Shown here: positions 1-64,000 of the stretch, one piece after another
How the letters are laid out: every line of letters begins with the position of its first letter
Numbering within the stretch: the first letter of the stretch is position 1
NCBI RefSeq assembly: GCF_055900595.2
Contig: NZ_CM148325.1
DNA: 64,000 bases
Direction: 5' to 3' (one strand)
Position numbers and translations under genes: made by a program
The notes under the pieces: model-generated
The model's input: the letters and a program-made list of their open reading frames with translations, nothing else
Told to the model about the DNA's origin: nothing
The model's database searches: none

Positions 1-675
1 GGAACCGTCATGCTGCTTCGTCTCATATTTCACGAGATAACTGGCTCTGTTCCGGGCTTTCTGCAGCGCTTCCACATCACCACGCTTGATCCAGAGAACA
101 GCGGCTTCACCCGGCTTTTTTTCTGAAGCCTTCCTGGTATCAGAACATCCACCCGACAAAGGCGTGTCATCGGAAGAAGGGCGAGCATCAGACGATGCTG
201 GTTTACGGGAAGGCGTCCACCTGGAAAAATGGACCAGGCCATCGCCTTGCCAGGCCTCAAGATGCAGGGCGCTGCACCATGCCTCCAGGATCATCGTCGC
301 CAGCGAAGATGGTTCGCTGAAATCCCCTGGCGAGCACCAGGTATCTTTGTTGAGCAGCAATATCACGTGATAATGTTTCCTGCCTTTTTCCTTGCCAAAC
401 TCCCGACACCAGAAATAACGCAGAGTGGTTGCACGCACACGCTTGTTGGCACGTCGTTTTTTCCGCTGGTAAGCCTGGATTTTGGCTTTCAGGGATTCGA
501 AAAAACGAGAAATCACCGCTGAATCCGGATCGGGATCCATGATGGTGACAGGCATATACTCAGGGAAACGTAAATCCACCCGGATTAACGAGACGGCACG
601 GTGCTGCGACAGGGCACTGTCGAGAAGGCTGTCAAAACGGGATAACCAGTAAGCATTGTGTATTGGTTGATTCAT
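1..675 (-). CDS. Island protein, YagK/YfjJ-like (inovirus Gp2-like family); partial, start codon at 675, continues beyond window start
   Basis: Reverse-strand reading frame open from ATG at 673-675 to position 1 without stop (about 225 codons, MNQPIHNAYWLSRFDSLLDS...); absent from ORF track presumably because no stop lies in the window. Family assignment from memory of CP4-type island proteins, not verified. Confidence 0.55.
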   Translation of the reverse strand, partial: MNQPIHNAYWLSRFDSLLDSALSQHRAVSLIRVDLRFPEYMPVTIMDPDPDSAVISRFFESLKAKIQAYQRKKRRANKRVRATTLRYFWCREFGKEKGRKHYHVILLLNKDTWCSPGDFSEPSSLATMILEAWCSALHLEAWQGDGLVHFSRWTPSRKPASSDARPSSDDTPLSGGCSDTRKASEKKPGEAAVLWIKRGDVEALQKARNRASYLVKYETKQHDGS

Positions 676-2252
676 GATGAGAGATCTCCGTTGATTTGGA
701 TTGACTTCACATCATTAATCACCGCGGTAAAACTTTACGGCATCATGTCATTAAGCAATGCTACAACTCTCTGATTAAGAGTGATTGAAACGGAACAAAC
801 CATCCCGGAACGAAAAGATAATCCTGCACACAGCAGCAAAACACGCAACAACAGCATGAATGGATTTAAAAACGACATGGACGACGAGAAAAGCCTGAAG
901 GGAAAAGGATCCACAGAACATTCGAACAAAACACCAGAAACGCAACCAGAACGCTTCCTGGCAATGCAAATCAACAACAACGCCAAAACCTACAGCTTAA
1001 TCACACAACTCAATCACGAATGCGAATGACACGTTTAAAACCTGTTTACAGATAACGCCGTAACACGATCATCCCCATCACCATCAGAATCGATTTTCTC
1101 ATCCCGAAAATGTTACGTTTCACTACGCACCATAAAAACGGTTAACCATCGATAACGTAAACCTTATCTGAATCAAAAACACCAAAACCGTTCATCACAC
1201 TTTCGCAATGCAAGAAGAAACCTCATGACAAAAAGAATGACCTTACACGGAAAAGAAAACGTCAGGAATCGTTAATGCCTCAATCTGATTGTTATCAAAA
1301 CATCCAGAAAGTCGTTTAACAGAATCGTCGTAAGCACATCGAAAAGAACGTCAGATCACCTCAGGAAAGTTCGGGTTGATTTAGCGTAAAGATACTTTTC
1401 TCAGCTTAACGTCGAAACACAAACCAAAAACCACAAACAACCAAAGCTCAGGAAAGGTTAAACGTCACATCAGTAAAATCGAATAGCAGATTGATTGCTT
1501 AAACAGGAAGGATTGTTTTACAGCAGCATTAAACTGATTTAGTTAACGTAAAATCAGAACTGACAGGTTTACTAACTTGGATGTGTATCAGTTCAAAAAT
1601 GTGTACAGCAATGCGTAATGAAACACATTTAAAGGAGATTAATGGGAAAGTGTGTAAATGCGTAAACAGGCACTAATGAATCACTGGAGGAATACATACA
1701 AAACGACTTAATGAAAACATAAAAGGACCTAATGGAAAAGGTGTATATAATACCATATCCGACATTCTCAACATCTTAAGACATCCATGCAGACTGAATG
1801 TTGGTTTCAGTTTTTCACGGTAAGCATGAATCTTTTCTGTTCAAAAGCAGAGCAGATTTACTCTGGAATTATTTTTCTTACTCCGTATTCTGTACAGCAA
1901 AAACTTGTGCTAACTTTACAGCAAACCATCATAATCAGCGTCTGTAGTCCCATCGCTTTACCCCATGAAAGTGAATCCATATGATGTGAGAGAGATAAGT
2001 CATCGTATCCGGTAAACACTGCTTACTATAACATAAGATCATTCAGTCAGTTTTATCTCTGAACTGACGATTATGGCATGCTCATTTATATGGCTCACAG
2101 AGGAGTGTTATTATCCGTAAGCTTTAATCATCAAATCACATGACCATACCAAACTGGCGCTATATCAGCTCATTTGACGCTCATTCCCTTTAGATTTCTT
2201 TATGTGTTTTTTGTTGATAATTAAAATGTAATATAAATTTAATATTTTCAAA

Positions 2253-3476
2253 TCATAAACACCATTTAAAACCATCATCCTGAACATCATACAACAATAT
2301 ATTTTTACTAAAGCATGAATTGTATACTTCTATTAATTCAGGAAAATTATCAGGATTCACCTTTAAATTCAACTGAATGTTACACTTAATTTCACTCAGC
2401 AGTTCTTCATGCGTGGATTTTATTATCCCTTTATCATAATCTATAAATACACACATGTTTTTCATGAATTCAAACCCTTTTCCTGTATACAGTTTGATGA
2501 ATGCCACAAGAGCAAACATTTCAAGATGCAGCCATAATGCCACGTGAGTTTTTCGCAAAGTATAAAAAATTGAATTCGCCACTTTTTTACTTATTGCTCT
2601 TTTGTACTGTGAGTGCGCCAGATTCAGTAGTGGCAATTCTCTCTCGATAAATGAAAGTGAAAAAGACGGGTAAATTGATGTCGGAAATATTTCAGGTCTT
2701 ATGATATTTTCGATTTCCACCATAAATCTATCCATAGAACGAAAATCATTTTCTTTTTTTATTCTGGTATAGAGACCGCCTTTATTCCTTACTGCGACTT
2801 TTTTTCGTGCTATCCCCCCCAACATTTCCTCTAATTGTTTATTTATCTTCGTATCATTAAATACAACCATTCTTCTTATCATCCTGGGAAGGATGATAAT
2901 ATCAGAGCTTGAATCACTTGAACGGCAATTATTATTGATCCATGCAACTTCAAGTTGAAGTATCGGAACATTAAATTCTCTGGGGTTAATAACTCTCTGA
3001 TATTGTTTTTTGTATGCGTTTTCATTAAGATATTCTCTGCTGTAGAGAAACTTATAGCAATATAATCTGACAATATCCTTTATGTAAGATTTAAATGAGT
3101 CACCTGTAACAGATATATTTTTTCTTCTCAGTAACTCCTGTGTATTGAGCCATTCCCGTGACCGGAGTACTCCATTATGAAGACTTTTTCTTACTTGCTT
3201 TGAATTGCGCAATTGATGTAATATTTTTGCGTCCTCAACAATTCTCTTTCCCGTTTGATTTCTTGCAGCATCTATTACTCTGTCAAATATCTCCCGGTCC
3301 AGACTTTTGTCATATTTACTGATTATACGACAAATATTCCTGACCCGACGGTTCTCTTTATTTCGTTTCCATAACTGATAATGATCATCACATAACCTCA
3401 GGGCATTTGCCTCATCAAATTCTGAAACAGGATTGCTGCATTTTTTATTCCGACAGATACCTTTGTTTTTAGCCAT
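2253..3476 (-). CDS. Hypothetical protein, 407 aa, strongly AT-rich, Lys/Asn/Ile-rich; N-terminal Cys-x4-Cys...Cys-x2-His motif; no family recognised
   Basis: Long uninterrupted ORF in ORF track; spot counts of lines give roughly 22-37% GC versus about 50% in flanking core genes; sits between YfjJ-like and YfjP-like island genes. Confidence 0.75.
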   Translation of the reverse strand: MAKNKGICRNKKCSNPVSEFDEANALRLCDDHYQLWKRNKENRRVRNICRIISKYDKSLDREIFDRVIDAARNQTGKRIVEDAKILHQLRNSKQVRKSLHNGVLRSREWLNTQELLRRKNISVTGDSFKSYIKDIVRLYCYKFLYSREYLNENAYKKQYQRVINPREFNVPILQLEVAWINNNCRSSDSSSDIIILPRMIRRMVVFNDTKINKQLEEMLGGIARKKVAVRNKGGLYTRIKKENDFRSMDRFMVEIENIIRPEIFPTSIYPSFSLSFIERELPLLNLAHSQYKRAISKKVANSIFYTLRKTHVALWLHLEMFALVAFIKLYTGKGFEFMKNMCVFIDYDKGIIKSTHEELLSEIKCNIQLNLKVNPDNFPELIEVYNSCFSKNILLYDVQDDGFKWCL

Positions 3477-3576
3477 ACTCTTCTTCCCGTCAATGGAAAA
3501 ATTTTCACGTCCATATTACCTGACTGAGAGGCCGGATTAATGTGATCCGGTTCAGTGAAATCAACAGGATAACGGT

Positions 3577-4461
3577 ATGTCATTCAGCCATTCTTCCCTC
3601 TCCGCACACGTAAAGTCACATCTGACCTTTCTTCCTGAAGAAATTCGCCAGAAAATCCTTGAACATCTTCGCAGCGTCATTCAGTACGAACCCGTTATTG
3701 GCATTATGGGTAAATCCGGTGCCGGAAAAAGCAGCCTGTGCAATGCCATTTTTCAGTCCCGTGTCTGCGCCACGCATCCGCTGAACGGCTGCACCCGTCA
3801 GGCTCATCGTCTTACCTTTCAGCCCGGTGAACGAAGAATGACGCTGGTCGATCTGCCCGGCACTGGCGAAACACCACAGCATGATCAGGAATACCGGGCA
3901 CTTTACAGTCAGTTACTGCCCGAACTGGATCTGATTATCTGGATCCTGCGGGCTGATGAACGTGCGTATGCTGCCGACATCGCCATGCATCAGTTTTTAC
4001 TGAATGAAGGTGCCGATCCCTCGCGTTTTCTGTTTGTTCTCAGCCATGCCGATCGCATCCACCCGGCTGAAGAATGGAACAACCAGAGCAGCACGCCATC
4101 CCGTCAGCAGGAACTCTCACTGGCGACGGTGACAGCCCGGGTGGCAACCCTGTTCCCTTCATCATTTCCGGTACTCCCCATAGCCGCTCCTGCCGGCTGG
4201 AATCTTCCGGCATTTGTGTCTCTGATGATCCACGCCCTGCCACCACAGGCAACCAGCGCGGTTTATTCGCATATCCGGAATGAAAAGCGCACTGCGCAGG
4301 ATCAGCAACACGCACAGCAGGCTTTTGGTGACGCCATCGGCCAGAGTTTTGACGCTGCCATTGCCCGGTTCAGCTTTCCGGCCTGGATGCTGCAGCTTCT
4401 GCGCAAAGCCCGTGATCGCATTATCCGCCTGCTGATCACACTGTGGGATCGCCTGTTCTGA
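3577..4461 (+). CDS. Island GTPase, YfjP/YkfA/YeeP-like (P-loop GTP-binding protein)
   Basis: 294-aa ORF with Walker A motif GIMGKSGAGKSS; sequence resembles K-12 prophage GTPases YfjP/YkfA. Confidence 0.85.
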   Translation: MSFSHSSLSAHVKSHLTFLPEEIRQKILEHLRSVIQYEPVIGIMGKSGAGKSSLCNAIFQSRVCATHPLNGCTRQAHRLTFQPGERRMTLVDLPGTGETPQHDQEYRALYSQLLPELDLIIWILRADERAYAADIAMHQFLLNEGADPSRFLFVLSHADRIHPAEEWNNQSSTPSRQQELSLATVTARVATLFPSSFPVLPIAAPAGWNLPAFVSLMIHALPPQATSAVYSHIRNEKRTAQDQQHAQQAFGDAIGQSFDAAIARFSFPAWMLQLLRKARDRIIRLLITLWDRLF

Positions 4462-4646
4462 ATGTCCCCGCTTTTTGACCGGCCCCGGCGATAACCAGGA
4501 AACGCATTTCCGGTTGCGTCACCACAATGCTGAAGGGCTTCGGTAAACCCTCATTCATTTCATCCATCAGGCCGCGTCTTCTCCGTGAGACGCGGCTTTT
4601 TCATTGATTACGTCATTCAGTCTTAACCACTGATAAGGAGCAAAGT

Positions 4647-5465
4647 ATGCGATTAGCCAGTCGTTTTGGTTATGCGAACCAGATACGCCGTGACCGTCCG
4701 CTGACCCGTGAAGAGCTGATGCACCATGTGCCCGGGATTTTCGGGGAAGATAAACACACCTCCCGGAGCCGGAACTATACATACATCCCCACCATCACCG
4801 TGCTGGAAAGCCTGCAGCGGGAAGGCTTTCAGCCATTCTTCGCCTGCCAGACCCGCGTACGTGACCCGGGCCGCCGGGGGTATACCAAACACATGCTGCG
4901 TCTGCGCCGTGACGGGGAGATAAACGGACAACATGTCCCTGAAATTATTCTGCTCAACTCTCATGACGGTACCTCCAGCTACCAGATGCTGCCGGGTTAC
5001 TTCAGGTTCGTCTGCCAGAACGGATGCGTCTGCGGTCAGTCTCTGGGGGAAGTGCGTGTTCCGCACCGGGGAAATGTGGTGGACAGAGTCATTGAAGGGG
5101 CTTACGAGGTGGTGGGCGTGTTTGACCGGATAGAGGAGAAGCGTGATGCCATGCAGTCGCTGGTCCTGCCGCCACCGGCACGCCAGGCGCTGGCACAGGC
5201 GGCACTGACTTACCGTTATGGTGACGAACATCAGCCCGTCACCACCGCCGACATTCTGACACCACGACGCCGGGAGGATTACGGTAAGGACCTGTGGAGT
5301 GCTTATCAGACCATCCAGGAGAATATGCTGAAAGGCGGGATTTCCGGTCGCAGTGCAAAAGGAAAACGTATCCATACCCGGGCCATTCACAGCATTGATA
5401 CCGATATAAAACTCAACCGCGCATTGTGGGTGATGGCAGAAACGCTGCTTGAGAGCATGCGCTGA
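4647..5465 (+). CDS. DUF932-family island protein, YfjQ-like
   Basis: 272-aa ORF; position after the GTPase gene and similarity to YfjQ as recalled. Confidence 0.75.
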   Translation: MRLASRFGYANQIRRDRPLTREELMHHVPGIFGEDKHTSRSRNYTYIPTITVLESLQREGFQPFFACQTRVRDPGRRGYTKHMLRLRRDGEINGQHVPEIILLNSHDGTSSYQMLPGYFRFVCQNGCVCGQSLGEVRVPHRGNVVDRVIEGAYEVVGVFDRIEEKRDAMQSLVLPPPARQALAQAALTYRYGDEHQPVTTADILTPRRREDYGKDLWSAYQTIQENMLKGGISGRSAKGKRIHTRAIHSIDTDIKLNRALWVMAETLLESMR

Positions 5466-5546
5466 TGCCGTTTCCCTGAGTGAGGGAATCATTCAGCTTT
5501 CGTTCCTGAAAAACACACATTTATTTGTTATTTAAGGCGTTATCTC

Positions 5547-6026
5547 ATGAAAACCGTTTCTCAGAATACCCCCACAATTTATTCAGCTACAACACCAGAG
5601 AATAATCCGCCTCAGTTGGTTGCCAGCCTCGTCCCTGATGAACAGCGCATCAGCTTCTGGCCGCAGCATTTTGGCCTCATTCCACAGTGGGTGACCCTGG
5701 AGCCCCGTGTCTTCGGCTGGATGGACCGTCTGTGCGAAGACTACTGCGGTGGTATCTGGAATCTGTACACCCTGAACAACGGCGGGGCATTTATGGCCCC
5801 CGAACCGGATGATGATGATGACGAAACATGGGTACTGTTCAATGCCATGAACGGTAACCGCGCTGAAATGAGCCCGGAAGCCGCCGGCATTGCTGCCTGT
5901 CTGATGACGTACAGTCATCACGCCTGCCGTACGGAGTGTTATGCCATGACGGTTCATTATTACCGTCTGCGGGATTACGCCCTGCAGCATCCGGAATGCA
6001 GCGCCATTATGCGCATCATTGACTGA
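5547..6026 (+). CDS. Antirestriction protein, KlcA/ArdB-like (YfjX/YafX family)
   Basis: 159-aa ORF with acidic DDDDDE tract; conserved position preceding RadC-like gene in CP4-type islands. Confidence 0.75.
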   Translation: MKTVSQNTPTIYSATTPENNPPQLVASLVPDEQRISFWPQHFGLIPQWVTLEPRVFGWMDRLCEDYCGGIWNLYTLNNGGAFMAPEPDDDDDETWVLFNAMNGNRAEMSPEAAGIAACLMTYSHHACRTECYAMTVHYYRLRDYALQHPECSAIMRIID

Positions 6027-6041
6027 AAGGGGGCCGGAACA

Positions 6042-6518
6042 ATGCAACAGATTTCCTTTCTGCCCGGAGAAATGACAACCAGAGAGCGCAGCCTCATTCA
6101 GCGGGCCCTGAAAGCCCTGGACCGCCATCTTCATGAACCCGGCGTGGTCTTCACCTCCACGCATGCGGCACGGGAATGGCTGATTCTGAACATGGCGGGA
6201 CTGGAGCGTGAAGAATTCCGGGTGCTGTATCTGAACAACCAGAATCAGCTGATTGCCGGTGAAACCCTCTTCACCGGCACCATCAACCGCACGGAAGTCC
6301 ATCCCCGGGAAGTGATTAAACGCGCCCTGTACCACAATGCCGCTGCCGTGGTGCTGGCACACAATCACCCGTCCGGTGAAGTCACACCCAGTAAGGCAGA
6401 CCGCCTTATTACGGAACGTCTGGTACAGGCGCTGGCCCTGGTGGATATCCGGGTGCCGGACCATCTGATAGTCGGTGGCAGCCAGGTTTTCTCCTTTGCC
6501 GAACATGGTCTGCTTTAA
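6042..6518 (+). CDS. RadC-like JAB/JAMM domain protein (YfjY/YeeS/YkfG family)
   Basis: 158-aa ORF containing JAMM metal-binding motif HNHPSG...D (VVLAHNHPSGEVTPSKADRLITERL). Confidence 0.85.
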   Translation: MQQISFLPGEMTTRERSLIQRALKALDRHLHEPGVVFTSTHAAREWLILNMAGLEREEFRVLYLNNQNQLIAGETLFTGTINRTEVHPREVIKRALYHNAAAVVLAHNHPSGEVTPSKADRLITERLVQALALVDIRVPDHLIVGGSQVFSFAEHGLL

Positions 6519-6580
6519 CCCGTCACAACCACATCACACCTGTTTTCACTTTTATCTTCTGTCTTCAGAGGTATCCCATT

Positions 6581-6802
6581 ATGAAAATCATCACCCGTGG
6601 TGAAGCCATGCGTATTCACCAACAGCATCCTGCATCCCGTCTTTTTCCGTTCTGTACCGGCAAATACCGCTGGCACGGCAGCACTGAAACGTATACCGGT
6701 CGTGAAGTGCAGGATATTCCCGGTGTGCTGGCTGTGTTTGCAGAACGTCGTAAGGACAGTTTTGGCCCGTATGTCCGGCTGATGAGCGTCACCCTGAACT
6801 GA
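6581..6802 (+). CDS. DUF987 protein (YeeT/YpjJ/YkfH family)
   Basis: 73-aa ORF in conserved island position after RadC-like gene. Confidence 0.7.
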   Translation: MKIITRGEAMRIHQQHPASRLFPFCTGKYRWHGSTETYTGREVQDIPGVLAVFAERRKDSFGPYVRLMSVTLN

Positions 6803-6816
6803 GTCAGGGCATTCTG

Positions 6817-7447
6817 ATGAGCAGAATTATCACCATCACAGTGTATACGCTGGATGAACTTTCCTGCCCGGCACGGGAAAAAGCCCGCGACGGGTACCGT
6901 CAGCATCATGCTGACAGCAACTGGTATGAAAACGTGTATGAAGACTTCAGGGAGGTCTGTGGCATTTTCGGAATTGACCTCCGCCAGCGCGTTTTCCGGC
7001 TCAGCAACGGCAGGTTTATGGAGGAGCCGAGCATCTGGTTCAGCGGATTCTGCAGCCAGGGACGGAGCCTGTTTTGAAGGACGCTGGCACTGGCAGTCAG
7101 CAACAACCAGGAGAGTCCGGGAGTATGCCCCGCAGAACCGTGAGCTTCATCGTATCGCGGATGCCCTGCAGGCGGTGCAGAAACGTAACTTCTGGCAACT
7201 GCAGGCTGAAATCCACCACCGGGGACGTTACTGCCATCCGTTATCACTGTTACCCGGAACAGTCCGACTGGTCAGGCTATGACAGCCGATGCGGAAGCCG
7301 CTGTCAGCGAAGCCCTGCGCGACCTGGCCTTCTGGCTGTACCGTCAACTGGAAAACGAGTACGACCAGATGACCTCAGACGCCGCTGTGGATGAGGCCAT
7401 TCTCATCAATGCATACATCTTCACCGAAACCGGTCAGCGCACCGGCT
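6817..7447 (+). pseudogene. Island gene apparently disrupted by frameshifts (about 210 codons spread over three reading frames)
   Basis: Contiguous overlapping ORFs 6817-7077 (frame 1), 6854-7282 (frame 2), 7074-7394 (frame 3) and a frame-1 tail 7279-7447; pattern typical of a frameshifted gene. Identity not recognised. Confidence 0.35.
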
Positions 7448-7498
7448 GACCTGTCATCGTTAAACCATTCTTAACCACTTTTCAGAGAGGATTTTATC

Positions 7499-7867
7499 GT
7501 GTCAGACACACTCTCCGGGATAACTCATCCCGACGACAATCACGACCGCCCCTGGTGGGGGCTTCCCTGCACAGTGAGGCCCTGTTTTGGCGCCCGTCTG
7601 GTGCAGGAGGGTAACCGCCTGCATTACCTTGCCGACCGCGCCGGCATCAGAGGCCGGTTCAGCGATGCGGATGCATACCATCTGGACCAGGCCTTTCCGC
7701 TGCTGATGAAACAACTGGAACTCATGCTCACCAGCGGTGAACTGAATCCCCGCCATCAGCATACCGTCACGCTGTATGCAAAAGGGCTGACCTGCGAAGC
7801 CGACACCCTCGGCAGTTGTGGTTACGTTTATCTGGCTGTTTATCCGACGCCCGAAACGAAAAAGTAA
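7499..7867 (+). CDS. Type IV antitoxin, CbeA/YfjZ/YafW family
   Basis: 122-aa ORF MSDTLSGITHPDDNHDRPWWGLPCTV... closely resembles K-12 CbeA (YeeU)/YfjZ. Confidence 0.85.
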   Translation: MSDTLSGITHPDDNHDRPWWGLPCTVRPCFGARLVQEGNRLHYLADRAGIRGRFSDADAYHLDQAFPLLMKQLELMLTSGELNPRHQHTVTLYAKGLTCEADTLGSCGYVYLAVYPTPETKK

Positions 7868-7957
7868 ACCACCGGAATAACCTTCTGCTCCGGCCAGGTG
7901 TTTTCACCACGCCACTCTCCCCATAATTTAATCTCTCATATCAGGAAAATCTTCAGT

Positions 7958-8368
7958 ATGAAATTATTACCCGACACACATGTACGGGAGGCATCGTGCT
8001 GCCCGTCTCCCGTCACCATCTGGCAGACACTGCTCATCCGTCTGCTGGACCAGCACTATGGCCTCACACTGAATGACACACCGTTCGCTGATGAACGTGT
8101 GATTGAGCAGCATATTGAGGCCGGCATTTCACTGTGCGATGCGGTGAACTTTCTCGTTGAAAAATACGCACTGGTACGTACCGACCAGCCGGGATTCAGC
8201 GCAGGAGCCCCGTCGCAGTTAATCAACAGCATCGATATTCTCCGGGCCCGCCGGGCAACAGGCCTGATGACACGTAATAACTACAGAATGGTAAATAACA
8301 TTACCCTGGGTAGCATCCGGGGGCGAAACGATGAAACTTTCCCTGACGCTGGAAGCCGACAGCATTAA
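7958..8368 (+). CDS. Type IV toxin, CbtA/YpjF/YkfI family (cytoskeleton-inhibiting toxin)
   Basis: ORF from ATG at 7958 (MKLLPD...[60 protein letters not shown]...) matches CbtA-like toxins; immediately downstream of antitoxin. C-terminal extent uncertain. Confidence 0.8.
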
Positions 8369-8753
8369 CGTGCAGGCACTGAACATGGGGCGCATTGTCG
8401 TTGACATTGATGGTGTAAATCTCGCTGAACTGATTAACAAGGTCGCTGAATACGGTTATTCACTCCGCGTGGTGGATGAACGTGACGCTACCGAAACACC
8501 GGCGACTTCTGCCAGCTCTCATCAGTTGCCGGAAGACAATACAGTGATACAGAGCGTGATGCCATTAACCACTGAAACAGCGCTGGATATCCTCATTGCG
8601 TGGCTGCAGGACAATATCGACTGCGGGTCCGGAATTATTTTCGACAACGATGAGGATAAAACGGATTCGGCAGCACTGCTGCCCTGTATTGAACAGGCCA
8701 GGGAGGATATCCGTACCCTGCACCAACTGCAACTTCTGCACCAGAACCGGTGA
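8331..8753 (+). CDS. YeeW-like island protein
   Basis: 140-aa ORF following the toxin gene as in CP4-44/CP4-57 modules; assignment by position and recalled similarity. Confidence 0.55.
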
Positions 8754-8837
8754 ATCTCACTCACCAGACTTCATTCTCCTGACGCCAGCCTGAACAGAGC
8801 TGGCGTTTTCGTTTATAAACAGAAAGGAAACCCCATA

Positions 8838-9623
8838 ATGTCATATATCACAATCCCCCACCCGAACGCGGTCAACGGACATACAGCCGTTATCTGTTCC
8901 ACAAGTATCAGACACATCCTGGCTGTACGAAAGAGTACACTGCTGCAAATCGACACGCTTATCCGGCAACTGACAGAAATCTCAGCACTGACGGAAAGTA
9001 TTGGCGGTAAAGCCGCCCCGGACTGGGCGATGAAACAGAATTTTCGCTGTGGTTGCTGGCTGATGGAGAAACCAGAAACAGCAATGAAAGCCATTACCCG
9101 GAATCTTGACCGCGAAATCTGGCGTAACCTGATGCAGCGTTCCGGGATGCTTTCCTTAATGGATGCACAGGCACGTGATACATGGTACAGGTCACTGGAA
9201 TATGATAATTTTCCGGAAATCAGTGAAGCGAACATTCTGAGCACATTTGAACAACTGCACCAGAATAAGGATGAAGTGTTTGAGCGGGGGGTGATCAACC
9301 TCTTCAAAGGGCTGAGCTGGGATTACAAAACCAACTCACCCTGTAAATTTGGCAGTAAAATTATCGTCAACAATCTGGTGAGGTGGGACCAGTGGGGATT
9401 TCATCTTATCAGTGGAATGCAGGCAGATCGCCTGGCTGACCTGGAAAGAATGTTGCATCTGCTCAGCGGTAAACCGATCCCCGACAACCGGGGAATATCA
9501 CCATTAATCTGGATGACCACATACAGTCCGTTCAGGGTAAAGGACGCTATGAAGATGAGATGTTCATCATTAAATACTTTAAGAAGGGAGCTGCACACAT
9601 CACTTTCAAAAGGCTGGAGCTGA
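8838..9623 (+). CDS. Hypothetical island-terminal protein, 261 aa
   Basis: Uninterrupted ORF with plausible RBS context; last gene before the tRNA-fragment repeat. Family not recognised. Confidence 0.6.
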   Translation: MSYITIPHPNAVNGHTAVICSTSIRHILAVRKSTLLQIDTLIRQLTEISALTESIGGKAAPDWAMKQNFRCGCWLMEKPETAMKAITRNLDREIWRNLMQRSGMLSLMDAQARDTWYRSLEYDNFPEISEANILSTFEQLHQNKDEVFERGVINLFKGLSWDYKTNSPCKFGSKIIVNNLVRWDQWGFHLISGMQADRLADLERMLHLLSGKPIPDNRGISPLIWMTTYSPFRVKDAMKMRCSSLNTLRRELHTSLSKGWS

Positions 9624-9789
9624 TTGACAGAATTAACGATATAATAGCCAGGCACTTTCCTTCTGTGCTCTCAGCCTGACCCCGAGTTTGATTCCCTTTC
9701 GATATCAAAAGGGACTGCGGGTACAAAAGAGGGTACATCTTTCACCAAACCAAACAAAATAAACCAATATCAACATGATAGAAGCATTC

Positions 9790-9811
9790 TTCGATTCCGA
9801 GTCCGGCACCA
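9790..9811 (+). repeat. tRNA-Phe 3'-end fragment (attR-type direct repeat of island integration site)
   Basis: TTCGATTCCGAGTCCGGCACCA matches the 3' end of E. coli tRNA-Phe (TTCGATTCCGAGTCCGGGCACCA) with one G missing; upstream sequence does not continue as tRNA. Confidence 0.7.
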
Positions 9812-9822
9812 AATTCATATAA

Positions 9823-9848
9823 ACGGACCTCCACGGAGGTCCGTTTTT
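9823..9848 (+). terminator. Rho-independent terminator (native pheU terminator)
   Basis: Perfect inverted repeat ACGGACCTCC / GGAGGTCCGT followed by TTTTT. Confidence 0.75.
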
Positions 9849-10442
9849 CGTTTCAGGACGCCATGTGATTTAAGCGTTCTGCCTTCAAATCATTTCTAAC
9901 AATCTCAACCAAATTTTCCCTAATCGCCAGCATGTTACGGGTATACCCCAGCTCTGGGAAATTTATCCCTAAGCTATGAATGACTCTCACGAAATGTCGT
10001 GCGGCTGCGTGATGCAGTTGAAAATCAAATGATGTCATCAAGAGCTTAACGGTATCGTTGCCGATGACATATATAAAGCACAACCTCGGGCAGAACGCCG
10101 ACTGATGAGATTTTCTGAATGAGAACAAAGAGTAATGTCTCAGTTCGTTTGCTCATGCAAAGACTAATAATCCATGAAAATAGTAAGTGCTCTGAGAAAT
10201 TTTCCATGGATTATTTTCTGAACATTTTTCTTTGGCAAAGATGATGAATTTTGATGATAAGGAATATTACTTCTGGTTCTCAGTAAACTCCTTTCGTAAT
10301 ACTATGTAATCAAGAAGTTTATGGCGGGTAAAAATAACGTCTTACATTCACCAACAATATGTAAATAAACCCATCTATAGATGGTAAAAATAGGTCATGG
10401 CAATTATCATTGAACCATTCCCTTTTCGAATGAGTTTCTATT

Positions 10443-11152
10443 ATGCAACAACCTGTAGTTCGCGTTGGCGAATGGCTTGTTACTCCGTCCATAAACCAAA
10501 TTAGCCGCAATGGGCGTCAACTTACCCTTGAGCCGAGATTAATCGATCTTCTGGTTTTCTTTGCTCAACACAGTGGCGAAGTACTTAGCAGGGATGAACT
10601 TATCGATAATGTCTGGAAGAGAAGTATTGTCACCAATCACGTTGTGACGCAGAGTATCTCAGAACTACGTAAGTCATTAAAAGATAATGATGAAGATAGT
10701 CCTGTCTATATCGCTACTGTACCAAAGCGCGGCTATAAATTAATGGTGCCGGTTATCTGGTACAGCGAAGAAGAGGGAGAGGAAATAATGCTATCTTCGC
10801 CTCCCCCTATACCAGAGGCGGTTCCTGACACAGATTCTCCCTCCCAAAGTCTTAACATTCAAAACACCGCAACACCACCTGAACAATCCCCAGTTAAAAG
10901 CAAACGATTCACTACCTTTTGGGTATGGTTTTTTTTCCTGTTGTCGTTAGGTATCTGTGTAGCACTGGTAGCGTTTTCAAGTCTTGATACACGTCTTCCT
11001 ATGAGCAAATCGCGTATTTTGCTCAATCCACGCGATATTGACATTAATATGGTAAATAAAAGTTGTAACAGCTGGAGTTCCCCGTATCAGCTCTCTTACG
11101 CGATAGGCGTGGGTGATTTGGTGGCGACATCACTTAACACCTTCTCCACCTT
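10443..11152 (+). pseudogene. cadC: cadC 5' fragment (DNA-binding domain and transmembrane segment) truncated by IS1 insertion
   Basis: ORF MQQPVVRVGEWLVTPSINQISRNGRQLTLEPRLIDLL... equals CadC N-terminus; reading frame runs into IS1 and ends 6 codons later (VMLPTY-stop at 11174). Confidence 0.9.
11144..11152. repeat. IS1 target-site duplication, left copy (CTCCACCTT)
   Basis: Identical 9-bp sequence immediately flanks both IS1 ends. Confidence 0.85.
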
Positions 11153-11207
11153 GGTGATGCTGCCAACTTACTGATTTAGTGTATGATGGTGTTTTTGAGG
11201 TGCTCCA

Positions 11208-11483
11208 GTGGCTTCTGTTTCTATCAGCTGTCCCTCCTGTTCAGCTACTGACGGGGTGGTGCGTAACGGCAAAAGCACCGCCGGACATCAGCGCTATCTC
11301 TGCTCTCACTGCCGTAAAACATGGCAACTGCAGTTCACTTACACCGCTTCTCAACCCGGTACGCACCAGAAAATCATTGATATGGCCATGAATGGCGTTG
11401 GATGCCGGGCAACTGCCCGCATTATGGGCGTTGGCCTCAACACGATTTTACGTCACTTAAAAAACTCAGGCCGCAGTCGGTAA
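11208..11483 (+). CDS. insA: IS1 InsA (transposition repressor / N-terminal part of InsAB' transposase)
   Basis: 91-aa [94 protein letters not shown]. Confidence 0.95.
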
Positions 11484-11905
11484 CCTCGCGCATACAGCCG
11501 GGCAGTGACGTCATCGTCTGTGCGGAAATGGACGAACAGTGGGGCTATGTCGGGGCTAAATCGCGCCAGCGCTGGCTGTTTTACGCGTATGACAGGCTCC
11601 GGAAGACGGTTGTTGCGCACGTATTCGGTGAACGCACTATGGCGACGCTGGGGCGTCTTATGAGCCTGCTGTCACCCTTTGACGTGGTGATATGGATGAC
11701 GGATGGCTGGCCGCTGTATGAATCCCGCCTGAAGGGAAAGCTGCACGTAATCAGCAAGCGATATACGCAGCGAATTGAGCGGCATAACCTGAATCTGAGG
11801 CAGCACCTGGCACGGCTGGGACGGAAGTCGCTGTCGTTCTCAAAATCGGTGGAGCTGCATGACAAAGTCATCGGGCATTATCTGAACATAAAACACTATC
11901 AATAA
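11402..11905 (+). CDS. insB: IS1 InsB (C-terminal part of InsAB' transposase)
   Basis: 167-aa ORF matching IS1 InsB (…[33 protein letters not shown]…). Confidence 0.95.
11457..11465 (+). promoter_or_regulatory. IS1 programmed -1 ribosomal frameshift site (A6C motif TTAAAAAAC)
   Basis: Sequence TTAAAAAAC at the insA/insB overlap, the known site producing InsAB' transposase. Confidence 0.75.
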
Positions 11906-11920
11906 GTTGGAGTCATTACC

Positions 11921-11929
11921 CTCCACCTT
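11921..11929. repeat. IS1 target-site duplication, right copy (CTCCACCTT)
   Basis: Identical to 11144-11152. Confidence 0.85.
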
Positions 11930-12758
11930 TATGGTGCATGACAAAATCAACTACAACATTGATGAACCGAGCAGTTCCGGTAAAACATTATCTATTGCGT
12001 TTGTTAATCAGCGCCAATACCGTGCTCAACAATGCTTTATGTCGGTAAAATTGGTAGACAATGCAGATGGTTCAACCATGCTGGATAAACGTTATGTCAT
12101 CACTAACGGTAATCAGCTGGCGATTCAAAATGATTTACTGGAGAGTTTATCAAAAGCGTTAAACCAACCGTGGCCACAACGAATGCAGGAGATGCTCCAG
12201 CAAATTTTGCCTCATCGTGGTGCGTTATTAACTAATTTTTATCAGGCACATGATTATTTACTGCATGGCGATGATAAATCATTGAACCGTGCCAGTGAAT
12301 TACTAGGTGAGATTGTTCAATCATCCCCCGAATTTACCTACGCGAGAGCAGAAAAAGCATTAGTTGATATCGTGCGCCATTCTCAACATCCTTTAGATGA
12401 AAAACAATTAGCAGCACTGAATACAGAAATAGATAACATTGTTACACTGCCGGAATTGAACAACCTGTCCATTATATATCAAATAAAAGCGGTCAGTGCT
12501 CTGGTAAAAGGTAAAACAGATGAGTCTTACCAGGCGATAAATACTGGCATTGATCTTGAAATGTCCTGGCTAAATTATGTGTTGCTTGGCAAGGTTTATG
12601 AAATGAAGGGGATGAACCGGGAAGCAGCTGATGCATATCTCACCGCCTTTAATTTACGCCCAGGGGCAAACACCCTTTACTGGATTGAAAATGGTATATT
12701 CCAGACTTCTGTTCCTTATGTTGTACCTTATCTCGACAAATTTCTCGCCTCAGAATAA
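11921..12758 (+). pseudogene. cadC: cadC 3' fragment (periplasmic sensor domain) separated from its 5' part by IS1
   Basis: Frame reading STFMVHDKINYNIDEPSSSGKTLSIAFVNQRQYRAQQCF... to stop at 12758 matches the CadC periplasmic domain. Confidence 0.9.
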
Positions 12759-13122
12759 GTGACTCCCGGGTTGACTCATGCTCGGGAATATTTGTTGTTG
12801 ATTTTTTGTATGTTATTGTTGGTATAATATGTTGCGGCAATTTATTTGCCGCATAATTTTTATCACATAAATTTAACCATGGAATATTCTGCAATCTATT
12901 GTAAACATTGAATGTTTATCTTTTCATGATATCAACTTGCGATCCTGATGTGTTAATAAAAAACCTCAAGTTCTCACTTACAGAAACTTTTGTGTTATTT
13001 CACCTAATCTTTAGGATTAATCTTTTTTTTTGAGTAATCTTGTCGCCAGTTTGGTCTGGTCAGTAAATAGTTACGCATCATGACCCGGACTCCAAATTCA
13101 AAAATGAAATTAGGAGAAGAGC
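12759..13122 (+). promoter_or_regulatory. cadBA promoter region (Pcad; CadC-binding region inferred)
   Basis: AT-rich 364-bp intergenic region upstream of cadB; position-based inference from the known cad operon organisation, individual sites not mapped. Confidence 0.45.
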
Positions 13123-14457
13123 ATGAGTTCTGCCAAGAAGATCGGGCTATTTGCCTGTACCGGTGTTGTTGCCGGTAATATGATGGGGAGCGGCATTGCA
13201 TTATTGCCTGCGAACCTTGCAAGTATCGGTGGTATTGCTATCTGGGGTTGGATTATCTCTATTATTGGTGCAATGTCGTTGGCTTATGTATATGCCCGAC
13301 TGGCAACAAAAAACCCGCAACAAGGTGGCCCAATTGCTTATGCCGGAGAAATTTCTCCTGCATTTGGTTTTCAGACAGGTGTTCTTTATTACCATGCTAA
13401 CTGGATTGGTAACCTGGCGATTGGTATTACCGCTGTATCTTATCTTTCCACCTTCTTCCCTGTATTAAATGATCCTGTTCCGGCGGGTATCGCTTGTATT
13501 GCTATCGTCTGGGTATTTACCTTTGTAAATATGCTCGGCGGTACCTGGGTAAGCCGTTTAACCACTATTGGTCTGGTGCTGGTTCTTATTCCTGTAGTTA
13601 TGACTGCTATTGTTGGCTGGCATTGGTTTGATGCTGCAACTTATGCTGCTAACTGGAATACCGCAGGTACTACTGATGGTCATGCGATCATTAAAAGTAT
13701 TCTGCTCTGCCTGTGGGCCTTCGTGGGTGTTGAATCCGCAGCGGTAAGTACTGGTATGGTTAAAAACCCGAAACGTACCGTTCCGCTGGCAACCATGCTG
13801 GGTACTGGTTTAGCAGGTATTGTTTACATCGCTGCGACTCAGGTGCTTTCCGGTATGTATCCGTCTTCTGTAATGGCAGGCTCCGGTGCTCCGTTTGCAA
13901 TCAGTGCTTCTACTATCCTGGGTAACTGGGCTGCGCCGATGGTTTCTGCATTCACCGCTTTTGCGTGCCTGACTTCTCTGGGCTCCTGGATGATGCTGGT
14001 AGGTCAGGCAGGTGTGCGTGCCGCTAACGACGGTAACTTCCCGAAAGTTTATGGTGAAGTCGACAGCAACGGTATTCCGAAAAAAGGTCTGCTGCTGGCT
14101 GCAGTGAAAATGACTGCCCTGATGATCCTCATCACTCTGATGAACTCTGCCGGTGGTAAAGCATCTGACCTGTTCGGTGAACTGACCGGTATCGCAGTAC
14201 TGCTGACTATGCTGCCGTACTTCTACTCTTGCGTTGACCTGATTCGTTTTGAAGGCGTTAACATCCGCAACTTTGTCAGCCTGATCTGCTCTGTACTGGG
14301 TTGCGTGTTCTGCTTCATCGCGCTAATGGGCGCAAGCTCCTTCGAGCTGGCAGGTACCTTCATCGTCAGCCTGATTATCCTGATGTTCTACGCTCGCAAA
14401 ATGCACGAGCGCCAGAGCCACTCAATGGATAACCACACAGCGTCTAACGCACATTAA
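13123..14457 (+). CDS. cadB: Lysine:cadaverine antiporter
   Basis: 444-aa [40 protein letters not shown]...; APC-family transporter; conserved position. Confidence 0.95.
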   Translation: MSSAKKIGLFACTGVVAGNMMGSGIALLPANLASIGGIAIWGWIISIIGAMSLAYVYARLATKNPQQGGPIAYAGEISPAFGFQTGVLYYHANWIGNLAIGITAVSYLSTFFPVLNDPVPAGIACIAIVWVFTFVNMLGGTWVSRLTTIGLVLVLIPVVMTAIVGWHWFDAATYAANWNTAGTTDGHAIIKSILLCLWAFVGVESAAVSTGMVKNPKRTVPLATMLGTGLAGIVYIAATQVLSGMYPSSVMAGSGAPFAISASTILGNWAAPMVSAFTAFACLTSLGSWMMLVGQAGVRAANDGNFPKVYGEVDSNGIPKKGLLLAAVKMTALMILITLMNSAGGKASDLFGELTGIAVLLTMLPYFYSCVDLIRFEGVNIRNFVSLICSVLGCVFCFIALMGASSFELAGTFIVSLIILMFYARKMHERQSHSMDNHTASNAH

Positions 14458-14536
14458 TTAAAAGTATTTTCCGAGGCTCCTCCTTTCATTTTGTCCCATG
14501 TGTTGGGAGGGGCCTTTTTTACCTGGAGATATGACT

Positions 14537-16684
14537 ATGAACGTTATTGCAATATTGAATCACATGGGGGTTTATTTTAAAGAAGAACCCATCCGTGAAC
14601 TTCATCGCGCGCTTGAACGTCTGAACTTCCAGATTGTTTACCCGAATGACCGTGACGACTTATTAAAACTGATCGAAAACAATGCGCGTCTGTGCGGTGT
14701 TATTTTTGACTGGGATAAATATAATCTCGAGCTGTGCGAAGAAATTAGCAAAATGAACGAGAACCTGCCGTTGTACGCGTTCGCTAATACGTATTCCACT
14801 CTCGATGTCAGCCTGAATGACCTGCGTTTACAGATTAGCTTCTTTGAATATGCGCTGGGTGCTGCTGATGATATTGCTAACAAGATCAAGCAGACCACTG
14901 ACGAATATATCAACACTATTCTGCCTCCGCTGACCAAAGCACTGTTTAAATATGTTCGTGAAGGTAAATATACTTTCTGTACTCCTGGTCACATGGGCGG
15001 TACTGCATTCCAGAAAAGCCCGGTAGGTAGCCTGTTCTATGATTTCTTTGGTCCGAACACCATGAAATCTGATATTTCCATTTCAGTATCTGAACTGGGT
15101 TCTCTGCTGGATCACAGTGGTCCACACAAAGAAGCAGAACAGTATATCGCTCGCGTATTTAACGCAGACCGCAGCTACATGGTGACCAACGGTACTTCCA
15201 CTGCGAACAAAATTGTTGGTATGTACTCTGCTCCGGCAGGCAGCACCATTCTGATTGACCGTAACTGCCACAAATCGCTGACCCACCTGATGATGATGAG
15301 CGATGTTACGCCAATCTATTTCCGCCCGACCCGTAACGCTTACGGTATTCTTGGTGGTATCCCACAGAGTGAATTCCAGCACGCTACCATTGCTAAGCGC
15401 GTAAAAGAAACACCAAACGCGACCTGGCCGGTACATGCCGTAATTACTAACTCTACCTATGATGGCCTGCTGTACAACACCGACTTCATTAAGAAAACGC
15501 TGGATGTGAAATCCATCCACTTTGACTCCGCGTGGGTGCCTTACACCAACTTCTCACCGATTTACGAAGGTAAATGCGGTATGAGCGGTGGCCGTGTAGA
15601 AGGGAAAGTGATTTACGAAACCCAGTCTACTCACAAACTGCTGGCGGCGTTCTCTCAGGCTTCCATGATCCACGTTAAAGGTGATGTAAACGAAGAAACC
15701 TTTAACGAAGCCTACATGATGCACACCACCACTTCTCCGCACTACGGTATCGTGGCGTCCACTGAAACCGCTGCGGCGATGATGAAAGGTAATGCTGGTA
15801 AGCGTCTGATCAACGGTTCCATTGAACGTGCGATCAAGTTCCGTAAAGAGATCAAACGCCTGAGAACGGAATCTGATGGCTGGTTCTTTGATGTATGGCA
15901 GCCGGATCATATCGATACCACTGAATGCTGGCCGCTGCGTTCTGACAGCTCCTGGCACGGCTTCAAGAACATCGACAATGAGCACATGTATCTTGACCCG
16001 ATTAAAGTCACCCTGCTGACTCCGGGGATGGAAAAAGACGGCACCATGAGCGACTTCGGTATTCCGGCCAGCATCGTGGCGAAATACCTCGACGAACATG
16101 GCATCGTTGTTGAGAAAACCGGTCCGTATAACCTGCTGTTCCTGTTCAGCATCGGTATCGATAAGACCAAAGCACTGAGCCTGCTGCGTGCTCTGACTGA
16201 CTTCAAACGTGCGTTCGACCTGAACCTGCGTGTGAAAAACATGCTGCCGTCTCTGTATCGTGAAGATCCTGAATTCTATGAAAACATGCGTATTCAGGAA
16301 CTGGCTCAGAATATCCACAAACTGATTGTTCACCACAATCTGCCGGATCTGATGTATCGCGCATTTGAAGTGCTGCCGACTATGGTAATGACTCCATATG
16401 CTGCGTTCCAGAAAGAGCTGCACGGTATGACCGAAGAAGTTTACCTCGACGAAATGGTAGGTCGTATTAACGCCAATATGATCCTTCCGTATCCGCCGGG
16501 AGTTCCTCTGGTAATGCCGGGTGAAATGATCACCGAAGAAAGCCGTCCGGTGCTGGAGTTCCTGCAGATGCTGTGTGAAATCGGCGCTCACTATCCGGGC
16601 TTTGAAACCGATATTCACGGTGCATACCGTCAGGCTGATGGTCGCTATACCGTTAAGGTATTGAAAGACGAAAGCAAAAAATAA
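14537..16684 (+). CDS. cadA: Inducible lysine decarboxylase
   Basis: 715-aa frame from ATG 14537 (MNVIAILNHMGVYFKEEPIRELHRALERLNFQIVYPNDRDD...) matching CadA; intact. Confidence 0.95.
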   Translation: MNVIAILNHMGVYFKEEPIRELHRALERLNFQIVYPNDRDDLLKLIENNARLCGVIFDWDKYNLELCEEISKMNENLPLYAFANTYSTLDVSLNDLRLQISFFEYALGAADDIANKIKQTTDEYINTILPPLTKALFKYVREGKYTFCTPGHMGGTAFQKSPVGSLFYDFFGPNTMKSDISISVSELGSLLDHSGPHKEAEQYIARVFNADRSYMVTNGTSTANKIVGMYSAPAGSTILIDRNCHKSLTHLMMMSDVTPIYFRPTRNAYGILGGIPQSEFQHATIAKRVKETPNATWPVHAVITNSTYDGLLYNTDFIKKTLDVKSIHFDSAWVPYTNFSPIYEGKCGMSGGRVEGKVIYETQSTHKLLAAFSQASMIHVKGDVNEETFNEAYMMHTTTSPHYGIVASTETAAAMMKGNAGKRLINGSIERAIKFRKEIKRLRTESDGWFFDVWQPDHIDTTECWPLRSDSSWHGFKNIDNEHMYLDPIKVTLLTPGMEKDGTMSDFGIPASIVAKYLDEHGIVVEKTGPYNLLFLFSIGIDKTKALSLLRALTDFKRAFDLNLRVKNMLPSLYREDPEFYENMRIQELAQNIHKLIVHHNLPDLMYRAFEVLPTMVMTPYAAFQKELHGMTEEVYLDEMVGRINANMILPYPPGVPLVMPGEMITEESRPVLEFLQMLCEIGAHYPGFETDIHGAYRQADGRYTVKVLKDESKK

Positions 16685-16693
16685 TTAGCTCGT

Positions 16694-16726
16694 ACAAGGG
16701 AAGTGGCTTGCCACTTCCCTTTTTTG
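16694..16726 (+). terminator. Rho-independent terminator downstream of cadA
   Basis: GGGAAGTGGC/GCCACTTCCC hairpin followed by TTTTTT. Confidence 0.65.
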
Positions 16727-16742
16727 CTCATAAGGAGAACAC

Positions 16743-18200
16743 ATGAAAACACCCTCACAGCCGCGCGCGATATACTATATCGTGGCGATCCAAATCTGGG
16801 AGTACTTCAGTTTTTACGGCATGCGTGCCTTACTCATTCTCTATCTCACCCATCAGCTTGGTTTTGATGATAACCATGCCATCAGCCTGTTCAGCGCATA
16901 TGCATCTCTGGTTTACGTTACCCCTATTCTCGGCGGCTGGCTTGCCGACCGCCTGCTCGGCAATCGTACTGCGGTAATTGCCGGCGCGCTGTTAATGACC
17001 CTTGGCCATGTAGTGCTGGGCATTGATACAAATTCAACCTTTAGCCTGTATCTGGCGCTGGCAATCATTATTTGTGGCTACGGTTTATTCAAATCAAACA
17101 TCAGCTGTTTGCTTGGCGAGCTCTACGACGAGAACGATCATCGACGTGATGGCGGTTTTTCGCTGCTGTATGCTGCGGGCAATATCGGTTCTATCGCAGC
17201 CCCCATCGCCTGCGGCCTGGCTGCTCAGTGGTATGGATGGCATGTTGGCTTTGCCCTTGCGGGTGGCGGCATGTTTATCGGTTTGTTGATTTTCTTAAGC
17301 GGTCATCGTCATTTCCAGTCAACGCGTAGTATGGATAAAAAAGCGCTCACTCGCGTGAAATTTGCCTTACCGGTATGGAGCTGGTTAGTGGTGATGCTCT
17401 GTTTAGCCCCAGTATTTTTTACCCTACTGCTGGAGAACGACTGGTCCGGATATTTGCTGGCGATCGTTTGCCTTATTGCTGCACAAATCATTGCCCGCAT
17501 GATGATCAAATACCCCGAACACCGTCGTGCTCTTTGGCAAATTGTATTGTTGATGTTTGTCGGGACGTTGTTCTGGGTACTGGCACAACAGGGCGGCAGT
17601 ACCATCAGTTTGTTTATCGATCGCTTTGTGAATCGTCAGGCATTCAATATTGAAGTACCTACTGCACTATTCCAGTCAGTGAACGCAATTGCGGTGATGC
17701 TCGCTGGGGTTGTTCTGGCCTGGCTGGCGTCGCCAGAAAGCCACGGCAACTCAACATTGCGCGTCTGGCTGAAGTTTGCCTTTGGCTTACTGCTGATGGC
17801 TTGTGGCTTTATGTTGCTGGCATTTGATGCCCGACATGCAGCGGCTGACGGTCAAGCGTCAATGGGCGTGATGATATCCGGGCTGGCGCTAATGGGCTTT
17901 GCCGAACTCTTTATTGACCCGGTGGCGATTGCGCAAATCACGCGTCTGAAAATGTCTGGCGTATTAACCGGGATTTATATGCTGGCAACAGGCGCGGTCG
18001 CCAACTGGCTGGCAGGCGTAGTGGCACAGCAGACGACAGAGTCGCAAATTAGCGGTATGGCAATTGCAGCTTACCAGCGATTCTTTTCTCAGATGGGAGA
18101 GTGGACGTTGGCTTGTGTCGCGATCATCGTCGTATTGGCCTTTGCTGCCCGTTTTCTGTTTAGCACGCCGACGAATATGATACAGGAGAGCAACGATTAA
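16743..18200 (+). CDS. dtpC: Dipeptide/tripeptide:H+ permease DtpC (YjdL)
   Basis: 485-aa POT-family [39 protein letters not shown]... Confidence 0.9.
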
Positions 18201-18436
18201 CTGTCGTAAAAACAATTGGTTATGAATAAATTAACTTTCAGTTTATCACACTAGTAAATTGAGATTAATAAGTCATTTAAACCATTTTTATGGTTATTTA
18301 TTAGTGATATCAACTTGAGGTAAGCGTTAGTTTCGATAAGATAAACTGAGTTATTAATAGTCGAGGCAGATAATACAGTGTACCGATCTGTCTCTTTATC
18401 TACGCTAAATTGAAAGCTGGATTTAGAGGAACCAAA

Positions 18437-19954
18437 ATGTCTGAACAAGAAACACGGGGAGCCAATGAGGCTATTGATTTTAACGATGAACTGAGAAATC
18501 GCCGCGAAAAACTGGCGGCACTGCGTCAGCAAGGTGTGGCGTTTCCTAATGATTTTCGCCGCGACCATACCTCTGACCAGTTGCACGAAGAGTTTGATGC
18601 GAAGGATAACCAGGAACTGGAATCCTTAAACATTGAAGTCTCGGTTGCTGGCCGAATGATGACCCGTCGTATCATGGGGAAAGCCTCCTTTGTAACGTTG
18701 CAGGATGTCGGTGGCCGTATTCAACTGTACGTTGCAAGAGATAGCCTGCCAGAAGGTGTTTATAATGATCAGTTTAAAAAATGGGACCTCGGCGACATTA
18801 TCGGTGCCCGCGGTACGCTGTTTAAGACGCAAACTGGTGAGCTTTCCATTCACTGTACTGAGTTACGCCTGCTGACTAAGGCACTGCGTCCATTGCCGGA
18901 TAAATTCCATGGCTTACAGGATCAGGAAGTCCGTTATCGTCAACGTTATCTGGACCTCATCGCTAACGATAAATCCCGTCAAACGTTTGTTGTCCGTTCA
19001 AAAATTCTGGCCGCTATCCGTCAGTTCATGGTCGCTCGCGGTTTTATGGAAGTAGAAACCCCAATGATGCAGGTAATTCCAGGTGGGGCATCTGCTCGCC
19101 CGTTTATTACCCATCATAACGCTCTGGATTTAGATATGTACCTGCGTATCGCGCCGGAGCTGTATCTGAAACGTCTGGTTGTAGGCGGTTTTGAACGGGT
19201 ATTCGAAATCAACCGTAACTTCCGTAATGAAGGTATTTCTGTTCGCCATAATCCTGAGTTCACAATGATGGAACTCTACATGGCATATGCGGATTACCAT
19301 GATTTGATTGAACTGACGGAGTCACTGTTCCGCACCCTGGCACAAGAGGTACTGGGTACCACTAAAGTCACTTATGGCGAGCATGTGTTTGATTTCGGCA
19401 AACCGTTTGAAAAACTCACCATGCGCGAAGCAATCAAAAAATATCGTCCAGAAACCGATATGGCGGATCTGGATAATTTTGATGCTGCTAAAGCATTAGC
19501 TGAATCTATCGGAATTACGGTAGAGAAAAGCTGGGGGCTGGGACGCATTGTCACGGAGATCTTTGATGAAGTGGCAGAAGCACATCTGATTCAGCCAACC
19601 TTTATCACGGAATATCCGGCAGAAGTGTCACCGCTGGCGCGCCGTAATGATGTTAACCCGGAAATCACCGACCGTTTTGAATTCTTCATCGGTGGTCGTG
19701 AAATCGGTAATGGTTTTAGCGAATTAAACGACGCAGAAGATCAGGCGGAACGTTTCCAGGAACAGGTTAACGCTAAAGCTGCAGGTGACGACGAAGCCAT
19801 GTTCTATGACGAAGATTACGTGACTGCGCTGGAATATGGTCTGCCGCCAACCGCGGGTCTGGGTATTGGTATCGACCGAATGATTATGCTGTTTACTAAC
19901 AGCCATACTATTCGCGACGTTATTCTCTTCCCGGCGATGCGTCCACAGAAATAA
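18437..19954 (+). CDS. lysU: Lysine--tRNA ligase, heat-inducible
   Basis: 505-aa frame from ATG 18437 ([33 protein letters not shown]...); lysU rather than lysS inferred from cad/dtpC context. Confidence 0.9.
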
Positions 19955-20072
19955 ATTTCATTTTAACGAACGAAGCAGTCAGACGACTGCTTCGTTCGTC
20001 GTTCCACAAATCCAGTTTCGAGGAGAGACGCTTCGTTTCAAGATAACCAGCGGGTCCACTCAACTACAGCTC

Positions 20073-20246
20073 CTAAAAGAGAGAAAAAAGCAATGCCACA
20101 GGCAGACTCATTGGCCAGGTTATTCCGACCAGAAATGCACTAAGTAAACGAATATGTGTTTTCTCATGTGAGATAAACCAGATAATGACAAAGGATATGT
20201 TCACACCAATCACATAAAAAATTAATATTTTAGAGAATAGTGCCAT
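20073..20246 (-). CDS. ghoT: Type V toxin GhoT (small membrane-lytic peptide, 57 aa)
   Basis: Hand-translated minus-strand ORF MALFSKILIFYVIGVNISFVIIWFISHEKTHIRLLSAFLVGITWPMSLPVALLFSLF; below ORF-track size cutoff. Confidence 0.85.
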   Translation of the reverse strand: MALFSKILIFYVIGVNISFVIIWFISHEKTHIRLLSAFLVGITWPMSLPVALLFSLF

Positions 20247-20273
20247 TTTTTATGTTCTTCTTATCCTTCCTGA

Positions 20274-20570
20274 CTACTTGTAAAACTGACGGAAATAGTC
20301 ATCAACTGTCATAATGTTGAGGTCAAAATCAATATCCGGTAAGTCTAAGCATTTGAGCCTGATTAAATCTTCGATTTCACTTGCGGCTAACGATGTCGTT
20401 ATTGCGAAGGAATTTTCATTCAATTGTCGTGGTATCCCATATTCATCAGCCACGATAGAGGAGAAATTCATATCATACATCAATGATCTTAACCTTAAGA
20501 ACACTGAGGAATAAGATGATGGATAATCAAAAGAAACAACATAAGTATTGAACTTGTTTTTACCTTCCAT
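20274..20570 (-). CDS. ghoS: Type V antitoxin GhoS (sequence-specific endoribonuclease)
   Basis: Frame from ATG (complement 20568-20570): MEGKNKFNTYVVSFDYPSSYSSVFLRLRSLMYDMNFSSIVADEYGIPRQLNE... Confidence 0.85.
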   Translation of the reverse strand: MEGKNKFNTYVVSFDYPSSYSSVFLRLRSLMYDMNFSSIVADEYGIPRQLNENSFAITTSLAASEIEDLIRLKCLDLPDIDFDLNIMTVDDYFRQFYK

Positions 20571-20798
20571 AATATGACTCCTATCAATATTAAACGATCT
20601 GGGGCCGCACAACTTATTAACCCCGATCGATGATTCTCATATAGGAGATATTCTTTTTTTTTTGCTCAGTAAAGGGGATGACTTGGGACAAGAAAACGCT
20701 CTCTCTGACCATTCTTTGTTCATCCCCCTACCCTTCAGATTCTCTCCTGCATCACACCGCGGAGAGCATGAAAAATATCGTGACTCTGTACTCTCCCA

Positions 20799-21071
20799 TC
20801 AACTGCGAATATCATCATACTCACGCGTTTTATCAAATTCGTGTTTCGCAAATGGACATAATGGGATAATTTTTCGTTTTTCCCGACGCATTTTTTCCAC
20901 GACTTTCGCAACCAGCTGTTTACCAATCCCCTGCCCTTTCAGGCTTTCATCGACATCGGTATGTTCGATAATCGCTAAATTCTTGCCGGTCGGCACAAAG
21001 ACAATTTCAGCAATTTGCTTGCCCTGTTCGTCATTAATGTAAAATTTATTGTGGCCTTCGCGTATTTCCAT
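20799..21071 (-). CDS. yjdJ: GNAT-family acetyltransferase YjdJ
   Basis: 90-aa [57 protein letters not shown]... Confidence 0.8.
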
Positions 21072-21082
21072 TTTACCCTCGC

Positions 21083-21313
21083 TTATTTATGACGGTATTT
21101 CAGCGCGCCGCTCGGGCACATATCAATCACTTTCATTACAGTGGTGACATCAACTTCATCCGGCATGATCCACGGCTTACGTTTGAGGTTAAATAACCTG
21201 CCGTTGCCACGTACGCAATTGCCAGAATGCTGACATATTGCAGTGTTGAAATAGACATCGATCTTTTCGCCGGTATAACAGCGATAACCCCCGTCCAGTA
21301 GCGCCTGATCCAT
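21083..21313 (-). CDS. yjdI: Small Cys-rich protein YjdI
   Basis: 76-aa ORF in conserved position between yjdJ and dcuS. Confidence 0.75.
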
Positions 21314-21493
21314 GACCTTCCCTCTCTCATCAGTATGGTTTTCACTATAAGCATAGCCCCGGAATCTTCATACAGCACTGGCAGTTTCCGTTGCCAGAGT
21401 CTCTTCCCCTATATAGCCAATCATTCTTACTCCCTTTGAATTACCCGCCTCATCAGAGATAATGCTTAAGAAATTTGTCACACAAGGAAGCTG

Positions 21494-23125
21494 ATGAGAC
21501 ATTCATTGCCCTACCGTATGTTACGCAAACGTCCGATGAAATTGAGTACCACTGTGATCTTAATGGTCAGCGCGGTACTGTTCTCGGTGCTATTGGTGGT
21601 GCATCTGATTTACTTCTCGCAAATCAGTGATATGACGCGAGACGGGCTAGCCAACAAGGCACTGGCAGTGGCGCGTACCCTCGCCGACTCGCCGGAAATC
21701 CGTCAGGGCTTGCAGAAAAAACCGCAGGAGAGCGGCATCCAGGCCATCGCGGAAGCCGTGCGCAAACGCAACGATCTGCTGTTTATTGTCGTTACCGATA
21801 TGCAAAGTCTTCGCTACTCGCATCCTGAAGCCCAGCGTATTGGTCAGCCATTTAAAGGTGATGACATCCTTAAAGCGCTGAATGGCGAAGAAAATGTCGC
21901 TATCAATCGCGGTTTTCTGGCGCAGGCTTTACGCGTATTTACCCCCATCTACGATGAAAATCATAAACAAATTGGCGTGGTGGCGATCGGCCTTGAGTTA
22001 AGTCGCGTGACCCAACAGATCAATGACAGTCGCTGGAGCATCATCTGGTCGGTATTATTTGGCATGCTGGTCGGGCTGATTGGCACCTGCATTCTGGTTA
22101 AAGTACTGAAAAAAATCCTTTTCGGCCTGGAACCCTACGAAATCTCCACGCTGTTTGAGCAACGCCAGGCTATGTTGCAGTCTATCAAAGAAGGCGTCGT
22201 TGCCGTGGACGATCGCGGCGAGGTCACGCTGATCAACGATGCCGCACAAGAATTGCTGAATTACCGTAAGTCGCAGGACGATGAGAAACTGTCGACGCTA
22301 AGCCACTCGTGGTCACAGGTGGTAGATGTCTCGGAAGTGTTACGCGACGGTACCCCGCGGCGCGACGAAGAGATTACGATTAAAGATCGGCTATTACTGA
22401 TCAACACCGTTCCGGTGCGCAGTAATGGCGTTATCATCGGTGCCATTTCAACCTTCAGGGACAAAACTGAAGTACGTAAACTGATGCAGCGACTCGACGG
22501 TCTGGTCAACTATGCTGACGCACTTCGTGAACGATCCCACGAATTTATGAATAAATTGCATGTGATTCTCGGATTATTGCATCTGAAGAGTTATAAGCAG
22601 TTGGAAGATTACATTCTCAAAACAGCCAATAACTATCAGGAAGAGATTGGCTCTCTGCTGGGTAAGATCAAATCTCCGGTTATCGCTGGTTTTTTAATCA
22701 GCAAGATTAACCGCGCGACCGATTTAGGCCATACGCTGATTTTAAACAGTGAAAGCCAGCTGCCAGACAGCGGCAGTGAGGACCAGGTCGCGACGCTGAT
22801 TACCACGTTGGGAAATCTGATAGAAAACGCGCTGGAAGCATTAGGGCCGGAACCCGGTGGCGAAATTAGCGTAACATTGCACTACCGTCACGGCTGGCTG
22901 CACTGTGAAGTTAACGATGATGGACCGGGGATCGCACCCGACAAAATCGATCACATTTTTGACAAAGGTGTCTCGACAAAAGGAAGCGAGCGAGGCGTCG
23001 GTTTAGCACTTGTCAAACAACAGGTAGAAAATCTCGGCGGCAGCATCGCCGTGGAATCGGAACCCGGGATTTTCACACAATTTTTTGTCCAGATACCCTG
23101 GGACGGGGAGAGGTCGAACAGATGA
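21494..23125 (+). CDS. dcuS: C4-dicarboxylate sensor histidine kinase
   Basis: 543-aa ORF with N-terminal TM segments and C-terminal HATPase region; matches DcuS. Confidence 0.9.
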   Translation: MRHSLPYRMLRKRPMKLSTTVILMVSAVLFSVLLVVHLIYFSQISDMTRDGLANKALAVARTLADSPEIRQGLQKKPQESGIQAIAEAVRKRNDLLFIVVTDMQSLRYSHPEAQRIGQPFKGDDILKALNGEENVAINRGFLAQALRVFTPIYDENHKQIGVVAIGLELSRVTQQINDSRWSIIWSVLFGMLVGLIGTCILVKVLKKILFGLEPYEISTLFEQRQAMLQSIKEGVVAVDDRGEVTLINDAAQELLNYRKSQDDEKLSTLSHSWSQVVDVSEVLRDGTPRRDEEITIKDRLLLINTVPVRSNGVIIGAISTFRDKTEVRKLMQRLDGLVNYADALRERSHEFMNKLHVILGLLHLKSYKQLEDYILKTANNYQEEIGSLLGKIKSPVIAGFLISKINRATDLGHTLILNSESQLPDSGSEDQVATLITTLGNLIENALEALGPEPGGEISVTLHYRHGWLHCEVNDDGPGIAPDKIDHIFDKGVSTKGSERGVGLALVKQQVENLGGSIAVESEPGIFTQFFVQIPWDGERSNR

Positions 23126-23841
23126 TCAATGTATTAATTATCGATGACGACGCAATGGTCGCGGAGCTGAATCGCCGATACGTGGCACAAATCCCAGGCT
23201 TTCAATGCTGTGGAACGGCCTCGACGCTGGAGAAAGCCAAAGAGATTATCTTCAATAGCGATACGCCTATCGACCTGATATTGCTCGATATCTATATGCA
23301 AAAAGAGAACGGGCTCGATTTACTGCCTGTCCTGCATAACGCACGTTGCAAAAGTGATGTGATTGTCATCTCCTCCGCTGCCGATGCGGCAACCATTAAA
23401 GATTCGCTGCATTACGGAGTCGTGGATTACCTGATCAAACCCTTCCAGGCTACCCGCTTTGAAGAGGCGCTCACCGGCTGGCGGCAAAAGAAAATGGCGC
23501 TGGAAAAACATCAGTATTATGACCAGGCCGAGCTTGATCAGCTAATCCACGGCAGCAGCTCCAACGAGCAGGATCCTCGTCGCTTGCCAAAAGGCTTAAC
23601 GCCGCAGACGTTACGCACGCTGTGCCAGTGGATTGACGCGCATCAGGACTATGAGTTTTCAACCGACGAGCTGGCTAACGAGGTTAACATCTCGCGTGTT
23701 TCCTGCCGTAAATACCTCATTTGGCTGGTCAACTGCCACATCTTGTTCACCAGTATCCATTATGGCGTCACGGGGCGTCCAGTTTACCGTTACCGTATTC
23801 AGGCAGAACACTACTCACTACTGAAACAATATTGCCAATAA
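23122..23841 (+). CDS. dcuR: C4-dicarboxylate response regulator
   Basis: 239-aa ORF MINVLIIDDDAMVAELNRRYVAQIPGF...; overlaps dcuS stop by 4 nt. Confidence 0.9.
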   Translation: MINVLIIDDDAMVAELNRRYVAQIPGFQCCGTASTLEKAKEIIFNSDTPIDLILLDIYMQKENGLDLLPVLHNARCKSDVIVISSAADAATIKDSLHYGVVDYLIKPFQATRFEEALTGWRQKKMALEKHQYYDQAELDQLIHGSSSNEQDPRRLPKGLTPQTLRTLCQWIDAHQDYEFSTDELANEVNISRVSCRKYLIWLVNCHILFTSIHYGVTGRPVYRYRIQAEHYSLLKQYCQ

Positions 23842-24411
23842 CGGATCGCTGGTTATCTGTAAGTAATAATTATTACCGTAATGCAAAATACCCCTGGCAC
23901 AAGTTACATCGTTCATCAGTAAAACTTGTGCCAGATCAAATATAATTATCCCTCCATCATCGCTAAAAATTAATATCTCTTCAGGTGAACGGTGTTTTTA
24001 ATTTCAAAACGCTAACAAAAGTTAATTAACTATTATGTCACCCACATTATGTGTATTTTTACCCACAAATGGGTAGATCAGATTAATCTATAAACCTAAT
24101 GATATCTGCCCTGAGAACAAAAAACAGACCGATAAATATCAATAAGATAACAGCAAACAAAACATTAACATCTGCGTAGTACAAACTATAAACCCATCGC
24201 CAGAGAGTATTTCTCTCTGAAAAAACCGCTTATCACAGTGCATAAATTTGCCGCTGCTTTAATCAGCCAATATTCACTGTGAGGTATTTACTCAAGCCGG
24301 TAACGACCAAACGGATATTTAGTCAAGCTCTGAAAACAGTTCATACAAAACAGAACGTGACTGTGATCTATTCAGCAAAAATTTAAATAGGATTATCGCG
24401 AGGGTTTACAC

Positions 24412-25752
24412 ATGTTATTTACTATCCAACTTATCATAATACTGATATGTCTGTTTTATGGTGCCAGAAAGGGCGGTATCGCGCTGGGTTTATTAGGCGG
24501 TATCGGCCTGGTCATTCTGGTCTTCGTCTTCCACCTTCAGCCAGGTAAACCACCGGTTGATGTCATGCTGGTTATCATTGCGGTGGTGGCGGCCTCGGCG
24601 ACCTTGCAAGCTTCGGGCGGTCTTGATGTCATGCTGCAAATTGCCGAGAAGCTGCTGCGCCGCAATCCGAAATATGTCTCCATTGTCGCACCGTTTGTAA
24701 CCTGCACGCTGACCATTCTTTGCGGTACGGGCCACGTGGTTTACACCATTCTGCCGATCATCTACGACGTTGCTATTAAGAACAACATCCGTCCGGAACG
24801 TCCGATGGCGGCAAGTTCTATCGGTGCACAGATGGGGATTATCGCAAGCCCAGTGTCGGTTGCGGTCGTATCTCTGGTTGCGATGCTGGGTAATGTCACC
24901 TTTGATGGTCGCCATCTTGAGTTCCTTGACCTGCTGGCAATCACCATTCCATCGACGTTAATCGGTATCCTGGCGATCGGTATCTTCAGTTGGTTCCGCG
25001 GTAAAGATCTGGATAAAGATGAAGAGTTCCAGAAATTCATCTCCGTACCGGAAAACCGTGAGTATGTTTACGGTGATACCGCGACGCTGCTGGATAAAAA
25101 ACTGCCGAAAAGCAACTGGCTGGCAATGTGGATCTTCCTCGGGGCAATCGCTGTAGTTGCACTTCTTGGTGCTGATTCGGACCTGCGTCCATCCTTCGGT
25201 GGCAAACCGCTGTCGATGGTACTGGTTATTCAGATGTTTATGCTGCTAACCGGGGCGCTGATTATTATCCTGACCAAAACCAATCCTGCGTCTATCTCAA
25301 AAAACGAAGTCTTCCGTTCCGGTATGATCGCCATCGTGGCGGTGTACGGTATCGCATGGATGGCGGAAACCATGTTCGGTGCGCATATGTCTGAAATTCA
25401 GGGCGTACTGGGTGAAATGGTGAAAGAGTATCCGTGGGCCTATGCCATTGTTCTGCTGCTGGTTTCCAAGTTTGTAAACTCTCAGGCCGCGGCGCTAGCG
25501 GCGATTGTTCCGGTCGCGCTGGCGATCGGCGTTGACCCGGCATACATCGTGGCTTCAGCACCGGCTTGCTATGGTTATTACATCCTGCCGACTTATCCGA
25601 GCGACCTGGCAGCGATTCAGTTTGACCGTTCCGGCACCACCCACATCGGTCGCTTCGTCATCAACCACAGCTTTATTCTGCCGGGGTTGATTGGTGTGAG
25701 CGTATCGTGCGTCTTCGGCTGGATCTTCGCTGCGATGTACGGGTTCTTATAA
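24412..25752 (+). CDS. dcuB: Anaerobic C4-dicarboxylate antiporter
   Basis: 446-aa polytopic membrane ORF matching DcuB; long AT-rich upstream regulatory region. Confidence 0.9.
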
Positions 25753-25829
25753 ATGCACTTAGCGTGCCGCCCGTGACTGCGCGGCACGCCATTTTCGAAT
25801 AACAAATACAGAGTTACAGGCTGGAAGCT

Positions 25830-27476
25830 ATGTCAAACAAACCCTTTATCTACCAGGCACCTTTCCCGATGGGGAAAGACAATACCGAATACTATCTACT
25901 CACGTCCGATTACGTTAGCGTTGCCGACTTCGACGGCGAAACCATCCTGAAAGTGGAACCAGAAGCCCTGACCTTGCTGGCGCAGCAAGCCTTCCATGAC
26001 GCTTCGTTCATGCTCCGCCCGGCACACCAGAAACAGGTTGCTGCTATTCTTCACGATCCAGAAGCCAGCGAAAACGACAAGTACGTGGCGCTGCAATTCT
26101 TAAGAAACTCAGAAATCGCCGCCAAAGGCGTGCTGCCAACCTGCCAGGATACTGGCACCGCGATCATCGTCGGTAAAAAAGGTCAGCGTGTGTGGACCGG
26201 CGGTGGCGATGAAGAAGCGCTGTCGAAAGGTGTCTATAACACTTATATCGAAGATAACCTGCGTTACTCACAAAACGCGCCGTTGGACATGTACAAAGAG
26301 GTCAACACCGGCACGAACCTGCCTGCGCAAATCGACCTGTACGCGGTAGATGGCGACGAATACAAATTCCTCTGCGTCGCCAAAGGCGGTGGCTCTGCCA
26401 ATAAAACGTATCTCTACCAGGAAACCAAAGCCCTGCTGACTCCCGGCAAACTGAAAAACTTCCTCGTCGAGAAAATGCGTACACTCGGTACTGCAGCCTG
26501 CCCGCCGTACCATATCGCGTTTGTGATTGGCGGTACGTCTGCGGAAACCAACCTGAAAACCGTCAAGTTAGCAAGCGCTCACTATTACGATGAACTGCCG
26601 ACCGAAGGGAACGAACATGGTCAGGCGTTCCGCGATGTCCAGCTTGAACAGGAACTGCTGGAAGAGGCCCAGAAACTCGGCCTTGGCGCGCAGTTTGGCG
26701 GTAAATACTTCGCGCACGACATCCGCGTGATCCGTCTGCCACGTCACGGCGCATCCTGCCCGGTAGGTATGGGCGTCTCCTGCTCCGCTGACCGTAACAT
26801 TAAAGCGAAAATCAACCGCGAAGGTATCTGGATCGAAAAACTGGAACACAATCCAGGCCAGTACATTCCACAAGAACTGCGTCAGGCCGGTGAAGGCGAA
26901 GCGGTGAAAGTCGACCTTAACCGCCCGATGAAAGAGATCCTCGCCCAGCTTTCGCAATACCCGGTATCCACCCGCTTGTCGCTCACCGGCACCATTATCG
27001 TGGGTCGAGATATTGCACACGCCAAGCTGAAAGAGCTGATTGACGCCGGTAAAGAACTGCCGCAGTACATCAAAGATCACCCGATCTACTACGCGGGTCC
27101 GGCGAAAACGCCTGCCGGTTATCCATCAGGTTCACTTGGCCCAACCACCGCAGGTCGTATGGACTCCTACGTGGATCTGCTGCAATCCCACGGCGGCAGC
27201 ATGATCATGCTGGCGAAAGGTAACCGCAGTCAGCAGGTCACCGACGCGTGTCATAAACACGGCGGCTTCTACCTCGGTAGTATCGGCGGTCCGGCGGCGG
27301 TACTGGCGCAGCAGAGCATCAAGCATCTGGAATGCGTCGCTTATCCGGAGCTGGGTATGGAAGCTATCTGGAAAATCGAAGTAGAAGATTTCCCGGCGTT
27401 TATCCTGGTCGATGACAAAGGCAACGACTTCTTCCAGCAAATCGTCAACAAACAGTGCGCGAACTGCACTAAGTAA
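25830..27476 (+). CDS. fumB: Fumarate hydratase class I, anaerobic
   Basis: 548-aa [48 protein letters not shown]... Confidence 0.9.
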
Positions 27477-27598
27477 CCTCTTCGGCCCAGCGCCTGGCAG
27501 CATGCTGCCAGGTGATCCCCCTGGGCCACCTCTTTTGCGATTGTAATTTCACGCTTGCTGGTGAATAGTCAGTATTTTTCCTGACTTGCGAACTCACC

Positions 27599-28249
27599 AT
27601 GACCCGCACACTCAAGCCGTTAATTCTTAACACCGGCGCACTGGCGCTAACGTTAATCCTGATTTATACCGGCATTTCGGCCCATGACAAACTCACCTGG
27701 CTGATGGAAGTGACGCCGGTGATTATTGTCGTGCCGCTACTGCTTGCCACCGCCAGACGTTACCCGTTAACGCCGCTGCTCTATACGCTCATTTTCTTTC
27801 ATGCCATCATCCTGATGGTCGGCGGACAATACACCTACGCGAAAGTCCCCGTTGGTTTTGACGTGCAAGAATGGCTGGGATTGAGCCGTAATCCGTATGA
27901 CAAGCTGGGGCATTTTTTCCAGGGGCTGGTGCCTGCACTGGTGGCGCGAGAAATTCTCGTTCGCGGGATGTACGTGCGCGGACGTAAAATGGTGGCGTTT
28001 CTGGTCTGCTGCGTGGCGCTGGCGATAAGCGCGATGTATGAATTAATCGAGTGGTGGGCAGCGCTGGCAATGGGTCAGGGAGCGGATGATTTTCTCGGTA
28101 CCCAAGGCGACCAATGGGACACACAATCCGATATGTTCTGCGCGCTACTTGGTGCATTAACGACGGTGATGTTCCTCGCTCGCTTTCATTACCGCCAGCT
28201 ACGGCGCTTTGGCTTAATCACCAGAGCGCCGGAAGCGATTACCTCTTAA
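27599..28249 (+). CDS. yjdF: Inner membrane protein YjdF
   Basis: 216-aa membrane ORF MTRTLKPLILNTGALALTLILIYTGISAHDKL...; its stop codon overlaps the melA stop on the other strand. Confidence 0.8.
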   Translation: MTRTLKPLILNTGALALTLILIYTGISAHDKLTWLMEVTPVIIVVPLLLATARRYPLTPLLYTLIFFHAIILMVGGQYTYAKVPVGFDVQEWLGLSRNPYDKLGHFFQGLVPALVAREILVRGMYVRGRKMVAFLVCCVALAISAMYELIEWWAALAMGQGADDFLGTQGDQWDTQSDMFCALLGALTTVMFLARFHYRQLRRFGLITRAPEAITS

Positions 28250-29601
28250 CGGTGCAACCAGCCTGGCAGCCAGTCGCCGTGGGCGGCAATCAGGTCGTCA
28301 ACAAGAGCATATATTTCGTCAATGCCCAGCACGGCGGCAGTATGCGGGTCCATCATCGCGGCGTGGTAAACACGGTCGCGATTTTCCGTAAGAATGGCTT
28401 CGGTCAGCAGCGTCTGTACGTTGATGTTGGTTTGCATCAGGGCGGCCAGATGCGAAGGTAGCGTACCGACTTTGGTCGGCTGAATGCCATTAGCATCAAC
28501 TAAACAGGCCACTTCCACGCAACATCCTTGTGGCAGGTTATCAATCAAACCATCGTTACGGACGTTGCCGTAAATCACACTCGGCTCGCCAGTCCAGATA
28601 GCGTTCATGATTGTGCTGGCATATTCCCGTGACGGTTTAATATCAATCCGGGAGGCGTTCTTATACTCCTCCAGCTCTTTATGCCAGTTTGCCAATTGTT
28701 CGACGCAGCGTTTCGGGTACTCATCCAGCGGCACTTTATAACGCTCAATCAAATCCTCACGACCTGGCTTAATAAACCACGGCGTGTACTCAGCAAAATG
28801 TTCTGACGATTCCGTGACGAAGTAGCCCAGCTTTTTGAACATTTCATAGCGCACAATATTCTGGCAGCGAGTATTGCCATGAATATTCGGCTTCGGTGCC
28901 TGCCCTGCTTCATAAGCCGCCAGCAGTTCCGGGTAGAGATTCACGTAACTGCCGTCGGCGGTTTTGCGCTCCAGTTCCAGGTAAAACGCCATATGGTTGA
29001 TACCTGCGCAACGGTAACGCAGCGTAGCCGGGTCGATATTGAGGTCACGCGCCAGCTCTTCCGCCGTTCCCTGCACCGAATGGCACAGCCCTACCTGTTT
29101 GATATGCGGATAACGGGCATACATCGCCCAGGTATTCATCGCCATTGGGTTAACATAGTTGAGCATGGTGGCATCGGGGCAGATTTCCGTCATGTCCTCG
29201 CAAATTTGCCACAGGTGAGGAATGGTACGTAGCGCGCGCATAATACCGCCCGGCCCCAGCGTATCGGCAATGGTTTGTTCCAGACCGTGGCGCTTACAGA
29301 CCTCAAAATCAGTCACCGTGCAAGGTTCATAACCGCCAATCTGAAATGCCACTACGACAAAATCGGCATCCTGTAAGGCTTCTTTCTGTTGGGTGTGGCA
29401 GGTGATTTTGCCACTGGCCCCTGCTGAATCCATCAGCTTGCGCACCACAATATGCGACTCTTCCAGGCGGGTGGGATCAATGTCCATCAGGGCAATATGC
29501 GCCGTTTTCAGCGCCTCGCGATGGAACACATCACCAAGAATATTTTTAACGAAAATCGTCGAACCAGCGCCGATAAATGTAATTTTGGGTGCAGACATCA
29601 T
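28246..29601 (-). CDS. melA: Alpha-galactosidase (melibiase)
   Basis: 451-aa ORF MMSAPKITFIGAGSTIFVKNILGDVFHREALKTAHIALMDIDPTRLEE... ending ...GDWLPGWLHR. Confidence 0.9.
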   Translation of the reverse strand: MMSAPKITFIGAGSTIFVKNILGDVFHREALKTAHIALMDIDPTRLEESHIVVRKLMDSAGASGKITCHTQQKEALQDADFVVVAFQIGGYEPCTVTDFEVCKRHGLEQTIADTLGPGGIMRALRTIPHLWQICEDMTEICPDATMLNYVNPMAMNTWAMYARYPHIKQVGLCHSVQGTAEELARDLNIDPATLRYRCAGINHMAFYLELERKTADGSYVNLYPELLAAYEAGQAPKPNIHGNTRCQNIVRYEMFKKLGYFVTESSEHFAEYTPWFIKPGREDLIERYKVPLDEYPKRCVEQLANWHKELEEYKNASRIDIKPSREYASTIMNAIWTGEPSVIYGNVRNDGLIDNLPQGCCVEVACLVDANGIQPTKVGTLPSHLAALMQTNINVQTLLTEAILTENRDRVYHAAMMDPHTAAVLGIDEIYALVDDLIAAHGDWLPGWLHR

Positions 29602-29883
29602 GCAGATCTCCTGGCTTGCTTGAATAACTTCATCATGGCAGGCGAATCTGCAGAAAACCTCCGGCTTCCAGGTTGAGCATTCCCATAAACTCAGATCCTG
29701 CGTGAAGTATCAGTAAATCTGAGTTTATGGGAATAAATTACCTGAAAAGCAGAGTTTTCGGCCTCAGAATGCTCGGACGGTCCCCTCGCCCCTCTGGGAA
29801 GAGAGTGAAAACCGTGCTCCCACTCGCAGTCATCCTCCCTCACTCCTGCCATAATTCTGATATTCCAGGAAAGAGAGTCATCC
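29602..29883. promoter_or_regulatory. melR-melA divergent promoter/operator region (inferred)
   Basis: Intergenic region between divergent melA and melR; specific sites not mapped. Confidence 0.45.
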
Positions 29884-30792
29884 ATGAATACAGATACGTT
29901 TATGTGCAGCAGCGACGAAAAACAGACCCGCAGCCCGCTGTCGCTGTATTCGGAATACCAGCGGATGGAGATTGAGTTTCGCGCACCGCATATCATGCCC
30001 ACCAGCCACTGGCATGGTCAGGTCGAAGTGAATGTGCCTTTCGATGGCGATGTGGAATACCTGATCAACAATGAAAAAGTGAGTATCAATCAGGGACATA
30101 TCACGCTGTTCTGGGCCTGTACACCGCACCAACTAACAGATACCGGAAACTGTCAGAGCATGGCGATTTTTAATCTGCCGATGCATCTGTTTCTCTCCTG
30201 GCCGCTGGATAAAGACCTGATTAACCACGTCACTCACGGCATGGTGATCAAATCACTGGCGACACAGCAACTTAGCCCGTTTGAAGTGCGCCGCTGGCAG
30301 CAGGAATTGAACAGTCCGAACGAGCAAATTCGCCAGCTCGCCATTGATGAAATTGGCCTGATGCTCAAGCGATTTAGCCTCTCTGGCTGGGAACCGATTC
30401 TGGTCAATAAAACCTCGCGCACACACAAAAACAGCGTCTCGCGCCATGCGCAATTTTATGTCAGCCAGATGCTGGGCTTTATTGCCGAAAACTATGATCA
30501 GGCGCTGACCATCAACGATGTGGCTGAGCACGTCAAACTTAACGCCAACTATGCAATGGGGATATTCCAGCGGGTCATGCAATTGACGATGAAACAGTAC
30601 ATTACCGCGATGCGCATCAACCACGTTCGCGCGTTACTGAGCGATACCGATAAAAGTATTCTCGATATTGCCCTGACGGCAGGCTTTCGTTCGAGTAGCC
30701 GTTTTTACAGCACGTTCGGCAAATATGTCGGCATGTCACCGCAACAATACCGCAAACTTAGCCAACAGCGCCGCCAGACGTTTCCCGGCTAA
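29884..30792 (+). CDS. melR: Melibiose operon AraC-family activator
   Basis: 302-aa ORF with C-terminal AraC-type HTH; matches MelR. Confidence 0.9.
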   Translation: MNTDTFMCSSDEKQTRSPLSLYSEYQRMEIEFRAPHIMPTSHWHGQVEVNVPFDGDVEYLINNEKVSINQGHITLFWACTPHQLTDTGNCQSMAIFNLPMHLFLSWPLDKDLINHVTHGMVIKSLATQQLSPFEVRRWQQELNSPNEQIRQLAIDEIGLMLKRFSLSGWEPILVNKTSRTHKNSVSRHAQFYVSQMLGFIAENYDQALTINDVAEHVKLNANYAMGIFQRVMQLTMKQYITAMRINHVRALLSDTDKSILDIALTAGFRSSSRFYSTFGKYVGMSPQQYRKLSQQRRQTFPG

Positions 30793-30990
30793 AGACGATA
30801 TCAGTATCAGCCAAAAAAATAGTTTAGCCGTCGATAATAAGCAGTGAAAATAAATCAAAATAATCACATAACATATTGTTTATAAAAATGAATATTTAAA
30901 AAATGTTTGTTTTTCATGCGCTTTACAGCCCGAAAAGGCCGGAAGATACTTGCCCGCAACGAAGATTCCTTCATAACCGGGTAAGCAATG

Positions 30991-33258
30991 ATGAAAGTAT
31001 TAATTGTTGAAAGCGAGTTTCTCCATCAGGACACCTGGGTCGGTAACGCCGTTGAGCGTCTGGCAGATGCTTTAAGCCAGCAAAATGTTACCGTGATTAA
31101 ATCCACCTCCTTTGATGATGGCTTTGCCATTCTCTCTTCAAACGAAGCCATTGACTGCCTGATGTTCAGCTATCAAATGGAACATCCGGACGAACATCAA
31201 AACGTCAGACAATTGATCGGTAAGCTTCATGAGCGCCAACAAAACGTGCCGGTCTTCCTGTTGGGCGATCGGGAAAAAGCCCTCGCCGCAATAGACCGAG
31301 ATCTGCTGGAGCTTGTCGATGAATTCGCCTGGATTCTGGAAGATACCGCCGACTTTATCGCCGGACGCGCCGTTGCCGCAATGACCCGCTACCGCCAGCA
31401 GCTGTTGCCGCCACTGTTCAGCGCGCTGATGAAATATAGCGACATCCATGAATATTCCTGGGCAGCGCCAGGCCACCAGGGCGGCGTTGGCTTTACCAAA
31501 ACACCCGCCGGACGTTTTTACCATGACTACTATGGTGAAAATCTGTTCCGCACCGACATGGGCATCGAACGGACTTCCCTCGGTTCTTTGCTTGACCATA
31601 CTGGCGCATTTGGCGAAAGCGAAAAATATGCCGCACGCGTATTTGGTGCCGATCGCTCCTGGTCGGTAGTCGTCGGTACTTCCGGCTCTAACCGTACCAT
31701 CATGCAGGCTTGCATGACCGATAACGATGTAGTGGTCGTTGACCGTAACTGCCATAAATCCATCGAACAAGGCTTGATGCTGACGGGCGCGAAACCGGTC
31801 TACATGGTGCCAAGCCGCAACCGCTACGGCATTATCGGGCCAATCTATCCGCAGGAAATGCAACCTGAAACCTTGCAGAAGAAAATCAGTGAAAGCCCGC
31901 TGACCAAAGACAAAGTCGGGCAAAAACCGTCTTACTGCGTGGTGACCAACTGCACCTATGACGGCGTGTGTTATAACGCTAAAGAAGCGCAGGATCTGCT
32001 GGAAAAAACTTCCGATCGTCTGCACTTTGACGAAGCCTGGTACGGTTATGCACGTTTCAACCCGATCTATGCCGATCACTATGCCATGCGCGGTGAACCT
32101 GGCGATCACAACGGTCCTACCGTTTTCGCCACCCACTCAACCCACAAACTGCTGAATGCGCTGTCACAGGCCTCTTACATTCATGTGCGTGAAGGTCGTG
32201 GGGCGATTAACTTCTCCCGCTTCAACCAGGCATACATGATGCATGCCACCACATCCCCGCTGTATGCCATCTGTGCATCTAACGACGTGGCGGTGTCGAT
32301 GATGGACGGCAACAGCGGCCTGTCACTGACCCAGGAAGTGATCGACGAAGCGGTTGATTTCCGTCAAGCGATGGCACGGCTGTATAAAGAGTTCACCCAT
32401 GACGGTAGCTGGTTCTTCAAACCGTGGAACAAAGAAGTGGTCACCGATCCACAAACCGGCAAAACCTACGACTTTGCTGACGCGCCAACCAAACTGCTGA
32501 CCACCGTTCAGGACTGCTGGGTAATGCATCCGGGCGAAAGCTGGCACGGCTTCAAAGATATTCCGGATAACTGGAGTATGCTCGACCCAATTAAAGTCAG
32601 CATTCTCGCACCGGGAATGGGTGAAGATGGTGAACTGGAAGAAACCGGTGTTCCGGCGGCGCTGGTCACTGCCTGGCTTGGTCGCCACGGCATTGTGCCT
32701 ACCCGCACCACTGACTTCCAGATTATGTTCCTGTTCTCTATGGGCGTAACCCGTGGGAAATGGGGAACTCTGGTTAACACCCTTTGCTCCTTCAAACGCC
32801 ACTACGACGCCAACACACCGCTGGCGCAGGTGATGCCGGAACTTGTTGAACAATATCCTGACACTTACGCGAATATGGGGATTCACGATCTGGGTGACAC
32901 CATGTTTGTCTGGCTAAAAGAAAATAACCCTGGCGCACGGTTGAACGAAGCCTATTCCGGCCTGCCGGTGGCGGAAATCACCCCGCGTGAAGCGTACAAC
33001 GCAATTGTCGATAACAATGTCGAACTGGTATCCATTGAAAATCTGCCTGGACGCATCGCGGCAAACTCAGTTATCCCGTATCCGCCAGGAATCCCGATGC
33101 TACTGTCTGGTGAAAACTTCGGCGATAAAAACAGTCCACAGGTAAGTTATTTACGCTCCCTGCAATCCTGGGACCATCATTTCCCTGGATTTGAACACGA
33201 AACTGAAGGGACTGAAATTATTGACGGTATTTACCACGTCATGTGTGTGAAAGCGTAA
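30991..33258 (+). CDS. adiA: Biodegradative arginine decarboxylase
   Basis: 755-aa frame from ATG 30991 (MKVLIVESEFLHQDTWVGNAVERLADALSQQN...); paralogous fold to CadA. Confidence 0.9.
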   Translation: MKVLIVESEFLHQDTWVGNAVERLADALSQQNVTVIKSTSFDDGFAILSSNEAIDCLMFSYQMEHPDEHQNVRQLIGKLHERQQNVPVFLLGDREKALAAIDRDLLELVDEFAWILEDTADFIAGRAVAAMTRYRQQLLPPLFSALMKYSDIHEYSWAAPGHQGGVGFTKTPAGRFYHDYYGENLFRTDMGIERTSLGSLLDHTGAFGESEKYAARVFGADRSWSVVVGTSGSNRTIMQACMTDNDVVVVDRNCHKSIEQGLMLTGAKPVYMVPSRNRYGIIGPIYPQEMQPETLQKKISESPLTKDKVGQKPSYCVVTNCTYDGVCYNAKEAQDLLEKTSDRLHFDEAWYGYARFNPIYADHYAMRGEPGDHNGPTVFATHSTHKLLNALSQASYIHVREGRGAINFSRFNQAYMMHATTSPLYAICASNDVAVSMMDGNSGLSLTQEVIDEAVDFRQAMARLYKEFTHDGSWFFKPWNKEVVTDPQTGKTYDFADAPTKLLTTVQDCWVMHPGESWHGFKDIPDNWSMLDPIKVSILAPGMGEDGELEETGVPAALVTAWLGRHGIVPTRTTDFQIMFLFSMGVTRGKWGTLVNTLCSFKRHYDANTPLAQVMPELVEQYPDTYANMGIHDLGDTMFVWLKENNPGARLNEAYSGLPVAEITPREAYNAIVDNNVELVSIENLPGRIAANSVIPYPPGIPMLLSGENFGDKNSPQVSYLRSLQSWDHHFPGFEHETEGTEIIDGIYHVMCVKA

Positions 33259-33581
33259 CCACTATTCCGCTGAAGGCGTAATTGTTAAATAACATTACGC
33301 CGCCTGGCTTGAGGCCTTTTTAGTATGGCAACGTTTTCATAAAAATTGCTGCAAACAAAAATGTCATACTTTTTGCGCGGTCCCACCCCGCGCTTTTTTT
33401 CGCCTGTTATTTATCCTGTAAAAAAATATGTACATGAGAAATTACTATAAAAATTTGTAATATTAGTAAAACTCGTTATTTTTATGCATGTTTATATTCA
33501 TCATACAATTATATAACCATTTCCCGGTATCGCTTTGCTTTAGCGAGAACTGGTCTTTTATTCGCACTCAGGAGTACATGT

Positions 33582-34343
33582 ATGAGGATTTGCAGCGACC
33601 AACCTTGTATTGTTTTATTGACTGAAAAAGATGTCTGGATAAGGGTGAATGGGAAAGAACCTATTAGCCTTAAAGCTAACCATATGGCGTTATTAAATTG
33701 TGAAAATAATATTATCGACGTCTCCTCTCTTAATAACACTTTGGTTGCTCATATTAGTCACGACATCATCAAAGATTACCTCCGGTTTCTGAATAAAGAT
33801 CTCTCGCAAATACCAGTATGGCAACGTAGTGCTACGCCCATCCTCACCCTGCCATGCCTGACGCCAGACGTCTTTCGCGTTGCCGCGCAACATAGCATGA
33901 TGCCCGCTGAAACTGAGTCAGAAAAGGAACGAACACGTGCATTATTATTCACTGTGCTATCCCGTTTTCTCGACAGTAAAAAATTCCTTTCATTAATGAT
34001 GTATATGTTACGTAATTGTGTAAGTGACAGCGTTTATCAAATTATTGAAAGCGATATCCACAAAGACTGGAATCTTAGTATGGTAGCCAGTTGTTTATGT
34101 CTTAGCCCAAGTCTGTTAAAGAAAAAGCTGAAAAGCGAAAACACCAGTTATAGCCAAATAATCACCACCTGCCGCATGCGTTATGCCGTCAATGAATTAA
34201 TGATGGACGGTAAAAATATCTCTCAGGTCTCACAGTCGTGTGGCTACAACAGTACGTCGTACTTTATTTCTGTCTTTAAAGGCTTCTACGGTATGACGCC
34301 TCTGCATTATGTTAGTCAGCACAGAGAACGCACTGTCGCCTGA
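33582..34343 (+). CDS. adiY: AraC-family regulator AdiY
   Basis: 253-aa ORF MRICSDQPCIVLLTEKDVWIRVNGKEPISLKANHMALLN... Confidence 0.9.
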   Translation: MRICSDQPCIVLLTEKDVWIRVNGKEPISLKANHMALLNCENNIIDVSSLNNTLVAHISHDIIKDYLRFLNKDLSQIPVWQRSATPILTLPCLTPDVFRVAAQHSMMPAETESEKERTRALLFTVLSRFLDSKKFLSLMMYMLRNCVSDSVYQIIESDIHKDWNLSMVASCLCLSPSLLKKKLKSENTSYSQIITTCRMRYAVNELMMDGKNISQVSQSCGYNSTSYFISVFKGFYGMTPLHYVSQHRERTVA

Positions 34344-34479
34344 TTTTTAACCTTAACGAAGAGCTATATTAATAACGGCATCAGCGATAACCCGGTCGAT
34401 AATAATTCAACTATCGAATGCAGGCGTATGATATGACGTAATTTATTGTCACGAAGCTCGCCTTCGCAGGAGTTTAATT

Positions 34480-35817
34480 ATGTCTTCGGATGCTGATGCT
34501 CACAAAGTGGGCTTAATCCCCGTCACCCTGATGGTGTCGGGGAATATTATGGGGTCAGGTGTTTTTCTGTTACCTGCAAACCTGGCCTCCACTGGCGGGA
34601 TTGCCATTTATGGATGGTTGGTGACGATTATCGGTGCGCTGGGGCTCTCGATGGTATACGCCAAAATGTCGTTCCTCGACCCAAGTCCTGGTGGTTCTTA
34701 CGCTTACGCCCGCCGCTGCTTTGGCCCGTTTCTCGGTTATCAAACCAACGTCCTCTACTGGCTGGCCTGCTGGATCGGCAATATCGCCATGGTGGTCATT
34801 GGCGTAGGATATTTAAGTTACTTCTTCCCGATTCTGAAAGATCCACTGGTATTAACCATCACCTGCGTCGTGGTGCTGTGGATCTTCGTCCTGCTGAACA
34901 TTGTCGGTCCGAAAATGATCACCCGCGTGCAGGCCGTTGCCACCGTGCTGGCGCTGATCCCCATCGTCGGGATTGCCGTATTTGGCTGGTTCTGGTTCCG
35001 TGGTGAAACCTATATGGCGGCATGGAACGTCAGCGGCCTGGGCACCTTCGGCGCGATTCAAAGTACCCTTAACGTTACGCTGTGGTCGTTCATCGGTGTG
35101 GAAAGTGCCTCCGTTGCCGCAGGTGTGGTGAAAAACCCGAAACGCAACGTCCCTATCGCCACCATTGGTGGGGTATTGATTGCCGCCGTTTGCTATGTAC
35201 TTTCTACCACCGCGATTATGGGGATGATCCCTAATGCCGCACTGCGCGTTTCTGCTTCGCCATTCGGTGATGCCGCACGGATGGCGCTGGGTGACACCGC
35301 CGGGGCCATTGTTTCTTTCTGCGCAGCTGCGGGTTGCTTAGGTTCACTGGGCGGCTGGACGTTGCTGGCGGGTCAAACGGCGAAAGCCGCTGCCGATGAC
35401 GGGCTGTTCCCACCGATTTTTGCCCGTGTAAACAAAGCGGGTACGCCAGTGGCAGGGCTGATTATCGTCGGTATTTTGATGACCATCTTCCAGCTCAGTA
35501 GCATTTCGCCAAACGCGACTAAAGAGTTCGGTCTGGTTTCTTCCGTGTCGGTCATCTTTACACTGGTGCCATATCTTTACACCTGTGCGGCGTTACTGCT
35601 GCTCGGCCACGGTCACTTTGGTAAAGCACGCCCGGCATATCTGGCAGTTACTACCATTGCCTTCCTCTACTGCATCTGGGCCGTGGTGGGGTCCGGGGCG
35701 AAAGAGGTTATGTGGTCATTTGTCACCCTGATGGTCATCACCGCCATGTATGCGCTGAATTACAACCGGCTGCATAAAAACCCGTATCCCTTAGATGCAC
35801 CAATAAGCAAAGATTAA
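34480..35817 (+). CDS. adiC: Arginine:agmatine antiporter
   Basis: 445-aa APC-family [40 protein letters not shown]... Confidence 0.9.
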
Positions 35818-35920
35818 TTCCCCTTAATCCAGCAAACATAAAAGCCAACCTTAAGAACTTAAGGTTGGCTTAATTTTGCTTTGCGAGCATATGCGCACTT
35901 TGTTCGATGGAAACACCGTG

Positions 35921-37564
35921 ATGTTGAAGCGCCTACTAAATAGACCCTCTTTGAATTTACTCGCCTGGCTATTGTTGGCCGCTTTTTATATCTCTATCTG
36001 CCTGAATATTGCCTTTTTTAAACAGGTGTTGCAGGCGCTGCCGCTGGACTCGCTGCATAACGTACTGGTTTTCTTGTCGATGCCGGTCGTCGCTTTCAGC
36101 GTGATTAATATTGTCCTGACACTAAGCTCTTTCTTATGGCTTAATCGACCGCTGGCCTGCCTGTTTATTCTGGTTGGCGCGGCTGCACAATATTTCATAA
36201 TGACTTACGGCATCGTCATCGACCGCTCGATGATTGCCAATATTATTGATACCACCCCAGCAGAAAGTTATGCGCTGATGACACCGCAAATGTTATTAAC
36301 GCTGGGATTCAGCGGCGTGCTTGCTGCGCTGATTGCCTGCTGGATTAAAATCAAACCTGCCACCTCGCGCCTGCGCAGTGTTCTTTTCCGTGGAGCCAAT
36401 ATTCTGGTTTCTGTGCTCCTGATTCTGCTGGTCGCCGCACTGTTTTATAAAGACTACGCCTCGCTGTTTCGCAACAACAAAGAGCTGGTGAAGTCCTTAA
36501 GCCCCTCTAACAGCATTGTTGCCAGCTGGTCATGGTACTCCCATCAGCGACTGGCAAATCTGCCGCTGGTGCGAATTGGTGAAGACGCGCACCGCAACCC
36601 GTTAATGCAGAACGAGAAACGTAAAAATTTGACCATCCTGATTGTCGGCGAAACCTCGCGGGCGGAGAACTTCTCCCTCAACGGCTACCCGCGTGAAACG
36701 AACCCGCGGCTGGCGAAAGATAACGTGGTCTATTTCCCCAATACTGCGTCTTGCGGCACGGCAACGGCAGTTTCAGTACCATGCATGTTCTCGGATATGC
36801 CGCGTGAGCATTACAAAGAAGAACTGGCACAACATCAGGAAGGCGTGCTGGATATCATTCAGCGGGCGGGCATAAACGTGCTGTGGAATGACAACGATGG
36901 TGGCTGCAAAGGCGTCTGCGATCGCGTGCCTCACCAGAACGTCACTGCGCTGAACCTGCCTGGTCAGTGTATCAACGGCGAATGTTATGACGAAGTGCTT
37001 TTCCACGGGCTGGAAGAGTACATCAATAACCTGCAAGGTGATGGCGTAATTGTCTTACACACCATCGGCAGTCACGGCCCGACCTATTACAATCGCTATC
37101 CGCCACAGTTCAGGAAATTTACCCCTACCTGCGACACCAACGAGATCCAGACCTGTACCCAAGAGCAACTGGTAAACACTTACGACAATACGCTGGTCTA
37201 CGTCGACTATATTGTTGATAAAGCAATTAATCTACTGAAAGAACATCAGGGTAAATTTACCACCAGCCTGGTTTATCTTTCTGACCACGGTGAATCGTTA
37301 GGTGAAAATGGCATCTATCTGCACGGTTTGCCTTATGCCATCGCCCCGGATAGCCAAAAACAGGTGCCGATGCTGCTGTGGCTGTCTGAGGATTATCAAA
37401 AACGGTATCAGGTTGACCAAAGTTGCCTACAGAAACAGGCGCAAACGCAACACTATTCACAAGACAATTTATTCTCCACGCTATTGGGATTAACTGGCGT
37501 TGAGACGAAGTATTACCAGGCTGCGGATGATATTCTGCAAACTTGCAGGAGAGTGAGTGAATGA
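35921..37564 (+). CDS. eptA: Lipid A phosphoethanolamine transferase EptA (PmrC)
   Basis: 547-aa frame from ATG 35921 ([33 protein letters not shown]...); overlaps basR start. Confidence 0.85.
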
Positions 37565-38229
37565 AAATTCTGATTGTTGAAGACGATACGCTGTTATTGC
37601 AGGGATTGATTCTGGCGGCGCAAACCGAAGGCTACGCGTGCGATGGCGTGACAACCGCGCGGATGGCGGAACAAAGCCTTGAGACCGGTCATTACAGCCT
37701 GGTGGTACTGGATTTAGGCTTACCCGATGAAGATGGGCTGCATTTTCTCGCCCGTATCCGGCAGAAAAAATATACCCTGCCGGTACTGATCCTCACCGCT
37801 CGCGATACGCTGACCGACAAAATCGCCGGGCTGGATGTCGGTGCCGATGACTATCTGGTGAAGCCTTTTGCGCTGGAAGAGTTACATGCCCGTATCCGCG
37901 CCCTGCTACGACGCCATAATAATCAGGGTGAAAGTGAGCTGATTGTTGGCAATCTGACGCTGAATATGGGTCGCCGTCAGGTATGGATGGGCAGTGAAGA
38001 GTTGATTCTGACGCCCAAAGAATATGCTCTGCTATCACGGTTAATGCTCAAAGCAGGCAGTCCGGTGCATCGGGAAATTCTCTACAACGACATCTATAAC
38101 TGGGACAATGAACCCTCGACCAACACCCTGGAAGTGCATATCCACAATCTGCGCGACAAAGTGGGCAAAGCCCGTATCCGCACCGTGCGCGGCTTTGGCT
38201 ATATGCTGGTCGCGAATGAGGAAAACTAA
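37561..38229 (+). CDS. basR: Response regulator BasR (PmrA)
   Basis: 222-aa [33 protein letters not shown]... Confidence 0.9.
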
Positions 38230-38238
38230 TTGAATCTG

Positions 38239-39330
38239 ATGCGTTTTCTGCGCCGACCAATATCGCTGCGCCAACGGCTGATATTGACCATCGGGGCCAT
38301 TTTGTTGGTGTTTGAGCTGATCAGCGTCTTCTGGCTATGGCATGAAAGTACCGAGCAGATTCAGCTGTTTGAGCAGGCGCTACGCGACAATCGTAACAAC
38401 GATCGCCACATCATGCGTGAGATCCGCGAGGCGGTCGCCAGCCTGATTGTCCCTGGCGTCTTTATGGTCAGCCTGACGCTATTTATCTGCTATCAGGCGG
38501 TACGCCGCATCACCCGCCCGCTGGCGGAGCTGCAAAAAGAGCTGGAAGCGCGCACCGCCGACAACTTAACGCCCATTGCCATTCACAGCGCCACCCTCGA
38601 AATCGAAGCGGTGGTTTCAGCGTTAAACGATCTGGTCAGTCGCCTGACCAACACGCTGGATAACGAAAGGTTGTTTACCGCTGACGTCGCGCACGAACTG
38701 CGAACGCCACTGGCGGGGGTGCGTTTGCATCTGGAACTGCTGGCGAAAACGCATCACATTGATGTAGCACCGTTAGTGGCACGACTTGATCAGATGATGG
38801 AGAGTGTCTCCCAGCTACTGCAACTGGCGCGTGCCGGACAGTCATTTTCTTCCGGTAATTATCAACATGTAAAACTGCTGGAAGATGTCATTCTCCCCTC
38901 GTATGACGAACTCAGTACCATGCTCGACCAGCGCCAGCAAACCCTGCTATTGCCAGAGAGCGCCGCCGACATCATCGTTCAGGGTGATGCAACCCTGCTG
39001 CGGATGTTATTGCGAAACCTGGTAGAAAATGCCCATCGTTACAGCCCGCAAGGCAGCAACATTATGATTAAGCTGCAAGAAGATGGCGGAGCGGTCATGG
39101 CCGTTGAAGATGAAGGACCGGGTATTGATGAGAGTAAATGCGGGGAGTTGAGTAAAGCGTTTGTACGTATGGACAGCCGTTATGGCGGGATTGGTCTGGG
39201 GTTAAGTATTGTCAGCCGCATTACACAGTTGCATCACGGGCAGTTTTTCCTGCAAAACCGGCAAGAGACTTCTGGCACACGGGCCTGGATACGGCTGAAA
39301 AAAGATCAGTACGTGGCAAACCAGATATAA
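38239..39330 (+). CDS. basS: Sensor histidine kinase BasS (PmrB)
   Basis: 363-aa frame from ATG 38239 (MRFLRRPISLRQRLILTIGAILLVFELISVFWLWHESTEQ...); ORF track extends to an upstream TTG at 38230. Confidence 0.85.
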   Translation: MRFLRRPISLRQRLILTIGAILLVFELISVFWLWHESTEQIQLFEQALRDNRNNDRHIMREIREAVASLIVPGVFMVSLTLFICYQAVRRITRPLAELQKELEARTADNLTPIAIHSATLEIEAVVSALNDLVSRLTNTLDNERLFTADVAHELRTPLAGVRLHLELLAKTHHIDVAPLVARLDQMMESVSQLLQLARAGQSFSSGNYQHVKLLEDVILPSYDELSTMLDQRQQTLLLPESAADIIVQGDATLLRMLLRNLVENAHRYSPQGSNIMIKLQEDGGAVMAVEDEGPGIDESKCGELSKAFVRMDSRYGGIGLGLSIVSRITQLHHGQFFLQNRQETSGTRAWIRLKKDQYVANQI

Positions 39331-39395
39331 AGAAAGCTGCTGACCACCAGCACGCTGAACACGGTAGTTAAACTTTCATAAACACGGTTTTTCAT
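39306..39395 (-). CDS. pmrR: Small membrane peptide PmrR (29 aa)
   Basis: Hand-translated minus-strand ORF MKNRVYESLTTVFSVLVVSSFLYIWFATY; overlaps the 3' end of basS on the opposite strand. Confidence 0.6.
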   Translation of the reverse strand: MKNRVYESLTTVFSVLVVSSFLYIWFATY

Positions 39396-39506
39396 TGCAC
39401 TCTCCTCCGTTAACCTGGAGGAGAGTATGCGCGTCAGAGATTAAGTGAACCTTAAGAGTTCAATTGGCCTGATAAGACAGCATCACATCAGGCCATCCGT
39501 TTCAGC

Positions 39507-41009
39507 TTATTCATCAATTCGCGGATGCTGCTGCACCAGGCGGGTACGTTTCGCCTGCAAATCGGCAATCTCGTGGTCAATATCATCGATTTTCTGCTCG
39601 ATATTATCGTAATGCTCGACGAGAATTTCCTTCGCTTCCTGTATATCTGACGCCGCCGGTGTCGCACCTTTCAACGGACGATTCGCCGTCTCTTTCATGG
39701 TTACGCCGGTGATTAAACCAACCACCGCCACTACCATCAGGTAATAGGCAGGCATCATCAGATTCTGCGAGCTTTCGACCAGCCAGGCCGCCAACGTTGG
39801 CGTCAGACCGGCAACCAGCACCGAAATATTAAATGCCGCCGCCAGCGCGCTGTAACGGATATGCGTCGGGAACATCGCTGGCAAGGTAGAAGCCATAACG
39901 CCCGTAAAGCAGTTAAGGATCACCGCCAGCATCAGTAACCCGGCAAAAATCAGGCCGATGACGTTACTGTTAATCAGAATAAACGCCGGGATCGCCAACA
40001 CAAACAGTGCAACACTACCAAGTAGCACAAACGGACGACGGCCAAAACGGTCACTCAGCAAGCCCATCACCGGCTGGACAAACAGCATACCGATCATAAT
40101 GGCGATAATAATTAGCACCCCGTGGTCTTCGGAGTAATGCAGGTTATGCGACAAATAACTCGGCATATAGGTCAGCAACATGTAGTAAGTCACGTTGGTG
40201 GCAATTACCAGACCAATACATGTCAACAGGCTGCGCCAGTATTTAGTGGCAATCTCTTTAAACGAGACTTTCGGGCCATCCTGCAAACCTTCGCGGTCGC
40301 CCTGTTCCAGTTTATCAACATGCTGCTGGAACGCCGGAGTTTCTTCCAGCGCATGGCGCAGGTAAAGCCCGATAATCCCTAACGGCAGAGCAATAAAGAA
40401 CGGAATACGCCAGCCCCAGTCGAGGAAGTTCGCTTCGCCGACAATGGTCGAAATTAACACCACCACGCCCGCACCCAGCACAAACCCGGCAATAGAACCG
40501 AAGTCCAGCCAGCTGCCCATAAAGCCACGTTTACGGTCAGGGGAGTATTCCGCAACAAATATCGACGCCCCGGTATATTCACCGCCGACCGAGAAACCTT
40601 GTGCCATCTTACAGATCAACAGCAGAATCGGTGCCCAAATACCAATCGTGTCGTAGGACGGTATTAAGCCAATACAGAACGTACTGATCGACATAATCAC
40701 AATAGTGATAGCGAGGATCTTCTGGCGACCATATTTATCGCCCAACATACCAAAGAAGAGTCCGCCAAGCGGTCGAATCAGAAAGGGAACGGAGAAAGTG
40801 GCAAGTGCAGCAACCATCTGCACGCTGGGGTCAGCCCCCGGGAAAAAAACTTTACCTAATGCGTAAGCAACAAAACCATAAACACCAAAATCGAACCATT
40901 CCATTGCATTACCCAGTGATGCTGCGGTAATGGCTTTACGCAGTTTACCGTCATCAATAATAGTGACATCACGAAGGGTAATCGGTTTTACTTTTTTCCT
41001 TTTCAGCAT
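39507..41009 (-). CDS. proP: Proline/glycine betaine:H+ symporter (osmosensor)
   Basis: 500-aa MFS frame from the MLKRKKVKPITLRDVTIIDDGKLRKAIT start; C-terminal coiled-coil tail. Confidence 0.9.
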   Translation of the reverse strand: MLKRKKVKPITLRDVTIIDDGKLRKAITAASLGNAMEWFDFGVYGFVAYALGKVFFPGADPSVQMVAALATFSVPFLIRPLGGLFFGMLGDKYGRQKILAITIVIMSISTFCIGLIPSYDTIGIWAPILLLICKMAQGFSVGGEYTGASIFVAEYSPDRKRGFMGSWLDFGSIAGFVLGAGVVVLISTIVGEANFLDWGWRIPFFIALPLGIIGLYLRHALEETPAFQQHVDKLEQGDREGLQDGPKVSFKEIATKYWRSLLTCIGLVIATNVTYYMLLTYMPSYLSHNLHYSEDHGVLIIIAIMIGMLFVQPVMGLLSDRFGRRPFVLLGSVALFVLAIPAFILINSNVIGLIFAGLLMLAVILNCFTGVMASTLPAMFPTHIRYSALAAAFNISVLVAGLTPTLAAWLVESSQNLMMPAYYLMVVAVVGLITGVTMKETANRPLKGATPAASDIQEAKEILVEHYDNIEQKIDDIDHEIADLQAKRTRLVQQHPRIDE

Positions 41010-41272
41010 AGCTTTCCTCGCAGAGTTGGCCCATTTCCGCAAACGCCAGAAAAATCAGCGCGACGGCCGCAAAAGGGGAGCGGGAATTGCAGGATGCAAT
41101 CTCTGTAACAAGCGTAGCGGGTTTGCTTACACCCTCCGGTTAAGGAATGTACAATCAAACCAGTTGACGCCTGAATTGGGCAGTTAATGAGCTTTTTACC
41201 CTACCAGTGTTTAAATTTGTGATCAACTTCACACATGATTTTCGTTTAGGAGTCATTGATGTAACTGATTAT

Positions 41273-42151
41273 TTACACCAAATTTACAGAGAAGATTTCC
41301 TCGACCATTGCCCCCGCCAGACGCTGCGCTGAACAGAGTCGTGGCATCCCCAGTGCGACAGTTTGCCAGCGTTGGGTCACTGACCAGCAAACGGGTTGTT
41401 TATCTGCCGTGGACCACTTTCCCAGCCAACTTAAAAAATCAGCATGATCCCCACCCGTCGGGGCGGTTGAAGAGGTAAACCACTGATGGTAATAGTGACG
41501 AGTGGTCGTTGCCGCATTAATACTCTCTGCCAGATGTTGTGTCGCTTTCACGCGCAAATCACCCAGCAACAACGCCACCGCTTGCGGGCTTCCCAGACGG
41601 CAGGCATCGCCAAATGCCCCCCAGCGCAACTCCTCCAGAACGATAAAACAGCGCCCAGGCAACGACCAGGCGTTATACGCCCCAGCACGCCAGCGGGTAA
41701 AAATTTGCTCGCTCTGATCACCTGCCTGCACCAGTAGGCCTCGTTGCGTTAACGCCTTTTCCTTCCAGCGACAACGGGCTGAAAACCACTCATACAAGGC
41801 GGCAATTTGCTGGGGGAGCTCCGGGAAAGCAGAGTGCTGGCGGTGATCCATTTTTTGCAGCAGCGCCAGATGCTGCGCGATCTGCGTCAGCGCCAGATGA
41901 CCGGGATCCAGCATCGACGCCAGTTTTTCCACCAATGTCAGACGCAGGCTAAGCGGCGCATTTAACATCCCGCCGTTCGTCCATGCCTGAAGCTGCACAC
42001 GCGCAAGAAGTTCCTGCATCAGTCGTTCACGAAACTGCTGCTGATGGGCTTGTGGATGGCGGGCATCATCGCCCTGCGCCAGATCCACTAAAAAGCGGGG
42101 ATGAATCGACTCCAGCACACGACCGGGGCCGTCCAGCAACGTCTTGGTCAA
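41273..42151 (-). CDS. yjcZ: Uncharacterised protein YjcZ
   Basis: 292-aa ORF in conserved position between proP and crfC. Confidence 0.75.
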   Translation of the reverse strand: MTKTLLDGPGRVLESIHPRFLVDLAQGDDARHPQAHQQQFRERLMQELLARVQLQAWTNGGMLNAPLSLRLTLVEKLASMLDPGHLALTQIAQHLALLQKMDHRQHSAFPELPQQIAALYEWFSARCRWKEKALTQRGLLVQAGDQSEQIFTRWRAGAYNAWSLPGRCFIVLEELRWGAFGDACRLGSPQAVALLLGDLRVKATQHLAESINAATTTRHYYHQWFTSSTAPTGGDHADFLSWLGKWSTADKQPVCWSVTQRWQTVALGMPRLCSAQRLAGAMVEEIFSVNLV

Positions 42152-44376
42152 TATCGTTCTGCCGTGAAAAGTGTTTGAATATCATCGCGTAACAGCTGAG
42201 CGTCGGTGTAAATCCAGCCATGAGTCATCACAGTCTGCTGCAATTGCTGCTGCATCAGCCTGACCACCGATTCATTTTGTTGACGCAGAGCCAGACTTTC
42301 GCGTAAACGCGTCTGTAATTCCGTCAAACATGAAGCGAACTCAGCGAAAAAAGTATTCATGCCTGCCGTAACAGATTCATCGACCTGCTCTGCCAGAACT
42401 TTAGCCATTTGTTGGCAATAAAGATCGACTTCTGTGCTTAATGCTCGTTGCAACGCACTGTAATCAACCGTCTCTATCGGGGATTTCTCATTTCCCCGTC
42501 CCCAGTCGGGCTGATTCAACCAGCGCGAAAAAGTCTCACGCACAACGCCTAAACGCGTGCTCTGCTCGTCCATTGCGTCCTGGCGGGAGATGACTTCACT
42601 GAACAACTGGCGAGTGTTGAAGTGGGGAACTGCGCCGTGAAAAACAGGAAAATGAAACCCAGGACGAAACCCTGACTCGCTCAATTCCATTTTGACTTGT
42701 TGCTCAATGGGCCGAATAACATCGGTTAACACCCGGCAAAGAGTGGATTCAAGCTCGGCAAAACGCAGCGTAAAGTCGCGACTGATGGTGTTCTGCGCCG
42801 TCTGTAACAGTGTCTCACAGCAGGTACGAATCTCGCTTAATGACCCCGAATCATCCTGAAACAACGCGGCTAACTGGGCATTCACCGCATCTTGCTGTTG
42901 ACGCAGAAAGAGGTTGGCGGAGGTCAGGGCCAGCTCGATTTCATGTTTAATCTCGCCGCTCACCTGAGCCTGATTGAGTTGAAATAGCTGCAAACTTTCT
43001 TCGATCTGGTGGATATTTTGCCGCAATTGTTCACAAGCGACGTTTAACCCGTGCGCACGAAAATCCAGGTATTCCCGCGCCTGCTGCGCGTAATTCAACA
43101 GTTTATGCGCGGCAGATCGCAGAGCATACAACGAGGCGTTAGCGTAAGCGGCATGAAGCAACGCCTGAATTGGCTGGGCGAACAGCGAATCTTCCCACAA
43201 CTGATCGGCAGCATGACGAATATGTTCGAGGTCCGCCAGGTCGGCATGACGCCAGCGCCTGCCGAGCGCGGCATGGGCAAAATCTTCCACCCAGCGTTGT
43301 TGCTCTGGCGCGGGTAACTTACCGTTGTTGGCTAACTCATTACGCGCCCGATTCGCCAGGTAGCCCCACATCGACGACACTGGAAATATCTGCTGTGGCG
43401 TAATACAGCCTTTCATCAGCGTCCCGGAAATCAGTGCCCGCACCTGGTCGGCGTCGTCACTGTTACGATCCTGTTGATCGAACTTATTGACCAGCACATA
43501 CAGCGGCACCGATTGCCCCACCGCCAAAATCGCCTCACGGACCTCTTCATCGGAGATCGATTTCAGTTGCGTATAATCCAGCACCGCCAGTACCGCCGAG
43601 GCGCGAGCCAGCTGCTGGTTAAGCATTTTTTGCAGATGCGGTTGCCCGGCTTCATTTGGCCCAGGGGTATCCAGTAACGTCAACTGACCGGGATAACTCT
43701 CCAGCCCCGCCAGATGGACAAACTCCACTTCAATCACGGGAATATGCTCAATGGCGGCGTAAGCAGAAAAAGGAAAATCGACGTCCAGCGCCTTCGCCAG
43801 TCGCACCAAATCATTCAAACTTTTCAGACAATGAAAAATAGGCTGGGCACCCAAATAATATTTTTCGAAAGCGACGCCATTTTCGATCCGCTGCATAAGC
43901 GCACGCATATCTTTATCTATTTCCAGCACATCGGTCAGATGCTTAATATCGCAGTCACGCAGGCGCTGGTGTAATTGTTGAATTAAACAGTCGATTGGCG
44001 CGACATGTGAAAAATGCAGTACCGGTTCTTTTTGCCCGGGCGTATGGCGAATAAGCGTCGGCAGCGCAGTCATTGGGCGATTGCGATTAGGCAGAACCTC
44101 CGTACCAACAATAGCATTAATGGTGGTTGATTTCCCTGCTTTCATAGTACCGACAATCGCCAGCACCATTTCCAGTCGGGAAATTTTACGCAACTCATTA
44201 TTCAGCATCGCGTGACGTTCGGCGATATTAGGCTGACTCCAGGGTAAAGCCAGTTGTGGCGCATCGTCTCCGGGTACAGAGAGAGGCATTTTTTCCAGTA
44301 ACTGCAACTGTTGGCGAGAAAGCTGTAGCAGGCGTTCAGCCTCCTGACTTAACTCATACAGGGTCTGTGTGTACAT
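42148..44376 (-). CDS. crfC: Dynamin-like GTPase CrfC (YjdA), clamp-binding sister replication fork colocalisation protein
   Basis: 742-aa ORF with GTPase motif region GTMKAGKSTTINAIVGTEVLP... Confidence 0.85.
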   Translation of the reverse strand: MYTQTLYELSQEAERLLQLSRQQLQLLEKMPLSVPGDDAPQLALPWSQPNIAERHAMLNNELRKISRLEMVLAIVGTMKAGKSTTINAIVGTEVLPNRNRPMTALPTLIRHTPGQKEPVLHFSHVAPIDCLIQQLHQRLRDCDIKHLTDVLEIDKDMRALMQRIENGVAFEKYYLGAQPIFHCLKSLNDLVRLAKALDVDFPFSAYAAIEHIPVIEVEFVHLAGLESYPGQLTLLDTPGPNEAGQPHLQKMLNQQLARASAVLAVLDYTQLKSISDEEVREAILAVGQSVPLYVLVNKFDQQDRNSDDADQVRALISGTLMKGCITPQQIFPVSSMWGYLANRARNELANNGKLPAPEQQRWVEDFAHAALGRRWRHADLADLEHIRHAADQLWEDSLFAQPIQALLHAAYANASLYALRSAAHKLLNYAQQAREYLDFRAHGLNVACEQLRQNIHQIEESLQLFQLNQAQVSGEIKHEIELALTSANLFLRQQQDAVNAQLAALFQDDSGSLSEIRTCCETLLQTAQNTISRDFTLRFAELESTLCRVLTDVIRPIEQQVKMELSESGFRPGFHFPVFHGAVPHFNTRQLFSEVISRQDAMDEQSTRLGVVRETFSRWLNQPDWGRGNEKSPIETVDYSALQRALSTEVDLYCQQMAKVLAEQVDESVTAGMNTFFAEFASCLTELQTRLRESLALRQQNESVVRLMQQQLQQTVMTHGWIYTDAQLLRDDIQTLFTAERY

Positions 44377-44777
44377 AGAAAATTTTTCCTTAAAGCAAAT
44401 TTTATTACTTTTATTTAGCCAGATTGTTTTTGAGTTCTGTTTTCGGCTTTTATAATTACTGCAAGAAATAATTTTATATTTAGAGTGTTGTTTTTTATTA
44501 GAATAAATAACGTCTTCCGATACGTTTAAAACGTCAGAAAGATAAAAATATCATTTGAATTAAAAAAAGAACAAGTAGAGCATTAACCTTATCTTAAATA
44601 ATAAATGGAGGCAAAAAGATTATTTTCTTTTTGCGTTTCCTTTCAAATGAAAACGATCGTCGTCTAAAATCAGCAGTACCCCCGACAAACTCAGGGATTT
44701 TGTGTATAATTGCGGCCTTTTTCGGCAATCTGCCGTTTTTTGGCGCTTTTGCCCTGCTGACTTTTGAGGAAATCCAC

Positions 44778-45113
44778 ATGTCATTACCACACTGCCCAAA
44801 ATGCAACTCCGAATACACCTACGAAGATAACGGCATGTACATCTGCCCGGAATGTGCCTACGAATGGAACGACGCAGAACCTGCACAGGAAAGCGACGAG
44901 CTGATCGTTAAAGATGCTAACGGCAATCTTCTGGCTGATGGCGACAGCGTTACCATCATTAAAGATCTGAAGGTGAAAGGTAGCTCTTCGATGCTGAAGA
45001 TCGGTACCAAAGTGAAAAACATTCGCCTGGTTGAAGGCGACCACAACATCGATTGCAAAATCGACGGTTTTGGTCCGATGAAACTGAAATCTGAGTTTGT
45101 GAAAAAGAACTGA
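44778..45113 (+). CDS. phnA: Zinc-ribbon protein PhnA
   Basis: 111-aa frame from ATG 44778 ([30 protein letters not shown]...). Confidence 0.85.
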
Positions 45114-45139
45114 TTGTATTGCTCAATGTAATATTGGCA

Positions 45140-45300
45140 CATGATCGGTAGGCCGGATAAGGCGCTCGCGCCGCATCCGGCTACGGTGCCGACTGCCTGA
45201 TGCGACGCTCGCGCGTCTTATCAGGCCTACAAATTCTCGCACCATCCGGCAACGGTGCCTAATGCGACGCTTACCGAGTCTTATCAGCCCCCGCTTATCT
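45140..45300. repeat. REP/BIME cluster (about three REP palindromes)
   Basis: GCCGGATAAGGCGCTCGCGCCGCATCCGGC and GCCTGATGCGACGCTCGCGCGTCTTATCAGGCC-type palindromes between phnA and phnB. Confidence 0.7.
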
Positions 45301-45352
45301 GTATAATTTTCGAACTACACTTAACTGGCTTCTCTTAACTGAGGTCACCATC

Positions 45353-45796
45353 ATGCCGTTAAGTCCCTACCTCTCTTTTGCTGGTAACTGTTCCGATGCG
45401 ATTGCCTATTATCAACGCACGTTGGGCGCGGAACTGCTTTATAAAATCAGCTTCGGCGAAATGCCGAAATCAGCGCAGGACAGCGCCGAGAACTGCCCTT
45501 CCGGTATGCAATTTCCCGATACCGCTATCGCCCATGCTAACGTGCGTATTGCCGGAAGCGATATCATGATGAGCGATGCCATACCGTCAGGAAAAGCCAG
45601 CTACTCCGGTTTTACACTGGTACTCGATTCGCAACAGGTCGAAGAAGGAAAACGCTGGTTTGATAACCTTGCTGCTAACGGAAAAATCGAAATGGCCTGG
45701 CAGGAAACTTTCTGGGCGCATGGCTTCGGCAAAGTCACCGATAAATTTGGCGTACCGTGGATGATTAATGTCGTCAAACAACAACCAACGCACTAA
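45353..45796 (+). CDS. phnB: PhnB (glyoxalase-fold protein)
   Basis: 147-aa ORF MPLSPYLSFAGNCSDAIAYYQRTLGAELLYKISFGEMPK... Confidence 0.85.
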   Translation: MPLSPYLSFAGNCSDAIAYYQRTLGAELLYKISFGEMPKSAQDSAENCPSGMQFPDTAIAHANVRIAGSDIMMSDAIPSGKASYSGFTLVLDSQQVEEGKRWFDNLAANGKIEMAWQETFWAHGFGKVTDKFGVPWMINVVKQQPTH

Positions 45797-45851
45797 CCCG
45801 CCGGGAGGCCCGCCCTCCCGCACTGTCATCGAATTCCCGTTAACTCTTCAT

Positions 45852-45873
45852 CTGTTAGTCACTTTTAGTTAAC
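45852..45873 (+). promoter_or_regulatory. Putative Pho box upstream of phnC
   Basis: CTGTTAGTCACTTTTAGTTAAC resembles PhoB-box half-sites (CTGTCAT-like repeats); a second CTGTCAT at about 45823. Confidence 0.4.
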
Positions 45874-45928
45874 AAAATCGTCACGATAATCCGCCACGAT
45901 GGAGCCACTTTTTTAGGGAGGCTGCATC

Positions 45929-46717
45929 ATGCAAACGATTATCCGTGTCGAGAAGCTCGCCAAAACCTTCAATCAGCATCAGGCGCTGCATGCGGTTGAT
46001 CTGAACATTCATCACGGTGAAATGGTGGCTCTGCTTGGGCCGTCCGGTTCCGGCAAATCCACCCTTTTACGTCATTTAAGCGGTTTGATTACCGGCGATA
46101 AATCTGCCGGTAGCCATATCGAGCTGCTGGGCCGCACAGTCCAGCGCGAAGGCCGCCTGGCCCGCGATATCCGCAAAAGCCGCGCCAACACCGGCTACAT
46201 CTTCCAACAATTCAACCTGGTGAATCGCCTGAGCGTACTGGAGAACGTGCTGATTGGCGCGCTCGGCAGCACGCCATTCTGGCGCACCTGTTTTAGCTAC
46301 TTCACCCGCGAGCAGAAACAGCGCGCGTTACAGGCGCTGACCCGCGTTGGCATGGTGCACTTTGCCCATCAGCGCGTTTCCACCCTCTCCGGCGGACAGC
46401 AGCAGCGTGTGGCGATTGCCCGTGCGCTGATGCAGCAGGCGAAGGTGATTCTGGCCGATGAACCGATCGCCTCGCTGGACCCGGAATCGGCCCGCATCGT
46501 GATGGATACCCTGCGCGACATCAACCAGAACGACGGCATCACCGTGGTGGTGACGCTGCATCAGGTGGATTACGCCCTGCGCTACTGCGAACGCATCGTC
46601 GCCCTGCGCCAGGGGCACGTCTTCTACGACGGCAGCAGCCAACAGTTTGATAACGAACGTTTTGACCATCTCTACCGCAGCATTAACCGCGTCGAAGAGA
46701 ACGCGAAAGCTGCCTGA
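45929..46717 (+). CDS. phnC: Phosphonate ABC transporter ATP-binding protein
   Basis: 262-aa ORF with Walker [10 protein letters not shown] and ABC signature LSGGQQQR. Confidence 0.9.
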
Positions 46718-46741
46718 CATCCCCATCATTGAGGAAAACGA

Positions 46742-47758
46742 ATGAACGCTAAGATAATTGCCTCGCTGGCCTTCACCAGCATGTTCAGCCTCAGCACCCT
46801 GTTAAGCCCGGCGCACGCCGAAGAGCAGGAAAAGGCGCTGAATTTCGGCATTATTTCAACGGAATCACAGCAAAACCTGAAACCGCAATGGACGCCGTTC
46901 TTACAGGATATGGAGAAGAAGCTGGGCGTAAAGGTCAACGCCTTCTTTGCCCCGGACTACGCGGGCATTATCCAGGGGATGCGCTTCAACAAAGTGGACA
47001 TCGCCTGGTACGGCAATCTGTCGGCGATGGAAGCGGTGGATCGCGCCAACGGTCAGGTCTTCGCCCAGACGGTCGCGGCGGATGGATCGCCGGGTTACTG
47101 GAGCGTGTTGATCGTCAACAAAGACAGTCCGATCAACAACCTGAACGATCTGCTGGCAAAGCGTAAAGATCTCACCTTCGGCAATGGCGATCCTAACTCC
47201 ACCTCTGGCTTCCTCGTCCCCGGCTACTACGTCTTCGCCAAAAACAATATCTCCGCCAGCGACTTCAAGCGCACCGTCAACGCCGGGCATGAAACCAACG
47301 CGCTGGCCGTCGCCAACAAGCAGGTGGATGTGGCGACCAACAACACCGAGAACCTCGACAAGCTGAAAACCTCCGCACCGGAGAAGCTCAAAGAACTGAA
47401 GGTGATCTGGAAATCGCCGCTGATCCCAGGCGATCCGATCGTCTGGCGCAAAAATCTTTCCGAAACCACCAAAGACAAGATCTACGACTTCTTTATGAAC
47501 TACGGCAAAACGCCGGAAGAGAAAGCGGTGCTGGAGCGCCTGGGCTGGGCCCCGTTCCGCGCCTCCAGCGACCTGCAACTGGTGCCGATTCGCCAGCTCG
47601 CGCTGTTTAAAGAGATGCAGGGCGTGAAAGGCAATAAAGGGCTGAATGAGCAGGACAAGCTGGCAAAAACCAGCGCCATTCAGGCGCAACTGGATGACCT
47701 GGACCGCCTGAACAACGCGTTAAGCGCGATGAGTTCGGTGAGTAAAGCGGTGCAGTAA
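46742..47758 (+). CDS. phnD: Phosphonate ABC transporter periplasmic binding protein
   Basis: 338-aa ORF with N-terminal signal peptide. Confidence 0.9.
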   Translation: MNAKIIASLAFTSMFSLSTLLSPAHAEEQEKALNFGIISTESQQNLKPQWTPFLQDMEKKLGVKVNAFFAPDYAGIIQGMRFNKVDIAWYGNLSAMEAVDRANGQVFAQTVAADGSPGYWSVLIVNKDSPINNLNDLLAKRKDLTFGNGDPNSTSGFLVPGYYVFAKNNISASDFKRTVNAGHETNALAVANKQVDVATNNTENLDKLKTSAPEKLKELKVIWKSPLIPGDPIVWRKNLSETTKDKIYDFFMNYGKTPEEKAVLERLGWAPFRASSDLQLVPIRQLALFKEMQGVKGNKGLNEQDKLAKTSAIQAQLDDLDRLNNALSAMSSVSKAVQ

Positions 47759-47764
47759 TGTGCT

Positions 47765-47875
47765 CGATCGGTCCCCTCTCCCTTGAGGGAGAGGGTTAGG
47801 GTGAGGAAGAAATGCGCACGCTGGTGCCCTCACCCCGGCCCTCTCCCACAGGGAGAGGGAGAAAACATTAAACGG
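47765..47875. repeat. GC-rich palindromic intergenic repeat pair (boxC-like)
   Basis: Two inverted copies built on CCCTCTCCC...GGGAGAGGG and GGGTGAGGG/CCCTCACCCC cores between phnD and phnE; same element recurs at 53110-53240. Confidence 0.6.
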
Positions 47876-47883
47876 AGCCAAAC

Positions 47884-48663
47884 ATGCAAACCATCACCAT
47901 TGCCCCACCCAAGCGCAGCTGGTTCTCGATCTTCAGCTGGGCCATTGTTCTCGCCGTACTGGTCGTCTCGTGGCAGGGCGCGGAAATGGCCCCGCTCACG
48001 CTGATTAAAGACGGCGGCAACATGGCGACGTTCGCCGCCGACTTCTTCCCGCCCGATTTCAGCCAGTGGCAGGATTACCTCACCGAAATGGCCGTCACGC
48101 TGCAAATCGCCGTCTGGGGCACCGCGCTGGCAGTCGTTCTCTCCATCCCCTTCGGCCTGATGAGCGCCGAAAACCTGGTGCCGTGGTGGGTTTACCAGCC
48201 CGTTCGCCGCCTGATGGACGCCTGCCGCGCCATTAACGAGATGGTCTTCGCCATGCTGTTCGTGGTCGCCGTCGGTCTCGGTCCGTTCGCTGGCGTACTG
48301 GCGCTGTTTATCCACACCACCGGCGTGCTCTCCAAACTGCTTTCCGAAGCGGTAGAAGCAATTGAACCCGGCCCGGTGGAAGGCATTCGCGCCACCGGTG
48401 CCAACAAGCTCGAAGAGATCCTCTATGGCGTGCTGCCGCAGGTGATGCCGCTGCTAATCTCCTACTCCCTCTATCGCTTCGAATCCAACGTCCGCTCGGC
48501 CACCGTTGTTGGCATGGTCGGCGCTGGCGGGATCGGCGTCACGCTGTGGGAAGCGATTCGCGGTTTCCAGTTCCAGCAAACCTGTGCCCTGATGGTGCTG
48601 ATTATCGTCACGGTCAGCCTGCTGGATTTCCTCTCTCAACGGTTGCGTAAGCACTTTATCTGA
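47884..48663 (+). CDS. phnE: Phosphonate ABC transporter permease (intact)
   Basis: 259-aa uninterrupted membrane ORF. Confidence 0.85.
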
Positions 48664-48683
48664 TAAGCGAGGCATTAATATCT

Positions 48684-49409
48684 ATGCACTTGTCTACACA
48701 TCCGACCAGCTACCCAACACGCTATCAGGAGATAGCCGCAAAACTTGAGCAGGAGCTTCGTCAACACTACCGCTGCGGCGACTATCTTCCCGCCGAGCAG
48801 CAACTGGCAGCGCGCTTTGAGGTGAATCGCCACACCCTGCGCCGTGCCATCGACCAACTGGTGGAAAAAGGCTGGGTACAGCGCCGTCAGGGCGTCGGCG
48901 TGCTGGTGCTGATGCGCCCGTTCGATTACCCGCTCAACGCCCAGGCGCGTTTTAGCCAGAACCTGCTGGATCAGGGTAGCCATCCCACCAGCGAAAAACT
49001 GCTGTCCGTGCTGCGCCCGGCCTCCGGTCACGTCGCTGACGCGCTGGGGATAACCGAGGGCGAGAACGTTATCCACCTGCGCACCCTGCGCCGGGTCAAC
49101 GGCGTCGCACTCTGTTTAATCGACCACTACTTTGCGGACCTCACTCTCTGGCCGACGCTGCAACGCTTCGACAGCGGCTCGCTGCACGATTTTTTGCACG
49201 AGCAAACGGGGATTGCGCTGCGCCGCAGCCAGACGCGGATCAGCGCCCGCCGCGCCCAGGCCAAAGAGTGCCAGCGTCTTGAAATCCCGAATATGTCGCC
49301 GCTGCTGTGCGTGCGCACCCTTAACCACCGTGACGGTGAAAGCAGCCCGGCGGAGTACTCCGTCAGCCTGACGCGCGCCGACATGATTGAATTCACTATG
49401 GAGCACTGA
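48684..49409 (+). CDS. phnF: GntR-family repressor of the phn operon
   Basis: 241-aa ORF with N-terminal HTH region. Confidence 0.85.
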   Translation: MHLSTHPTSYPTRYQEIAAKLEQELRQHYRCGDYLPAEQQLAARFEVNRHTLRRAIDQLVEKGWVQRRQGVGVLVLMRPFDYPLNAQARFSQNLLDQGSHPTSEKLLSVLRPASGHVADALGITEGENVIHLRTLRRVNGVALCLIDHYFADLTLWPTLQRFDSGSLHDFLHEQTGIALRRSQTRISARRAQAKECQRLEIPNMSPLLCVRTLNHRDGESSPAEYSVSLTRADMIEFTMEH

Positions 49410-49862
49410 ATGCACGCAGATACCGCGACCCGCCAGCACTGGATGTCCGTGCTGGCGCACAGCCAACCGGCTGAACTGGCTAACCGCCTTAAAGCGCTAA
49501 ACATCACCGCCGACTATGACATTATCCGCGCCGCCGAAACCGGCCTGGTACAGATTCAGGCGCGGATGGGTGGCACCGGCGAACGCTTTTTTGCCGGCGA
49601 CGCCACGCTCACCCGCGCCGCCATACGCCTGACTGACGGCACGCTCGGCTACAGCTGGGTGCTGGGGCGCGACAAACAGCACGCCGAACGCTGCGCGCTG
49701 ATTGACGCGCTGATGCAGCAATCTCGCCACTTTCAAAACTTATCAGAAACCCTTATTGCCCCGCTGGACGCTGACCGTATGGCACGCATTGCCGCACGCC
49801 AGGCCGAAGTGAACGCCAGTCGGGTCGACTTCTTTACGATGGTTCGCGGAGACAACGCATGA
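49410..49862 (+). CDS. phnG: C-P lyase core complex subunit PhnG
   Basis: 150-aa ORF; operon order. Confidence 0.85.
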
Positions 49863-50443
49863 CCCTGGAAACCGCTTTTATGCTTCCCGTGCAGGATGCC
49901 CAGCACAGTTTTCGTCGCCTGTTAAAGGCCATGAGCGAGCCGGGCGTGATTGTCGCCCTACATCAACTCAAACGCGGCTGGCAGCCGCTGAATATTGCCT
50001 CTACCAGCGTATTGCTGACGCTGGCTGATAACGACACGCCGGTGTGGCTTTCCGCGCCATTAAGTAACGATATCGTCAGCCAGAGCCTGCGTTTTCATAC
50101 CAACGCCCCGCTGGTCAATCAGCCGGAACAGGCGACCTTCGCAGTGACGGATGAGGCGATTGCCAGCGAGCAGCTCAACGCCCTTTCCACCGGCACCGCC
50201 GTTGCGCCGGAAGCCGGTGCGACGTTGATTTTACAGGTCACCAGCCTGAGCGGCGGACGCATGCTGCGCCTCACCGGCGCGGGTATTGCCGAAGAACGGA
50301 TGATCGCCCCGCAACTGCCGGAGTGCATTCTGCACGAACTCACCGAGCGCCCGCACCCGTTCCCGCTCGGCATCGACCTGATCCTGACCTGCGGCGAGCG
50401 CCTGCTGGCTATTCCGCGAACCACTCATGTGGAGGTGTGCTGA
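49859..50443 (+). CDS. phnH: C-P lyase core complex subunit PhnH
   Basis: 194-aa ORF; translationally coupled to neighbours. Confidence 0.85.
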
Positions 50444-51507
50444 TGTACGTTGCCGTGAAAGGGGGCGAGAAGGCGATCGACGCCGCCCACGCCCTGCAAG
50501 AGAGCCGACGCCGGGGCGATACCGATTTGCCTGAACTGAGCGTCGCCCAGATTGAACAGCAGCTTAATCTCGCGGTGGATCGCGTGATGACCGAAGGCGG
50601 CATTGCCGACCGCGAACTGGCCGCACTGGCGCTGAAACAGGCCAGTGGCGATAACGTTGAAGCAATTTTCCTGCTGCGCGCCTACCGCACGACGCTGGCA
50701 AAACTGGCGGTGAGCGAACCGCTCGACACCACCGAGATGCGTCTCGAACGCCGTATCTCCGCCGTTTATAAAGACATTCCTGGCGGCCAGTTGCTTGGCC
50801 CGACCTACGACTACACCCATCGCCTGCTCGATTTCACCCTGCTGGCGAATGGCGAAGCGCCGACGCTGACCACCGCCGACAGCGAGCAAGCCCCATCACC
50901 GCACGTTTTCAGCCTGCTGGCGCGTCAGGGGCTGGCGAAGTTTGAAGAGGATAGCGGCACACAGCCGGATGACATCACCCGCACGCCGCCGGTTTACCCC
51001 TGCTCACGCTCCTCCCGCCTGCAGCAGCTCATGCGCGGAGACGAAGGCTATTTGCTGGCGCTGGCCTACTCCACCCAGCGTGGTTACGGACGCAATCACC
51101 CGTTCGCAGGCGAAATCCGCAGTGGCTATATCGACGTGTCTATTGTGCCGGAAGAGCTGGGATTTGCGGTGAACATCGGCGAACTGCTGATGACCGAGTG
51201 TGAAATGGTCAACGGTTTTATCGACCCGCCGGATGAGCCGCCGCACTTCACGCGCGGCTACGGGCTGGTGTTCGGCATGAGCGAGCGCAAAGCGATGGCA
51301 ATGGCGCTGGTTGACCGTGCGTTGCAGGCTCCGGAGTACGGCGAGCACGCGACAGGCCCGGCGCAGGATGAAGAGTTCGTGCTGGCGCATGCCGACAACG
51401 TCGAAGCCGCAGGCTTTGTCTCGCACCTCAAACTCCCGCACTACGTCGATTTCCAGGCCGAGCTGGAGCTACTCAAACGTCTGCAACAGGAGCAGAACCA
51501 TGGCTAA
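50443..51507 (+). CDS. phnI: C-P lyase core complex subunit PhnI
   Basis: Frame from ATG 50443 ([27 protein letters not shown]...), 354 aa. Confidence 0.85.
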   Translation: MYVAVKGGEKAIDAAHALQESRRRGDTDLPELSVAQIEQQLNLAVDRVMTEGGIADRELAALALKQASGDNVEAIFLLRAYRTTLAKLAVSEPLDTTEMRLERRISAVYKDIPGGQLLGPTYDYTHRLLDFTLLANGEAPTLTTADSEQAPSPHVFSLLARQGLAKFEEDSGTQPDDITRTPPVYPCSRSSRLQQLMRGDEGYLLALAYSTQRGYGRNHPFAGEIRSGYIDVSIVPEELGFAVNIGELLMTECEMVNGFIDPPDEPPHFTRGYGLVFGMSERKAMAMALVDRALQAPEYGEHATGPAQDEEFVLAHADNVEAAGFVSHLKLPHYVDFQAELELLKRLQQEQNHG

Positions 51508-52345
51508 TCTGAGCGGCTACAACTTTGCCTACCTCGACGAGCAGACCAAACGCATGATCCGCCGCGCCATCTTAAAAGCGGTGGCGATCCCCGGCTATCA
51601 GGTGCCGTTTGGCGGGCGCGAGATGCCGATGCCATACGGCTGGGGAACCGGCGGCATACAGCTTACCGCCAGCGTGATTGGCGAAAGCGACGTGTTGAAG
51701 GTGATTGACCAGGGCGCGGATGACACCACCAACGCCGTATCAATTCGCAACTTTTTCAAGCGCGTGACCGGGGTAAACACCACTGAACGTACGGACGATG
51801 CGACGCTTATCCAGACGCGCCACCGCATCCCCGAAACGCCGCTGACCGAAGATCAGATCATTATCTTCCAGGTGCCGATCCCGGAACCGCTGCGCTTTAT
51901 CGAGCCGCGCGAAACGGAGACCCGCACCATGCACGCGCTGGAGGAGTACGGCGTGATGCAGGTGAAACTATATGAAGATATCGCCCGCTTCGGTCATATC
52001 GCCACCACTTATGCCTATCCGGTGAAGGTGAACGGGCGCTACGTCATGGACCCATCGCCGATCCCGAAATTCGATAACCCGAAAATGGACATGATGCCCG
52101 CCCTGCAACTGTTTGGCGCGGGGCGCGAGAAGCGTATTTATGCGGTGCCGCCGTTTACCCGCGTGGAAAGCCTCGATTTTGACGATCACCCGTTCACCGT
52201 TCAGCAGTGGGATGAACCCTGCGCGATTTGCGGATCAACCCACAGCTATCTCGATGAAGTGGTGCTGGATGACGCCGGAAACCGCATGTTTGTCTGCTCC
52301 GATACCGATTATTGCCGCCAACAGAGCGAGGCGAAAAGCCAATGA
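51500..52345 (+). CDS. phnJ: C-P lyase (radical SAM-like) PhnJ
   Basis: Frame from ATG 51500 (MANLSGYNFAYLDEQTKRMIRRAILKAVAIPGYQVPFGGREMPMPYGWGTGG...), 281 aa, C-terminal Cys cluster CAICGS...C. Confidence 0.85.
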   Translation: MANLSGYNFAYLDEQTKRMIRRAILKAVAIPGYQVPFGGREMPMPYGWGTGGIQLTASVIGESDVLKVIDQGADDTTNAVSIRNFFKRVTGVNTTERTDDATLIQTRHRIPETPLTEDQIIIFQVPIPEPLRFIEPRETETRTMHALEEYGVMQVKLYEDIARFGHIATTYAYPVKVNGRYVMDPSPIPKFDNPKMDMMPALQLFGAGREKRIYAVPPFTRVESLDFDDHPFTVQQWDEPCAICGSTHSYLDEVVLDDAGNRMFVCSDTDYCRQQSEAKSQ

Positions 52346-53100
52346 ATCAACCGTTACTTTCGGTCAATAACCTGACCCACCTTTACGCGCCGGGCAAAGG
52401 CTTCAGCGATGTCTCTTTTGATTTATGGCCGGGGGAAGTGCTGGGCATTGTCGGGGAATCCGGTTCCGGGAAGACCACGCTGCTGAAATCAATCTCCGCC
52501 CGTCTGACGCCGCAACAGGGGGAGATTCACTATGAAAACCGTTCCCTCTATGGCATGAGCGAGGCCGACCGCCGTCGCCTGCTGCGCACCGAATGGGGCG
52601 TGGTGCATCAGCATCCGCTCGACGGCCTGCGCCGCCAGGTCTCGGCAGGCGGCAATATCGGCGAACGGCTGATGGCGACCGGGGCGCGTCATTACGGCGA
52701 CATTCGCGCCACCGCGCAGAAGTGGCTGGAAGAGGTGGAGATTCCCGCCAACCGTATCGACGACCTGCCGACCACTTTTTCCGGCGGTATGCAGCAGCGT
52801 TTGCAGATTGCCCGCAACCTGGTGACGCATCCGAAGCTGGTGTTTATGGATGAACCGACCGGCGGGCTGGATGTATCGGTACAGGCGCGCCTGCTCGACC
52901 TGCTGCGCGGCCTGGTGGTGGAACTGAACCTGGCGGTGGTGATTGTCACCCATGATTTAGGCGTCGCCCGCCTGCTGGCGGACCGTTTGCTGGTGATGAA
53001 GCAGGGGCAGGTGGTGGAGAGTGGGTTAACCGACCGCGTGCTCGACGACCCGCATCACCCGTATACCCAGTTGCTGGTGTCATCGGTTTTGCAGAATTGA
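52342..53100 (+). CDS. phnK: C-P lyase system ATP-binding protein PhnK
   Basis: Frame from ATG 52342 (MNQPLLSVNNLTHLYAPGKGF...), Walker A GESGSGKTT. Confidence 0.85.
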   Translation: MNQPLLSVNNLTHLYAPGKGFSDVSFDLWPGEVLGIVGESGSGKTTLLKSISARLTPQQGEIHYENRSLYGMSEADRRRLLRTEWGVVHQHPLDGLRRQVSAGGNIGERLMATGARHYGDIRATAQKWLEEVEIPANRIDDLPTTFSGGMQQRLQIARNLVTHPKLVFMDEPTGGLDVSVQARLLDLLRGLVVELNLAVVIVTHDLGVARLLADRLLVMKQGQVVESGLTDRVLDDPHHPYTQLLVSSVLQN

Positions 53101-53109
53101 ATGCAACAC

Positions 53110-53240
53110 CGTGCGCGCTGATCCCCTCACCCCGGCCCTCTCCCGGAGGGAGAGGGAGAAAACCGGCGCAATATTCAACACCGCGCACAATCGGTCCCCT
53201 CGCCCCTTCGGGGAGAGGGTTAGGGTGAGGGGCAATGCGC
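53110..53240. repeat. GC-rich palindromic intergenic repeat pair (boxC-like), second site
   Basis: CCCTCACCCCGGCCCTCTCCCGGAGGGAGAGGGAGAA and GGTCCCCTCGCCCCTTCGGGGAGAGGGTTAGGGTGAGGG between phnK and phnL. Confidence 0.6.
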
Positions 53241-53276
53241 GCACCGCTCCCCAATATGCGAACCACGAGGCGAAAA

Positions 53277-53957
53277 ATGATTAACGTACAAAACGTCAGT
53301 AAAACCTTCATCCTGCACCAGCAAAACGGCGTGCGCCTGCCCGTCTTACAACGCGCCTCGCTCACCGTCAACGCGGGCGAATGCGTGGTGCTCCACGGTC
53401 ACTCCGGCAGCGGCAAATCGACCCTGCTACGTTCGCTGTACGCCAACTATCTGCCCGACGAAGGGCAAATCCAGATTAAACACGGTGACGAATGGATAGA
53501 CCTGGTCACCGCCCCAGCGCGCAAAGTGGTGGAAATCCGCAAAACCACTGTCGGCTGGGTAAGTCAGTTTCTGCGCGTCATCCCGCGTATTTCGGCACTG
53601 GAAGTGGTGATGCAGCCGCTGCTCGATACCGGCGTTCCGCGTGAAGCCTGCGCCGCTAAAGCCGCCCGATTACTGACGCGCCTGAACGTGCCTGAACGCC
53701 TGTGGCACCTGGCACCATCGACCTTCTCCGGCGGCGAACAGCAGCGCGTCAACATCGCCCGTGGCTTTATCGTCGACTATCCGATTCTGCTGCTGGATGA
53801 ACCCACCGCCTCGCTGGACGCCAAAAACAGCGCCGCCGTAGTGGAACTGATCTGCGAAGCCAAAGCCCGCGGCGCGGCCATCGTCGGTATCTTCCATGAC
53901 GAAGCCGTACGCAATGACGTCGCCGACCGCCTGCACCCAATGGGAGTCTCTTCATGA
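53277..53957 (+). CDS. phnL: C-P lyase system ATP-binding protein PhnL
   Basis: Frame from ATG 53277 ([24 protein letters not shown]...), Walker [10 protein letters not shown]. Confidence 0.85.
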
Positions 53958-55090
53958 TTATCAATAACGTCAAACTGGTGCTGGAAAATGAAGTGGTGCA
54001 CGGTTCACTGGAAGTACAGGATGGCGAAATTCGCGCCTTTGCCGAAAGCCAGAGCCGCCTGCCAGAGGCGATGGACGGCGAAGGCGGCTGGCTGCTGCCG
54101 GGGCTGATTGAGCTGCATACCGACAACCTCGATAAATTCTTCACTCCGCGCCCAAAAGTGGACTGGCCTGCCCACTCGGCGATGAGCAGCCACGACGCGC
54201 TGATGGTGGCGAGCGGCATCACCACCGTACTGGATGCCGTGGCGATTGGCGACGTGCGCGACGGCGGCGATCGGCTGGAGAATCTGGAGAAGATGATCAA
54301 CGCCATCGAAGAGACGCAGAAACGCGGCGTCAACCGCGCCGAGCACCGTCTGCACCTGCGCTGTGAACTGCCACATCACACCACGCTGCCGCTGTTTGAA
54401 AAACTGGTGCAGCGCGAGCCGGTAACGCTGGTGTCGCTAATGGACCACTCGCCGGGCCAGCGCCAGTTCGCCAATCGCGAGAAGTATCGCGAATATTATC
54501 AGGGCAAATACTCGCTCACCGATGCGCAGATGCAGCTGTACGAAGAGGAACAGCTGGCGCTTGCCGCACGCTGGTCGCAGCCGAATCGCGAAACCATCGC
54601 CGCAATGTGCCGCGCGCGACAAATTGCCCTCGCCAGCCACGATGACGCCACGCACGCGCACGTTGCCGAATCCCACCAGCTTGGCAGCGTAATCGCCGAA
54701 TTTCCCACCACGTTCGAAGCGGCGGAAGCTTCGCGCAAGCATGGCATGAATGTATTGATGGGCGCGCCGAATATTGTGCGCGGCGGTTCGCACTCCGGCA
54801 ACGTGGCGGCCAGTGAACTGGCACAGCTTGGTCTGCTGGATATCCTCTCTTCCGACTACTACCCCGCCAGCCTGCTCGATGCGGCATTTCGCGTCGCCGA
54901 TGACGAGAGCAACCGCTTTACGCTGCCGCAGGCGGTGAAGCTGGTGACTAAAAATCCGGCGCAGGCGCTGAATCTTCAGGATCGCGGGGTGATTGGCGAG
55001 GGCAAACGCGCCGACCTGGTGCTGGCGCATCGCAAGGGTAATCACATTCATATCGACCACGTCTGGCGTCAGGGGAAAAGGGTGTTTTGA
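53954..55090 (+). CDS. phnM: PhnM (amidohydrolase-family, alpha-D-ribose 1-methylphosphonate 5-triphosphate diphosphatase)
   Basis: 378-aa ORF; operon order. Confidence 0.85.
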
Positions 55091-55647
55091 TGATGGGAAA
55101 ACTGGTTTGGTTGATGGGGCCGTCCGGCTCCGGGAAAGATAGCCTGCTGGCGGAGCTCCGCCTGCGGGAACAAGCTCAGTTACTGGTGGCGCATCGCTAC
55201 ATCACGCGCGATGCCAGCGCCGGAAGCGAAAATCATATCGCCCTGAGTGAGCAGGAGTTTTTTGCCCGCGCGGGGCAGCAACTCTTCGCATTAAGCTGGC
55301 ATGCTAATAGCTACTATTACGGTGCCGGGCTGGAAATTGACCTCTGGCTGCACGCCGGATTCGACGTGGTGGTCAACGGTTCACGCGCCCATCTGCCGCA
55401 GGCGCGGGCGCGCTATCAATCGGCGCTGCTGCCCATCTGTTTACAGGTTTCGCCAGAGATCCTGCGCCAGCGCCTGGAAAACCGTGGACGGGAAAACGCG
55501 ACAGAAATTAACGCCCGACTCGCACGCGCCGCCCGCTATACTCCTCAGGATTGCCATACGCTCAACAATGACGGCAGCCTGCGCCAGTCGGTCGACACGC
55601 TGCTGACGCTGATCCATCAGAAGGAGAAACACCATGCCTGCTTGTGA
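55090..55647 (+). CDS. phnN: Ribose 1,5-bisphosphate phosphokinase PhnN
   Basis: Frame from ATG 55090 ([20 protein letters not shown]...), P-loop present. Confidence 0.85.
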
Positions 55648-56068
55648 GCTTCGCCCGGCCACGCAGTACGATACCGACGCGGTTTACGCGCTGATTTGCG
55701 AGCTAAAACAGGCGGAGTTTGACCACCACGCGTTTCGCGTGGGGTTTAACGCCAATCTGCGCGACCCGAACATGCGCTACCATCTGGCGCTGCTGGATGG
55801 CGAAGTTGTCGGCATGATCGGCCTGCATTTGCAGTTTCATCTGCATCATGTCAACTGGATCGGCGAAATTCAGGAACTGGTGGTGATGCCGCAGGCACGT
55901 GGTTTGAACGTGGGTAGCAAATTGCTGGCATGGGCGGAAAAAGAAGCTCGCCAGGCCGGGGCCGAAATGACCGAGCTTTCCACCAACGTCAAGCGCCACG
56001 ACGCGCACCGTTTCTATCTGCGCGAAGGCTACGAGCAGAGCCACTTCCGCTTCACCAAGGCGCTGTAA
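55634..56068 (+). CDS. phnO: Aminoalkylphosphonate N-acetyltransferase PhnO
   Basis: 144-aa GNAT-like ORF. Confidence 0.85.
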
Positions 56069-56069
56069 C

Positions 56070-56828
56070 ATGAGCCTGACCCTCACACTTACTGGCACTG
56101 GCGGCGCACAGGGTGTTCCCGCATGGGGCTGTGAGTGCGCGGCCTGCGCCAGAGCGCGGCGCTCACCGCAGTATCGCCGCCAGCCATGCAGCGGCGTCGT
56201 GAAGTTTAACGACGCGATCACCCTGATCGACGCCGGGCTGCACGGTCTCGCCGATCGCTGGTCGCCCGGATCGTTCCAGCAGTTTTTGCTGACACACTAC
56301 CATATGGATCACGTGCAGGGGCTGTTTCCGCTGCGCTGGGGCGTGGGCGATTCGATCCCGGTCTACGGCCCGCCGGATGAACAGGGCTGCGACGATCTGT
56401 TTAAACATCCGGGCCTGCTTGATTTCAGCCACACGGTGGAGCCATTTGTGATGTTTGATTTGCAGGGATTACAGGTCACGCCGCTGCCGCTCAACCATTC
56501 GAAACTCACTTTCGGCTATCTACTGGAAACGGCACATAGCCGGGTGGCGTGGCTGTCTGACACCGCAGGCCTGCCGGAAAAAACGGTGAAATTTTTACGC
56601 AATAATCAGCCGCAGGTGATGGTGATTGATTGCAGTCACCCACCGCGCGCGAATTCGCCACGCAATCACTGTGATTTAAACACCGTGCTGGCGCTGAATG
56701 AAGTTATCCGCTCGCCGCGCGTGGTTCTGACACATATCAGCCATCAGCTTGATGTGTGGCTGATGGAGAACGTACTGCCGTCAGGGTTTGAGGCGGGGTT
56801 TGATGGGATGGAGATTGGGGTGGAGTGA
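56070..56828 (+). CDS. phnP: Phosphodiesterase PhnP (metallo-beta-lactamase fold)
   Basis: 252-aa ORF with HxHxDH motif ([10 protein letters not shown]). Confidence 0.85.
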
Positions 56829-56862
56829 TGGGTGAGGGGCGATGCCTGCTCTAAACTCAACA

Positions 56863-57192
56863 TCACCGCCCATACTCATCTTCCATTCTCCGCTCTTCAT
56901 CTTCTAGCTGCCGACGCTCCTGATCCAGCTGGCGCTGGCGATCGTCCAGCTGCCTGCGGCGATCTTCAAACTGGCGGCGGCGATCGTCATATTGTCTGCG
57001 CCGATCGTCGTTCACTTCACGCTGCCAGCCGTCGTCGCGCGAATCTTCATAGTCTCGCCCACGGTCAGGGTTATAAGCATCGTTAATCGCCTGCTGAATA
57101 TTACCAATGGTGTCGTCGATAATATCGGCCTGGGCCGGAACGGTGGACAGCGTGAGCAGGGTGAATAAAAGAAATAGCGGAAAACGTTTCAT
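56863..57192 (-). CDS. yjdP: Small secreted Arg/Asp-rich protein YjdP
   Basis: 109-aa ORF with signal peptide and RRQ/DDR repeats. Confidence 0.75.
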   Translation of the reverse strand: MKRFPLFLLFTLLTLSTVPAQADIIDDTIGNIQQAINDAYNPDRGRDYEDSRDDGWQREVNDDRRRQYDDRRRQFEDRRRQLDDRQRQLDQERRQLEDEERRMEDEYGR

Positions 57193-57260
57193 TAGCCAAC
57201 CTCAAAAAGAAACTCTATCCACATTAGTCATTACTCATCCATGCAAGTAGTGGATGAATC

Positions 57261-57578
57261 TCAATTTTTCCGCTGCTCTATTGCCGTAATCGCCTCCACA
57301 CGTTGTTGATGACGACCGCCTTCGTACTGCGCGCCCAGCCACGCATCCACAATCATTTTTGCCAGTTCGAGGCCAACCACTCGTGAACCAAAAGCCAGTG
57401 CAACTTCACTGGCGTAATGCGGATAATCAGTGCGCTCTGACGACCTGGTTTCTTTATCAATCCCCTCACTCATTGACCATGAATAAAAGGCTGGCACAGC
57501 AACGCAGAATCCTGCGGTGCCAGCGACATGACCGCCCATTGCTCCGGTACGTTTTTTAATAAGAAACACCGGTTGCAT
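57261..57578 (-). pseudogene. rpiB: rpiB remnant (ribose-5-phosphate isomerase B with internal deletion)
   Basis: 105-aa ORF contains SSERTDYPHYAS and C-terminal FGSRVVGLELAKMIVDAWLGAQYEGGRHQQRVEAITAIEQR matching RpiB, but lacks about 50 central residues. Confidence 0.7.
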
Positions 57579-57830
57579 TGATTAATTGTGCTCAGTATTT
57601 GCCGAAGTACAATATATATAATAAATATATAAAACACCTCATATTATTTACAGAGATAATAAATTCGCATACTTTTCCCTCTTCAGCACAAATGCCTAAT
57701 AAAATGGCTCGTTCCGCTCACACTTCCACTTATTAAAATCGCAATTTCCCAATTATGATAACGCCAGCTTTAAATGACGTATTTTGCATGGATTACATAT
57801 TTACGACACAAATGATAAATGGAGATTTAT

Positions 57831-59816
57831 ATGAATAACTCTCGGTTATTCCGTTTGAGCAGGATTGTTATTGCGTTAACTGCCGCCAGCGGCATGATGG
57901 TAAATACCGCTCACGCAACAGATGAAGCGAAAGCCGCCACTCAATATACCCAACAGGTTAATCAGAATTACGCCAAATCATTACCGTTTAGCGATCGTCA
58001 GGATTTTGACGATGCCCAGCGCGGATTTATCGCCCCGCTGCTGGATGAAGGTATTCTGCGCGATGCGAATGGCAAAGTTTACTACCGCGCGGATGATTAC
58101 AAATTTGATATTAATGCCGCTGCGCCGGAAACCGTAAACCCCAGCCTGTGGCGTCAGTCGCAGATCAACGGCATTTCTGGCCTGTTCAAAGTCACCGATA
58201 AAATGTATCAGGTGCGCGGCCAGGATATCTCTAACATTACATTCGTTGAGGGCGAGAAAGGCATTATTGTTATCGACCCACTGGTGACACCGCCTGCCGC
58301 AAAAGCCGCACTTGACCTTTACTTCCAGCATCGTCCGCAAAAACCGATTGTTGCTGTTATTTACACCCACAGCCACGCCGACCATTATGGCGGTGTGAAA
58401 GGCATTATCTCTGAAGCGGATGTTAAATCTGGCAAAGTGCAGGTGATCGCTCCGGCAGGCTTTATGGACGAAGCCATCAGCGAAAACGTGCTGGCGGGTA
58501 ACATCATGAGCCGCCGTGCGCTCTACTCTTACGGTCTGTTACTGCCGCACAACGCGCAAGGCAACGTGGGCAACGGCCTGGGCGTGACGCTGGCAACGGG
58601 CGATCCGAGCATTATTGCGCCAACCAAAACGATTGTCAGAACTGGCGAGAAGATGGTTATCGACGGTCTGGAGTTTGACTTTCTGATGACTCCGGGTAGC
58701 GAAGCGCCAGCCGAAATGCACTTCTATATTCCGGCCCTGAAAGCCCTGTGTACCGCCGAAAACGCCACGCATACCCTGCACAACTTCTACACCCTGCGCG
58801 GCGCGAAAACCCGCGATACCAGCAAGTGGACAGCGTATCTGAACGAAACGCTGGATATGTGGGGTAACGACGCGGAAGTACTGTTTATGCCGCACACCTG
58901 GCCGGTCTGGGGCAATAAGCATATCAATGATTATATTGGTAAATATCGCGATACTATCAAATACATTCACGACCAGCCCCTGCACCTGGCGAACCAGGGT
59001 TACACCATGAATGAAATCGGCGACATGATTAAGCTGCCACCTGCGCTTGCCAATAACTGGGCCAGCCGCGGCTATTACGGTTCTGTTAGCCACAACGCCC
59101 GTGCAGTGTATAACTTCTATCTCGGCTATTATGACGGCAATCCAGCTAACCTACATCCGTACGGTCAGGTGGAGATGGGCAAACGTTACGTGAAAGCGCT
59201 GGGCGGTTCCGCCCGTGTCATCAACCTGGCGCAAGAAGCGAACAAGCAAGGGGATTACCGCTGGTCAGCAGAGTTGCTGAAACAATTGATTGCCGCCAAT
59301 CCGGGTGACCAGGTGGCGAAGAATCTGCAAGCAAATAACTTTGAACAGTTGGGTTATCAGGCCGAGTCCGCCACCTGGCGCGGTTTCTACCTGACCGGCG
59401 CAAAAGAGCTGCGCGAAGGGGTGCATAAGTTCAGCCACGGCACCACCGGTTCTCCGGACACCCTTCGCGGGATGTCGGTCGAAATGCTGTTCGACTTTAT
59501 GGCCGTTCGCCTCGATAGCGCGAAAGCCGCAGGTAAGAATATCAGCCTGAACTTCAATATGAGCAACGGCGATAACCTCAACCTGACGCTGAACGATAGC
59601 GTGCTTAACTACCGTAAAACGCTGCAACCTGAAGCCAACGCCTCTTTCTACATCAGCCGTGAAGATCTTCACGCCGTGCTGACCGGACAAGCCAAAATAG
59701 CGGATCTGGTAAAAGTGAAGAAAGCCAAAATTATTGGCAATGGCGCGAAACTGGAAGAAATTATTGCCTGTCTGGATAATTTCGATTTGTGGGTGAATAT
59801 CGTAACCCCAAATTAA
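57831..59816 (+). CDS. yjcS: Putative alkyl/aryl-sulfatase YjcS (metallo-beta-lactamase fold)
   Basis: 661-aa frame from ATG 57831 ([29 protein letters not shown]...) with signal peptide and [10 protein letters not shown] motif. Confidence 0.85.
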
Positions 59817-59824
59817 TGCCACTC

Positions 59825-59862
59825 ACTTTTGGGGGCGCTTAAGCCCCCAAAAGTATTTATTT
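59825..59862 (+). terminator. Rho-independent terminator downstream of yjcS
   Basis: TTTTGGGGGCGCTTAAGCCCCCAAAAG hairpin followed by T-rich tract. Confidence 0.65.
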
Positions 59863-60024
59863 TAAAAATACATACAACCAATTAATACATAAAATATATA
59901 AGTTATGAATGCGGTGGCTGAATAAAGCTATTTTTATTCATCGAGAAAATAGCCATACTGACGCCTTCAATGGATATTGATATTCACTACAGATATTGTT
60001 CGCAGCAGACAGGATGTATTTAAT

Positions 60025-60300
60025 ATGCCAACAGTTCTCTCTCGCATGGCGATGCAACTCAAAAAAACAGCCTGGATAATTCCCGTCTTCATGGTTTCGG
60101 GATGCTCATTATCTCCGGCAATCCCGGTGATCGGCGCTTATTATCCCAGCTGGTTTTTCTGCGCCATTGCCAGCCTTATTTTGACGCTCATCACGAGGCG
60201 AATTATTCAGCGGGCAAATATCAATCTGGCATTTGTCGGAATTATTTATACCGCCCTTTTTGCTCTCTACGCCATGCTGTTCTGGCTGGCATTTTTCTAA
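60025..60300 (+). CDS. ytcA: Small lipoprotein/membrane protein YtcA
   Basis: 91-aa frame from ATG 60025 (MPTVLSRMAMQLKKTAWIIPVFMVSGCSLSPA...). Confidence 0.8.
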   Translation: MPTVLSRMAMQLKKTAWIIPVFMVSGCSLSPAIPVIGAYYPSWFFCAIASLILTLITRRIIQRANINLAFVGIIYTALFALYAMLFWLAFF

Positions 60301-60318
60301 TCTATTTGAGACGCGCTC

Positions 60319-61350
60319 ATGGAAAGTACGCCGAAAAAAGCTCCTCGCAGTAAATTCCCTGCTCTGTTAGTGGTTGCGTTGGCGCTGGTTGCCCTTGTTT
60401 TCGTTATCTGGCGCGTAGACAGTGCGCCATCAACTAATGACGCCTACGCGTCAGCAGATACCATTGATGTGGTGCCGGAAGTCAGCGGTCGCATTGTAGA
60501 ACTGGCGGTCACCGACAACCAGGCGGTGAAACAGGGCGATTTGCTGTTCCGCATCGACCCGCGCCCGTACGAAGCCAATCTGGCGAAAGCCGAAGCCTCC
60601 CTCGCGGCGCTGGATAAGCAAATTATGCTCACCCAGCGTAGCGTTGACGCACAACAGTTTGGTGCCGACTCGGTTAATGCCACGGTAGAAAAAGCCCGTG
60701 CCGCCGCGAAACAGGCCAGCGATACATTACGCCGCACCGAGCCATTACTGAAAGAAGGTTTTGTCTCAGCGGAAGACGTTGACCGCGCAAGAACCGCACA
60801 GCGTGCGGCAGAAGCAGATCTTAATGCCGTATTGTTACAGGCGCAGTCAGCCGCCAGCGCTGTCAGCGGCGTTGATGCACTCGTTGCCCAACGTGCAGCT
60901 GTTGAAGCGGATATCGCCCTGACCAAGTTGCATCTGGAAATGGCAACCGTTCGCGCGCCGTTTGATGGCCGAGTCATTTCCCTCAAAACTTCGGTTGGGC
61001 AATTTGCTTCTGCCATGCGCCCTATTTTCACCCTAATCGACACCCGTCACTGGTACGTGATCGCCAACTTCCGCGAAACCGATCTGAAAAATATTCGCTC
61101 GGGTACACCCGCAACGATTCGCCTGATGAGCGACAGCGGCAAAACCTTCGCAGGTAAAGTGGATTCGATTGGCTACGGCGTGCTACCGGATGACGGCGGC
61201 CTGGTGCTGGGCGGCCTGCCGAAAGTGTCTCGTTCTATTAACTGGGTCCGCGTTGCCCAGCGTTTTCCGGTCAAAATCATGGTTGAAAAACCTGACCCGG
61301 AAATGTTCCGCATCGGCGCTTCGGCAGTCGCTAATCTTGAGCCGCAATAA
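60319..61350 (+). CDS. mdtN: Multidrug efflux membrane fusion protein MdtN
   Basis: 343-aa ORF, HlyD-like. Confidence 0.85.
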   Translation: MESTPKKAPRSKFPALLVVALALVALVFVIWRVDSAPSTNDAYASADTIDVVPEVSGRIVELAVTDNQAVKQGDLLFRIDPRPYEANLAKAEASLAALDKQIMLTQRSVDAQQFGADSVNATVEKARAAAKQASDTLRRTEPLLKEGFVSAEDVDRARTAQRAAEADLNAVLLQAQSAASAVSGVDALVAQRAAVEADIALTKLHLEMATVRAPFDGRVISLKTSVGQFASAMRPIFTLIDTRHWYVIANFRETDLKNIRSGTPATIRLMSDSGKTFAGKVDSIGYGVLPDDGGLVLGGLPKVSRSINWVRVAQRFPVKIMVEKPDPEMFRIGASAVANLEPQ

Positions 61351-63401
61351 TGAGCGCGCTCAACTCCCTGCCATTACCGGTGGTCAGGCTGCTGGCGTTC
61401 TTTCATGAAGAGTTAAGCGAGCGGCGACCAGGTCGCGTGCCGCAGACTATGCAACTCTGGGTAGGCTGCTTGCTGGTGATTCTGATCTCGATGACTTTTG
61501 AGATCCCTTTTGTGGCGTTATCACTGGCAGTGCTGTTTTACGGTATTCAGTCGAACGCGTTTTACACCAAATTTGTCGCGATCTTGTTTGTGGTCGCCAC
61601 GATGCTGGAAATCGCCAGCCTGTTTTTGATCTACAAATGGTCATATGGCGAACCGTTGATCCGATTGATCATTGCCGGACCGATCCTGATGGGCTGTATG
61701 TTTTTGATGCGCACCCATCGGTTGGGGCTGGTCTTTTTCGCCGTCGCCATTGTCGCTATTTACGGGCAAACCTTCCCCGCCATGCTCGACTATCCGGAAG
61801 TGGTCGTGCGCTTAACCCTGTGGTGTATTGTTGTCGGCCTCTACCCGACGTTATTGATGACGTTAATCGGCGTGCTGTGGTTTCCCAGCCGCGCTATCAC
61901 GCAGATGCATCAGGTGCTTAATGATCGGCTTGATGATGCCATTAGCCACCTGACGGACAGCCTCGCACCGCTACCCGAAACGCGGATTGAAAGAGAGGCG
62001 CTGGCGCTGCAAAAACTCAATGTCTTTTGCCTCGCGGACGATGCCAACTGGCGAACTCAGAGCGCATGGTGGCAAAGCTGCGTGGCAACGGTAACCTACA
62101 TTTACTCGACGCTGAATCGCTACGATCCCACCTCTTTTGCTGATTCTCAGGCAATTATTGAATTTCGGCAAAAATTAGCCTCAGAAATCAACAAACTGCA
62201 GCATGCCATTGCCGAAGGTCAGTGCTGGCAAAGCGACTGGCGGATCACTGAAAGTGAAGCGATGGCGGCACGGGAATGTAACCTGGAGAATATCTGCCAG
62301 ACATTGTTGCAACTGGGTCAGATGGACCCGAATACGCCGCCAACGCCCGCCGCCAAACCGCCATCAATGGTCGCCGATGCTTTTACCAATCCAGACTATA
62401 TGCGCTACGCGGTAAAAACGCTGCTCGCCTGTTTGATCTGTTACACCTTCTACAGCGGCGTGGACTGGGAAGGCATTCACACCTGTATGCTGACCTGCGT
62501 GATCGTCGCTAACCCCAATGTCGGTTCGTCGTACCAGAAGATGGTGTTGCGTTTTGGCGGGGCTTTTTGCGGCGCAATTCTGGCGCTGTTATTCACGCTA
62601 CTGGTCATGCCCTGGCTGGACAATATTGTCGAATTGCTGTTTGTGCTGGCACCGATTTTCCTGTTGGGCGCATGGATTGCCACCAGCTCTGAACGCTCTT
62701 CTTATATCGGCACACAGATGGTGGTCACCTTCGCGCTCGCCACGCTCGAAAACGTTTTTGGCCCGGTGTACGACCTGGTGGAAATTCGCGATCGCGCCCT
62801 GGGTATCATCATTGGTACCGTGGTGTCCGCGGTGATTTACACCTTTGTCTGGCCTGAAAGTGAAGCGCGCACACTGCCGCAAAAACTGGCTGGCGCGCTG
62901 GGTATGTTGAGTAAAGTAATGCGGATCCCACGCCAGCAGGAAGTCACGGCTCTGCGCACTTATCTGCAAATTCGCATAGGTCTGCATGCGGCGTTTAATG
63001 CCTGTGAAGAGATGTGCCAACGCGTGGCGCTGGAACGTCAACTGGATAGCGAAGAACGCGCGTTACTGATTGAACGTTCGCAAACGGTTATTCGTCAGGG
63101 CCGCGATATTCTTCACGCCTGGGATGCAACCTGGAACTCGGCGCAGGCGCTGGATAACGCACTACAGCCGGACAGAGCAGGCCTGTTTGCCGACGCACTG
63201 GAGAAATACGCCGCCGGCCTGGCAAGCGCATTCAGTCGTTCTCCTCAAATAACGCTTGAAGAAACACCCGCCTCGCAGGCCATTCTGCCGACCTTATTAA
63301 AACAGGAGCAACACGTCTGCCAGCTTTTCGCCCGCTTGCCAGACTGGACAGCCCCGGCATTAACGCCCGCCACGGAACAGGCACAAGGAGCCACGCAATG
63401 A
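61350..63401 (+). CDS. mdtO: Multidrug efflux inner-membrane protein MdtO
   Basis: 683-aa polytopic membrane ORF. Confidence 0.85.
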   Translation: MSALNSLPLPVVRLLAFFHEELSERRPGRVPQTMQLWVGCLLVILISMTFEIPFVALSLAVLFYGIQSNAFYTKFVAILFVVATMLEIASLFLIYKWSYGEPLIRLIIAGPILMGCMFLMRTHRLGLVFFAVAIVAIYGQTFPAMLDYPEVVVRLTLWCIVVGLYPTLLMTLIGVLWFPSRAITQMHQVLNDRLDDAISHLTDSLAPLPETRIEREALALQKLNVFCLADDANWRTQSAWWQSCVATVTYIYSTLNRYDPTSFADSQAIIEFRQKLASEINKLQHAIAEGQCWQSDWRITESEAMAARECNLENICQTLLQLGQMDPNTPPTPAAKPPSMVADAFTNPDYMRYAVKTLLACLICYTFYSGVDWEGIHTCMLTCVIVANPNVGSSYQKMVLRFGGAFCGAILALLFTLLVMPWLDNIVELLFVLAPIFLLGAWIATSSERSSYIGTQMVVTFALATLENVFGPVYDLVEIRDRALGIIIGTVVSAVIYTFVWPESEARTLPQKLAGALGMLSKVMRIPRQQEVTALRTYLQIRIGLHAAFNACEEMCQRVALERQLDSEERALLIERSQTVIRQGRDILHAWDATWNSAQALDNALQPDRAGLFADALEKYAAGLASAFSRSPQITLEETPASQAILPTLLKQEQHVCQLFARLPDWTAPALTPATEQAQGATQ

Positions 63402-64000
63402 TCAATCGTCAACTTTCACGCCTGCTGTTGTGCAGCATTCTCGGCAGCACGACGCTGATTTCCGGCTGTGCCCTGGTACGTAAGGATTCTGCGCCTCATC
63501 AACAGCTCAAACCGGAACAAATCAAACTGGCCGATGATATTCATCTTGCCAGCTCCGGTTGGCCGCAGGCGCAGTGGTGGAAACAACTCAATGACCCGCA
63601 GTTGGATGCTTTGATCCAACGGACGCTAAGTGGTTCACACACCCTCGCCGAAGCGAAACTGCGGGAAGAAAAAGCGCAGTCGCAGGCCGATTTGTTAGAT
63701 GCCGGTTCACAATTACAGGTCGCAGCGTTAGGGATGCTCAACCGCCAACGTGTCTCGGCGAACGGCTTTTTAAGCCCTTATGCTATGGATGCGCCAGCAC
63801 TGGGTATGGACGGGCCGTACTATACGGAAGCCACAGTCGGTTTGTTTGCCGGACTGGATCTTGATTTGTGGGGTGTGCATCGCTCAGCGGTTGCCGCCGC
63901 CATTGGCGCGCATAATGCAGCGCTGGCAGAAACCGCAGCAGTAGAGCTATCGCTGACCACGGGCGTAGCGCAGCTTTATTACAGTATGCAGGCCAGCTAT
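63398..64000 (+). CDS. mdtP: Multidrug efflux outer-membrane factor MdtP (5' part; continues beyond window end)
   Basis: Frame from ATG 63398 (MINRQLSRLLLCSILGSTTLISGCALV...) with lipoprotein signal, open to window end. Confidence 0.8.
   Translation, partial: MINRQLSRLLLCSILGSTTLISGCALVRKDSAPHQQLKPEQIKLADDIHLASSGWPQAQWWKQLNDPQLDALIQRTLSGSHTLAEAKLREEKAQSQADLLDAGSQLQVAALGMLNRQRVSANGFLSPYAMDAPALGMDGPYYTEATVGLFAGLDLDLWGVHRSAVAAAIGAHNAALAETAAVELSLTTGVAQLYYSMQASY

What the first reader, a model, noticed from the sequence alone, without database searches (positions are those of the whole stretch)
8838..9623. Unrecognised 261-aa protein as the last gene before the att remnant
This is a clean ORF with near-core composition at the extreme distal end of the island, just upstream of the tRNA-fragment repeat. 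Terminal positions of such islands often carry variable cargo. I cannot assign a family from the sequence.
Basis: seen in the sequence. Interest (0 to 1): 0.3.

Follow-up and report, generated by a model that had tools for sequence, protein, structure and literature searches.

The report
Frameshifted DUF4942 (YdiA-like) island backbone pseudogene
The "unrecognised" last gene of this pheU island is a broken (one-base frameshift) copy of DUF4942/YdiA, a very common but still uncharacterised gene of E. coli islands and conjugative-plasmid leading regions, so the locus itself is ordinary and already annotated as such.

Summary
The ORF 8838-9623 (+) exists and is the last gene before a tRNA-Phe 3' fragment (9790-9811). 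It is neither unassignable nor a clean gene. It matches Pfam DUF4942 (PF13708, E 5e-46), but only profile positions 1-130 of 190. One missing base in a G/A run (9490-9496) moves the last 61 codons into another frame, which stays open to the family's usual stop at 9677-9679. Adding one base gives a 280-aa protein that covers the whole domain (E 1e-66). NCBI's PGAP pipeline annotates identical DNA in E. coli genomes as "DUF4942 domain-containing protein, frameshifted".

The gene is island backbone, not variable cargo. Related DNA is in 3865 of 5426 complete E. coli genomes (median 2 places per genome). The same gene-att junction is in 882 genomes.

Plasmid relatives (YdiA/YgfB, 35-39% identical) are in 4427 plasmids, 4063 of them conjugative. 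A 2024 survey ranks them among the top leading-region families, with a median position of first ORF from oriT and no known function.

The AlphaFold2 model is confident but matches no solved fold. In other mobile elements the domain is fused N-terminally to an adenine-methyltransferase core that has no room for a recognition domain of its own. I infer an early establishment or anti-restriction role linked to DNA methylation. This copy is most likely dead. Interest is low.

The parts
8838..9679 (+). Full extent of the DUF4942 (YdiA/L0010-family) pseudogene: 842 bases, one base short of an 843-base, 280-codon gene
   Evidence: PGAP annotates identical DNA in E. coli EC21Z-147 over this span as 'DUF4942 domain-containing protein, frameshifted'. 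An intact 843-base allele lies at the same site in F1022. The one-base repair gives PF13708 profile positions 1-189 of 190, E 9.6e-67.
8838..9623 (+).
9490..9496 (+). Frameshift site, GGGGAAT: one base missing relative to intact alleles, which read CGGGAAAAC/T (R-E-N)
   Evidence: DNA alignment with the intact F1022 allele shows a single gap here. Other alleles carry frameshifts at the same run.
9494..9679 (+). Displaced C-terminal coding segment (61 codons plus stop), which holds the family-invariant H254 and N267
   Evidence: Translates to NITINLDDHIQ...HITFKRLELIDRINDIIARHFPSVLSA*. Invariant columns.
9790..9811 (+). attR remnant: the last 23 nt of tRNA-Phe (pheU) with one G missing. This is the island/core boundary.
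   Evidence: Alignment with the K-12 TOP10 pheU locus. Empty-site genomes match only from this base onward. No intact tRNA in the window.
9821..9846 (+). Native pheU terminator hairpin, core DNA just outside the island
8331..8753 (+). Upstream neighbour: 140-aa ORF with a DUF5983_N (YeeW-like) N-terminus. PGAP splits the equivalent DNA into a truncated DUF5983 pseudogene and a DUF957 gene.
7898..8368 (+). CbtA-family type IV toxin gene (YeeV-like)
   Evidence: PF06755, E 2.4e-59
7499..7867 (+). CbeA/YeeU-family antitoxin gene
   Evidence: PF06154, E 7.8e-55
6042..6518 (+). RadC-like JAB gene (YeeS-like)
   Evidence: PF04002, E 4.8e-45
5547..6026 (+). Antirestriction protein gene of the KlcA/ArdB type (YfjX-like)
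   Evidence: PF03230, E 2.4e-37

Best explanation
Shown:
- It is the conserved terminal gene of the 'leading-region-like' right arm of E. coli tRNA-associated islands: DUF932, KlcA-type antirestriction, RadC-like JAB, DUF987, CbeA/CbtA, DUF5983, DUF957, then DUF4942.
- One base is missing in a G/A run. This replaces the last 61 residues, including the invariant H254 and N267, with 42 unrelated ones.

Inferred:
- This copy is a recently inactivated pseudogene with no function of its own.
- For the intact family, my best reading (about 0.35 on its own) is an early-acting establishment or anti-restriction factor tied to DNA adenine methylation. The DUF4942 module would be a DNA- or substrate-targeting partner domain for an N6-adenine methyltransferase core that has no recognition domain. 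In phages and integrative elements the two are one polypeptide. In enterobacterial plasmids and islands the module stands alone. On plasmids it is typically the first gene next to oriT, so it is among the first to enter a recipient.
For: Identity and decay:
- PF13708 match: 157 bits as found, covering profile 1-130 of 190, and 225 bits covering 1-189 of 190 after adding one base.
- The missing C-terminus is in the other frame.
- There is a single-base gap against the intact allele at the same pheU-cadC site.
- PGAP labels identical DNA 'frameshifted'.
- dN/dS against the intact allele is 0.15 before and 0.21 after the shift, which suggests a recent lesion.

Backbone status:
- DNA relatives are in 3865 of 5426 E. 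coli genomes, median 2 places per genome.
- The junction with the att site is in 882 genomes.
- The same gene order is described in the Shigella SRL island, orf56 = L0010 (PMC6980539).

Leading-region link:
- tblastn finds relatives in 4427 of 72,556 plasmids, 4063 of them conjugative.
- In an IncI-gamma/K1 plasmid the gene sits between ardA-psiB-ssb and mobC/nikA.
- In an IncL/M plasmid it sits among JAB, antirestriction and ssb genes.
- Other contexts carry PsiA/ArdA/AcrVA2-like and ArdC_N/SprT genes.
- Samuel and Burstein 2024 (PMC11541004), Supplementary Table 1: family 24, size 2171, FDR p = 0, median position 1 from oriT, strand 1, 'Uncharacterized; DUF4942'.

Methylation link:
- In the 9 fusions scanned against Pfam, DUF4942 lies N-terminal to the methyltransferase domain.
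- All 23 fusion proteins examined have intact EPSAGxG and NPPF motifs in the C-terminal part, with only about 60-100 residues after NPPF.
- phrog_6263 'DNA methyltransferase' matches the domain.
- Phage hits are annotated as DNA methyltransferases.
- W95, G151, D201, R204, H254 and N267 are invariant across the query and all 23 fusions; W95, D201, H254 and N267 are also invariant, and G151 and R204 nearly so, across the 97 mostly stand-alone sequences.
Against: No experiment on any DUF4942 protein was found.

The stand-alone protein has no SAM-binding or NPPF motif.

The small methyltransferase core that is homologous to the fused half is absent from this 64-kb window, from the IncI-gamma leading region and from the IncL/M locus. 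A partner enzyme in trans is therefore not generally nearby.

Six (near-)invariant residues, four of them polar (D201, R204, H254, N267), look more like an active or ligand-binding site than like a variable recognition domain.

Inactivity of the truncated product is inferred, not measured.
Confidence: 0.8

Rival explanations
1. Family-level rival. DUF4942 is an autonomous effector or enzyme, for example a hydrolase or nuclease that uses D201, H254 and N267. It would work independently of methylation. Its fusion to methyltransferases would be the 'polyvalent protein' habit of mobile elements, which string unrelated anti-defence modules together.
For: The polar residues D201, R204, H254 and N267 are invariant or nearly so in stand-alone and fused forms. 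H254 lies in a beta-strand and N267 in the following helix. I note from general knowledge that this recalls a beta-beta-alpha metal finger. The methyltransferase half of the fusions best matches giant multi-domain phage protein families of 2789-3431 residues. The stand-alone genes usually have no methyltransferase of that type nearby.
Against: No Pfam nuclease or hydrolase family matches, even at E up to 5, across 97 members. No structural match to any enzyme was found. Every fusion found is to a methyltransferase, and wherever domain order was checked DUF4942 is N-terminal. That is less varied than expected for free-standing modules.
Confidence: 0.25
2. The 261-aa truncated protein is still made and keeps a function, partial or new.
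For: The ORF keeps the family start codon and a ribosome-binding site. It also keeps the helical N-terminal two-thirds with W95 and D201. The frameshifted allele persists in several E. coli lineages, with 23 records at 99% identity or more.
Against: The protein loses three predicted strands and the last helix, with the invariant H254 and N267 and the conserved R259. PGAP calls it a pseudogene. Neighbouring genes in the same arm are also broken. Frameshifted 261-aa products are rare next to intact clusters: 4, 21 and 6 member sequences against 5910, 4496, 862 and 618.
Confidence: 0.07
3. The G/A run is a phase-variable or programmed frameshift switch, so the gene is reversibly on and off rather than dead.
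For: At least two different alleles carry one-base losses at the same run: the window/P0054 type and the P0088 type, which lost a G from CGGGAAAAC.
Against: The run is short (G3-4, A3-4). Such events are rare among thousands of intact copies. The same frameshift is inherited across 99-100% identical records, as a fixed lesion would be. No slippery-site or stimulatory structure was examined or is evident.
Confidence: 0.05
4. The protein is itself a DNA or restriction methyltransferase, as some database names say ('restriction methylase', 'methyltransferase domain').
For: Names given by some sources. From memory, the Pfam family once carried a methyltransferase-type name.
Against: No methyltransferase family matches the 280-aa protein at E up to 1. 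It has no EPSAGxG or NPPF motif, whereas all 23 fusions carry both in a separate C-terminal domain.
Confidence: 0.02
5. One reading: a variable cargo gene at the island tip.
For: It lies at the extreme distal end of the island.
Against: The same gene holds the same terminal position next to the tRNA-Phe att site in 882 genomes. Relatives are in 71% of complete E. coli genomes, always in the same conserved module.
Confidence: 0.03

Closest known systems
YdiA / YgfB of IncI, IncK, IncF and IncL/M conjugative plasmids (leading-region gene family 24 of Samuel and Burstein, Nature 2024, PMC11541004)
   Same: Same Pfam domain over the whole length, 35-39% identity. Same size of about 265-285 aa. Same neighbours (antirestriction KlcA/ArdA, RadC-like JAB, DUF905, ssb/psi genes), and the same orientation as those neighbours.
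   Different: The plasmid genes are intact and sit next to oriT, with a median position of first ORF. The window copy is chromosomal, sits next to an att site and is frameshifted.
[not shown]
   Same: Same family and same place in the module, after CbtA (L0007), YeeW (L0008) and DUF957 (L0009) (PMC6980539; names). The closest intact proteins are 89% identical (P0003) and 94.6% identical (F1022 allele).
   Different: Those copies are intact ORFs. None has a tested function either.
DUF4942-methyltransferase fusion proteins of phages and integrative elements (phrog_6263 'DNA methyltransferase'; for example P0189, P0270, P0276)
   Same: The N-terminal 270 residues are homologous, 31-37% identical, and keep W95, G151, D201, R204, H254 and N267.
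   Different: They carry a C-terminal N6-adenine-type catalytic core (EPSAGxG and NPPF) that the window protein and all enterobacterial stand-alone forms lack.
Known antirestriction proteins of leading regions (ArdA, ArdB/KlcA, ArdC)
   Same: Same genomic neighbourhoods and the same early-entry logic.
   Different: No sequence similarity. Family pI is near neutral (median 7.2), unlike acidic DNA mimics. The published survey found no Foldseek or DIAMOND match to known anti-restriction or anti-CRISPR proteins.

Membership tests
DUF4942 (Pfam PF13708; YdiA/YgfB/L0010) | Score above Pfam's gathering threshold (25 bits) | tested here: met
   157.3 bits, E 4.8e-46, for the ORF as found; 224.8 bits after the one-base repair
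DUF4942 (Pfam PF13708; YdiA/YgfB/L0010) | Complete domain in one reading frame | tested here: not met
   The ORF covers profile positions 1-130 of 190 only. The rest is in another frame. The feature is met only after adding one base.
DUF4942 (Pfam PF13708; YdiA/YgfB/L0010) | Family-invariant residues W95, D201, H254, N267 | tested here: not met
   W95 and D201 are present. H254 and N267 lie beyond the frameshift and are absent from the 261-aa product.
DUF4942 (Pfam PF13708; YdiA/YgfB/L0010) | Context: co-oriented with leading-region-type genes (KlcA/ArdA, RadC-JAB, DUF905/DUF932) | tested here: met
   Window genes at 5547-8753, the PGAP table of the near-identical locus and plasmid contexts
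Class I SAM-dependent N6-adenine DNA methyltransferase | SAM-binding motif I (xEPxxGxG) and catalytic motif IV (NPPF/Y) | tested here: not met
   No such motifs and no methyltransferase Pfam hit at E up to 1 in the 280-aa protein. Both motifs are present in all 23 fusion relatives.
DNA-mimic antirestriction proteins (ArdA/Ocr type) | Strongly acidic protein; ArdA Pfam match | tested here: not met
   pI 8.6 for this protein and a family median of 7.2. No ArdA or Antirestrict hit.
His-Me finger / HNH-type nuclease (considered because of H254...N267 in a strand-helix unit) | Recognisable beta-beta-alpha metal-finger similarity by profile or fold | tested here: inconclusive
   [not shown]
Target-recognition or DNA-binding domain of a methyltransferase | Binds DNA and determines the methylated sequence | not testable with these tools
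   The idea rests only on architecture. DUF4942 is N-terminal to a catalytic core with about 60-100 residues after NPPF.

The most novel reading that the evidence does not exclude
The DUF4942/YdiA family, of which this locus is a dead copy, may be an undescribed fold and a new kind of early establishment or anti-defence factor. It is typically the first gene next to oriT to enter a recipient. It is functionally coupled (a gene-fusion, 'Rosetta-stone', link) to adenine methyltransferase cores that lack a recognition domain. It would act either by targeting methylation to incoming DNA or by a conserved D/R/H/N site of its own.
Probability: 0.35. Interest if true: 0.55.

Novelty: already known. 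Interest (0 to 1): 0.15.

Why it matters
For this window it matters little. The gene is a known-family pseudogene that standard annotation already flags. Its presence only confirms that the right arm of the pheU island is a decaying 'leading-region-like' module.

The useful by-product concerns the family:
- It is one of the most abundant uncharacterised genes of conjugative plasmids and E. coli islands.
- It is typically the first gene next to oriT.
- It has a confidently predicted fold with no solved relative.
- It has six invariant or near-invariant residues.
- It shows a consistent fusion to adenine methyltransferase cores.

That makes a concrete, testable case for a new establishment or anti-restriction factor. 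An intact plasmid ydiA is the right object for those tests, not this locus.

Tried and rejected
- Sequence search of solved structures with the protein and with a 97-sequence profile gave only chance hits, E >= 0.25.
- Foldseek against the PDB gave nothing below E 0.35.
- The BFVD viral library returned only family members. The afdb50 library was not available.
- NCBIfam and PADLOC gave no hit for the protein.
- Pfam at E up to 5 over all 97 members gave only DUF4942, plus 5 weak kleA_kleC hits with a best E of 0.03.
- 'Split methyltransferase' idea, in which the stand-alone DUF4942 pairs with the small methyltransferase core. That core is in at least 5000 plasmids and in IncF follows a DUF3560 gene. 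It is absent from the window, the IncI-gamma leading region and the IncL/M locus. A general in-trans partnership is therefore not supported.
- DUF4942 against DUF3560 by hhalign gave probability 0.1%, so they are not homologous.
- DNA-mimic idea rejected on charge.
- Literature searches for DUF4942, PF13708, Methyltransf_27, and ydiA with 'leading region' and ardA found no functional study.
- ARAGORN finds no intact tRNA in the window. A 25-nt tRNA-Phe pattern with 3 mismatches missed the remnant because of its one-base deletion. Alignment resolved it.

Full report
1. THE OBSERVATION

An ATG-started ORF of 261 aa lies at 8838-9623 on the + strand. An AGGA lies 9 nt upstream of the ATG (read). 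It is the last coding sequence of the island.

Window 9790-9811 aligns base for base with the last 23 nt of K-12 pheU, apart from one missing G. The native pheU terminator (9821-9846) and then cadC follow. Nothing upstream of 9790 aligns with the empty-site locus. E. coli genomes with an empty site match my junction query only from that base onward. ARAGORN finds no intact tRNA in the window, as expected for the distal end of an island. G+C of the gene is 47.4%, against 51.0% for the window.

2. NOT A CLEAN ORF

Pfam assigns the protein to DUF4942 (PF13708) at E 4.8e-46, but the match ends at profile position 130 of 190. The frame that starts at 9494 translates to NITINLDDHIQSVQGKGRYEDEMFIIKYFKKGAAHITFKRLELIDRINDIIARHFPSVLSA* and ends at 9677-9679. 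Inserting one base in the run GGGGAAT (9490-9496) gives a 280-aa protein that covers profile positions 1-189 of 190 at E 9.6e-67.

An intact 843-base allele lies at the same pheU-cadC position in E. coli F1022. Its protein is 94.6% identical to the repaired window protein. A DNA alignment with it shows exactly one gap at that run. PGAP annotates DNA identical to the window (E. coli EC21Z-147) and near-identical DNA (ACN002, strain 135) as 'DUF4942 domain-containing protein, frameshifted' over the span equivalent to 8838-9679.

dN/dS against the intact allele is 0.15 upstream and 0.21 downstream of the shift. The lesion therefore looks recent.

The product loses the last three predicted strands and the C-terminal helix. 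These carry the family-invariant H254 and N267 and the conserved R259. I infer that the copy is non-functional. This is not measured.

3. BACKBONE, NOT CARGO

- DNA similar to 8760-9830 is found in 3865 of 5426 complete E. coli genomes, with a median of 2 and up to 7 places per genome.
- A junction query (gene 3' part, att remnant and downstream DNA) is covered at 80% or more in 882 genomes.
- In the four near-identical or allelic loci whose annotation I inspected, the gene closes the same co-oriented array: GTPase, DUF905, DUF932, antirestriction (KlcA type), RadC-like JAB, DUF987, CbeA/YeeU, CbtA/YeeV, DUF5983, DUF957, DUF4942.
- The window's own genes fit this order: PF03230 at 5547-6026, PF04002 at 6042-6518, PF06154 at 7499-7867, PF06755 at 7898-8368 and DUF5983_N at 8331-8753.
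- The same order was tabulated for the Shigella SRL island, where orf56 = L0010 = DUF4942 (PMC6980539).

4. THE WIDER FAMILY

An exhaustive HMMER search finds 2166 clusters (at 50% identity) with E <= 0.001. Most are stand-alone proteins of about 260-290 aa.

tblastn finds relatives 35-39% identical in 4427 of 72,556 plasmids, 4063 of them conjugative. Contexts inspected:
- In an IncI-gamma/K1 plasmid the gene is the last leading-region gene before mobC, oriT and nikA. It lies downstream of ssb, DUF905, a ParB-like gene, psiB, psiA, ardA, pndC and rpn.
- In an IncL/M plasmid it lies among JAB, antirestriction and ssb genes.
- Metagenomic and genomic contexts add PsiA/MqsRA/ArdA/AcrVA2-like, ArdC_N/SprT, and KorA-IncC-KorB with a C5 methylase two genes away.

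5. STRUCTURE

AlphaFold2 on a 97-sequence alignment gives mean pLDDT 86.4 and pTM 0.76. The model has:
- a disordered first 18 residues or so;
- a 31-residue helix;
- a helical domain running to about residue 159;
- an alpha/beta domain, three strands, two helices, three strands and a helix.

6. LINK TO METHYLATION

I examined 23 longer relatives of 441-578 aa. In the 9 scanned against Pfam, DUF4942 lies N-terminal to a methyltransferase domain, and all 23 carry the motifs EPSAGxG and NPPF in their C-terminal part. About 60-100 residues follow NPPF, which leaves no room for a separate recognition domain. They lie in prophage or integrative-element contexts. W95, G151, D201, R204, H254 and N267 are invariant across the query and all 23 fusions. 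W95, D201, H254 and N267 are also invariant, and G151 and R204 nearly so (96 and 93 of 97), in the 97-sequence alignment of mostly stand-alone forms. The stand-alone protein has no methyltransferase motif, so database names such as 'restriction methylase' are misnomers.

A stand-alone methyltransferase core of about 187 aa is 36-43% identical to the fused half. It occurs in at least 5000 plasmids and in IncF follows a DUF3560 gene. It is absent from this window and from the IncI-gamma and IncL/M loci that carry DUF4942. DUF4942 and DUF3560 are unrelated.

7. MECHANISM

Shown: family identity, the frameshift, backbone status, the leading-region association and the fusion pattern.

Inferred, at about 0.35: intact DUF4942 proteins are early establishment or anti-restriction factors whose module targets DNA (or another substrate) for an adenine methyltransferase core. 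Stand-alone forms would act alone or with another enzyme.

The main rival, at about 0.25, is an autonomous enzyme or effector that uses the conserved D/R/H/N site. The absence of a nearby methyltransferase in many contexts favours it. The lack of any enzyme-like profile or fold match, and the exclusive fusion to methyltransferases, count against it.

For this locus the rivals are a functional truncated protein (0.07) and a phase-variable or programmed frameshift (0.05). The second was suggested by independent one-base losses at the same run in other alleles. It is countered by their rarity and by their clonal inheritance.

8. VERDICT

The finding is a real ORF, correctly placed. It is a frameshifted pseudogene of a well-catalogued, functionally uncharacterised backbone family, and public genomes already annotate it so.
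- Novelty: already known.
- Interest: 0.15.
- What is still open concerns the family (novel fold, first gene next to oriT, methyltransferase fusion), not this copy.

Noticed in passing
window 10443-12758 (insertion at 11153-11920): cadC is split by a 768-bp insertion that carries IS1-type InsA/InsB ORFs (11208-11483 and 11402-11905). Against an intact cadC locus the two flanks overlap by 9 bp, which looks like a target duplication. Loss of cadC is, from general knowledge, a typical Shigella/EIEC pathoadaptive lesion.
   Followed up: partly
window about 10009-10168 (+), between the att remnant and cadC: PGAP annotates a short frameshifted tyrosine-integrase fragment here in near-identical genomes. 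The same fragment is also annotated in K-12 TOP10, whose pheU site is empty. It is therefore an older remnant that does not belong to the present island.
   Followed up: partly
window 6817-8753: The island arm is decaying in several places. An 'antitoxin of toxin-antitoxin stability system' gene is split into ORFs 6817-7077 and 7279-7449. PGAP flags the CbtA gene as frameshifted in identical DNA. The DUF5983 gene is truncated, and in this window it reads through into the DUF957 region as one 140-aa ORF (8331-8753).
   Followed up: partly
window 9490-9496 and proteins P0054, P0088: Other DUF4942 alleles carry one-base losses at the same G/A run. P0054 (21 members) has the same out-of-frame tail on a different N-terminus. 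P0088 (6 members) lost a G from CGGGAAAAC. This is probably a slippage hot spot.
   Followed up: partly
L017 12533-14504 (IncF plasmid pNZRM4165) and at least 5000 plasmids: A roughly 187-aa class I methyltransferase with no room for a recognition domain sits just downstream of a DUF3560 gene in the IncF leading region. It is homologous to the methyltransferase half of the DUF4942 fusions. These small cores may pair with interchangeable N-terminal partner modules.
   Followed up: partly
alignment A1 (97 DUF4942 proteins): Five members give weak matches to Pfam kleA_kleC (KorC-regulated proteins of IncP plasmids), best E 0.03. I did not determine where in the proteins these matches lie. One DUF4942 gene (L003) sits right after korA-incC-korB.
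   Followed up: no
window 46001-57000: An 11-kb stretch has 58-63% G+C, well above the rest of the window. I did not examine it. Its distance from cadC makes me guess the phn operon, but this is untested.
   Followed up: no
window 1-5500 versus L001: The proximal part of the island is a mosaic relative to the closest E. coli genome. Blocks are 87-93% identical and separated by unmatched DNA, whereas 5544-16000 is 96-98% identical.
   Followed up: no

Follow-up and report, generated by a model that had tools for sequence, protein, structure and literature searches.

[quoted passage not shown] Low pH promotes dimerization of its periplasmic domain, and two DNA-binding domains then occupy the cadBA promoter (PMC5430869, PMC6320335); the cytoplasmic DNA-binding domains alone are monomeric and bind weakly, with affinities in the tens of µM (PMC5430869). 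Published residue lists (PMC5936718, PMC6320335) place the acidic pH-sensing patch at D198/D200/E461/E468/D471 and the contact with LysP at R265/R268, and wild-type CadC is present at only ∼3–5 molecules per cell (PMC5936718). Reports on engineered sensor-less forms, which comprise the DNA-binding domain with or without the transmembrane (TM) helix, disagree. According to a review from the Jung laboratory, CadC stripped of its input domain fails to induce cadBA, regaining activity only when dimerization is supplied artificially, and proteolysis is not required (PMC5936718), whereas Chen et al. (2024) propose that activation needs reduction of the C208–C272 disulfide by DsbC together with cleavage by DegP/DegQ, the membrane-bound fragment CadC1-184 being the proposed active product (PMC11484849).

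The disruption of cadC by insertion sequences is already known and forms a well-described class, encountered both in EIEC/Shigella pathoadaptation and in acid-evolution experiments. Pathoadaptive silencing of this kind concerns invasive pathovars (pINV, ipaH), for which cadaverine is anti-virulent. In EIEC strain 6.81, IS1 is likewise the agent and the activator gene, not the enzyme gene, is disrupted (Casalino et al. 2003, as cited in PMC4156367 and PMC5723341); this strain also carries a frameshift in cadB. The same sources describe an EIEC cad region collinear with that of K-12 and, in strains HN280, 4608, and 53638, defects confined to cadC with cadBA intact, in which no cadaverine is made until wild-type cadC is supplied. 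Evolution of K-12 at low pH yields insertion sequences in cadC that abolish CadA function (Harden 2015 and He 2017, cited in PMC12956098), and such selections give transposon and IS lesions throughout the gene as well as an L381* nonsense allele, alongside deletion or loss of cadA (PMC12956098). Selections for constitutive CadC, on the other hand, return amino acid substitutions in the sensor domain alone (T236A, M448V, and Y453H; A220T, M322T, and others), all of them missense alleles, and never truncations (PMC10763504, PMC8209735).

The locus described here lies in a 64-kb stretch of E. coli chromosome (hereafter the window) and carries an inactivating lesion in cadC, as does cad silencing of the Shigella/EIEC type. 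In cadC, which starts at 10443, nucleotide 710 is followed by a complete IS1 of 768 bp (11153–11920, + strand) that breaks the gene and whose transposase genes are co-directional with it. A perfect 9-bp target-site duplication, CTCCACCTT, stands on either flank of the element (11144–11152 and 11921–11929), and in silico removal of IS1 and one duplicate restores an unbroken 512-codon cadC. The element is IS1A-like, being 99–100% identical to E. coli copies that carry the annotation IS1A, and has the length and ends of an IS1-family member, its terminal inverted repeats matching at 18 of 23 positions. The insA gene (11208–11483, + strand; Pfam Zn_ribbon_InsA and HTH_Tnp_IS1, E values of 1e-21 and 5e-31) and the insB′ frame (11402–11905, + strand; DDE_Tnp_IS1, 2e-78) are joined by the A6C −1 frameshift motif of the family, TTAAAAAAC, at 11457. 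The duplication is also of the size characteristic of IS1, and 9-bp duplications accompany the other cadC::IS1 alleles, at nt 595 (Evo1), 635 (LP50-1), and 877 (cS100a). The copy in cadC is the only IS1 in the 64 kb. The insertion structure can be read directly from these features; we regard it as confirmed and not as the product of chance. We note that a 5-bp hairpin spans the right junction (11908–11925), where the end of IS1 (TGGAG) happens to be complementary to the duplicated target (CTCCA). A terminator scan flagged it on both strands; it has no proper T-tract and is probably meaningless.

The 5′ part of the gene remains an open reading frame of 243 codons (10443–11174, + strand) that encodes CadC residues 1–236, native sequence ending at 11152, followed by LVMLPTY and a stop. 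The junction codon TTG, split between cadC (TT) and IS1 (G), gives Leu in place of native Phe237, and VMLPTY follows before a TGA at IS1 nucleotides 20–22. A sequence-only reading of this DNA had described the product as ending in a six-residue IS1-encoded tail; six residues are indeed wholly IS1-encoded, and the junction Leu237 brings the non-native tail to seven. Within the left end of IS1 (11153–11179), all three entering frames stop inside 27 nt (TGA at nt 3–5, TGA at nt 20–22, and TAG at nt 25–27). Any gene disrupted by IS1 in the same orientation is therefore predicted to gain at most eight fully IS1-encoded residues, which makes the short tail a generic by-product of IS1 insertion rather than a feature of this allele. 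The LP50-1 insertion, at nt 635 and in the same phase, should end in the same VMLPTY tail.

The same reading had held that this fragment keeps the winged-helix DNA-binding domain and the TM segment, and our domain searches bear it out. [quoted passage not shown] The disordered linker is kept, with PPPIP at 120–124, and is followed by one hydrophobic segment, spanned by 19-residue windows at ∼155–183, the best of which (161–179) has a Kyte–Doolittle score of 2.46, in keeping with a single TM helix. R184 and C208 are both present. The fragment further retains 49 native residues (188–236) of the roughly 325-residue periplasmic sensor, C208 among them, which the sequence-only reading had left unmentioned. 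Here Pfam CadC_C1 matches at 191–238 over only the first ∼47 of its 134 profile positions (2–48), and the solved structures of the periplasmic domain (3LY7/8/9/A) can be aligned to residues 188–238 alone, a span of 51 residues. Some 275 of the ∼325 sensor residues are thus missing from the polypeptide, and the codons for C272, the LysP-contact residues R265/R268, and E461, E468, and D471 all lie beyond the break. No single polypeptide carries the complete periplasmic pH-sensing and dimerization domain (about 188–512), with its C208–C272 pair and acidic patch. The NCBIfam equivalog for CadC (NF007540) scores 340.1 bits, below its 400-bit cutoff, over positions 1–246 of 516. The last native residue before IS1, encoded by codon 236 (11150–11152), is Thr236, a dimer-interface residue whose replacement by Ala is reported to confer constitutive activity (PMC10763504). 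Its place at the break is a positional coincidence and not functional evidence.

Taken with the literature, these features point to a loss-of-function, null allele of cadC with silent cadBA, a reading to which we assign a probability of roughly 80%. A recent and simple IS1 transposition into codon 237 would have inactivated the activator as follows. The unchanged cadC promoter would still drive the short frame, and its product would be an inner-membrane protein whose DNA-binding domain faces the cytoplasm and whose periplasmic portion is a stub of 56 residues that is unable to fold. Lacking the periplasmic dimerization domain, it would fail to pair two DNA-binding domains at the cadBA promoter, so that cadBA would remain off and the strain would be expected to test negative for lysine decarboxylase. 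We favor this explanation because sensor-less CadC is reported inactive in the Jung-laboratory review (PMC5936718) and because the EIEC strains, low-pH evolution, and the genetics of constitutive mutants all agree with it. The decarboxylase-negative phenotype and its restoration by wild-type cadC are predictions, made for a strain whose cadBA is intact. By extrapolation from EIEC (PMC4156367), the strain should also be cadaverine-free, with raised putrescine and an adi system freed of CadC interference. The stub, its periplasmic tail misfolded, would be expected to be scarcer than wild-type CadC. Published work (PMC5936718, PMC4156367, PMC12956098) thereby largely answers the contention that the regulatory outcome is not self-evident, although the 2024 proteolytic model (PMC11484849) leaves legitimate doubt.

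In another reading, the stub, while inactive on cadBA, is not inert and may touch LysP through its TM helix, bind AT-rich sites such as Cad1 as a monomer, or interfere with adi. Both the TM helix and the DNA-binding domain are intact, contacts between LysP and CadC are intramembrane as well as periplasmic (PMC6320335), and CadC is known to interfere with the adi system (PMC4156367), whose adiA, adiY, and adiC genes are intact 17 kb downstream. We nevertheless think this unlikely, given that even wild-type CadC amounts to only a few molecules per cell (PMC5936718), that the polyproline stretch is kept, that the misfolded periplasmic tail should lower stability further, and that the affinity of the monomeric DNA-binding domain is weak (PMC5430869). 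If the stub did act in this way, the phenotype would differ subtly from that of a clean cadC deletion.

Also improbable, in our judgment, but a rival to be kept in view, is that the stub is a signal-blind, constitutive activator, clipped by DegP/DegQ at R184 to give CadC1-184 and a low level of cadBA expression independent of pH, lysine, and cadaverine. Since R184 is kept and the C208–C272 disulfide cannot form in a product with C208 but without C272, the 2024 model would allow the stub to be trimmed to the "active" form. In that work, cleavage after R184 by DegP/DegQ is required for activation and R184Q abolishes complementation; CadC1-184 is membrane-bound and binds the promoter ∼4-fold more tightly than full-length CadC (KD of 7.7 versus 28.6 µM); and the C208S and C272S variants are cleaved or degraded and give stimulus-independent activation in a lysP background (PMC11484849). 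In vivo activation by CadC1-184 is, however, not part of that study, and the Jung-laboratory review regards proteolysis as unneeded and CadC lacking its input domain as inactive (PMC5936718). The engineered forms share the winged-helix, linker, and TM modules with the stub but end at or near the membrane, whereas the stub runs on into the periplasm for 49 native residues and the 7 foreign ones. The genetic record weighs in the same direction: gain-of-function selections give missense changes only, although truncations would offer mutation a much larger target; loss of cadA is selected together with truncations of, and insertions in, cadC (PMC12956098); and EIEC cadC mutants make zero cadaverine (PMC4156367). 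Were the stub constitutive after all, natural truncation alleles would discriminate between the dimerization and proteolysis models of CadC signaling. Truncated alleles that keep the DNA-binding domain, the TM helix, and R184 in any case offer a cheap test between these two models, to which the natural allele adds nothing unique because such constructs are trivial to engineer.

The suggestion that a sensor-less CadC might act as a dominant-negative regulator would apply only if the genome had a second, intact cadC, and the 64-kb window holds none. Placement of IS1 in cadC through misassembly of a repeat is extremely unlikely even though IS1 is multicopy (E. coli genomes have a median of 10 matches each), because an independent short-read assembly (Logan, SRR27886137) carries the same left junction, 100% identical across 1,346 bp, and the perfect 9-bp target duplication and the clean restoration of the frame on excision tell against it as well.

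The null reading extends to the 3′ part of cadC, which is a dead remnant without a promoter, a good start, or an export signal. Its frame is open from a TTG at 11907 to 12758 (+ strand), with native codons from about 11930, and covers CadC_C1 profile positions 45–134. The scan of the + strand gave no promoter-like site ahead of the fragment, in line with the sequence-only reading; the sole + strand match within IS1 is at 11160–11187, which we take to be where the element's own left-end promoter would be expected, and the whole region has 8 promoter-like sites compared with 6.6 ± 2.6 in shuffled sequences, i.e., no excess. The further proposal that an ATG within the right end of IS1 could serve as a start does not hold up, as the only in-frame ATG inside the element (11859) is closed after 8 codons by a TGA at 11883. 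The first usable in-frame ATG is native Met238 at 11931, outside IS1, and the GGAG 18 nt upstream of it is too far away for a good ribosome-binding site. An outward promoter or a start for this fragment was sought by promoter scan and by inspection of starts, and neither gave a candidate. Reinitiation is conceivable at TTG 11907, a codon within IS1 that is separated from the insB stop (TAA, 11903–11905) by one nucleotide, and would give a sensor fragment located in the cytoplasm. The product would lack any hydrophobic or signal segment (maximum 19-residue Kyte–Doolittle score of 0.91) and could not reach the periplasm.

The remainder of the cad locus is in order, running cadC, cadB, cadA, dtpC, lysU. 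With IS1 removed, the 6.6 kb that begins 343 nt ahead of cadC and runs through cadA was compared with the corresponding span of E400634 (Kenya, stool), whose cadC is intact, and showed two differences: a synonymous change at A335 (12224) and an extra T at 12857. The upstream region of cadC, with its putative promoter and 5′ leader (10100–10442, + strand), is identical in the two, and nothing in it would be expected to prevent transcription of the truncated frame. The cadC–cadB intergenic region (12759–13122, + strand) holds two terminator-like hairpins (12764–12787 and 12833–12853) and the cadBA promoter region; the extra T falls within the T-run after the second hairpin. A compensating change in the cadBA promoter was considered and rejected, this single 1-nt T-run difference being the only one there. 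[quoted passage not shown] In this respect, the strain resembles the EIEC strains with cadC-only defects and differs from 6.81, with its frameshifted cadB. The closest genomes, E400634 among them (99.9% over 23 kb), come from stool and dog isolates and have annotated intact cadC, cadB, and cadA. Because these relatives have an intact cadC and because cadBA and its promoter region here match theirs, with no decay of cadBA, we conclude that the insertion is recent.

The allele is also confined to this strain and a single SRA run, SRR27886137. A 44-nt query able to seed only across the junction found the same cadC–IS1 join in 0 of 5,426 complete E. coli genomes, and an exact 36-nt scan found it in none of the GTDB species-representative genomes. 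A longer, 80-nt junction query returned matches, but these were only two-piece joins of cadC and IS1 at other sites. Among the 5,426 genomes, 171 are without any cadC and a further 54 have <80% of it. The 90% protein cluster that contains the truncated CadC has 962 members, and those listed are partial or truncated N-terminal fragments of CadC, including fragments of 126–153 aa on dozens of contigs.

Seven IS1 sites in cadC could be located, at nt 595, 635, 710, 877, 1051, 1176, and about 1203–1224. In the evolved strain Evo1, a laboratory lineage, IS1 stands at nt 595, 115 nt upstream of the present site, in the same orientation and with a 9-bp duplication. The apparent orientation of all cadC IS1 copies with cadC is an artifact, as our search joins pieces on one strand only. 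We also asked whether the DNA-binding domain and TM helix are kept under selection, since all seven sites are downstream of the TM-coding part, for which the uniform expectation is about 0.04. We set this reading aside because the sites are few and in part clonal, with inspection covering a subset of the 56 genomes that have matches of at least 80% coverage, and because the 90% cluster includes the 126–153 aa N-terminal fragments as well. The insertion site at nt 710 is new and without special consequence.

Three of the sites bound deletions. In the MIN12 O89m:H10, G5, and S1-IVC-02-A types (loci L006, 744–2951; L007, 744–2800; and L008, 744–2799, respectively), an IS1 oriented as in the present allele interrupts the stretch of cadC that encodes the sensor, so that an N-terminal CadC pseudogene remains. 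On its right, the element adjoins yjdI or dcuS in these types, and cadBA, dtpC, and lysU are gone, whereas here both flanks are intact; the deletions from nt 1051 and about 1203–1224 reach yjdI, and that from nt 1176 reaches dcuS. The genes deleted in these three lineages are cadBA, dtpC, lysU, ghoST, and yjdJ, and several of the lineages are multigenome clones. These losses have the appearance of adjacent deletions mediated by IS1. In the three lineages, cadBA was not maintained by selection behind cadC::IS1 stubs of this kind, and the allele in the window corresponds to the predeletion, precursor state because both its flanks and its target duplication are intact. It can therefore be viewed as the first step of a route completed elsewhere, in which IS1 enters cadC and the adjacent cadBA is later deleted. 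The allele predicts a lysine-decarboxylase-negative, cadaverine-free strain, a diagnostic trait that makes E. coli resemble Shigella. Such a change is recognized as pathoadaptive or acid-adaptive. The allele has little import beyond annotation.

Several observations concern the rest of the window. The melB gene is absent, the 3′ end of yjdF (27599–28249, + strand) overlapping that of melA (28246–29601, − strand) by 4 nt, with both genes full length by NCBIfam; because the same arrangement is annotated in E400634, we regard this as a trait of the lineage, and it predicts the absence of a melibiose permease. The gap between phnP and yjcS is only about 1 kb (56828–57819), and in E400634 it holds yjdP and a 105-aa remnant of RpiB. 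In K-12, this region contains the rpiB-als (allose) operon, which appears to be missing in this lineage. Upstream of cadC, positions 1–10100 form a mobile island. No tRNA gene occurs in 1–12000, which places the pheU end of the island outside the window. The island carries GTPase, DUF932, DUF4942, and antitoxin-like genes, with a 407-aa open reading frame at 2253–3476 on the − strand. E400634, the nearest core-genome relative, differs at this location, where it has ISEc10 and an EAL-domain pseudogene, and the best match to the island, at only 99.0%, is a chicken isolate.

What the first reader, a model, noticed from the sequence alone, without database searches (positions are those of the whole stretch)
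20073..20570. GhoT/GhoS type V toxin-antitoxin pair present, with ghoT below the ORF-track size cutoff
The 57-aa membrane toxin GhoT was found only by hand translation of the minus strand downstream of ghoS. Small toxin genes like this are easily missed by length-thresholded ORF calling.
Basis: partly seen in the sequence, partly recalled or inferred. Interest (0 to 1): 0.25.

Follow-up and report, generated by a model that had tools for sequence, protein, structure and literature searches.

The report
Intact GhoT/GhoS toxin-antitoxin pair
This stretch holds the well-known E. coli ghoS-ghoT toxin-antitoxin operon, intact and with both proteins identical to the laboratory strain K-12, so it is an ordinary, already-annotated feature rather than a discovery.

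Summary
Observation confirmed. On the minus strand, ghoS (98 aa, 20274-20570) is followed after a 27-nt spacer by ghoT (57 aa, 20073-20246). Both are uninterrupted and 100% identical in protein to K-12 MG1655 b4128/b4559. GhoS matches PDB 2LLZ at 98/98 residues. Pfam scores are far above threshold. Gene order (dcuS-yjdI-yjdJ-ghoS-ghoT-lysU-dtpC-cadA) is that of K-12. All four coding differences from K-12 are synonymous, while the flanking intergenic DNA is about 6% diverged. ghoT is indeed below a 60-aa ORF cutoff, but NCBI's pipeline annotates it routinely, and the locus is in about 98% of 5,426 complete E. coli genomes. Verdict: already known, low interest.

One small oddity. A synonymous change (Leu52 TTA to TTG, window 20091) creates a 5'-GCU inside ghoT. 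K-12 ghoT is reported as one of 14 GCU-free E. coli mRNAs, the stated reason MqsR spares it. This allele is in only 9 of 5,426 genomes. The one sister genome checked lacks mqsRA at its K-12 position, so the change is probably neutral.

Outside the finding, cadC is split by IS1, and a pheU-type island with a CbtA/CbeA pair fills the first 9.8 kb.

The parts
20274..20570 (-). ghoS coding sequence (98 aa plus stop), the type V antitoxin, an endoribonuclease
   Evidence: 98/98 identical to PDB 2LLZ / K-12 YjdK. Pfam PF11080 at 138.8 bits. Two synonymous differences from K-12. Carries three 5'-GCT sites at nt 121, 213 and 221, as in K-12.
20578..20582 (-). AGGAG Shine-Dalgarno sequence, 7 nt upstream of the ghoS ATG
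   Evidence: Read directly from the sequence; invariant against K-12.
20247..20273 (-). 27-nt ghoS-ghoT spacer, purine-rich (AGGAAGGATAAGAAG), the likely ribosome-binding region for ghoT
   Evidence: Sequence. One difference from K-12, at 20273. The short spacer with no terminator-like site fits the single ghoS-ghoT mRNA described in PMC5408214.
20073..20246 (-). ghoT coding sequence (57 aa plus stop), a small hydrophobic membrane toxin
   Evidence: 57/57 identical to K-12 b4559. Pfam PF10753 at 90.4 bits. GRAVY 1.50, with two hydrophobic segments (about residues 1-26 and 34-57) separated by the charged loop HEKTHIR. F38 is present.
20089..20091 (-). 5'-GCT (GCU in the mRNA) created by the synonymous Leu52 TTA to TTG change; absent from K-12 ghoT
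   Evidence: This allele is in 9 of 5,426 genomes, against 4,319 + 322 + 190 genomes with A at this position.
19965..20000 (.). Perfect hairpin (16 pairs here, loop GUCU) between the convergent genes ghoT and lysU; a candidate shared terminator or mRNA-stabilising stem
   Evidence: Fold of 19945-20075: -44.1 kcal/mol, z = -3.98. The 13-bp core is invariant in 8 alleles. The consensus terminator scan did not call it because no T-run follows.
20571..20798 (-). yjdJ-ghoS intergenic region, presumed to hold the promoter; includes an A-run that is A10 here and A8 in K-12
   Evidence: 13 differences from K-12 in 228 nt. The only promoter-like hit on this strand lies at 20836-20808, inside the end of yjdJ, and hit counts do not exceed the shuffled expectation. 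The promoter is therefore not located.

Best explanation
This is the chromosomal ghoS-ghoT operon of E. coli, the founding type V toxin-antitoxin system, present in intact form. By identity with K-12, it is expected to work as follows. Both genes are transcribed as one mRNA, antitoxin first. GhoS is a stable, sequence-specific endoribonuclease with a ferredoxin-like fold, and it cleaves the ghoT part of the message so that little toxin is made. When GhoS activity falls relative to ghoT mRNA, the 57-aa two-helix peptide GhoT inserts into the inner membrane, lowers ATP and proton-motive force, and slows growth or lyses the cell ('ghost' cells, persistence). What is shown here is sequence identity, intactness, synteny and purifying selection. 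What is inferred is expression and activity in this strain, and any link to MqsR.
For: GhoS is 98/98 identical to PDB 2LLZ. GhoT and GhoS are 100% identical to K-12 b4559/b4128, with only 4 synonymous differences in 471 coding nt against 20 differences in 346 nt of the two flanking intergenic regions. Pfam PF10753 and PF11080 score well above their cutoffs. Synteny is the same as K-12 and as a PGAP-annotated genome with an identical locus. The locus is present in 5,335 of 5,426 complete E. coli genomes. Six of the eight aligned ghoT alleles are annotated with one protein accession, WP_001173343.1 (Z0117EC0005, whose locus is identical to the window, stands in for it), at down to 97.1% nucleotide identity; K-12 encodes the identical protein under its own accession. 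GhoT is strongly hydrophobic, with two segments and F38 retained. The mechanism is as described in PMC4344625, PMC4905990, PMC3905216 and PMC5408214.
Against: Nothing in the sequence argues against it. Three caveats apply. No expression or activity data exist for this strain. The promoter could not be located by consensus scan. The primary papers (PMC3514572, PMC3620836) were not available, so the exact GhoS cleavage sites in ghoT mRNA could not be compared with the two synonymous changes in ghoT. The physiological role of chromosomal toxin-antitoxin systems in persistence is debated (my knowledge).
Confidence: 0.97

Rival explanations
1. The 57-codon ORF is a chance open frame or a decayed remnant, and only ghoS is a real gene.
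For: The region is AT-rich (about 35% G+C), and chance ORFs of 50-66 aa occur nearby on both strands.
Against: It is 57/57 identical to the experimentally characterised K-12 toxin. Pfam gives 90 bits. Across eight alleles, 7 of 8 polymorphic sites are synonymous. A genuinely disrupted ghoT looks different: in strain ES3 it is cut by IS1 and flagged as a pseudogene.
Confidence: 0.01
2. The small protein is the orphan paralogue OrtT (YdcX), not GhoT.
For: Pfam PF10753 covers both GhoT and OrtT, so the family hit alone does not tell them apart.
Against: It is 100% identical to K-12 b4559 (GhoT), lies 27 nt downstream of ghoS, and sits in the yjdJ-lysU interval. OrtT is a separate locus without an antitoxin partner (PMC4344625).
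Confidence: 0.005
3. The pair is intact, but its regulation differs from K-12. The new GCU in ghoT would make the toxin message cleavable by MqsR, abolishing the MqsR-to-GhoT cascade in this lineage.
For: There is a GCU at ghoT nt 156-158 that K-12 and seven other sampled alleles lack. The cascade model rests on ghoT being GCU-free (PMC4905990, PMC4344625, PMC3905216). The allele is rare, in 9 of 5,426 genomes.
Against: The sister genome with the identical locus lacks ygiS-mqsA-mqsR at the K-12 position, so there may be no MqsR to act. mqsRA is in only 42% of genomes, yet the GCU-free allele predominates across all E. coli, so GCU absence is not obviously maintained by MqsR. The chance of zero GCT in 174 nt of this composition is 0.09. 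GCU sites also occur just after the ghoT stop codon in both strains.
Confidence: 0.05

Closest known systems
E. coli K-12 GhoT/GhoS (b4559/b4128; YjdO/YjdK), the type V toxin-antitoxin system
   Same: Protein sequences are identical (57/57 and 98/98). The gene order is the same (antitoxin first), as are the 27-nt spacer length, the neighbouring genes and the three GCU sites in ghoS.
   Different: There are four synonymous coding changes, and one of them creates a GCU in ghoT. The flanking intergenic regions are about 6% diverged, including an A10 versus A8 run upstream of ghoS.
OrtT (YdcX), the orphan GhoT paralogue
   Same: Same Pfam family PF10753, and the same predicted two-helix membrane-damaging peptide (PMC4344625).
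   Different: OrtT has no adjacent antitoxin, is not neutralised by GhoS, has two GCU sites and sits at a different locus (PMC4344625). The window gene is GhoT by identity and context.
CbtA/CbeA type IV pair in the same window (7499-8368)
   Same: It is another chromosomal toxin-antitoxin pair in which the antitoxin is a protein encoded upstream of the toxin.
   Different: The families are unrelated (PF06755/PF06154), it is carried on an island, and the antitoxin acts on the toxin's targets rather than on its mRNA (PMC4905990 introduction).

Membership tests
GhoT/GhoS type V toxin-antitoxin system | The antitoxin belongs to the GhoS endoribonuclease family (PF11080; solved structure 2LLZ) | tested here: met
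   138.8 bits against a cutoff of 21; 98/98 identity to 2LLZ chain A.
GhoT/GhoS type V toxin-antitoxin system | The toxin is a small (about 57 aa) hydrophobic two-helix membrane peptide of family PF10753, with F38 (the F38R substitution abolishes toxicity) | tested here: met
   90.4 bits against a cutoff of 22.1; 57/57 identity to K-12 GhoT; GRAVY 1.50, two hydrophobic segments, F38 present. The F38R result is from PMC4344625.
GhoT/GhoS type V toxin-antitoxin system | The two genes are adjacent on one strand, ghoS upstream of ghoT, as a bicistronic operon | tested here: met
   27-nt spacer, same strand, no terminator-like site between them. Co-transcription itself is taken from the literature (PMC5408214), not shown here.
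GhoT/GhoS type V toxin-antitoxin system | GhoS cleaves ghoT mRNA; it acts on the mRNA rather than by binding the toxin protein | not testable with these tools
   This is a biochemical property. It is inferred from protein identity. The two synonymous ghoT changes could not be compared with the mapped cleavage sites because the primary paper is not held.
GhoT/GhoS type V toxin-antitoxin system | GhoT is toxic through membrane damage and ATP loss | not testable with these tools
   Inferred from 100% identity to the tested K-12 protein (PMC4344625, PMC4905990).
MqsR-controlled GhoST cascade, as described in K-12 | The ghoT coding mRNA lacks 5'-GCU while ghoS carries GCU sites | tested here: not met
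   ghoS has 3 GCT sites. ghoT has 1 GCT (nt 156) in the window and 0 in K-12.
MqsR-controlled GhoST cascade, as described in K-12 | mqsRA is present in the same genome | tested here: inconclusive
   The locus lies outside the window. In Z0117EC0005, whose ghoST locus is identical, ygiS-mqsA-mqsR are absent between parC and ygiV. The rest of that genome and the window's own genome were not checked.

The most novel reading that the evidence does not exclude
The rare synonymous TTA-to-TTG change puts an MqsR recognition triplet (GCU) into an mRNA noted for lacking one, in a lineage that appears to have lost mqsRA. If GCU absence in ghoT is actively maintained only where MqsR is present, this allele would be a natural example of relaxed constraint, and a ready-made test of the MqsR-to-GhoT cascade model.
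Probability: 0.05. Interest if true: 0.3.

Novelty: already known. Interest (0 to 1): 0.06.

Why it matters
It matters little. The locus is a textbook toxin-antitoxin system, found in about 98% of complete E. coli genomes and named routinely by standard annotation. The practical lesson is limited to pipeline design: a 60-aa ORF threshold hides real genes such as ghoT. The GCU-bearing allele offers a cheap natural control for anyone testing whether MqsR really discriminates between ghoS and ghoT mRNA. So does the finding that mqsRA is present in only 42% of genomes while ghoST is nearly universal.

Tried and rejected
1. NCBIfam gave no hit for either protein. I take this as no matching profile in that library rather than as evidence against the call, since Pfam, PDB and RefSeq naming all agree.

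2. The consensus promoter and terminator scan found nothing convincing for the operon: 4 promoter-like sites against 3.1 expected, and no terminators.

3. I first read the C-G (window) versus T-A (K-12) difference at the base of the ghoT-lysU hairpin as a compensatory change. Across 8 alleles the commonest state is a C·A mismatch, so the covariation is weak and only the invariant 13-bp core can be claimed.

4. Rfam finds no RNA family at the locus. At the gathering threshold there is nothing, and the permissive scan gives only a chance-level PhrS hit of 13.7 bits against 37.

5. The primary GhoT/GhoS papers were not held, so I used reviews and later papers from the same group.

6. I looked for the source genome using the island-IS1-cadC junction. 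No complete E. coli RefSeq genome has that arrangement (best 94.4%), so the strain is not identified.

7. Two scripts failed because K-12 locus files were not exported to the sandbox. I worked around this through the alignment file.

8. I did not run the large protein-database, structure-prediction or metagenome tools. Identity to a solved and characterised K-12 pair made them unnecessary.

Full report
**What is there.** On the minus strand of the window there are two adjacent ORFs. The first runs 20570 to 20274 (ATG, 98 codons, TAG) and the second 20246 to 20073 (ATG, 57 codons, TAG). They are separated by a 27-nt purine-rich spacer. The mechanical ORF list extends the first ORF to a TTG at 20612. 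The ATG at 20570 has an AGGAG sequence 7 nt upstream and corresponds to the K-12 and PDB start.

**Is it more than chance?** ORF length alone says nothing here. The locus is about 35% G+C, against about 50% in its neighbours, and chance ORFs of 50-66 aa lie all around it, including a 66-aa antisense ORF inside ghoS. The evidence is comparative.

- The 98-aa protein is identical at 98/98 positions to PDB 2LLZ (K-12 YjdK = GhoS).
- A three-way DNA alignment with K-12 MG1655 shows both proteins 100% identical to b4128 and b4559.
- Pfam gives PF11080 (GhoS) at 138.8 bits and PF10753 (GhoT_OrtT) at 90.4 bits. Both cutoffs are about 21-22 bits.
- The window differs from K-12 at only 4 of 471 coding positions, all synonymous. 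The yjdJ-ghoS and ghoT-lysU intergenic regions differ at 13 of 228 and 7 of 118 positions.
- Across eight ghoT alleles sampled from every identity tier of 5,283 genomes, 7 of 8 polymorphic sites are synonymous. Six of the eight are annotated with one protein accession (Z0117EC0005 standing in for the window), and K-12 encodes the identical protein under its own accession.

**Context.** The gene order is dcuR-dcuS / yjdI-yjdJ-ghoS-ghoT / lysU-dtpC-cadA-cadB-cadC, as in K-12 and as in the PGAP-annotated genome Z0117EC0005, whose 801-nt locus is identical. The locus occurs in 5,335 of 5,426 complete E. coli genomes, and the listed hits are annotated 'type V toxin-antitoxin system toxin GhoT'. So ghoT is below a 60-aa cutoff, but real pipelines do not miss it. 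In K-12 its out-of-series tag, b4559 between b4128 and b4129, suggests it was added after the first annotation (my inference).

**Anatomy.** GhoT is strongly hydrophobic (GRAVY 1.50). It has two hydrophobic segments, about residues 1-26 and 34-57, on either side of a short charged loop (H27 E28 K29 T H I R33). It retains F38, the residue whose F38R substitution abolishes toxicity (PMC4344625). No terminator-like element lies between the genes, which fits a single ghoS-ghoT mRNA (PMC5408214).

Between ghoT and the convergent lysU there is a perfect hairpin at 19965-20000, with 16 pairs here and a GUCU loop. The 131-nt region folds at -44.1 kcal/mol, z = -3.98. Its 13-bp core is invariant in eight alleles. 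An apparent compensatory C-G / T-A change at the stem base is not convincing, because most alleles carry a C·A mismatch there. No T-run follows the stem on either strand, so it is a candidate rather than a canonical terminator. The promoter was not located. Rfam finds nothing at the locus.

**Mechanism.** Inferred from identity with K-12, the antitoxin GhoS is a stable sequence-specific endoribonuclease that cleaves ghoT mRNA rather than binding the toxin. GhoT is a membrane-damaging peptide that lowers ATP and produces ghost or persister cells (PMC4344625, PMC4905990, PMC3905216). None of this is shown for this strain. What is shown is intactness, identity and purifying selection.

**A small oddity.** The literature states that K-12 ghoT is one of only 14 E. 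coli mRNAs lacking the MqsR site 5'-GCU. It also states that MqsR therefore degrades the ghoS part of the transcript and spares ghoT, activating the toxin.

- In the window, ghoS has the same three GCU sites as K-12. ghoT carries one GCU, created by the synonymous Leu52 TTA-to-TTG change at window 20091.
- Allele-specific 32-mer searches find this allele in 9 of 5,426 genomes. Alleles with A at that position are in 4,319 + 322 + 190 genomes. About 443 ghoT-bearing genomes remain unresolved.
- All seven other sampled alleles are GCU-free.
- In Z0117EC0005, one of the nine, the K-12 mqsRA position reads parC, a 69-bp gene fragment, then ygiV, with ygiS, mqsA and mqsR absent.
- Across E. coli, mqsRA is in only 2,298 of 5,426 genomes (42%), while ghoST is nearly universal.
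- The chance of zero GCT in 174 nt of this composition is 0.09.

Taken together, the SNP is most likely neutral in a lineage without MqsR. Because the GCU-free allele predominates while mqsRA is present in only 42% of genomes, its GCU-free state owes at least as much to low diversity as to selection by MqsR. I record it as a natural variant that could serve as a control, not as a finding.

**Comparison and novelty.** This is a member of the GhoT/GhoS type V system. Every sequence-level defining feature was tested and met, and the biochemical features are inferred. It is not OrtT, which shares the Pfam family, because it is identical to b4559 and is paired with ghoS. The finding is already known, and interest is low.

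**Outside the finding.**

- cadC (start 10443) is interrupted by an IS1 at 11153-11920. The element has 23-bp terminal inverted repeats, insA and insB ORFs, and a 9-bp target duplication, CTCCACCTT. The cadB, cadA and dtpC ORFs remain open. Inactivation of cadC by insertion sequences is a known pathoadaptive route to the lysine-decarboxylase-negative phenotype of enteroinvasive E. coli (PMC4156367).
- Homology to the reference stops at 9790, inside the last 23 nt of tRNA-Phe (pheU). No intact tRNA lies in the window. Window 1-9789 is the far end of an island encoding a GTPase, DUF932, an antirestriction protein, RadC, a CbeA/CbtA type IV toxin-antitoxin pair, DUF5983 and DUF4942.
- The window, like Z0117EC0005, lacks melB and the als operon relative to K-12.
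- No complete E. coli RefSeq genome shares the island-IS1-cadC arrangement, so the source strain was not identified.

Noticed in passing
window 11153-11920 (cadC starts at 10443; its remainder resumes at 11921): A complete 768-bp IS1 splits the cadC activator gene. It has 23-bp terminal inverted repeats, insA at 11208-11483, insB' at 11402-11905, and a 9-bp target duplication CTCCACCTT at 11144-11152 and 11921-11929. The cadB, cadA and dtpC ORFs downstream are open. This predicts a lysine-decarboxylase-negative phenotype, a known pathoadaptive trait of EIEC and Shigella (PMC4156367).
   Followed up: partly
window 1-9812: Homology to the reference chromosome ends at 9790, inside the 3' 23 nt of tRNA-Phe (pheU), and ARAGORN finds no intact tRNA in the window. 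Window 1-9789 looks like the distal end of a pheU-integrated island, with 9790-9812 as the tRNA-derived direct repeat. Its ORFs hit GTPase, DUF932, Antirestrict, RadC, DUF5983 and DUF4942 families. A 407-aa ORF at 2253-3476 (-) has no Pfam hit.
   Followed up: partly
window 7499-7867 and 7958-8368 (+): A second toxin-antitoxin pair lies in the window, a type IV CbeA antitoxin (PF06154, 184 bits) followed by a CbtA toxin (PF06755, 199 bits). The CbtA ORF runs about 24 aa past the end of the Pfam model and overlaps the next gene.
   Followed up: partly
window 20089-20091 (ghoT nt 156-158): A synonymous Leu52 TTA-to-TTG change creates the only 5'-GCU in ghoT, an mRNA reported as GCU-free in K-12. 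The allele is in 9 of 5,426 complete genomes. The sister genome Z0117EC0005 lacks ygiS-mqsA-mqsR at the K-12 site.
   Followed up: yes
E. coli genome collection: mqsRA is found in only 2,298 of 5,426 complete E. coli genomes (42%), whereas ghoST is in about 98%. The published MqsR-to-GhoT cascade can therefore operate in at most a minority of strains that carry ghoST.
   Followed up: partly
window about 27599-29601 and about 57262-59817 (by collinearity with L003): Relative to K-12, this lineage lacks melB (melA abuts yjdF) and the alsK-alsR operon, with only a 318-bp rpiB fragment left between yjcS and yjdP. This is inferred from gap-free collinearity with Z0117EC0005 and was not inspected base by base in the window.
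   Followed up: partly
L011 401-903 (strain ES3, NZ_CM184350.1): This is a real case of ghoT disruption. IS1 truncates ghoT after nt 102 and PGAP flags it as a pseudogene, while ghoS stays intact.
   Followed up: no
window 19539-64000 versus 11921-20539: Identity to Z0117EC0005 is mosaic: 99.97% over cadC-ghoS (2 mismatches in 8.6 kb) but 98.9% over the next 44 kb (472 mismatches). This suggests a recombination boundary near ghoST.
   Followed up: no
window 39299-39464 (-) and 45151-45227 (+): Rfam hits above gathering score: sRNA STnc630 (182 bits) and nucleoid-associated RNA naRNA4 (99 bits).
   Followed up: no
window 20655-20664: An A-run upstream of ghoS is A10 here and A8 in K-12, a length polymorphism in the presumed promoter and leader region.
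   Followed up: no

What the first reader, a model, noticed from the sequence alone, without database searches (positions are those of the whole stretch)
28190..28300. melB absent: melA and yjdF stop codons overlap where K-12 carries the melibiose permease gene
In K-12 melB lies between melA and the convergent yjdF. Here the melA stop (complement of 28246-28248) and the yjdF stop (28247-28249) overlap, leaving no room for melB. The melA and melR genes look intact, so the strain would make alpha-galactosidase but lack the dedicated melibiose permease. The yjdF C-terminus may have been remodelled by the deletion.
Basis: partly seen in the sequence, partly recalled or inferred. Interest (0 to 1): 0.5.

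Follow-up and report, generated by a model that had tools for sequence, protein, structure and literature searches.

The report
Common E. coli allele lacking melB

Summary
yjdF (27599-28249, +) and melA (28246-29601, -) converge on one TTAA that holds both stop codons. Compared with K-12, 1,668 bp are replaced by 23 bp (28223-28245). The lost stretch is the melA-melB spacer, melB, the REP spacer and the last yjdF codon. YjdF changes from ...GLITG* to ...GLITRAPEAITS* (216 aa instead of 209). MelA and MelR are 99.3% identical to K-12, and the promoter-proximal part of the regulatory region is unchanged.

It is not new or rare. The same junction is in 1,264 of 5,426 complete E. coli genomes, including UTI89 and the type strain ATCC 11775. 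melB is in 4,136 others, and the two sets almost exactly add up to the genomes that have melA. Touchon et al. 2009 listed melB as specifically absent in B2. The junction also occurs in E. whittamii and two other Escherichia lineages, in a K-12-like background, and in this window's rare lineage, so it arose once and spread by recombination.

melA and melR stay under strong purifying selection (dN/dS about 0.015-0.1). The melB-less type strain is reported melibiose-positive. Uptake through LacY is the likely route, but that is inferred. Citrobacter species lost melB independently. Interest is low.

The parts
27599..28249 (+). yjdF (DUF2238 inner-membrane protein), 216 aa. Residues 1-208 are homologous to K-12 YjdF. 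Residues 209-216 (RAPEAITS) are a new tail read from the junction filler.
   Evidence: ORF list; translation; NCBIfam PRK09867 matches residues 1-208 of the 209-position model, 462 bits against a cut-off of 353; comparison with K-12
28223..28245 (.). 23-bp junction filler that replaces 1,668 bp of K-12 (melA-melB spacer, melB, REP-containing melB-yjdF spacer, last yjdF codon and stop). It is probably a remnant of the melA-proximal spacer: it shares TTCCGGCGC, the right arm of the conserved post-melA hairpin.
   Evidence: BLAST and manual alignment; the same filler with a few substitutions in 10 melB-less sequences; the 9-mer match is not significant on its own (53 of 300 shuffles), so the origin is inferred from its position
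28246..28249 (.). TTAA holding both stop codons (yjdF TAA at 28247-28249; melA TAA on the complement of 28246-28248). The two convergent coding sequences overlap by 4 bp.
   Evidence: annotated the same way by PGAP
28202..28231 (.). 11-bp GC-rich inverted repeat (CGGCGCTTTGG / CCAGAGCGCCG, 8-nt loop) created by the junction. It lies inside the yjdF 3' end and about 15 nt downstream of the melA stop. It takes the place of the K-12 post-melA hairpin.
   Evidence: the repeat finder; RNA folds (z = -2.7 on the melA strand, -3.8 on the yjdF strand; the K-12 post-melA hairpin has z = -2.8). No U-tract follows and there is no compensatory variation, so a function is only inferred
28246..29601 (-). 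melA, GH4 alpha-galactosidase, 451 aa, intact
   Evidence: 99.3% aa identity to K-12; NCBIfam PRK15076 735 bits against a cut-off of 486; dN/dS 0.014-0.029 among melB-less lineages
29602..29883 (.). melR-melA divergent regulatory region, 282 bp as in K-12. It has 9 substitutions, and the roughly 110 bp next to melA are identical to K-12.
29884..30792 (+). melR, AraC-family activator of the mel promoter, 302 aa, intact
   Evidence: 99.3% aa identity to K-12; NCBIfam PRK10371 636 bits against a cut-off of 253

Best explanation
This is the widespread melB-less allele of the Escherichia mel locus. A single old deletion removed melB and both of its flanking spacers, about 1.65 kb. It left a 23-bp remnant, fused the 3' ends of melA and yjdF so that their stop codons share one TTAA, and gave YjdF a new 8-residue tail. 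The allele has since moved between lineages, and even between Escherichia species, by homologous recombination, and it coexists with the melB+ allele. MelR and alpha-galactosidase MelA are still made and still needed. Melibiose and other alpha-galactosides most likely enter through the lactose permease LacY, which melibiose itself induces, so carriers are not necessarily melibiose-negative.

Shown here: the anatomy, the population frequency, the single origin, the recombination, the purifying selection on melA and melR, and the melibiose-positive phenotype reported for a carrier. Inferred: LacY as the uptake route, the filler being a spacer remnant, and the junction hairpin acting as a 3' end or stabiliser for the converging transcripts.
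For: Anatomy.
Frequency: 1,263-1,264 of 5,426 complete genomes carry the contiguous junction, 4,136 carry melB and 5,399 carry melA.
Prior report: melB is listed as specifically absent in B2 (PMC2617782, Table 5).
Single origin: the same filler and reading frame occur in the window, UTI89, ATCC 11775, four other E. coli, E. whittamii, SCPM-O-B-8794 and Escherichia sp. E1V33.
Deletion rather than insertion: melA-melB adjacency is found in Citrobacter, Salmonella, Kluyvera, Buttiauxella, Serratia and others, and YjdF is 205-210 aa in the Citrobacter, Kluyvera and related outgroups where it was examined.
Recombination: strain C9 (cow) has K-12-like flanks (fumB 100%, yjdF 99.4% identical) but carries the deletion. 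In the window's own lineage, R32_14_1F is melB+ and differs from the window mainly over 27600-30000. There are no fixed differences and 43 shared polymorphisms between 7 melB-less and 3 melB+ sequences.
Function retained: melA dN/dS is 0.014-0.029 at dS up to 0.42, and melR dN/dS is 0.017-0.098. The promoter-proximal region is intact.
Phenotype: ATCC 11775 / DSM 30083T has the allele and is melibiose-positive in three assays (PMC4334874).
LacY route: LacY catalyses melibiose transport (PMC4308713), and growth on melibiose induces LacZ along with MelA in K-12 (PMC8144880).
Against: No experiment links LacY to melibiose use in a melB-less strain. Another transporter could be responsible.
The rest of this strain's genome was not available, so neither melB elsewhere nor the presence of lacY was checked directly.
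The match between the filler and the K-12 spacer is not statistically significant by itself.
The hairpin shows no covariation and has no U-tract.
Within E. coli the direction of allele flow is not resolved. melB is less diverse than its flanks (at least 99% identical to K-12 in 4,127 of 4,136 genomes, against 2,926 of 5,399 for melA), which could mean that the melB+ segment is the one that spread recently.
Confidence: 0.8

Rival explanations
1. Assembly artefact: melB was collapsed or lost during assembly of this contig.
For: None found.
Against: The identical architecture is present in 1,264 independently assembled complete genomes, including reference strains UTI89 and ATCC 11775. Both reading frames are clean across the junction.
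Confidence: 0.01
2. The melB-less arrangement is the ancestral state, and melB was inserted in the K-12-like lineages, so this would be a gain and not a loss.
For: melB is markedly less diverse than its neighbours in melB+ genomes. melB-less haplotypes are more diverse (melA 96.5-98.9% identical to K-12) and occur in basal E. coli (B2) and in other Escherichia species. A secondary re-spread of melB+ within E. coli is therefore possible.
Against: melR-melA-melB(-yjdF-fumB) synteny is conserved in Citrobacter, Salmonella, Kluyvera and beyond. YjdF ends at 205-210 aa in the Citrobacter, Kluyvera and related outgroups where it was examined, so the 216-aa tail is derived. The filler carries one arm of the hairpin that follows melA in all melB+ species. 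At the level of the genus, the deletion is the derived state.
Confidence: 0.1
3. The loss of melB is the first step of decay of the mel system: the strain is melibiose-negative and melA and melR are drifting toward pseudogenes.
For: About 75% of E. coli are reported melibiose-positive (PMC11546641), which is numerically close to the 76% of genomes that carry melB. A different deletion, of the whole mel operon, does make O80:H2 strains non-fermenters (PMC11945584).
Against: melA dN/dS is 0.014-0.029 and melR dN/dS is 0.017-0.098 across melB-less lineages, with dS up to 0.4. The melB-less type strain is melibiose-positive. melA transposon mutants of ESBL E. coli strains lose fitness in the mouse gut; the four libraries were two ST131, one ST73 and one ST69, and the strain showing the defect was not specified (bioRxiv 10.64898/2026.06.25.730905).
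Confidence: 0.08
4. The same deletion arose several times independently in different E. coli lineages at a deletion hotspot.
For: melB has been deleted independently in Citrobacter, so the locus is prone to losing melB.
Against: All Escherichia carriers examined share the same 23-bp filler, the same reading frame and the same TTAA/TTAG stop overlap, and differ only by point substitutions. The independent Citrobacter events have clearly different junctions.
Confidence: 0.03

Closest known systems
melB absence in E. coli phylogroup B2 (Touchon et al. 2009, PLoS Genet 5:e1000344, Table 5)
   Same: The same gene is missing while melA and melR are kept. The B2 strains UTI89 and ATCC 11775 carry exactly the junction seen in the window.
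   Different: The window is not B2-like. Its fumB, yjdF and melA are only 98.2%, 94.6% and 97.0% identical to UTI89, and only 8-18 complete genomes are close to it. The paper reports presence or absence only, not the junction, its occurrence outside B2, or the phenotype.
K-12 melR-melAB-yjdF locus (reference arrangement)
   Same: The flanking genes, their order and orientation, the melR-melA regulatory region, and MelA and MelR (99.3% aa identity) all match.
   Different: 1,668 bp including melB are replaced by 23 bp. YjdF is 216 aa instead of 209. The convergent genes overlap by 4 bp instead of being separated by melB and a REP element.
Deletion of the whole mel operon with a 70-bp insert in STEC/EPEC O80:H2 (PMC11945584 and its ref. 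15)
   Same: It is a deletion at the mel locus that leaves a short filler of unclear origin.
   Different: In O80:H2, melA, melB and melR are all gone and the strains do not ferment melibiose. Here only melB is gone and carriers can be melibiose-positive.
Independent melB-only deletions in Citrobacter (C. youngae, Citrobacter spp. MGH106, Res13-Sevr-PEB04-36, Cu233, wls619)
   Same: melA comes to lie directly against convergent yjdF, with melR and melA retained.
   Different: The junctions are different. A 44-54 bp spacer keeps the REP-like palindrome of the melB-yjdF spacer, yjdF stays at 210 aa and there is no overlap.

Membership tests
Escherichia melB-less mel allele (B2-type melA/yjdF junction) | melA and yjdF are contiguous, with the same 23-bp filler and stop codons sharing TTAA/TTAG | tested here: met
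   Alignment of the junction in the window, UTI89, four other E. coli, E. whittamii, SCPM-O-B-8794 and E1V33. ATCC 11775 has the same annotated 4-bp overlap and its yjdF and melA are 100% identical to UTI89. 1,264 genomes cover at least 80% of a 191-bp junction query.
Escherichia melB-less mel allele (B2-type melA/yjdF junction) | No melB anywhere in the genome | tested here: inconclusive
   melB is absent from the 64-kb window. Genome-wide absence is inferred only from the near-perfect partition of 5,399 melA genomes into 4,136 with melB and 1,264 with the junction.
Escherichia melB-less mel allele (B2-type melA/yjdF junction) | The host belongs to phylogroup B2, as in the original report | tested here: not met
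   The flanking genes are about as far from UTI89 and ATCC 11775 as from K-12 (fumB 98.2% against 98.0%). The nearest genomes form a small separate group. The phylogroup itself was not determined.
GH4 alpha-galactosidase MelA | Full-length match to the MelA model above the curated cut-off | tested here: met
   NCBIfam PRK15076, 735 bits against a cut-off of 486, residues 4-450
MelR (AraC-family activator of melAB) | Full-length match above the cut-off, encoded divergently from melA | tested here: met
   NCBIfam PRK10371, 636 bits against a cut-off of 253; gene positions
YjdF / DUF2238 | Match to the YjdF equivalog model | tested here: met
   PRK09867, 462 bits against a cut-off of 353. Residues 1-208 match positions 1-208 of the 209-position model, and the last 8 residues fall outside the model.
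MelB (GPH family melibiose:cation symporter) | A MelB-like coding sequence at the locus | tested here: not met
   tblastn of K-12 MelB against the window gave a best E-value of 0.35 over 13 aa. As a positive control, K-12 MelB scores 901 bits on PRK10429.
LacY-dependent melibiose utilisation | lacY is present and required for growth on melibiose when melB is absent | not testable with these tools
   The lac locus is outside the window. The only support comes from the literature: LacY transports melibiose, melibiose induces LacZ, and a melB-less type strain is melibiose-positive.

The most novel reading that the evidence does not exclude
The melB presence/absence difference could be an ancient polymorphism shared across Escherichia species and kept by selection rather than by drift. 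Five observations fit this. The deletion has a single origin but is found in at least three Escherichia species-level lineages and several E. coli backgrounds. Linkage to flanking variation has decayed right up to the junction. Synonymous diversity is raised in yjdF and melA. melA and melR are strongly conserved without melB. melB alone has been lost independently in Citrobacter. Together these would mean that MelB itself is costly or counter-selected in some niches, while LacY covers alpha-galactoside uptake.
Probability: 0.25. Interest if true: 0.4.

Novelty: already known. Interest (0 to 1): 0.15.

Why it matters
It matters little for discovery. The absence of melB in a large part of E. coli has been in the literature since 2009 and is visible in more than 1,200 RefSeq annotations.

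It has some practical value for annotation and metabolic modelling. A missing melB should not be read as melibiose-negative, because the melB-less type strain uses melibiose and melA and melR are clearly maintained.

If the allele were shown to be kept by selection, it would be a neat example of a transporter being selectively dispensable while its enzyme and regulator are retained, with a second permease (LacY) taking over.

Tried and rejected
1. I looked for melB or any remnant of the 1,668-bp K-12 segment elsewhere in the window (tblastn and blastn). Nothing was found apart from a REP-like 34-bp match.
2. I looked for microhomology at the deletion endpoints. There is no clean direct repeat. 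Instead there is a 23-bp filler whose best match to the deleted segment (a TTCCGGCGC 9-mer) is not significant on its own (53 of 300 shuffles). Only its position next to melA suggests that it is a spacer remnant.
3. I looked for a canonical intrinsic terminator between the convergent genes. There is none at the junction, only a hairpin without a U-tract and without compensatory changes.
4. An Rfam scan of the whole window found nothing at the locus.
5. I tried to use identity bands to tell whether the melB+ or the melB-less haplotype is older. The result is suggestive (melB is less diverse than its flanks) but not decisive.
6. The phylogroup of the window strain could not be assigned from 64 kb.
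7. The melA scan of one genome per species returned no locus titled E. albertii, E. fergusonii, E. marmotae or E. ruysiae, and not the ATCC 11775 genome either, although ATCC 11775 does have melA. The scan is therefore not exhaustive, and I drew no conclusion from those absences.

Full report
OBSERVATION. The sequence at 28190-28300 is as described. The ORF list gives yjdF at 27599..28249 (+, 216 aa) and melA at 28246..29601 (-, 451 aa). Bases 28246-28249 read TTAA. TAA at 28247-28249 stops yjdF, and the complement of 28246-28248 stops melA. The neighbouring genes are dcuB, fumB, yjdF, then melA on the other strand, then melR and adiA. This is the K-12 order read in reverse, except that K-12 has melB between melA and yjdF.

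DELETION ENDPOINTS. Aligned to K-12 (NC_000913.3 4338000-4350000), homology on the yjdF side runs to window 28222, which is 6 nt before the end of the K-12 yjdF ORF. Homology on the melA side begins at 28246, the last base of the melA stop codon.
- In between, K-12 has 1,668 bp: the 102-bp melA-melB spacer, melB, the 138-bp REP-containing melB-yjdF spacer, and the last yjdF codon with its stop. The window has 23 bp (28223-28245).
- YjdF therefore ends ...RRFGLITRAPEAITS* instead of ...RRFGLITG*.
- There is no simple microhomology. The filler shares TTCCGGCGC with the K-12 spacer just downstream of melA. That sequence is the right arm of a hairpin (GCGCCGG...CCGGCGC) that follows melA in every melB+ species examined. 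As a bare 9-mer match it is not significant (53 of 300 shuffles). Its position and orientation make a spacer remnant the likeliest origin, but this is an inference.
- The junction creates a new 11-bp GC-rich inverted repeat (28202-28212 with 28221-28231). It folds stably on both strands (z = -2.7 and -3.8) and sits where the K-12 post-melA hairpin (z = -2.8) used to be. It has no U-tract and no compensatory variation among alleles, so a role as an RNA 3' end or stabiliser is only a suggestion.

WHAT REMAINS IS INTACT.
- MelA differs from K-12 at 3 residues and MelR at 2.
- The 282-bp melR-melA region has 9 substitutions, and the roughly 110 bp next to melA are identical to K-12.
- NCBIfam scores: MelA 735 bits (cut-off 486), MelR 636 bits (cut-off 253), YjdF 462 bits (cut-off 353, residues 1-208 of a 209-position model).
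- No MelB-like sequence exists anywhere in the window.

HOW COMMON IT IS. Among 5,426 complete RefSeq E. coli genomes:
- 1,263-1,264 have the contiguous junction.
- 4,136 have melB.
- 5,399 have melA.
The two alleles therefore divide the melA-bearing genomes almost perfectly. This argues against melB lying elsewhere in junction carriers and rules out misassembly. Carriers include UTI89 and the species type strain ATCC 11775 = DSM 30083T. PGAP annotates both genes as intact and overlapping by 4 bp in every case examined.

PRIOR KNOWLEDGE. Touchon et al. 2009 (PMC2617782, Table 5) list melB, the melibiose permease, among the functions specifically absent in group B2 strains. The core of the finding is therefore already published. 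A different event, deletion of the whole mel operon with a 70-bp insert, is described for O80:H2 (PMC11945584).

ORIGIN AND SPREAD. All melB-less Escherichia sequences examined share the same filler, frame and stop overlap. They differ only by point substitutions (ATT/ATA/ACT/AAT, ACC/ACA, TCT/CCT, TAA/TAG). The set comprises the window, UTI89, C9 (cow), C9 (water), GmF046, ampC_0069, E. whittamii Sa2BVA5, E. coli SCPM-O-B-8794 and Escherichia sp. E1V33. ATCC 11775 has the same 4-bp overlap and is identical to UTI89 across yjdF and melA. This indicates one origin.

The deletion is the derived state. melR-melA-melB, followed in Citrobacter by yjdF and fumB, is conserved in Citrobacter, Salmonella, Kluyvera, Buttiauxella, Cedecea, Serratia and others, and YjdF is 205-210 aa in the Citrobacter, Kluyvera and related outgroups where it was examined.

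The allele is not confined to B2.
- The window's flanks are about equally distant from UTI89 and from K-12 (fumB 98.2% and 98.0%). Only 8 genomes are identical over yjdF-melA, and about 18 are at least 99% identical over adiA-adiC.
- Strain C9 (cow) has K-12-like flanks (fumB 100%, yjdF 99.4%, melR 99.8% identical) yet carries the deletion.
- Within the window's own lineage most genomes have the short fumB-to-adiA distance (3,510 bp), but R32_14_1F and 2020CK-00188 have 5,155 bp. R32_14_1F is confirmed melB+. It is about 99.6% identical to the window from 30300 onward but only about 97% over 27600-30000, which marks a recombination tract around the indel.
- In a sample of 7 melB-less and 3 melB+ sequences there are no fixed differences in yjdF (65 polymorphic sites) or melA (102), and 43 polymorphisms are shared.
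- Synonymous divergence between the window and UTI89 is higher in yjdF (0.21) and melA (0.14) than in melR (0.04).
These features point to a long-standing polymorphism that recombination has shuffled thoroughly. Which allele has spread more recently within E. coli is not settled. melB is at least 99% identical to K-12 in 4,127 of 4,136 genomes, against 2,926 of 5,399 for melA and 2,919 of 5,422 for fumB.

FUNCTION. Among melB-less lineages, melA has dN/dS of 0.014-0.029 at dS up to 0.42, and melR has dN/dS of 0.017-0.098. Both genes are therefore maintained by selection without melB.

DSM 30083T, which has the allele, is reported positive for D-melibiose on OmniLog plates, on API 20E and in M9 (PMC4334874). 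In a recent preprint, melA transposon mutants of ESBL E. coli lose fitness in the mouse gut; the libraries were two ST131, one ST73 and one ST69, and the strain showing the defect was not specified.

The likely uptake route is LacY. LacY catalyses melibiose transport (PMC4308713), and growth on melibiose induces LacZ together with MelA in K-12 (PMC8144880). It is also classical knowledge, from my own memory and not checked here, that K-12 depends on lac permease for growth on melibiose at 42 C, where its MelB is thermolabile.

This step is inferred. lacY lies outside the window and no knockout data exist for a melB-less strain. The numerical match between '75% of E. coli ferment melibiose' and 76% of genomes carrying melB should therefore not be read as cause and effect.

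PARALLEL LOSSES. In Citrobacter, melB alone has been deleted at least twice, with different junctions.
- L021 and L009 keep the REP-like palindrome of the melB-yjdF spacer seen in melB+ C. gillenii.
- L025, L026 (C. youngae) and L068 share another spacer.
- yjdF stays at 210 aa in all of them.
Repeated loss of melB while melA and melR are kept suggests that MelB is dispensable or sometimes disadvantageous.

VERDICT. However, this is a frequent, previously reported allele and not a feature of this strain, and it probably does not abolish melibiose use. Novelty: already known. Interest: low (0.15). The only reading with some novelty is that the indel is an old polymorphism shared across species and kept by selection. 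I give that about a 25% probability, and it would be of moderate interest if true.

Noticed in passing
window 10443-12758 (insertion at 11153-11920): cadC is split by an IS1 insertion of about 768 bp with a 9-bp target duplication. The N-terminal part (10443-11174) matches CadC model positions 1-246 and the C-terminal part (11907-12758) matches positions 241-515, with an IS1 transposase ORF at 11402-11905. The closest complete genome (NZ_CP098223.1) has an intact cadC. This predicts a lysine-decarboxylase-negative strain, a change known as pathoadaptive in Shigella and EIEC (that last point is from my own knowledge).
   Followed up: partly
window 1-9789: This stretch is absent from the closest genome, where pheU (tRNA-Phe) is followed directly by dicD and dsbD. 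The window keeps only about 23 nt of the tRNA-Phe 3' end at roughly 9790 and no tRNA gene is detected. The ORFs include a RadC-family protein (6042-6518) and a GTPase-like protein (3577-4461). It looks like the distal end of a genomic island integrated at pheU.
   Followed up: partly
window ~57398-57606: The D-allose operon (alsR, alsB, alsA, alsC, alsE, alsK) and part of rpiB are missing relative to ATCC 11775: about 6.8 kb is replaced by about 200 bp between yjdP and yjcS. The closest genome has the same state, annotated as a short RpiB/LacA/LacB-family ORF. This is another presence/absence difference in a sugar-utilisation locus within the same window.
   Followed up: partly
window 28239-63999 compared with NZ_CP098223.1: The window is nearly identical to this genome from 11921 to about 35000 but differs in a mosaic pattern further right, with up to 78 mismatches per kb at about 55k and none from 60k onward. 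The window strain is therefore a recombinant relative of that genome, not the same clone.
   Followed up: partly
L007, L008, L010 (Citrobacter amalonaticus, C. portucalensis, C. braakii), between melB and yjdF, e.g. L008 8882-9136: An 84-aa ORF with a PQ-loop motif lies right after melB. It matches solved SemiSWEET sugar transporters (PDB 4x5m, E = 1.5e-20). It is absent from the Escherichia locus.
   Followed up: partly
window 39299-39464 (-) and 45151-45227 (+): Rfam matches above the gathering score: sRNA STnc630 (182 bits) and nucleoid-associated RNA naRNA4 (99 bits). They are unrelated to the mel junction.
   Followed up: no
E. coli genome collection (K-12 melB, melA, fumB used as queries): melB is at least 99% identical to K-12 in 4,127 of 4,136 genomes that have it. 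Only 2,926 of 5,399 genomes reach that level for melA and 2,919 of 5,422 for fumB. So melB is clearly less diverse than its neighbours, which may be a sign of a recent spread of the melB+ segment.
   Followed up: partly
Genome-contig scan with MelA: The scan of one genome per species returned no locus titled E. albertii, E. fergusonii, E. marmotae or E. ruysiae. The Klebsiella and Raoultella loci have melR and melA but no melB next to them. The scan also missed ATCC 11775, which does have melA, so these absences are not reliable.
   Followed up: no
NZ_AP022159.1 (strain WP5-S18-ESBL-07), hit H70: Only the last 165 bp of melB remain, next to crfC. This indicates a different and much larger deletion that removes the mel-adi-eptA-proP region in that strain.
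   Followed up: no

What the first reader, a model, noticed from the sequence alone, without database searches (positions are those of the whole stretch)
39306..39395. pmrR small ORF overlapping the basS 3' end on the opposite strand
A 29-aa membrane peptide ORF matching PmrR lies antisense to the last codons of basS. It is too short for the ORF track and is easily missed.
Basis: partly seen in the sequence, partly recalled or inferred. Interest (0 to 1): 0.2.

Follow-up and report, generated by a model that had tools for sequence, protein, structure and literature searches.

The report
Known small membrane-protein gene pmrR
The 29-codon reading frame is the already known E. coli gene pmrR, whose tiny membrane peptide switches off the lipid A kinase LpxT when the BasS/BasR (PmrB/PmrA) system is on. 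It is an ordinary, correctly identified feature, with one possibly undescribed detail in its control region.

Summary
Confirmed, and already known. Window 39306..39395 (minus strand) is an ATG-started 29-aa ORF, MKNRVYESLTTVFSVLVVSSFLYIWFATY. It is identical in protein (29/29) and DNA (90/90) to E. coli K-12 pmrR (b4703). It scores 74.2 bits against NCBIfam NF033224 "LpxT activity modulator PmrR" (cutoff 30) and is annotated as pmrR in RefSeq. It converges on basS/pmrB (38230..39330, +) and overlaps its last 25 nt.

Its promoter carries a perfect PmrA/BasR box (39440..39456), one of only two in the 64 kb; the other precedes eptA. Published work on the identical K-12 sequence shows translation, membrane association and PmrA-dependent genetic inhibition of LpxT.

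Using PmrB as an anchor in 80 enterobacterial genomes, at least 54 carry a PmrR-like ORF in the same position. The overlap with pmrB varies from 0 to 57 nt.

One extra point: a covarying hairpin pairs the pmrR Shine-Dalgarno sequence with the -10/discriminator of its own promoter. The predicted start site lies after the 5' arm, so only read-through RNA from the upstream gene would have a masked ribosome site. This is inferred, not shown. Rfam "sRNA" STnc630 is this same intergenic region.

The parts
39306..39395 (-). pmrR coding sequence (29 codons plus TGA), a small single-pass membrane peptide
   Evidence: ORF list. Identical to K-12 b4703. NCBIfam NF033224 at 74.2 bits against cutoff 30. 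RefSeq annotation. pN/pS is 0.20 within Escherichia, and the third codon position is the most variable across genera.
38230..39330 (+). basS/pmrB sensor kinase gene; its last 25 nt (39306..39330) overlap pmrR on the opposite strand
   Evidence: ORF list. RefSeq pmrB is 1101 nt in the identical locus L001. Overlap computed.
39404..39408 (-). Shine-Dalgarno GGAGG, 8 nt before the pmrR ATG
   Evidence: Read from the sequence. The AGG core columns are invariant or nearly so in 52 orthologous upstream regions.
39399..39426 (-). Inverted repeat ACTCTCCTCC (39426..39417), loop AGGTTAAC (39416..39409), GGAGGAGAGT (39408..39399). The 3' arm contains the SD; the 5' arm overlaps the -10 hexamer and discriminator.
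   Evidence: Folds at -19.4 kcal/mol, z -5.7, whereas the 24-nt leader without the 5' arm has 0 kcal/mol. The helix is kept with compensatory changes in 50 distinct sequences: 82% of cells paired against 35-50% in slid controls. RNAalifold finds the same core.
39424..39429 (-). Predicted -10 hexamer CATACT, 10 nt downstream of the PmrA box. The predicted transcription start is C39417/A39416 (inferred).
   Evidence: Columns nAnACT are invariant or nearly so, and the 10-nt spacing from the box is kept across genera. The geometry is that of OmpR/PhoB-type activators whose box replaces the -35 (my own knowledge). The start site itself was not verified here.
39440..39456 (-). PmrA/BasR box CTTAAGgttcaCTTAAT of the pmrR promoter
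   Evidence: Exact match to YTTAAK-N5-YTTAAK. There are only 2 matches in 64 kb against 0.09 expected. A box with 0-1 mismatch lies at -58..-63 from the ATG in all 53 orthologous loci analysed. Deleting this box in K-12 abolishes PmrR function (PMC8129183).
39338..39352 (-). Terminator-like hairpin TGCTGG-TGG-TCAGCA followed by GCTTTCTTTA, inside the pmrR CDS
   Evidence: Consensus scan. A published remark says SEnd-seq shows upstream-gene transcription terminating inside the pmrR CDS (PMC10687069). The fold is not better than shuffles, so the assignment is weak.
39466..39494 (-). REP-like hairpin between the proP stop (39507..39509) and the PmrA box
   Evidence: Folds at -17.9 kcal/mol, z -3.7. 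Sequence read.
39299..39464 (-). Full-length match to Rfam RF02052 'STnc630 sRNA', which is the whole proP-basS intergenic region including pmrR
   Evidence: 182 bits against a gathering score of 55, model positions 1-166/166. The source table gives STnc630 as the whole proP/basS intergenic region of Salmonella LT2, with no Northern signal (PMC2515195 Table S3).
35858..35874 (+). The only other PmrA box in the window, upstream of eptA-basR-basS (context: same regulon, converging operon)

Best explanation
This is pmrR (b4703). When BasS/PmrB senses Fe3+ or mild acid (or is activated through PhoPQ-PmrD), phosphorylated BasR/PmrA binds the box at 39440..39456 and activates a promoter that has no -35 element. 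The short mRNA is translated into a 29-aa inner-membrane peptide that inhibits LpxT. LpxT is the enzyme that adds a second phosphate to position 1 of lipid A. With LpxT blocked, EptA, encoded by the converging eptA-basRS operon, can add phosphoethanolamine at that position. This lowers surface negative charge, raises polymyxin resistance, lowers deoxycholate resistance and, in Salmonella, feeds back on PmrB by reducing Fe3+ binding. Shown here: the identity of the ORF, family membership, the PmrA box, synteny, and coding-type conservation. Taken from the literature on the identical K-12 sequence: translation, membrane location, PmrA-box dependence and genetic dependence on lpxT. Inferred: the exact -10 and start site, and direct peptide-LpxT contact in E. 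coli.
For: 29/29 aa and 90/90 nt identity to K-12 pmrR. NCBIfam PmrR equivalog at 74.2 bits against a cutoff of 30. RefSeq annotation in identical genomes, and presence in 5408/5426 E. coli genomes. The exact sequence is PMRR_ECOLI. A perfect PmrA box, 2 in the window against 0.09 expected. A positionally conserved ORF with a PmrA box in at least 54 of 80 PmrB-anchored loci from many genera. pN/pS is 0.20 within Escherichia and the third codon position is the most variable. Literature: deleting the PmrA box of pmrR in a PmrA-constitutive K-12 strain causes polymyxin sensitivity, which lpxT deletion reverses, and restores deoxycholate resistance (PMC8129183). Start-site ribosome profiling (Ribo-RET) listed PmrR among the small proteins induced under low Mg2+; PmrR-6xHis is in the membrane fraction, and a start-codon mutant fails to complement (PMC11429745). 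The published pmrR qPCR primers match this ORF's ends exactly (PMC7559476).
Against: No experiment was run on this strain. The biochemical PmrR-LpxT interaction was shown in Salmonella (Kato et al. 2012, not readable here), not in E. coli. In E. coli the low-Mg2+ growth defect of a pmrR deletion is independent of lpxT (PMC11429745), so LpxT may not be the only target. A transcriptional reporter of the region upstream of pmrR did not respond to low Mg2+. The consensus sigma-70 scan finds no promoter, as expected for an activator-dependent promoter without a -35.
Confidence: 0.96

Rival explanations
1. The locus is a non-coding small RNA (Rfam STnc630) or just the proP 3' UTR, and the 29-codon frame is not a functional gene.
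For: Full-length Rfam RF02052 hit at 182 bits. In Salmonella, 27 Hfq-coIP reads against 1 control read in this orientation (PMC2515195 Table S3). proP transcription is reported to end inside the pmrR CDS (PMC10687069).
Against: STnc630 was defined as the whole intergenic region and gave no Northern signal. It predates the discovery of pmrR. The frame shows a coding pattern of substitution. It has a strong SD at the right spacing and a curated protein model hit. Published work shows initiation-site profiling, a tagged product, and loss of complementation when the start codon is mutated.
Confidence: 0.02
2. It is a chance ORF on the antisense strand of the basS 3' end.
For: 400 ATG ORFs of at least 29 aa occur in the window. 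Only 25 nt actually overlap basS.
Against: Exact identity to a curated, experimentally studied gene. The ORF is conserved across genera even where there is no overlap with pmrB at all.
Confidence: 0.01
3. For the conserved hairpin only: it acts in the basS-sense RNA, as a 3'-end stabiliser or processing element of the eptA-basRS mRNA, and not on pmrR translation.
For: The inverted repeat folds equally well on the + strand (-18.9 kcal/mol). Mean energies across species are similar, -15.6 in the pmrR sense against -14.2 in the basS sense. In BL21 subclones, pmrB with 86 nt of downstream sequence (ending in the loop at 39416) gave about 315-fold less pmrB mRNA than with 126 nt (PMC8004244). pmrR-basS is listed as a convergent transcriptional overlap (PMC12288877).
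Against: In the 8 core pairs, 34 cells are G-U only in the pmrR sense and 8 only in the basS sense. There is no U-run after the hairpin on the + strand. pmrB mRNA half-life did not differ between the +86 and +126 constructs. The +103 and +126 breakpoints also coincide with the pmrR -10 and the outer edge of the PmrA box.
Confidence: 0.2
4. In E. coli the main role of PmrR is not LpxT inhibition; it acts on another membrane partner.
For: The growth defects from pmrR deletion and overexpression under low Mg2+ are independent of lpxT (PMC11429745). An LpxT/PmrR complex has been suggested to influence EptA or ArnT (PMC8129183).
Against: The polymyxin and deoxycholate phenotypes of the pmrR promoter mutant are reversed by lpxT deletion or mimicked by lpxT expression. 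This is a direct genetic link.
Confidence: 0.1

Closest known systems
PmrR of Salmonella enterica and E. coli K-12 (b4703; NCBIfam NF033224)
   Same: Identical sequence to K-12. Same length, same position converging on pmrB downstream of proP, and the same PmrA-box promoter.
   Different: Nothing differs from K-12 within the gene. In the 241-nt comparison there are 3 differences, all outside the ORF: one in the REP-like hairpin and two inside basS.
MgrB and MgtS, small membrane proteins induced by PhoPQ that modulate membrane proteins (PhoQ; MgtA/PitA)
   Same: A peptide under 50 aa with a single hydrophobic helix. It is made on command of a two-component system and acts on an inner-membrane protein, closing a feedback loop (literature summarised in PMC11429745).
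   Different: No sequence relationship. PmrR's target is an enzyme (LpxT), not the sensor kinase itself, and its feedback on PmrB is indirect, through the surface charge of lipid A.
Rfam RF02052 STnc630 'enterobacterial sRNA'
   Same: The same DNA: the model covers window 39299..39464 end to end and includes the hairpin in its consensus structure.
   Different: The family was seeded from the coordinates of a whole intergenic region, with no mapped ends and no Northern signal. It contains a promoter and a protein-coding gene, so the label 'sRNA' is misleading.
Protection of IS10/IS50 transposase genes from outside read-through transcripts by ribosome-site sequestration (from my own knowledge: Davis, Simons and Kleckner 1985; Schulz and Reznikoff 1991). 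IS200 has a related start-codon hairpin (mentioned in PMC2515195).
   Same: The proposed logic is the same. An inverted repeat whose 5' arm lies upstream of the gene's own start site pairs with the ribosome binding site. RNA entering from outside is therefore not translated, while the gene's own transcript is.
   Different: Here it would be a chromosomal regulatory peptide gene, not a mobile element. The 5' arm is built into the -10/discriminator of an activator-dependent promoter. The start site and the effect on translation are untested.

Membership tests
PmrR (NCBIfam NF033224, LpxT activity modulator) | Sequence scores above the curated cutoff over the full model | tested here: met
   74.2 bits against a cutoff of 30, positions 1-29/29, E 5e-21. 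Identical to K-12 b4703.
PmrR (NCBIfam NF033224, LpxT activity modulator) | A peptide of about 29-30 aa with one hydrophobic membrane segment | tested here: met
   29 aa. Residues 9-26, LTTVFSVLVVSSFLYIWF, have mean hydropathy 1.95. Membrane fractionation of the identical peptide is published.
PmrR (NCBIfam NF033224, LpxT activity modulator) | Located converging on the 3' end of pmrB/basS | tested here: met
   25-nt convergent overlap. The same arrangement is found in K-12 and in at least 54 of 80 PmrB-anchored loci.
PmrR (NCBIfam NF033224, LpxT activity modulator) | PmrA/BasR-dependent promoter (PmrA box) | tested here: met
   A perfect box at 39440..39456, 2 in the window against 0.09 expected. 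The box is conserved at -58..-63 in all orthologous loci. Actual PmrA dependence comes from the literature.
PmrR (NCBIfam NF033224, LpxT activity modulator) | Binds and inhibits LpxT | not testable with these tools
   There is genetic evidence for the identical K-12 gene (PMC8129183). The biochemical evidence is from Salmonella (Kato 2012, not readable here).
Rfam RF02052 STnc630 sRNA | Covariance-model score above the gathering threshold | tested here: met
   182 bits against 55, full length.
Rfam RF02052 STnc630 sRNA | A discrete non-coding RNA with defined ends | tested here: not met
   The source table gives whole-intergenic-region coordinates and a Northern result of 'nd'. The region contains a translated ORF and its promoter.
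Read-through-protected ribosome site (IS10/IS50-type) | An inverted repeat that pairs with the Shine-Dalgarno sequence, kept by compensatory change | tested here: met
   -19.4 kcal/mol, z -5.7. 82% of cells are paired against 35-50% in slid controls, and five pairs show double changes. One pair occurs as AU, CG, GC and GU.
Read-through-protected ribosome site (IS10/IS50-type) | The gene's own transcription start lies inside or after the 5' arm | not testable with these tools
   Predicted only, from a conserved PmrA box, a 10-nt spacer, nAnACT, 6 nt and then A. No start-site data were found.
Read-through-protected ribosome site (IS10/IS50-type) | Transcripts from an upstream co-directional gene run across the site | tested here: inconclusive
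   52 of 53 loci have a co-directional upstream gene, with gaps as small as 54 nt. A published remark says upstream-gene transcription ends inside the pmrR CDS. No read-level data were examined here.

The most novel reading that the evidence does not exclude
The pmrR ribosome binding site is masked by a hairpin whose other arm is the -10/discriminator of pmrR's own PmrA-dependent promoter. RNA that starts at that promoter, predicted near 39416/39417, lacks the masking arm and is translated. RNA reading in from the upstream gene (proP in Escherichia, uvrB in most other genera) carries both arms and is not translated. Production of the peptide would therefore be licensed by promoter choice, as in IS10/IS50 protection against outside transcription. 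The arrangement is conserved with compensatory changes across Enterobacteriaceae.
Probability: 0.4. Interest if true: 0.45.

Novelty: already known. Interest (0 to 1): 0.15.

Why it matters
The finding as stated adds nothing new. pmrR is annotated in K-12 and RefSeq, and its role in tuning lipid A charge is published, with effects on polymyxin resistance, bile-salt sensitivity and feedback on PmrAB. It matters practically only as a reminder that annotation pipelines with length cutoffs miss it.

Three by-products may be useful. First, many Klebsiella, Raoultella, Kluyvera and Kosakonia genomes carry a positional PmrR counterpart that the curated model does not reach. Second, the Rfam 'sRNA' STnc630 is really this gene and its promoter. 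Third, the conserved anti-Shine-Dalgarno hairpin built into the promoter would, if real, explain how a tiny gene tucked behind a highly expressed neighbour stays silent until PmrA fires. It also offers a simple re-reading of the reported '3'-downstream region of pmrB' requirement for colistin resistance in BL21.

Tried and rejected
I did not attempt search of protein representatives or the look-up of encoding contigs, whose stated minimum is 30 aa. I anchored on PmrB instead.
- Pfam has no family for the peptide; the best hit was E 0.26, which is noise.
- The consensus sigma-70 scan found no promoter in 39200..39600. I did not take this as evidence against a promoter, because PmrA-type promoters lack a -35.
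- Kato et al. 2012, the original pmrR paper, is not held. I therefore could not take the mapped Salmonella start site from it.
- Literature searches for a pmrR start site and for STnc630 in main texts gave nothing usable.
- I first read the Rfam STnc630 5' boundary (39464, upstream of the PmrA box) as evidence for an RNA that starts upstream of the hairpin. I rejected this once the source table showed the coordinates are simply those of the whole intergenic region.
- I considered the hairpin as an intrinsic terminator for proP/uvrB or for basS and rejected it, because there is no U-run after it on either strand.
- I considered a protein-binding palindrome and rejected it, because the arms change sequence between genera while keeping complementarity.
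- Salmonella was not among the 80 loci returned, so no direct Salmonella comparison was made.

Full report
**1. Observation**

Window 39306..39395 on the minus strand is an ATG-started ORF of 29 codons ending in TGA. It encodes MKNRVYESLTTVFSVLVVSSFLYIWFATY. The + strand ORF 38230..39330 is basS/pmrB and ends ...DQYVANQI*. The two genes converge and share 25 nt, 39306..39330.

A 29-codon ORF means nothing by itself. The window has 400 ATG ORFs of at least that length. The significance comes entirely from what it matches.

**2. Identity**

- The peptide hits NCBIfam NF033224 "LpxT activity modulator PmrR" (equivalog) at 74.2 bits against a curated cutoff of 30, over all 29 model positions. Pfam has nothing.
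- A 321-nt query around the ORF is found in 5408 of 5426 complete E. coli genomes, and the top hits are annotated pmrB | pmrR | proP.
- In K-12 MG1655 the gene is b4703, "small regulatory membrane protein PmrR", at 4332116..4332205, overlapping basS. Its translation is identical.
- The 241-nt alignment shows the ORF, its leader and its promoter to be base-for-base identical. The only 3 differences lie in the REP-like hairpin and inside basS.
- The exact sequence is UniProt PMRR_ECOLI.
- The gene order rdcB-proP-pmrR><basS-basR-eptA is that of K-12, read in the opposite orientation in the window.

**3. Anatomy of the locus, read 5' to 3' on the minus strand**

- proP stop codon at 39509..39507.
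- A REP-like hairpin at 39494..39466, folding at -17.9 kcal/mol with z -3.7.
- A perfect PmrA/BasR box, CTTAAGgttcaCTTAAT, at 39456..39440.
- A 10-nt spacer.
- CATACT at 39429..39424.
- An inverted repeat: ACTCTCCTCC (39426..39417), loop AGGTTAAC, GGAGGAGAGT (39408..39399). The 3' arm contains the Shine-Dalgarno GGAGG, 8 nt before the ATG at 39395.

The pattern YTTAAK-N5-YTTAAK occurs only twice in 64 kb, against 0.09 expected. One copy is here and the other, at 35858..35874, precedes eptA. Both converging transcription units therefore carry the same activator site.

Inside the pmrR CDS there is a weak terminator-like hairpin at 39352..39338 followed by GCTTTCTTTA.

**4. What the literature says about this exact gene**

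- In K-12, deleting only the PmrA box of the pmrR promoter in a PmrA-constitutive strain makes cells polymyxin-sensitive and deoxycholate-resistant. Deleting lpxT restores polymyxin resistance, and ectopic pmrR complements (PMC8129183).
- Start-site ribosome profiling (Ribo-RET) identified the small proteins induced by low Mg2+, and PmrR is among those analysed. PmrR-6xHis fractionates with membranes. A deletion has a growth defect that wild-type pmrR complements but an ATG-to-TAA version does not. That growth phenotype is independent of lpxT, so further partners are possible (PMC11429745).
- The original Salmonella work (Kato et al. 2012) is cited by all of these but could not be read here.
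- pmrR-basS is listed among convergent transcriptional overlaps (PMC12288877).

**5. Related loci**

The peptide is too short for the protein search tools. I therefore used PmrB as an anchor in one genome per species and examined what lies at its 3' end.

- At least 54 of the 80 loci carry a 28-33-aa ORF converging on pmrB. These include Escherichia, Citrobacter, Klebsiella, Raoultella, Kluyvera, Kosakonia, Phytobacter, Pseudocitrobacter, Trabulsiella, Yokenella and others.
- These ORFs share a polar N-terminus, a hydrophobic core and a C-terminal F...W..(T/S)(Y/F). F21 and W25 are invariant.
- The more distant genera in the set, such as Pectobacterium and Rahnella, show none.
- The overlap with pmrB is 25 nt in Escherichia, 4 in Raoultella, 22 in Klebsiella and 57 in Pseudocitrobacter. 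It is zero in many others.
- Substitutions follow a coding pattern. Mean pairwise difference per site at codon positions 1, 2 and 3 is 0.40, 0.27 and 0.55 in the 30-aa group. pN/pS is 0.20 within Escherichia.
- Only 15 of 33 distinct peptides reach E <= 0.01 against the NCBIfam model. The Klebsiella-type counterparts are probably under-annotated.

**6. The conserved control region (beyond the finding)**

All 53 analysed loci, and the window itself, have a PmrA box with 0-1 mismatch starting 58-63 nt before the ATG.

In the alignment of 52 upstream regions, the box is followed by a 10-nt spacer and then nAnACT. The A at position 2 is nearly invariant and the T at position 6 is invariant. Then come 6 nt and usually an A. 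This is the geometry expected for an OmpR/PhoB-type activator whose box replaces the -35 (my own knowledge). It predicts a start at C39417/A39416, at the end of the 5' arm of the hairpin.

The hairpin itself is kept by compensatory change.
- 82% of cells are paired, against 35-50% when the partner is slid by 1 to 3 columns.
- The covariation score is 0.275, against at most 0.131 in the slid controls, and 0 of 500 shuffles reach it.
- One pair (columns 42-63) occurs as AU (17), CG (14), GC (6) and GU (6).
- RNAalifold recovers the same core.

In E. coli the RNA with both arms folds at -19.4 kcal/mol (z -5.7). The predicted 24-nt leader alone is unstructured at 0 kcal/mol.

In the eight core pairs, 34 cells are G-U only in the pmrR sense and 8 only in the basS sense. 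This modestly favours an RNA in the pmrR orientation. The fixed purines of the SD bias this count.

In 52 of 53 loci the gene upstream of pmrR is co-directional: proP in Escherichia and C. amalonaticus, uvrB in most others. The gap is sometimes only 54 nt, so the PmrA box abuts the upstream stop codon and no terminator can intervene. The single locus with a divergent neighbour (L060, Pantoea sp. A4) is also the one without a hairpin, at -5.1 kcal/mol. That is one case and not a statistic.

A published remark states that SEnd-seq shows upstream-gene transcription terminating inside the pmrR CDS (PMC10687069).

Taken together, the most economical reading has two parts. Read-through RNA carries a masked ribosome site, whereas RNA started at the PmrA-dependent promoter lacks the masking arm. 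This is the logic known from IS10/IS50 protection against outside transcription (my own knowledge). It remains an inference, because the start site and the translational effect were not measured. The main rival is a role in the basS-sense 3' UTR.

**7. Two side clarifications**

Rfam RF02052 "STnc630 sRNA" matches 39299..39464 end to end at 182 bits, and its consensus structure includes the hairpin. The source table lists STnc630 as the entire proP/basS intergenic region of Salmonella LT2 (4532473..4532638, 166 nt). It records 27 Hfq-coIP reads against 1 control read and no Northern signal (PMC2515195). The family is therefore this gene plus its promoter, and its boundaries say nothing about RNA ends.

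A BL21 study found that pmrB needs at least 103 nt, and for the full effect 126 nt, of downstream sequence to confer colistin resistance, while 86 nt fail (PMC8004244). Counting from the basS stop at 39330:
- +86 is 39416, the loop; no promoter is present.
- +103 is 39433, just past the -10.
- +126 is 39456, exactly the outer edge of the PmrA box.

The requirement thus coincides with a complete pmrR promoter. This fits the later demonstration that the pmrR PmrA box is needed for polymyxin resistance. The reading is mine. The authors mention pmrR only as a possibility, and the reported effects on pmrB mRNA level remain unexplained by it.

**8. Verdict**

The feature is an already known, annotated gene, so interest is low. 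The conserved anti-Shine-Dalgarno hairpin embedded in the promoter is the only element that might be new. I give it a probability of about 0.4 of working as proposed.

Noticed in passing
window 39399..39429 (-); loci L003-L063, the 40 nt before each pmrR-like ATG: A hairpin pairing the pmrR Shine-Dalgarno sequence with the -10/discriminator of its own PmrA-dependent promoter is kept by compensatory changes in 50 distinct enterobacterial sequences. The predicted start site lies after the 5' arm, so only read-through RNA would be masked.
   Followed up: partly
window 39299..39464 (-): Rfam RF02052 'STnc630 sRNA' matches full length. Its source coordinates are simply the whole proP/basS intergenic region of Salmonella LT2, so the 'sRNA' family is the pmrR gene plus its promoter.
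   Followed up: yes
window 39416, 39433 and 39456 (= +86, +103 and +126 after the basS stop): [quoted passage not shown] The requirement may simply be an intact pmrR promoter.
   Followed up: partly
L009-L063 (Klebsiella, Raoultella, Kluyvera, Kosakonia, Phytobacter, Pseudocitrobacter and others), just past the pmrB stop, minus strand: Thirty-aa PmrR-like ORFs such as MQKINFREYLAVATALVIIVAFFHQWVLTF, each with a PmrA box. 18 of 33 distinct peptides do not reach E <= 0.01 against the NCBIfam PmrR model, so they are likely to go unannotated.
   Followed up: partly
loci L003-L063, relative to the pmrB stop: The overlap between pmrR and pmrB varies from 0 to 57 nt between genera (25 in Escherichia, 22 in Klebsiella, 4 in Raoultella, none in Kluyvera and Phytobacter). 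The overlap itself is not conserved.
   Followed up: yes
window 39338..39352 (-), tail to about 39328: A terminator-like hairpin with a T-rich tail lies inside the pmrR coding sequence. This fits a published remark that proP transcription ends inside pmrR. pmrR's own mRNA would have to read through it.
   Followed up: partly
window 35858..35874 (+): The only other PmrA box in the 64 kb, CTTAAGgttggCTTAAT, lies upstream of eptA. It is preceded by a further CTTAAG half-site at 35850..35855.
   Followed up: partly
window 39466..39494 (-): A REP-like hairpin, GGCCTGATG...TTATCAGGCC, between the proP stop and the PmrA box. It carries the only difference from K-12 in the intergenic region (T against C at 39477).
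   Followed up: no
window 38230 (+): The basS/pmrB frame opens with TTG directly after the basR stop, giving 366 aa, as RefSeq annotates the identical strain (1101 nt). K-12 basS is annotated 9 nt shorter (1092 nt, 363 aa).
   Followed up: no
L050 (CACSKA010000002.1) against L042 (CACSJR010000007.1): A contig titled 'Chryseobacterium sp. 18061' carries an enterobacterial pmrB-pmrR-uvrB locus almost identical to that of 'Citrobacter sp. 18056'. This is probably a mislabelled or contaminated assembly.
   Followed up: no
L060 (Pantoea sp. A4): This is the only pmrR-like locus whose upstream neighbour is divergent rather than co-directional. It is also the only one without the anti-SD hairpin (-5.1 kcal/mol), although it keeps a perfect PmrA box.
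   Followed up: partly
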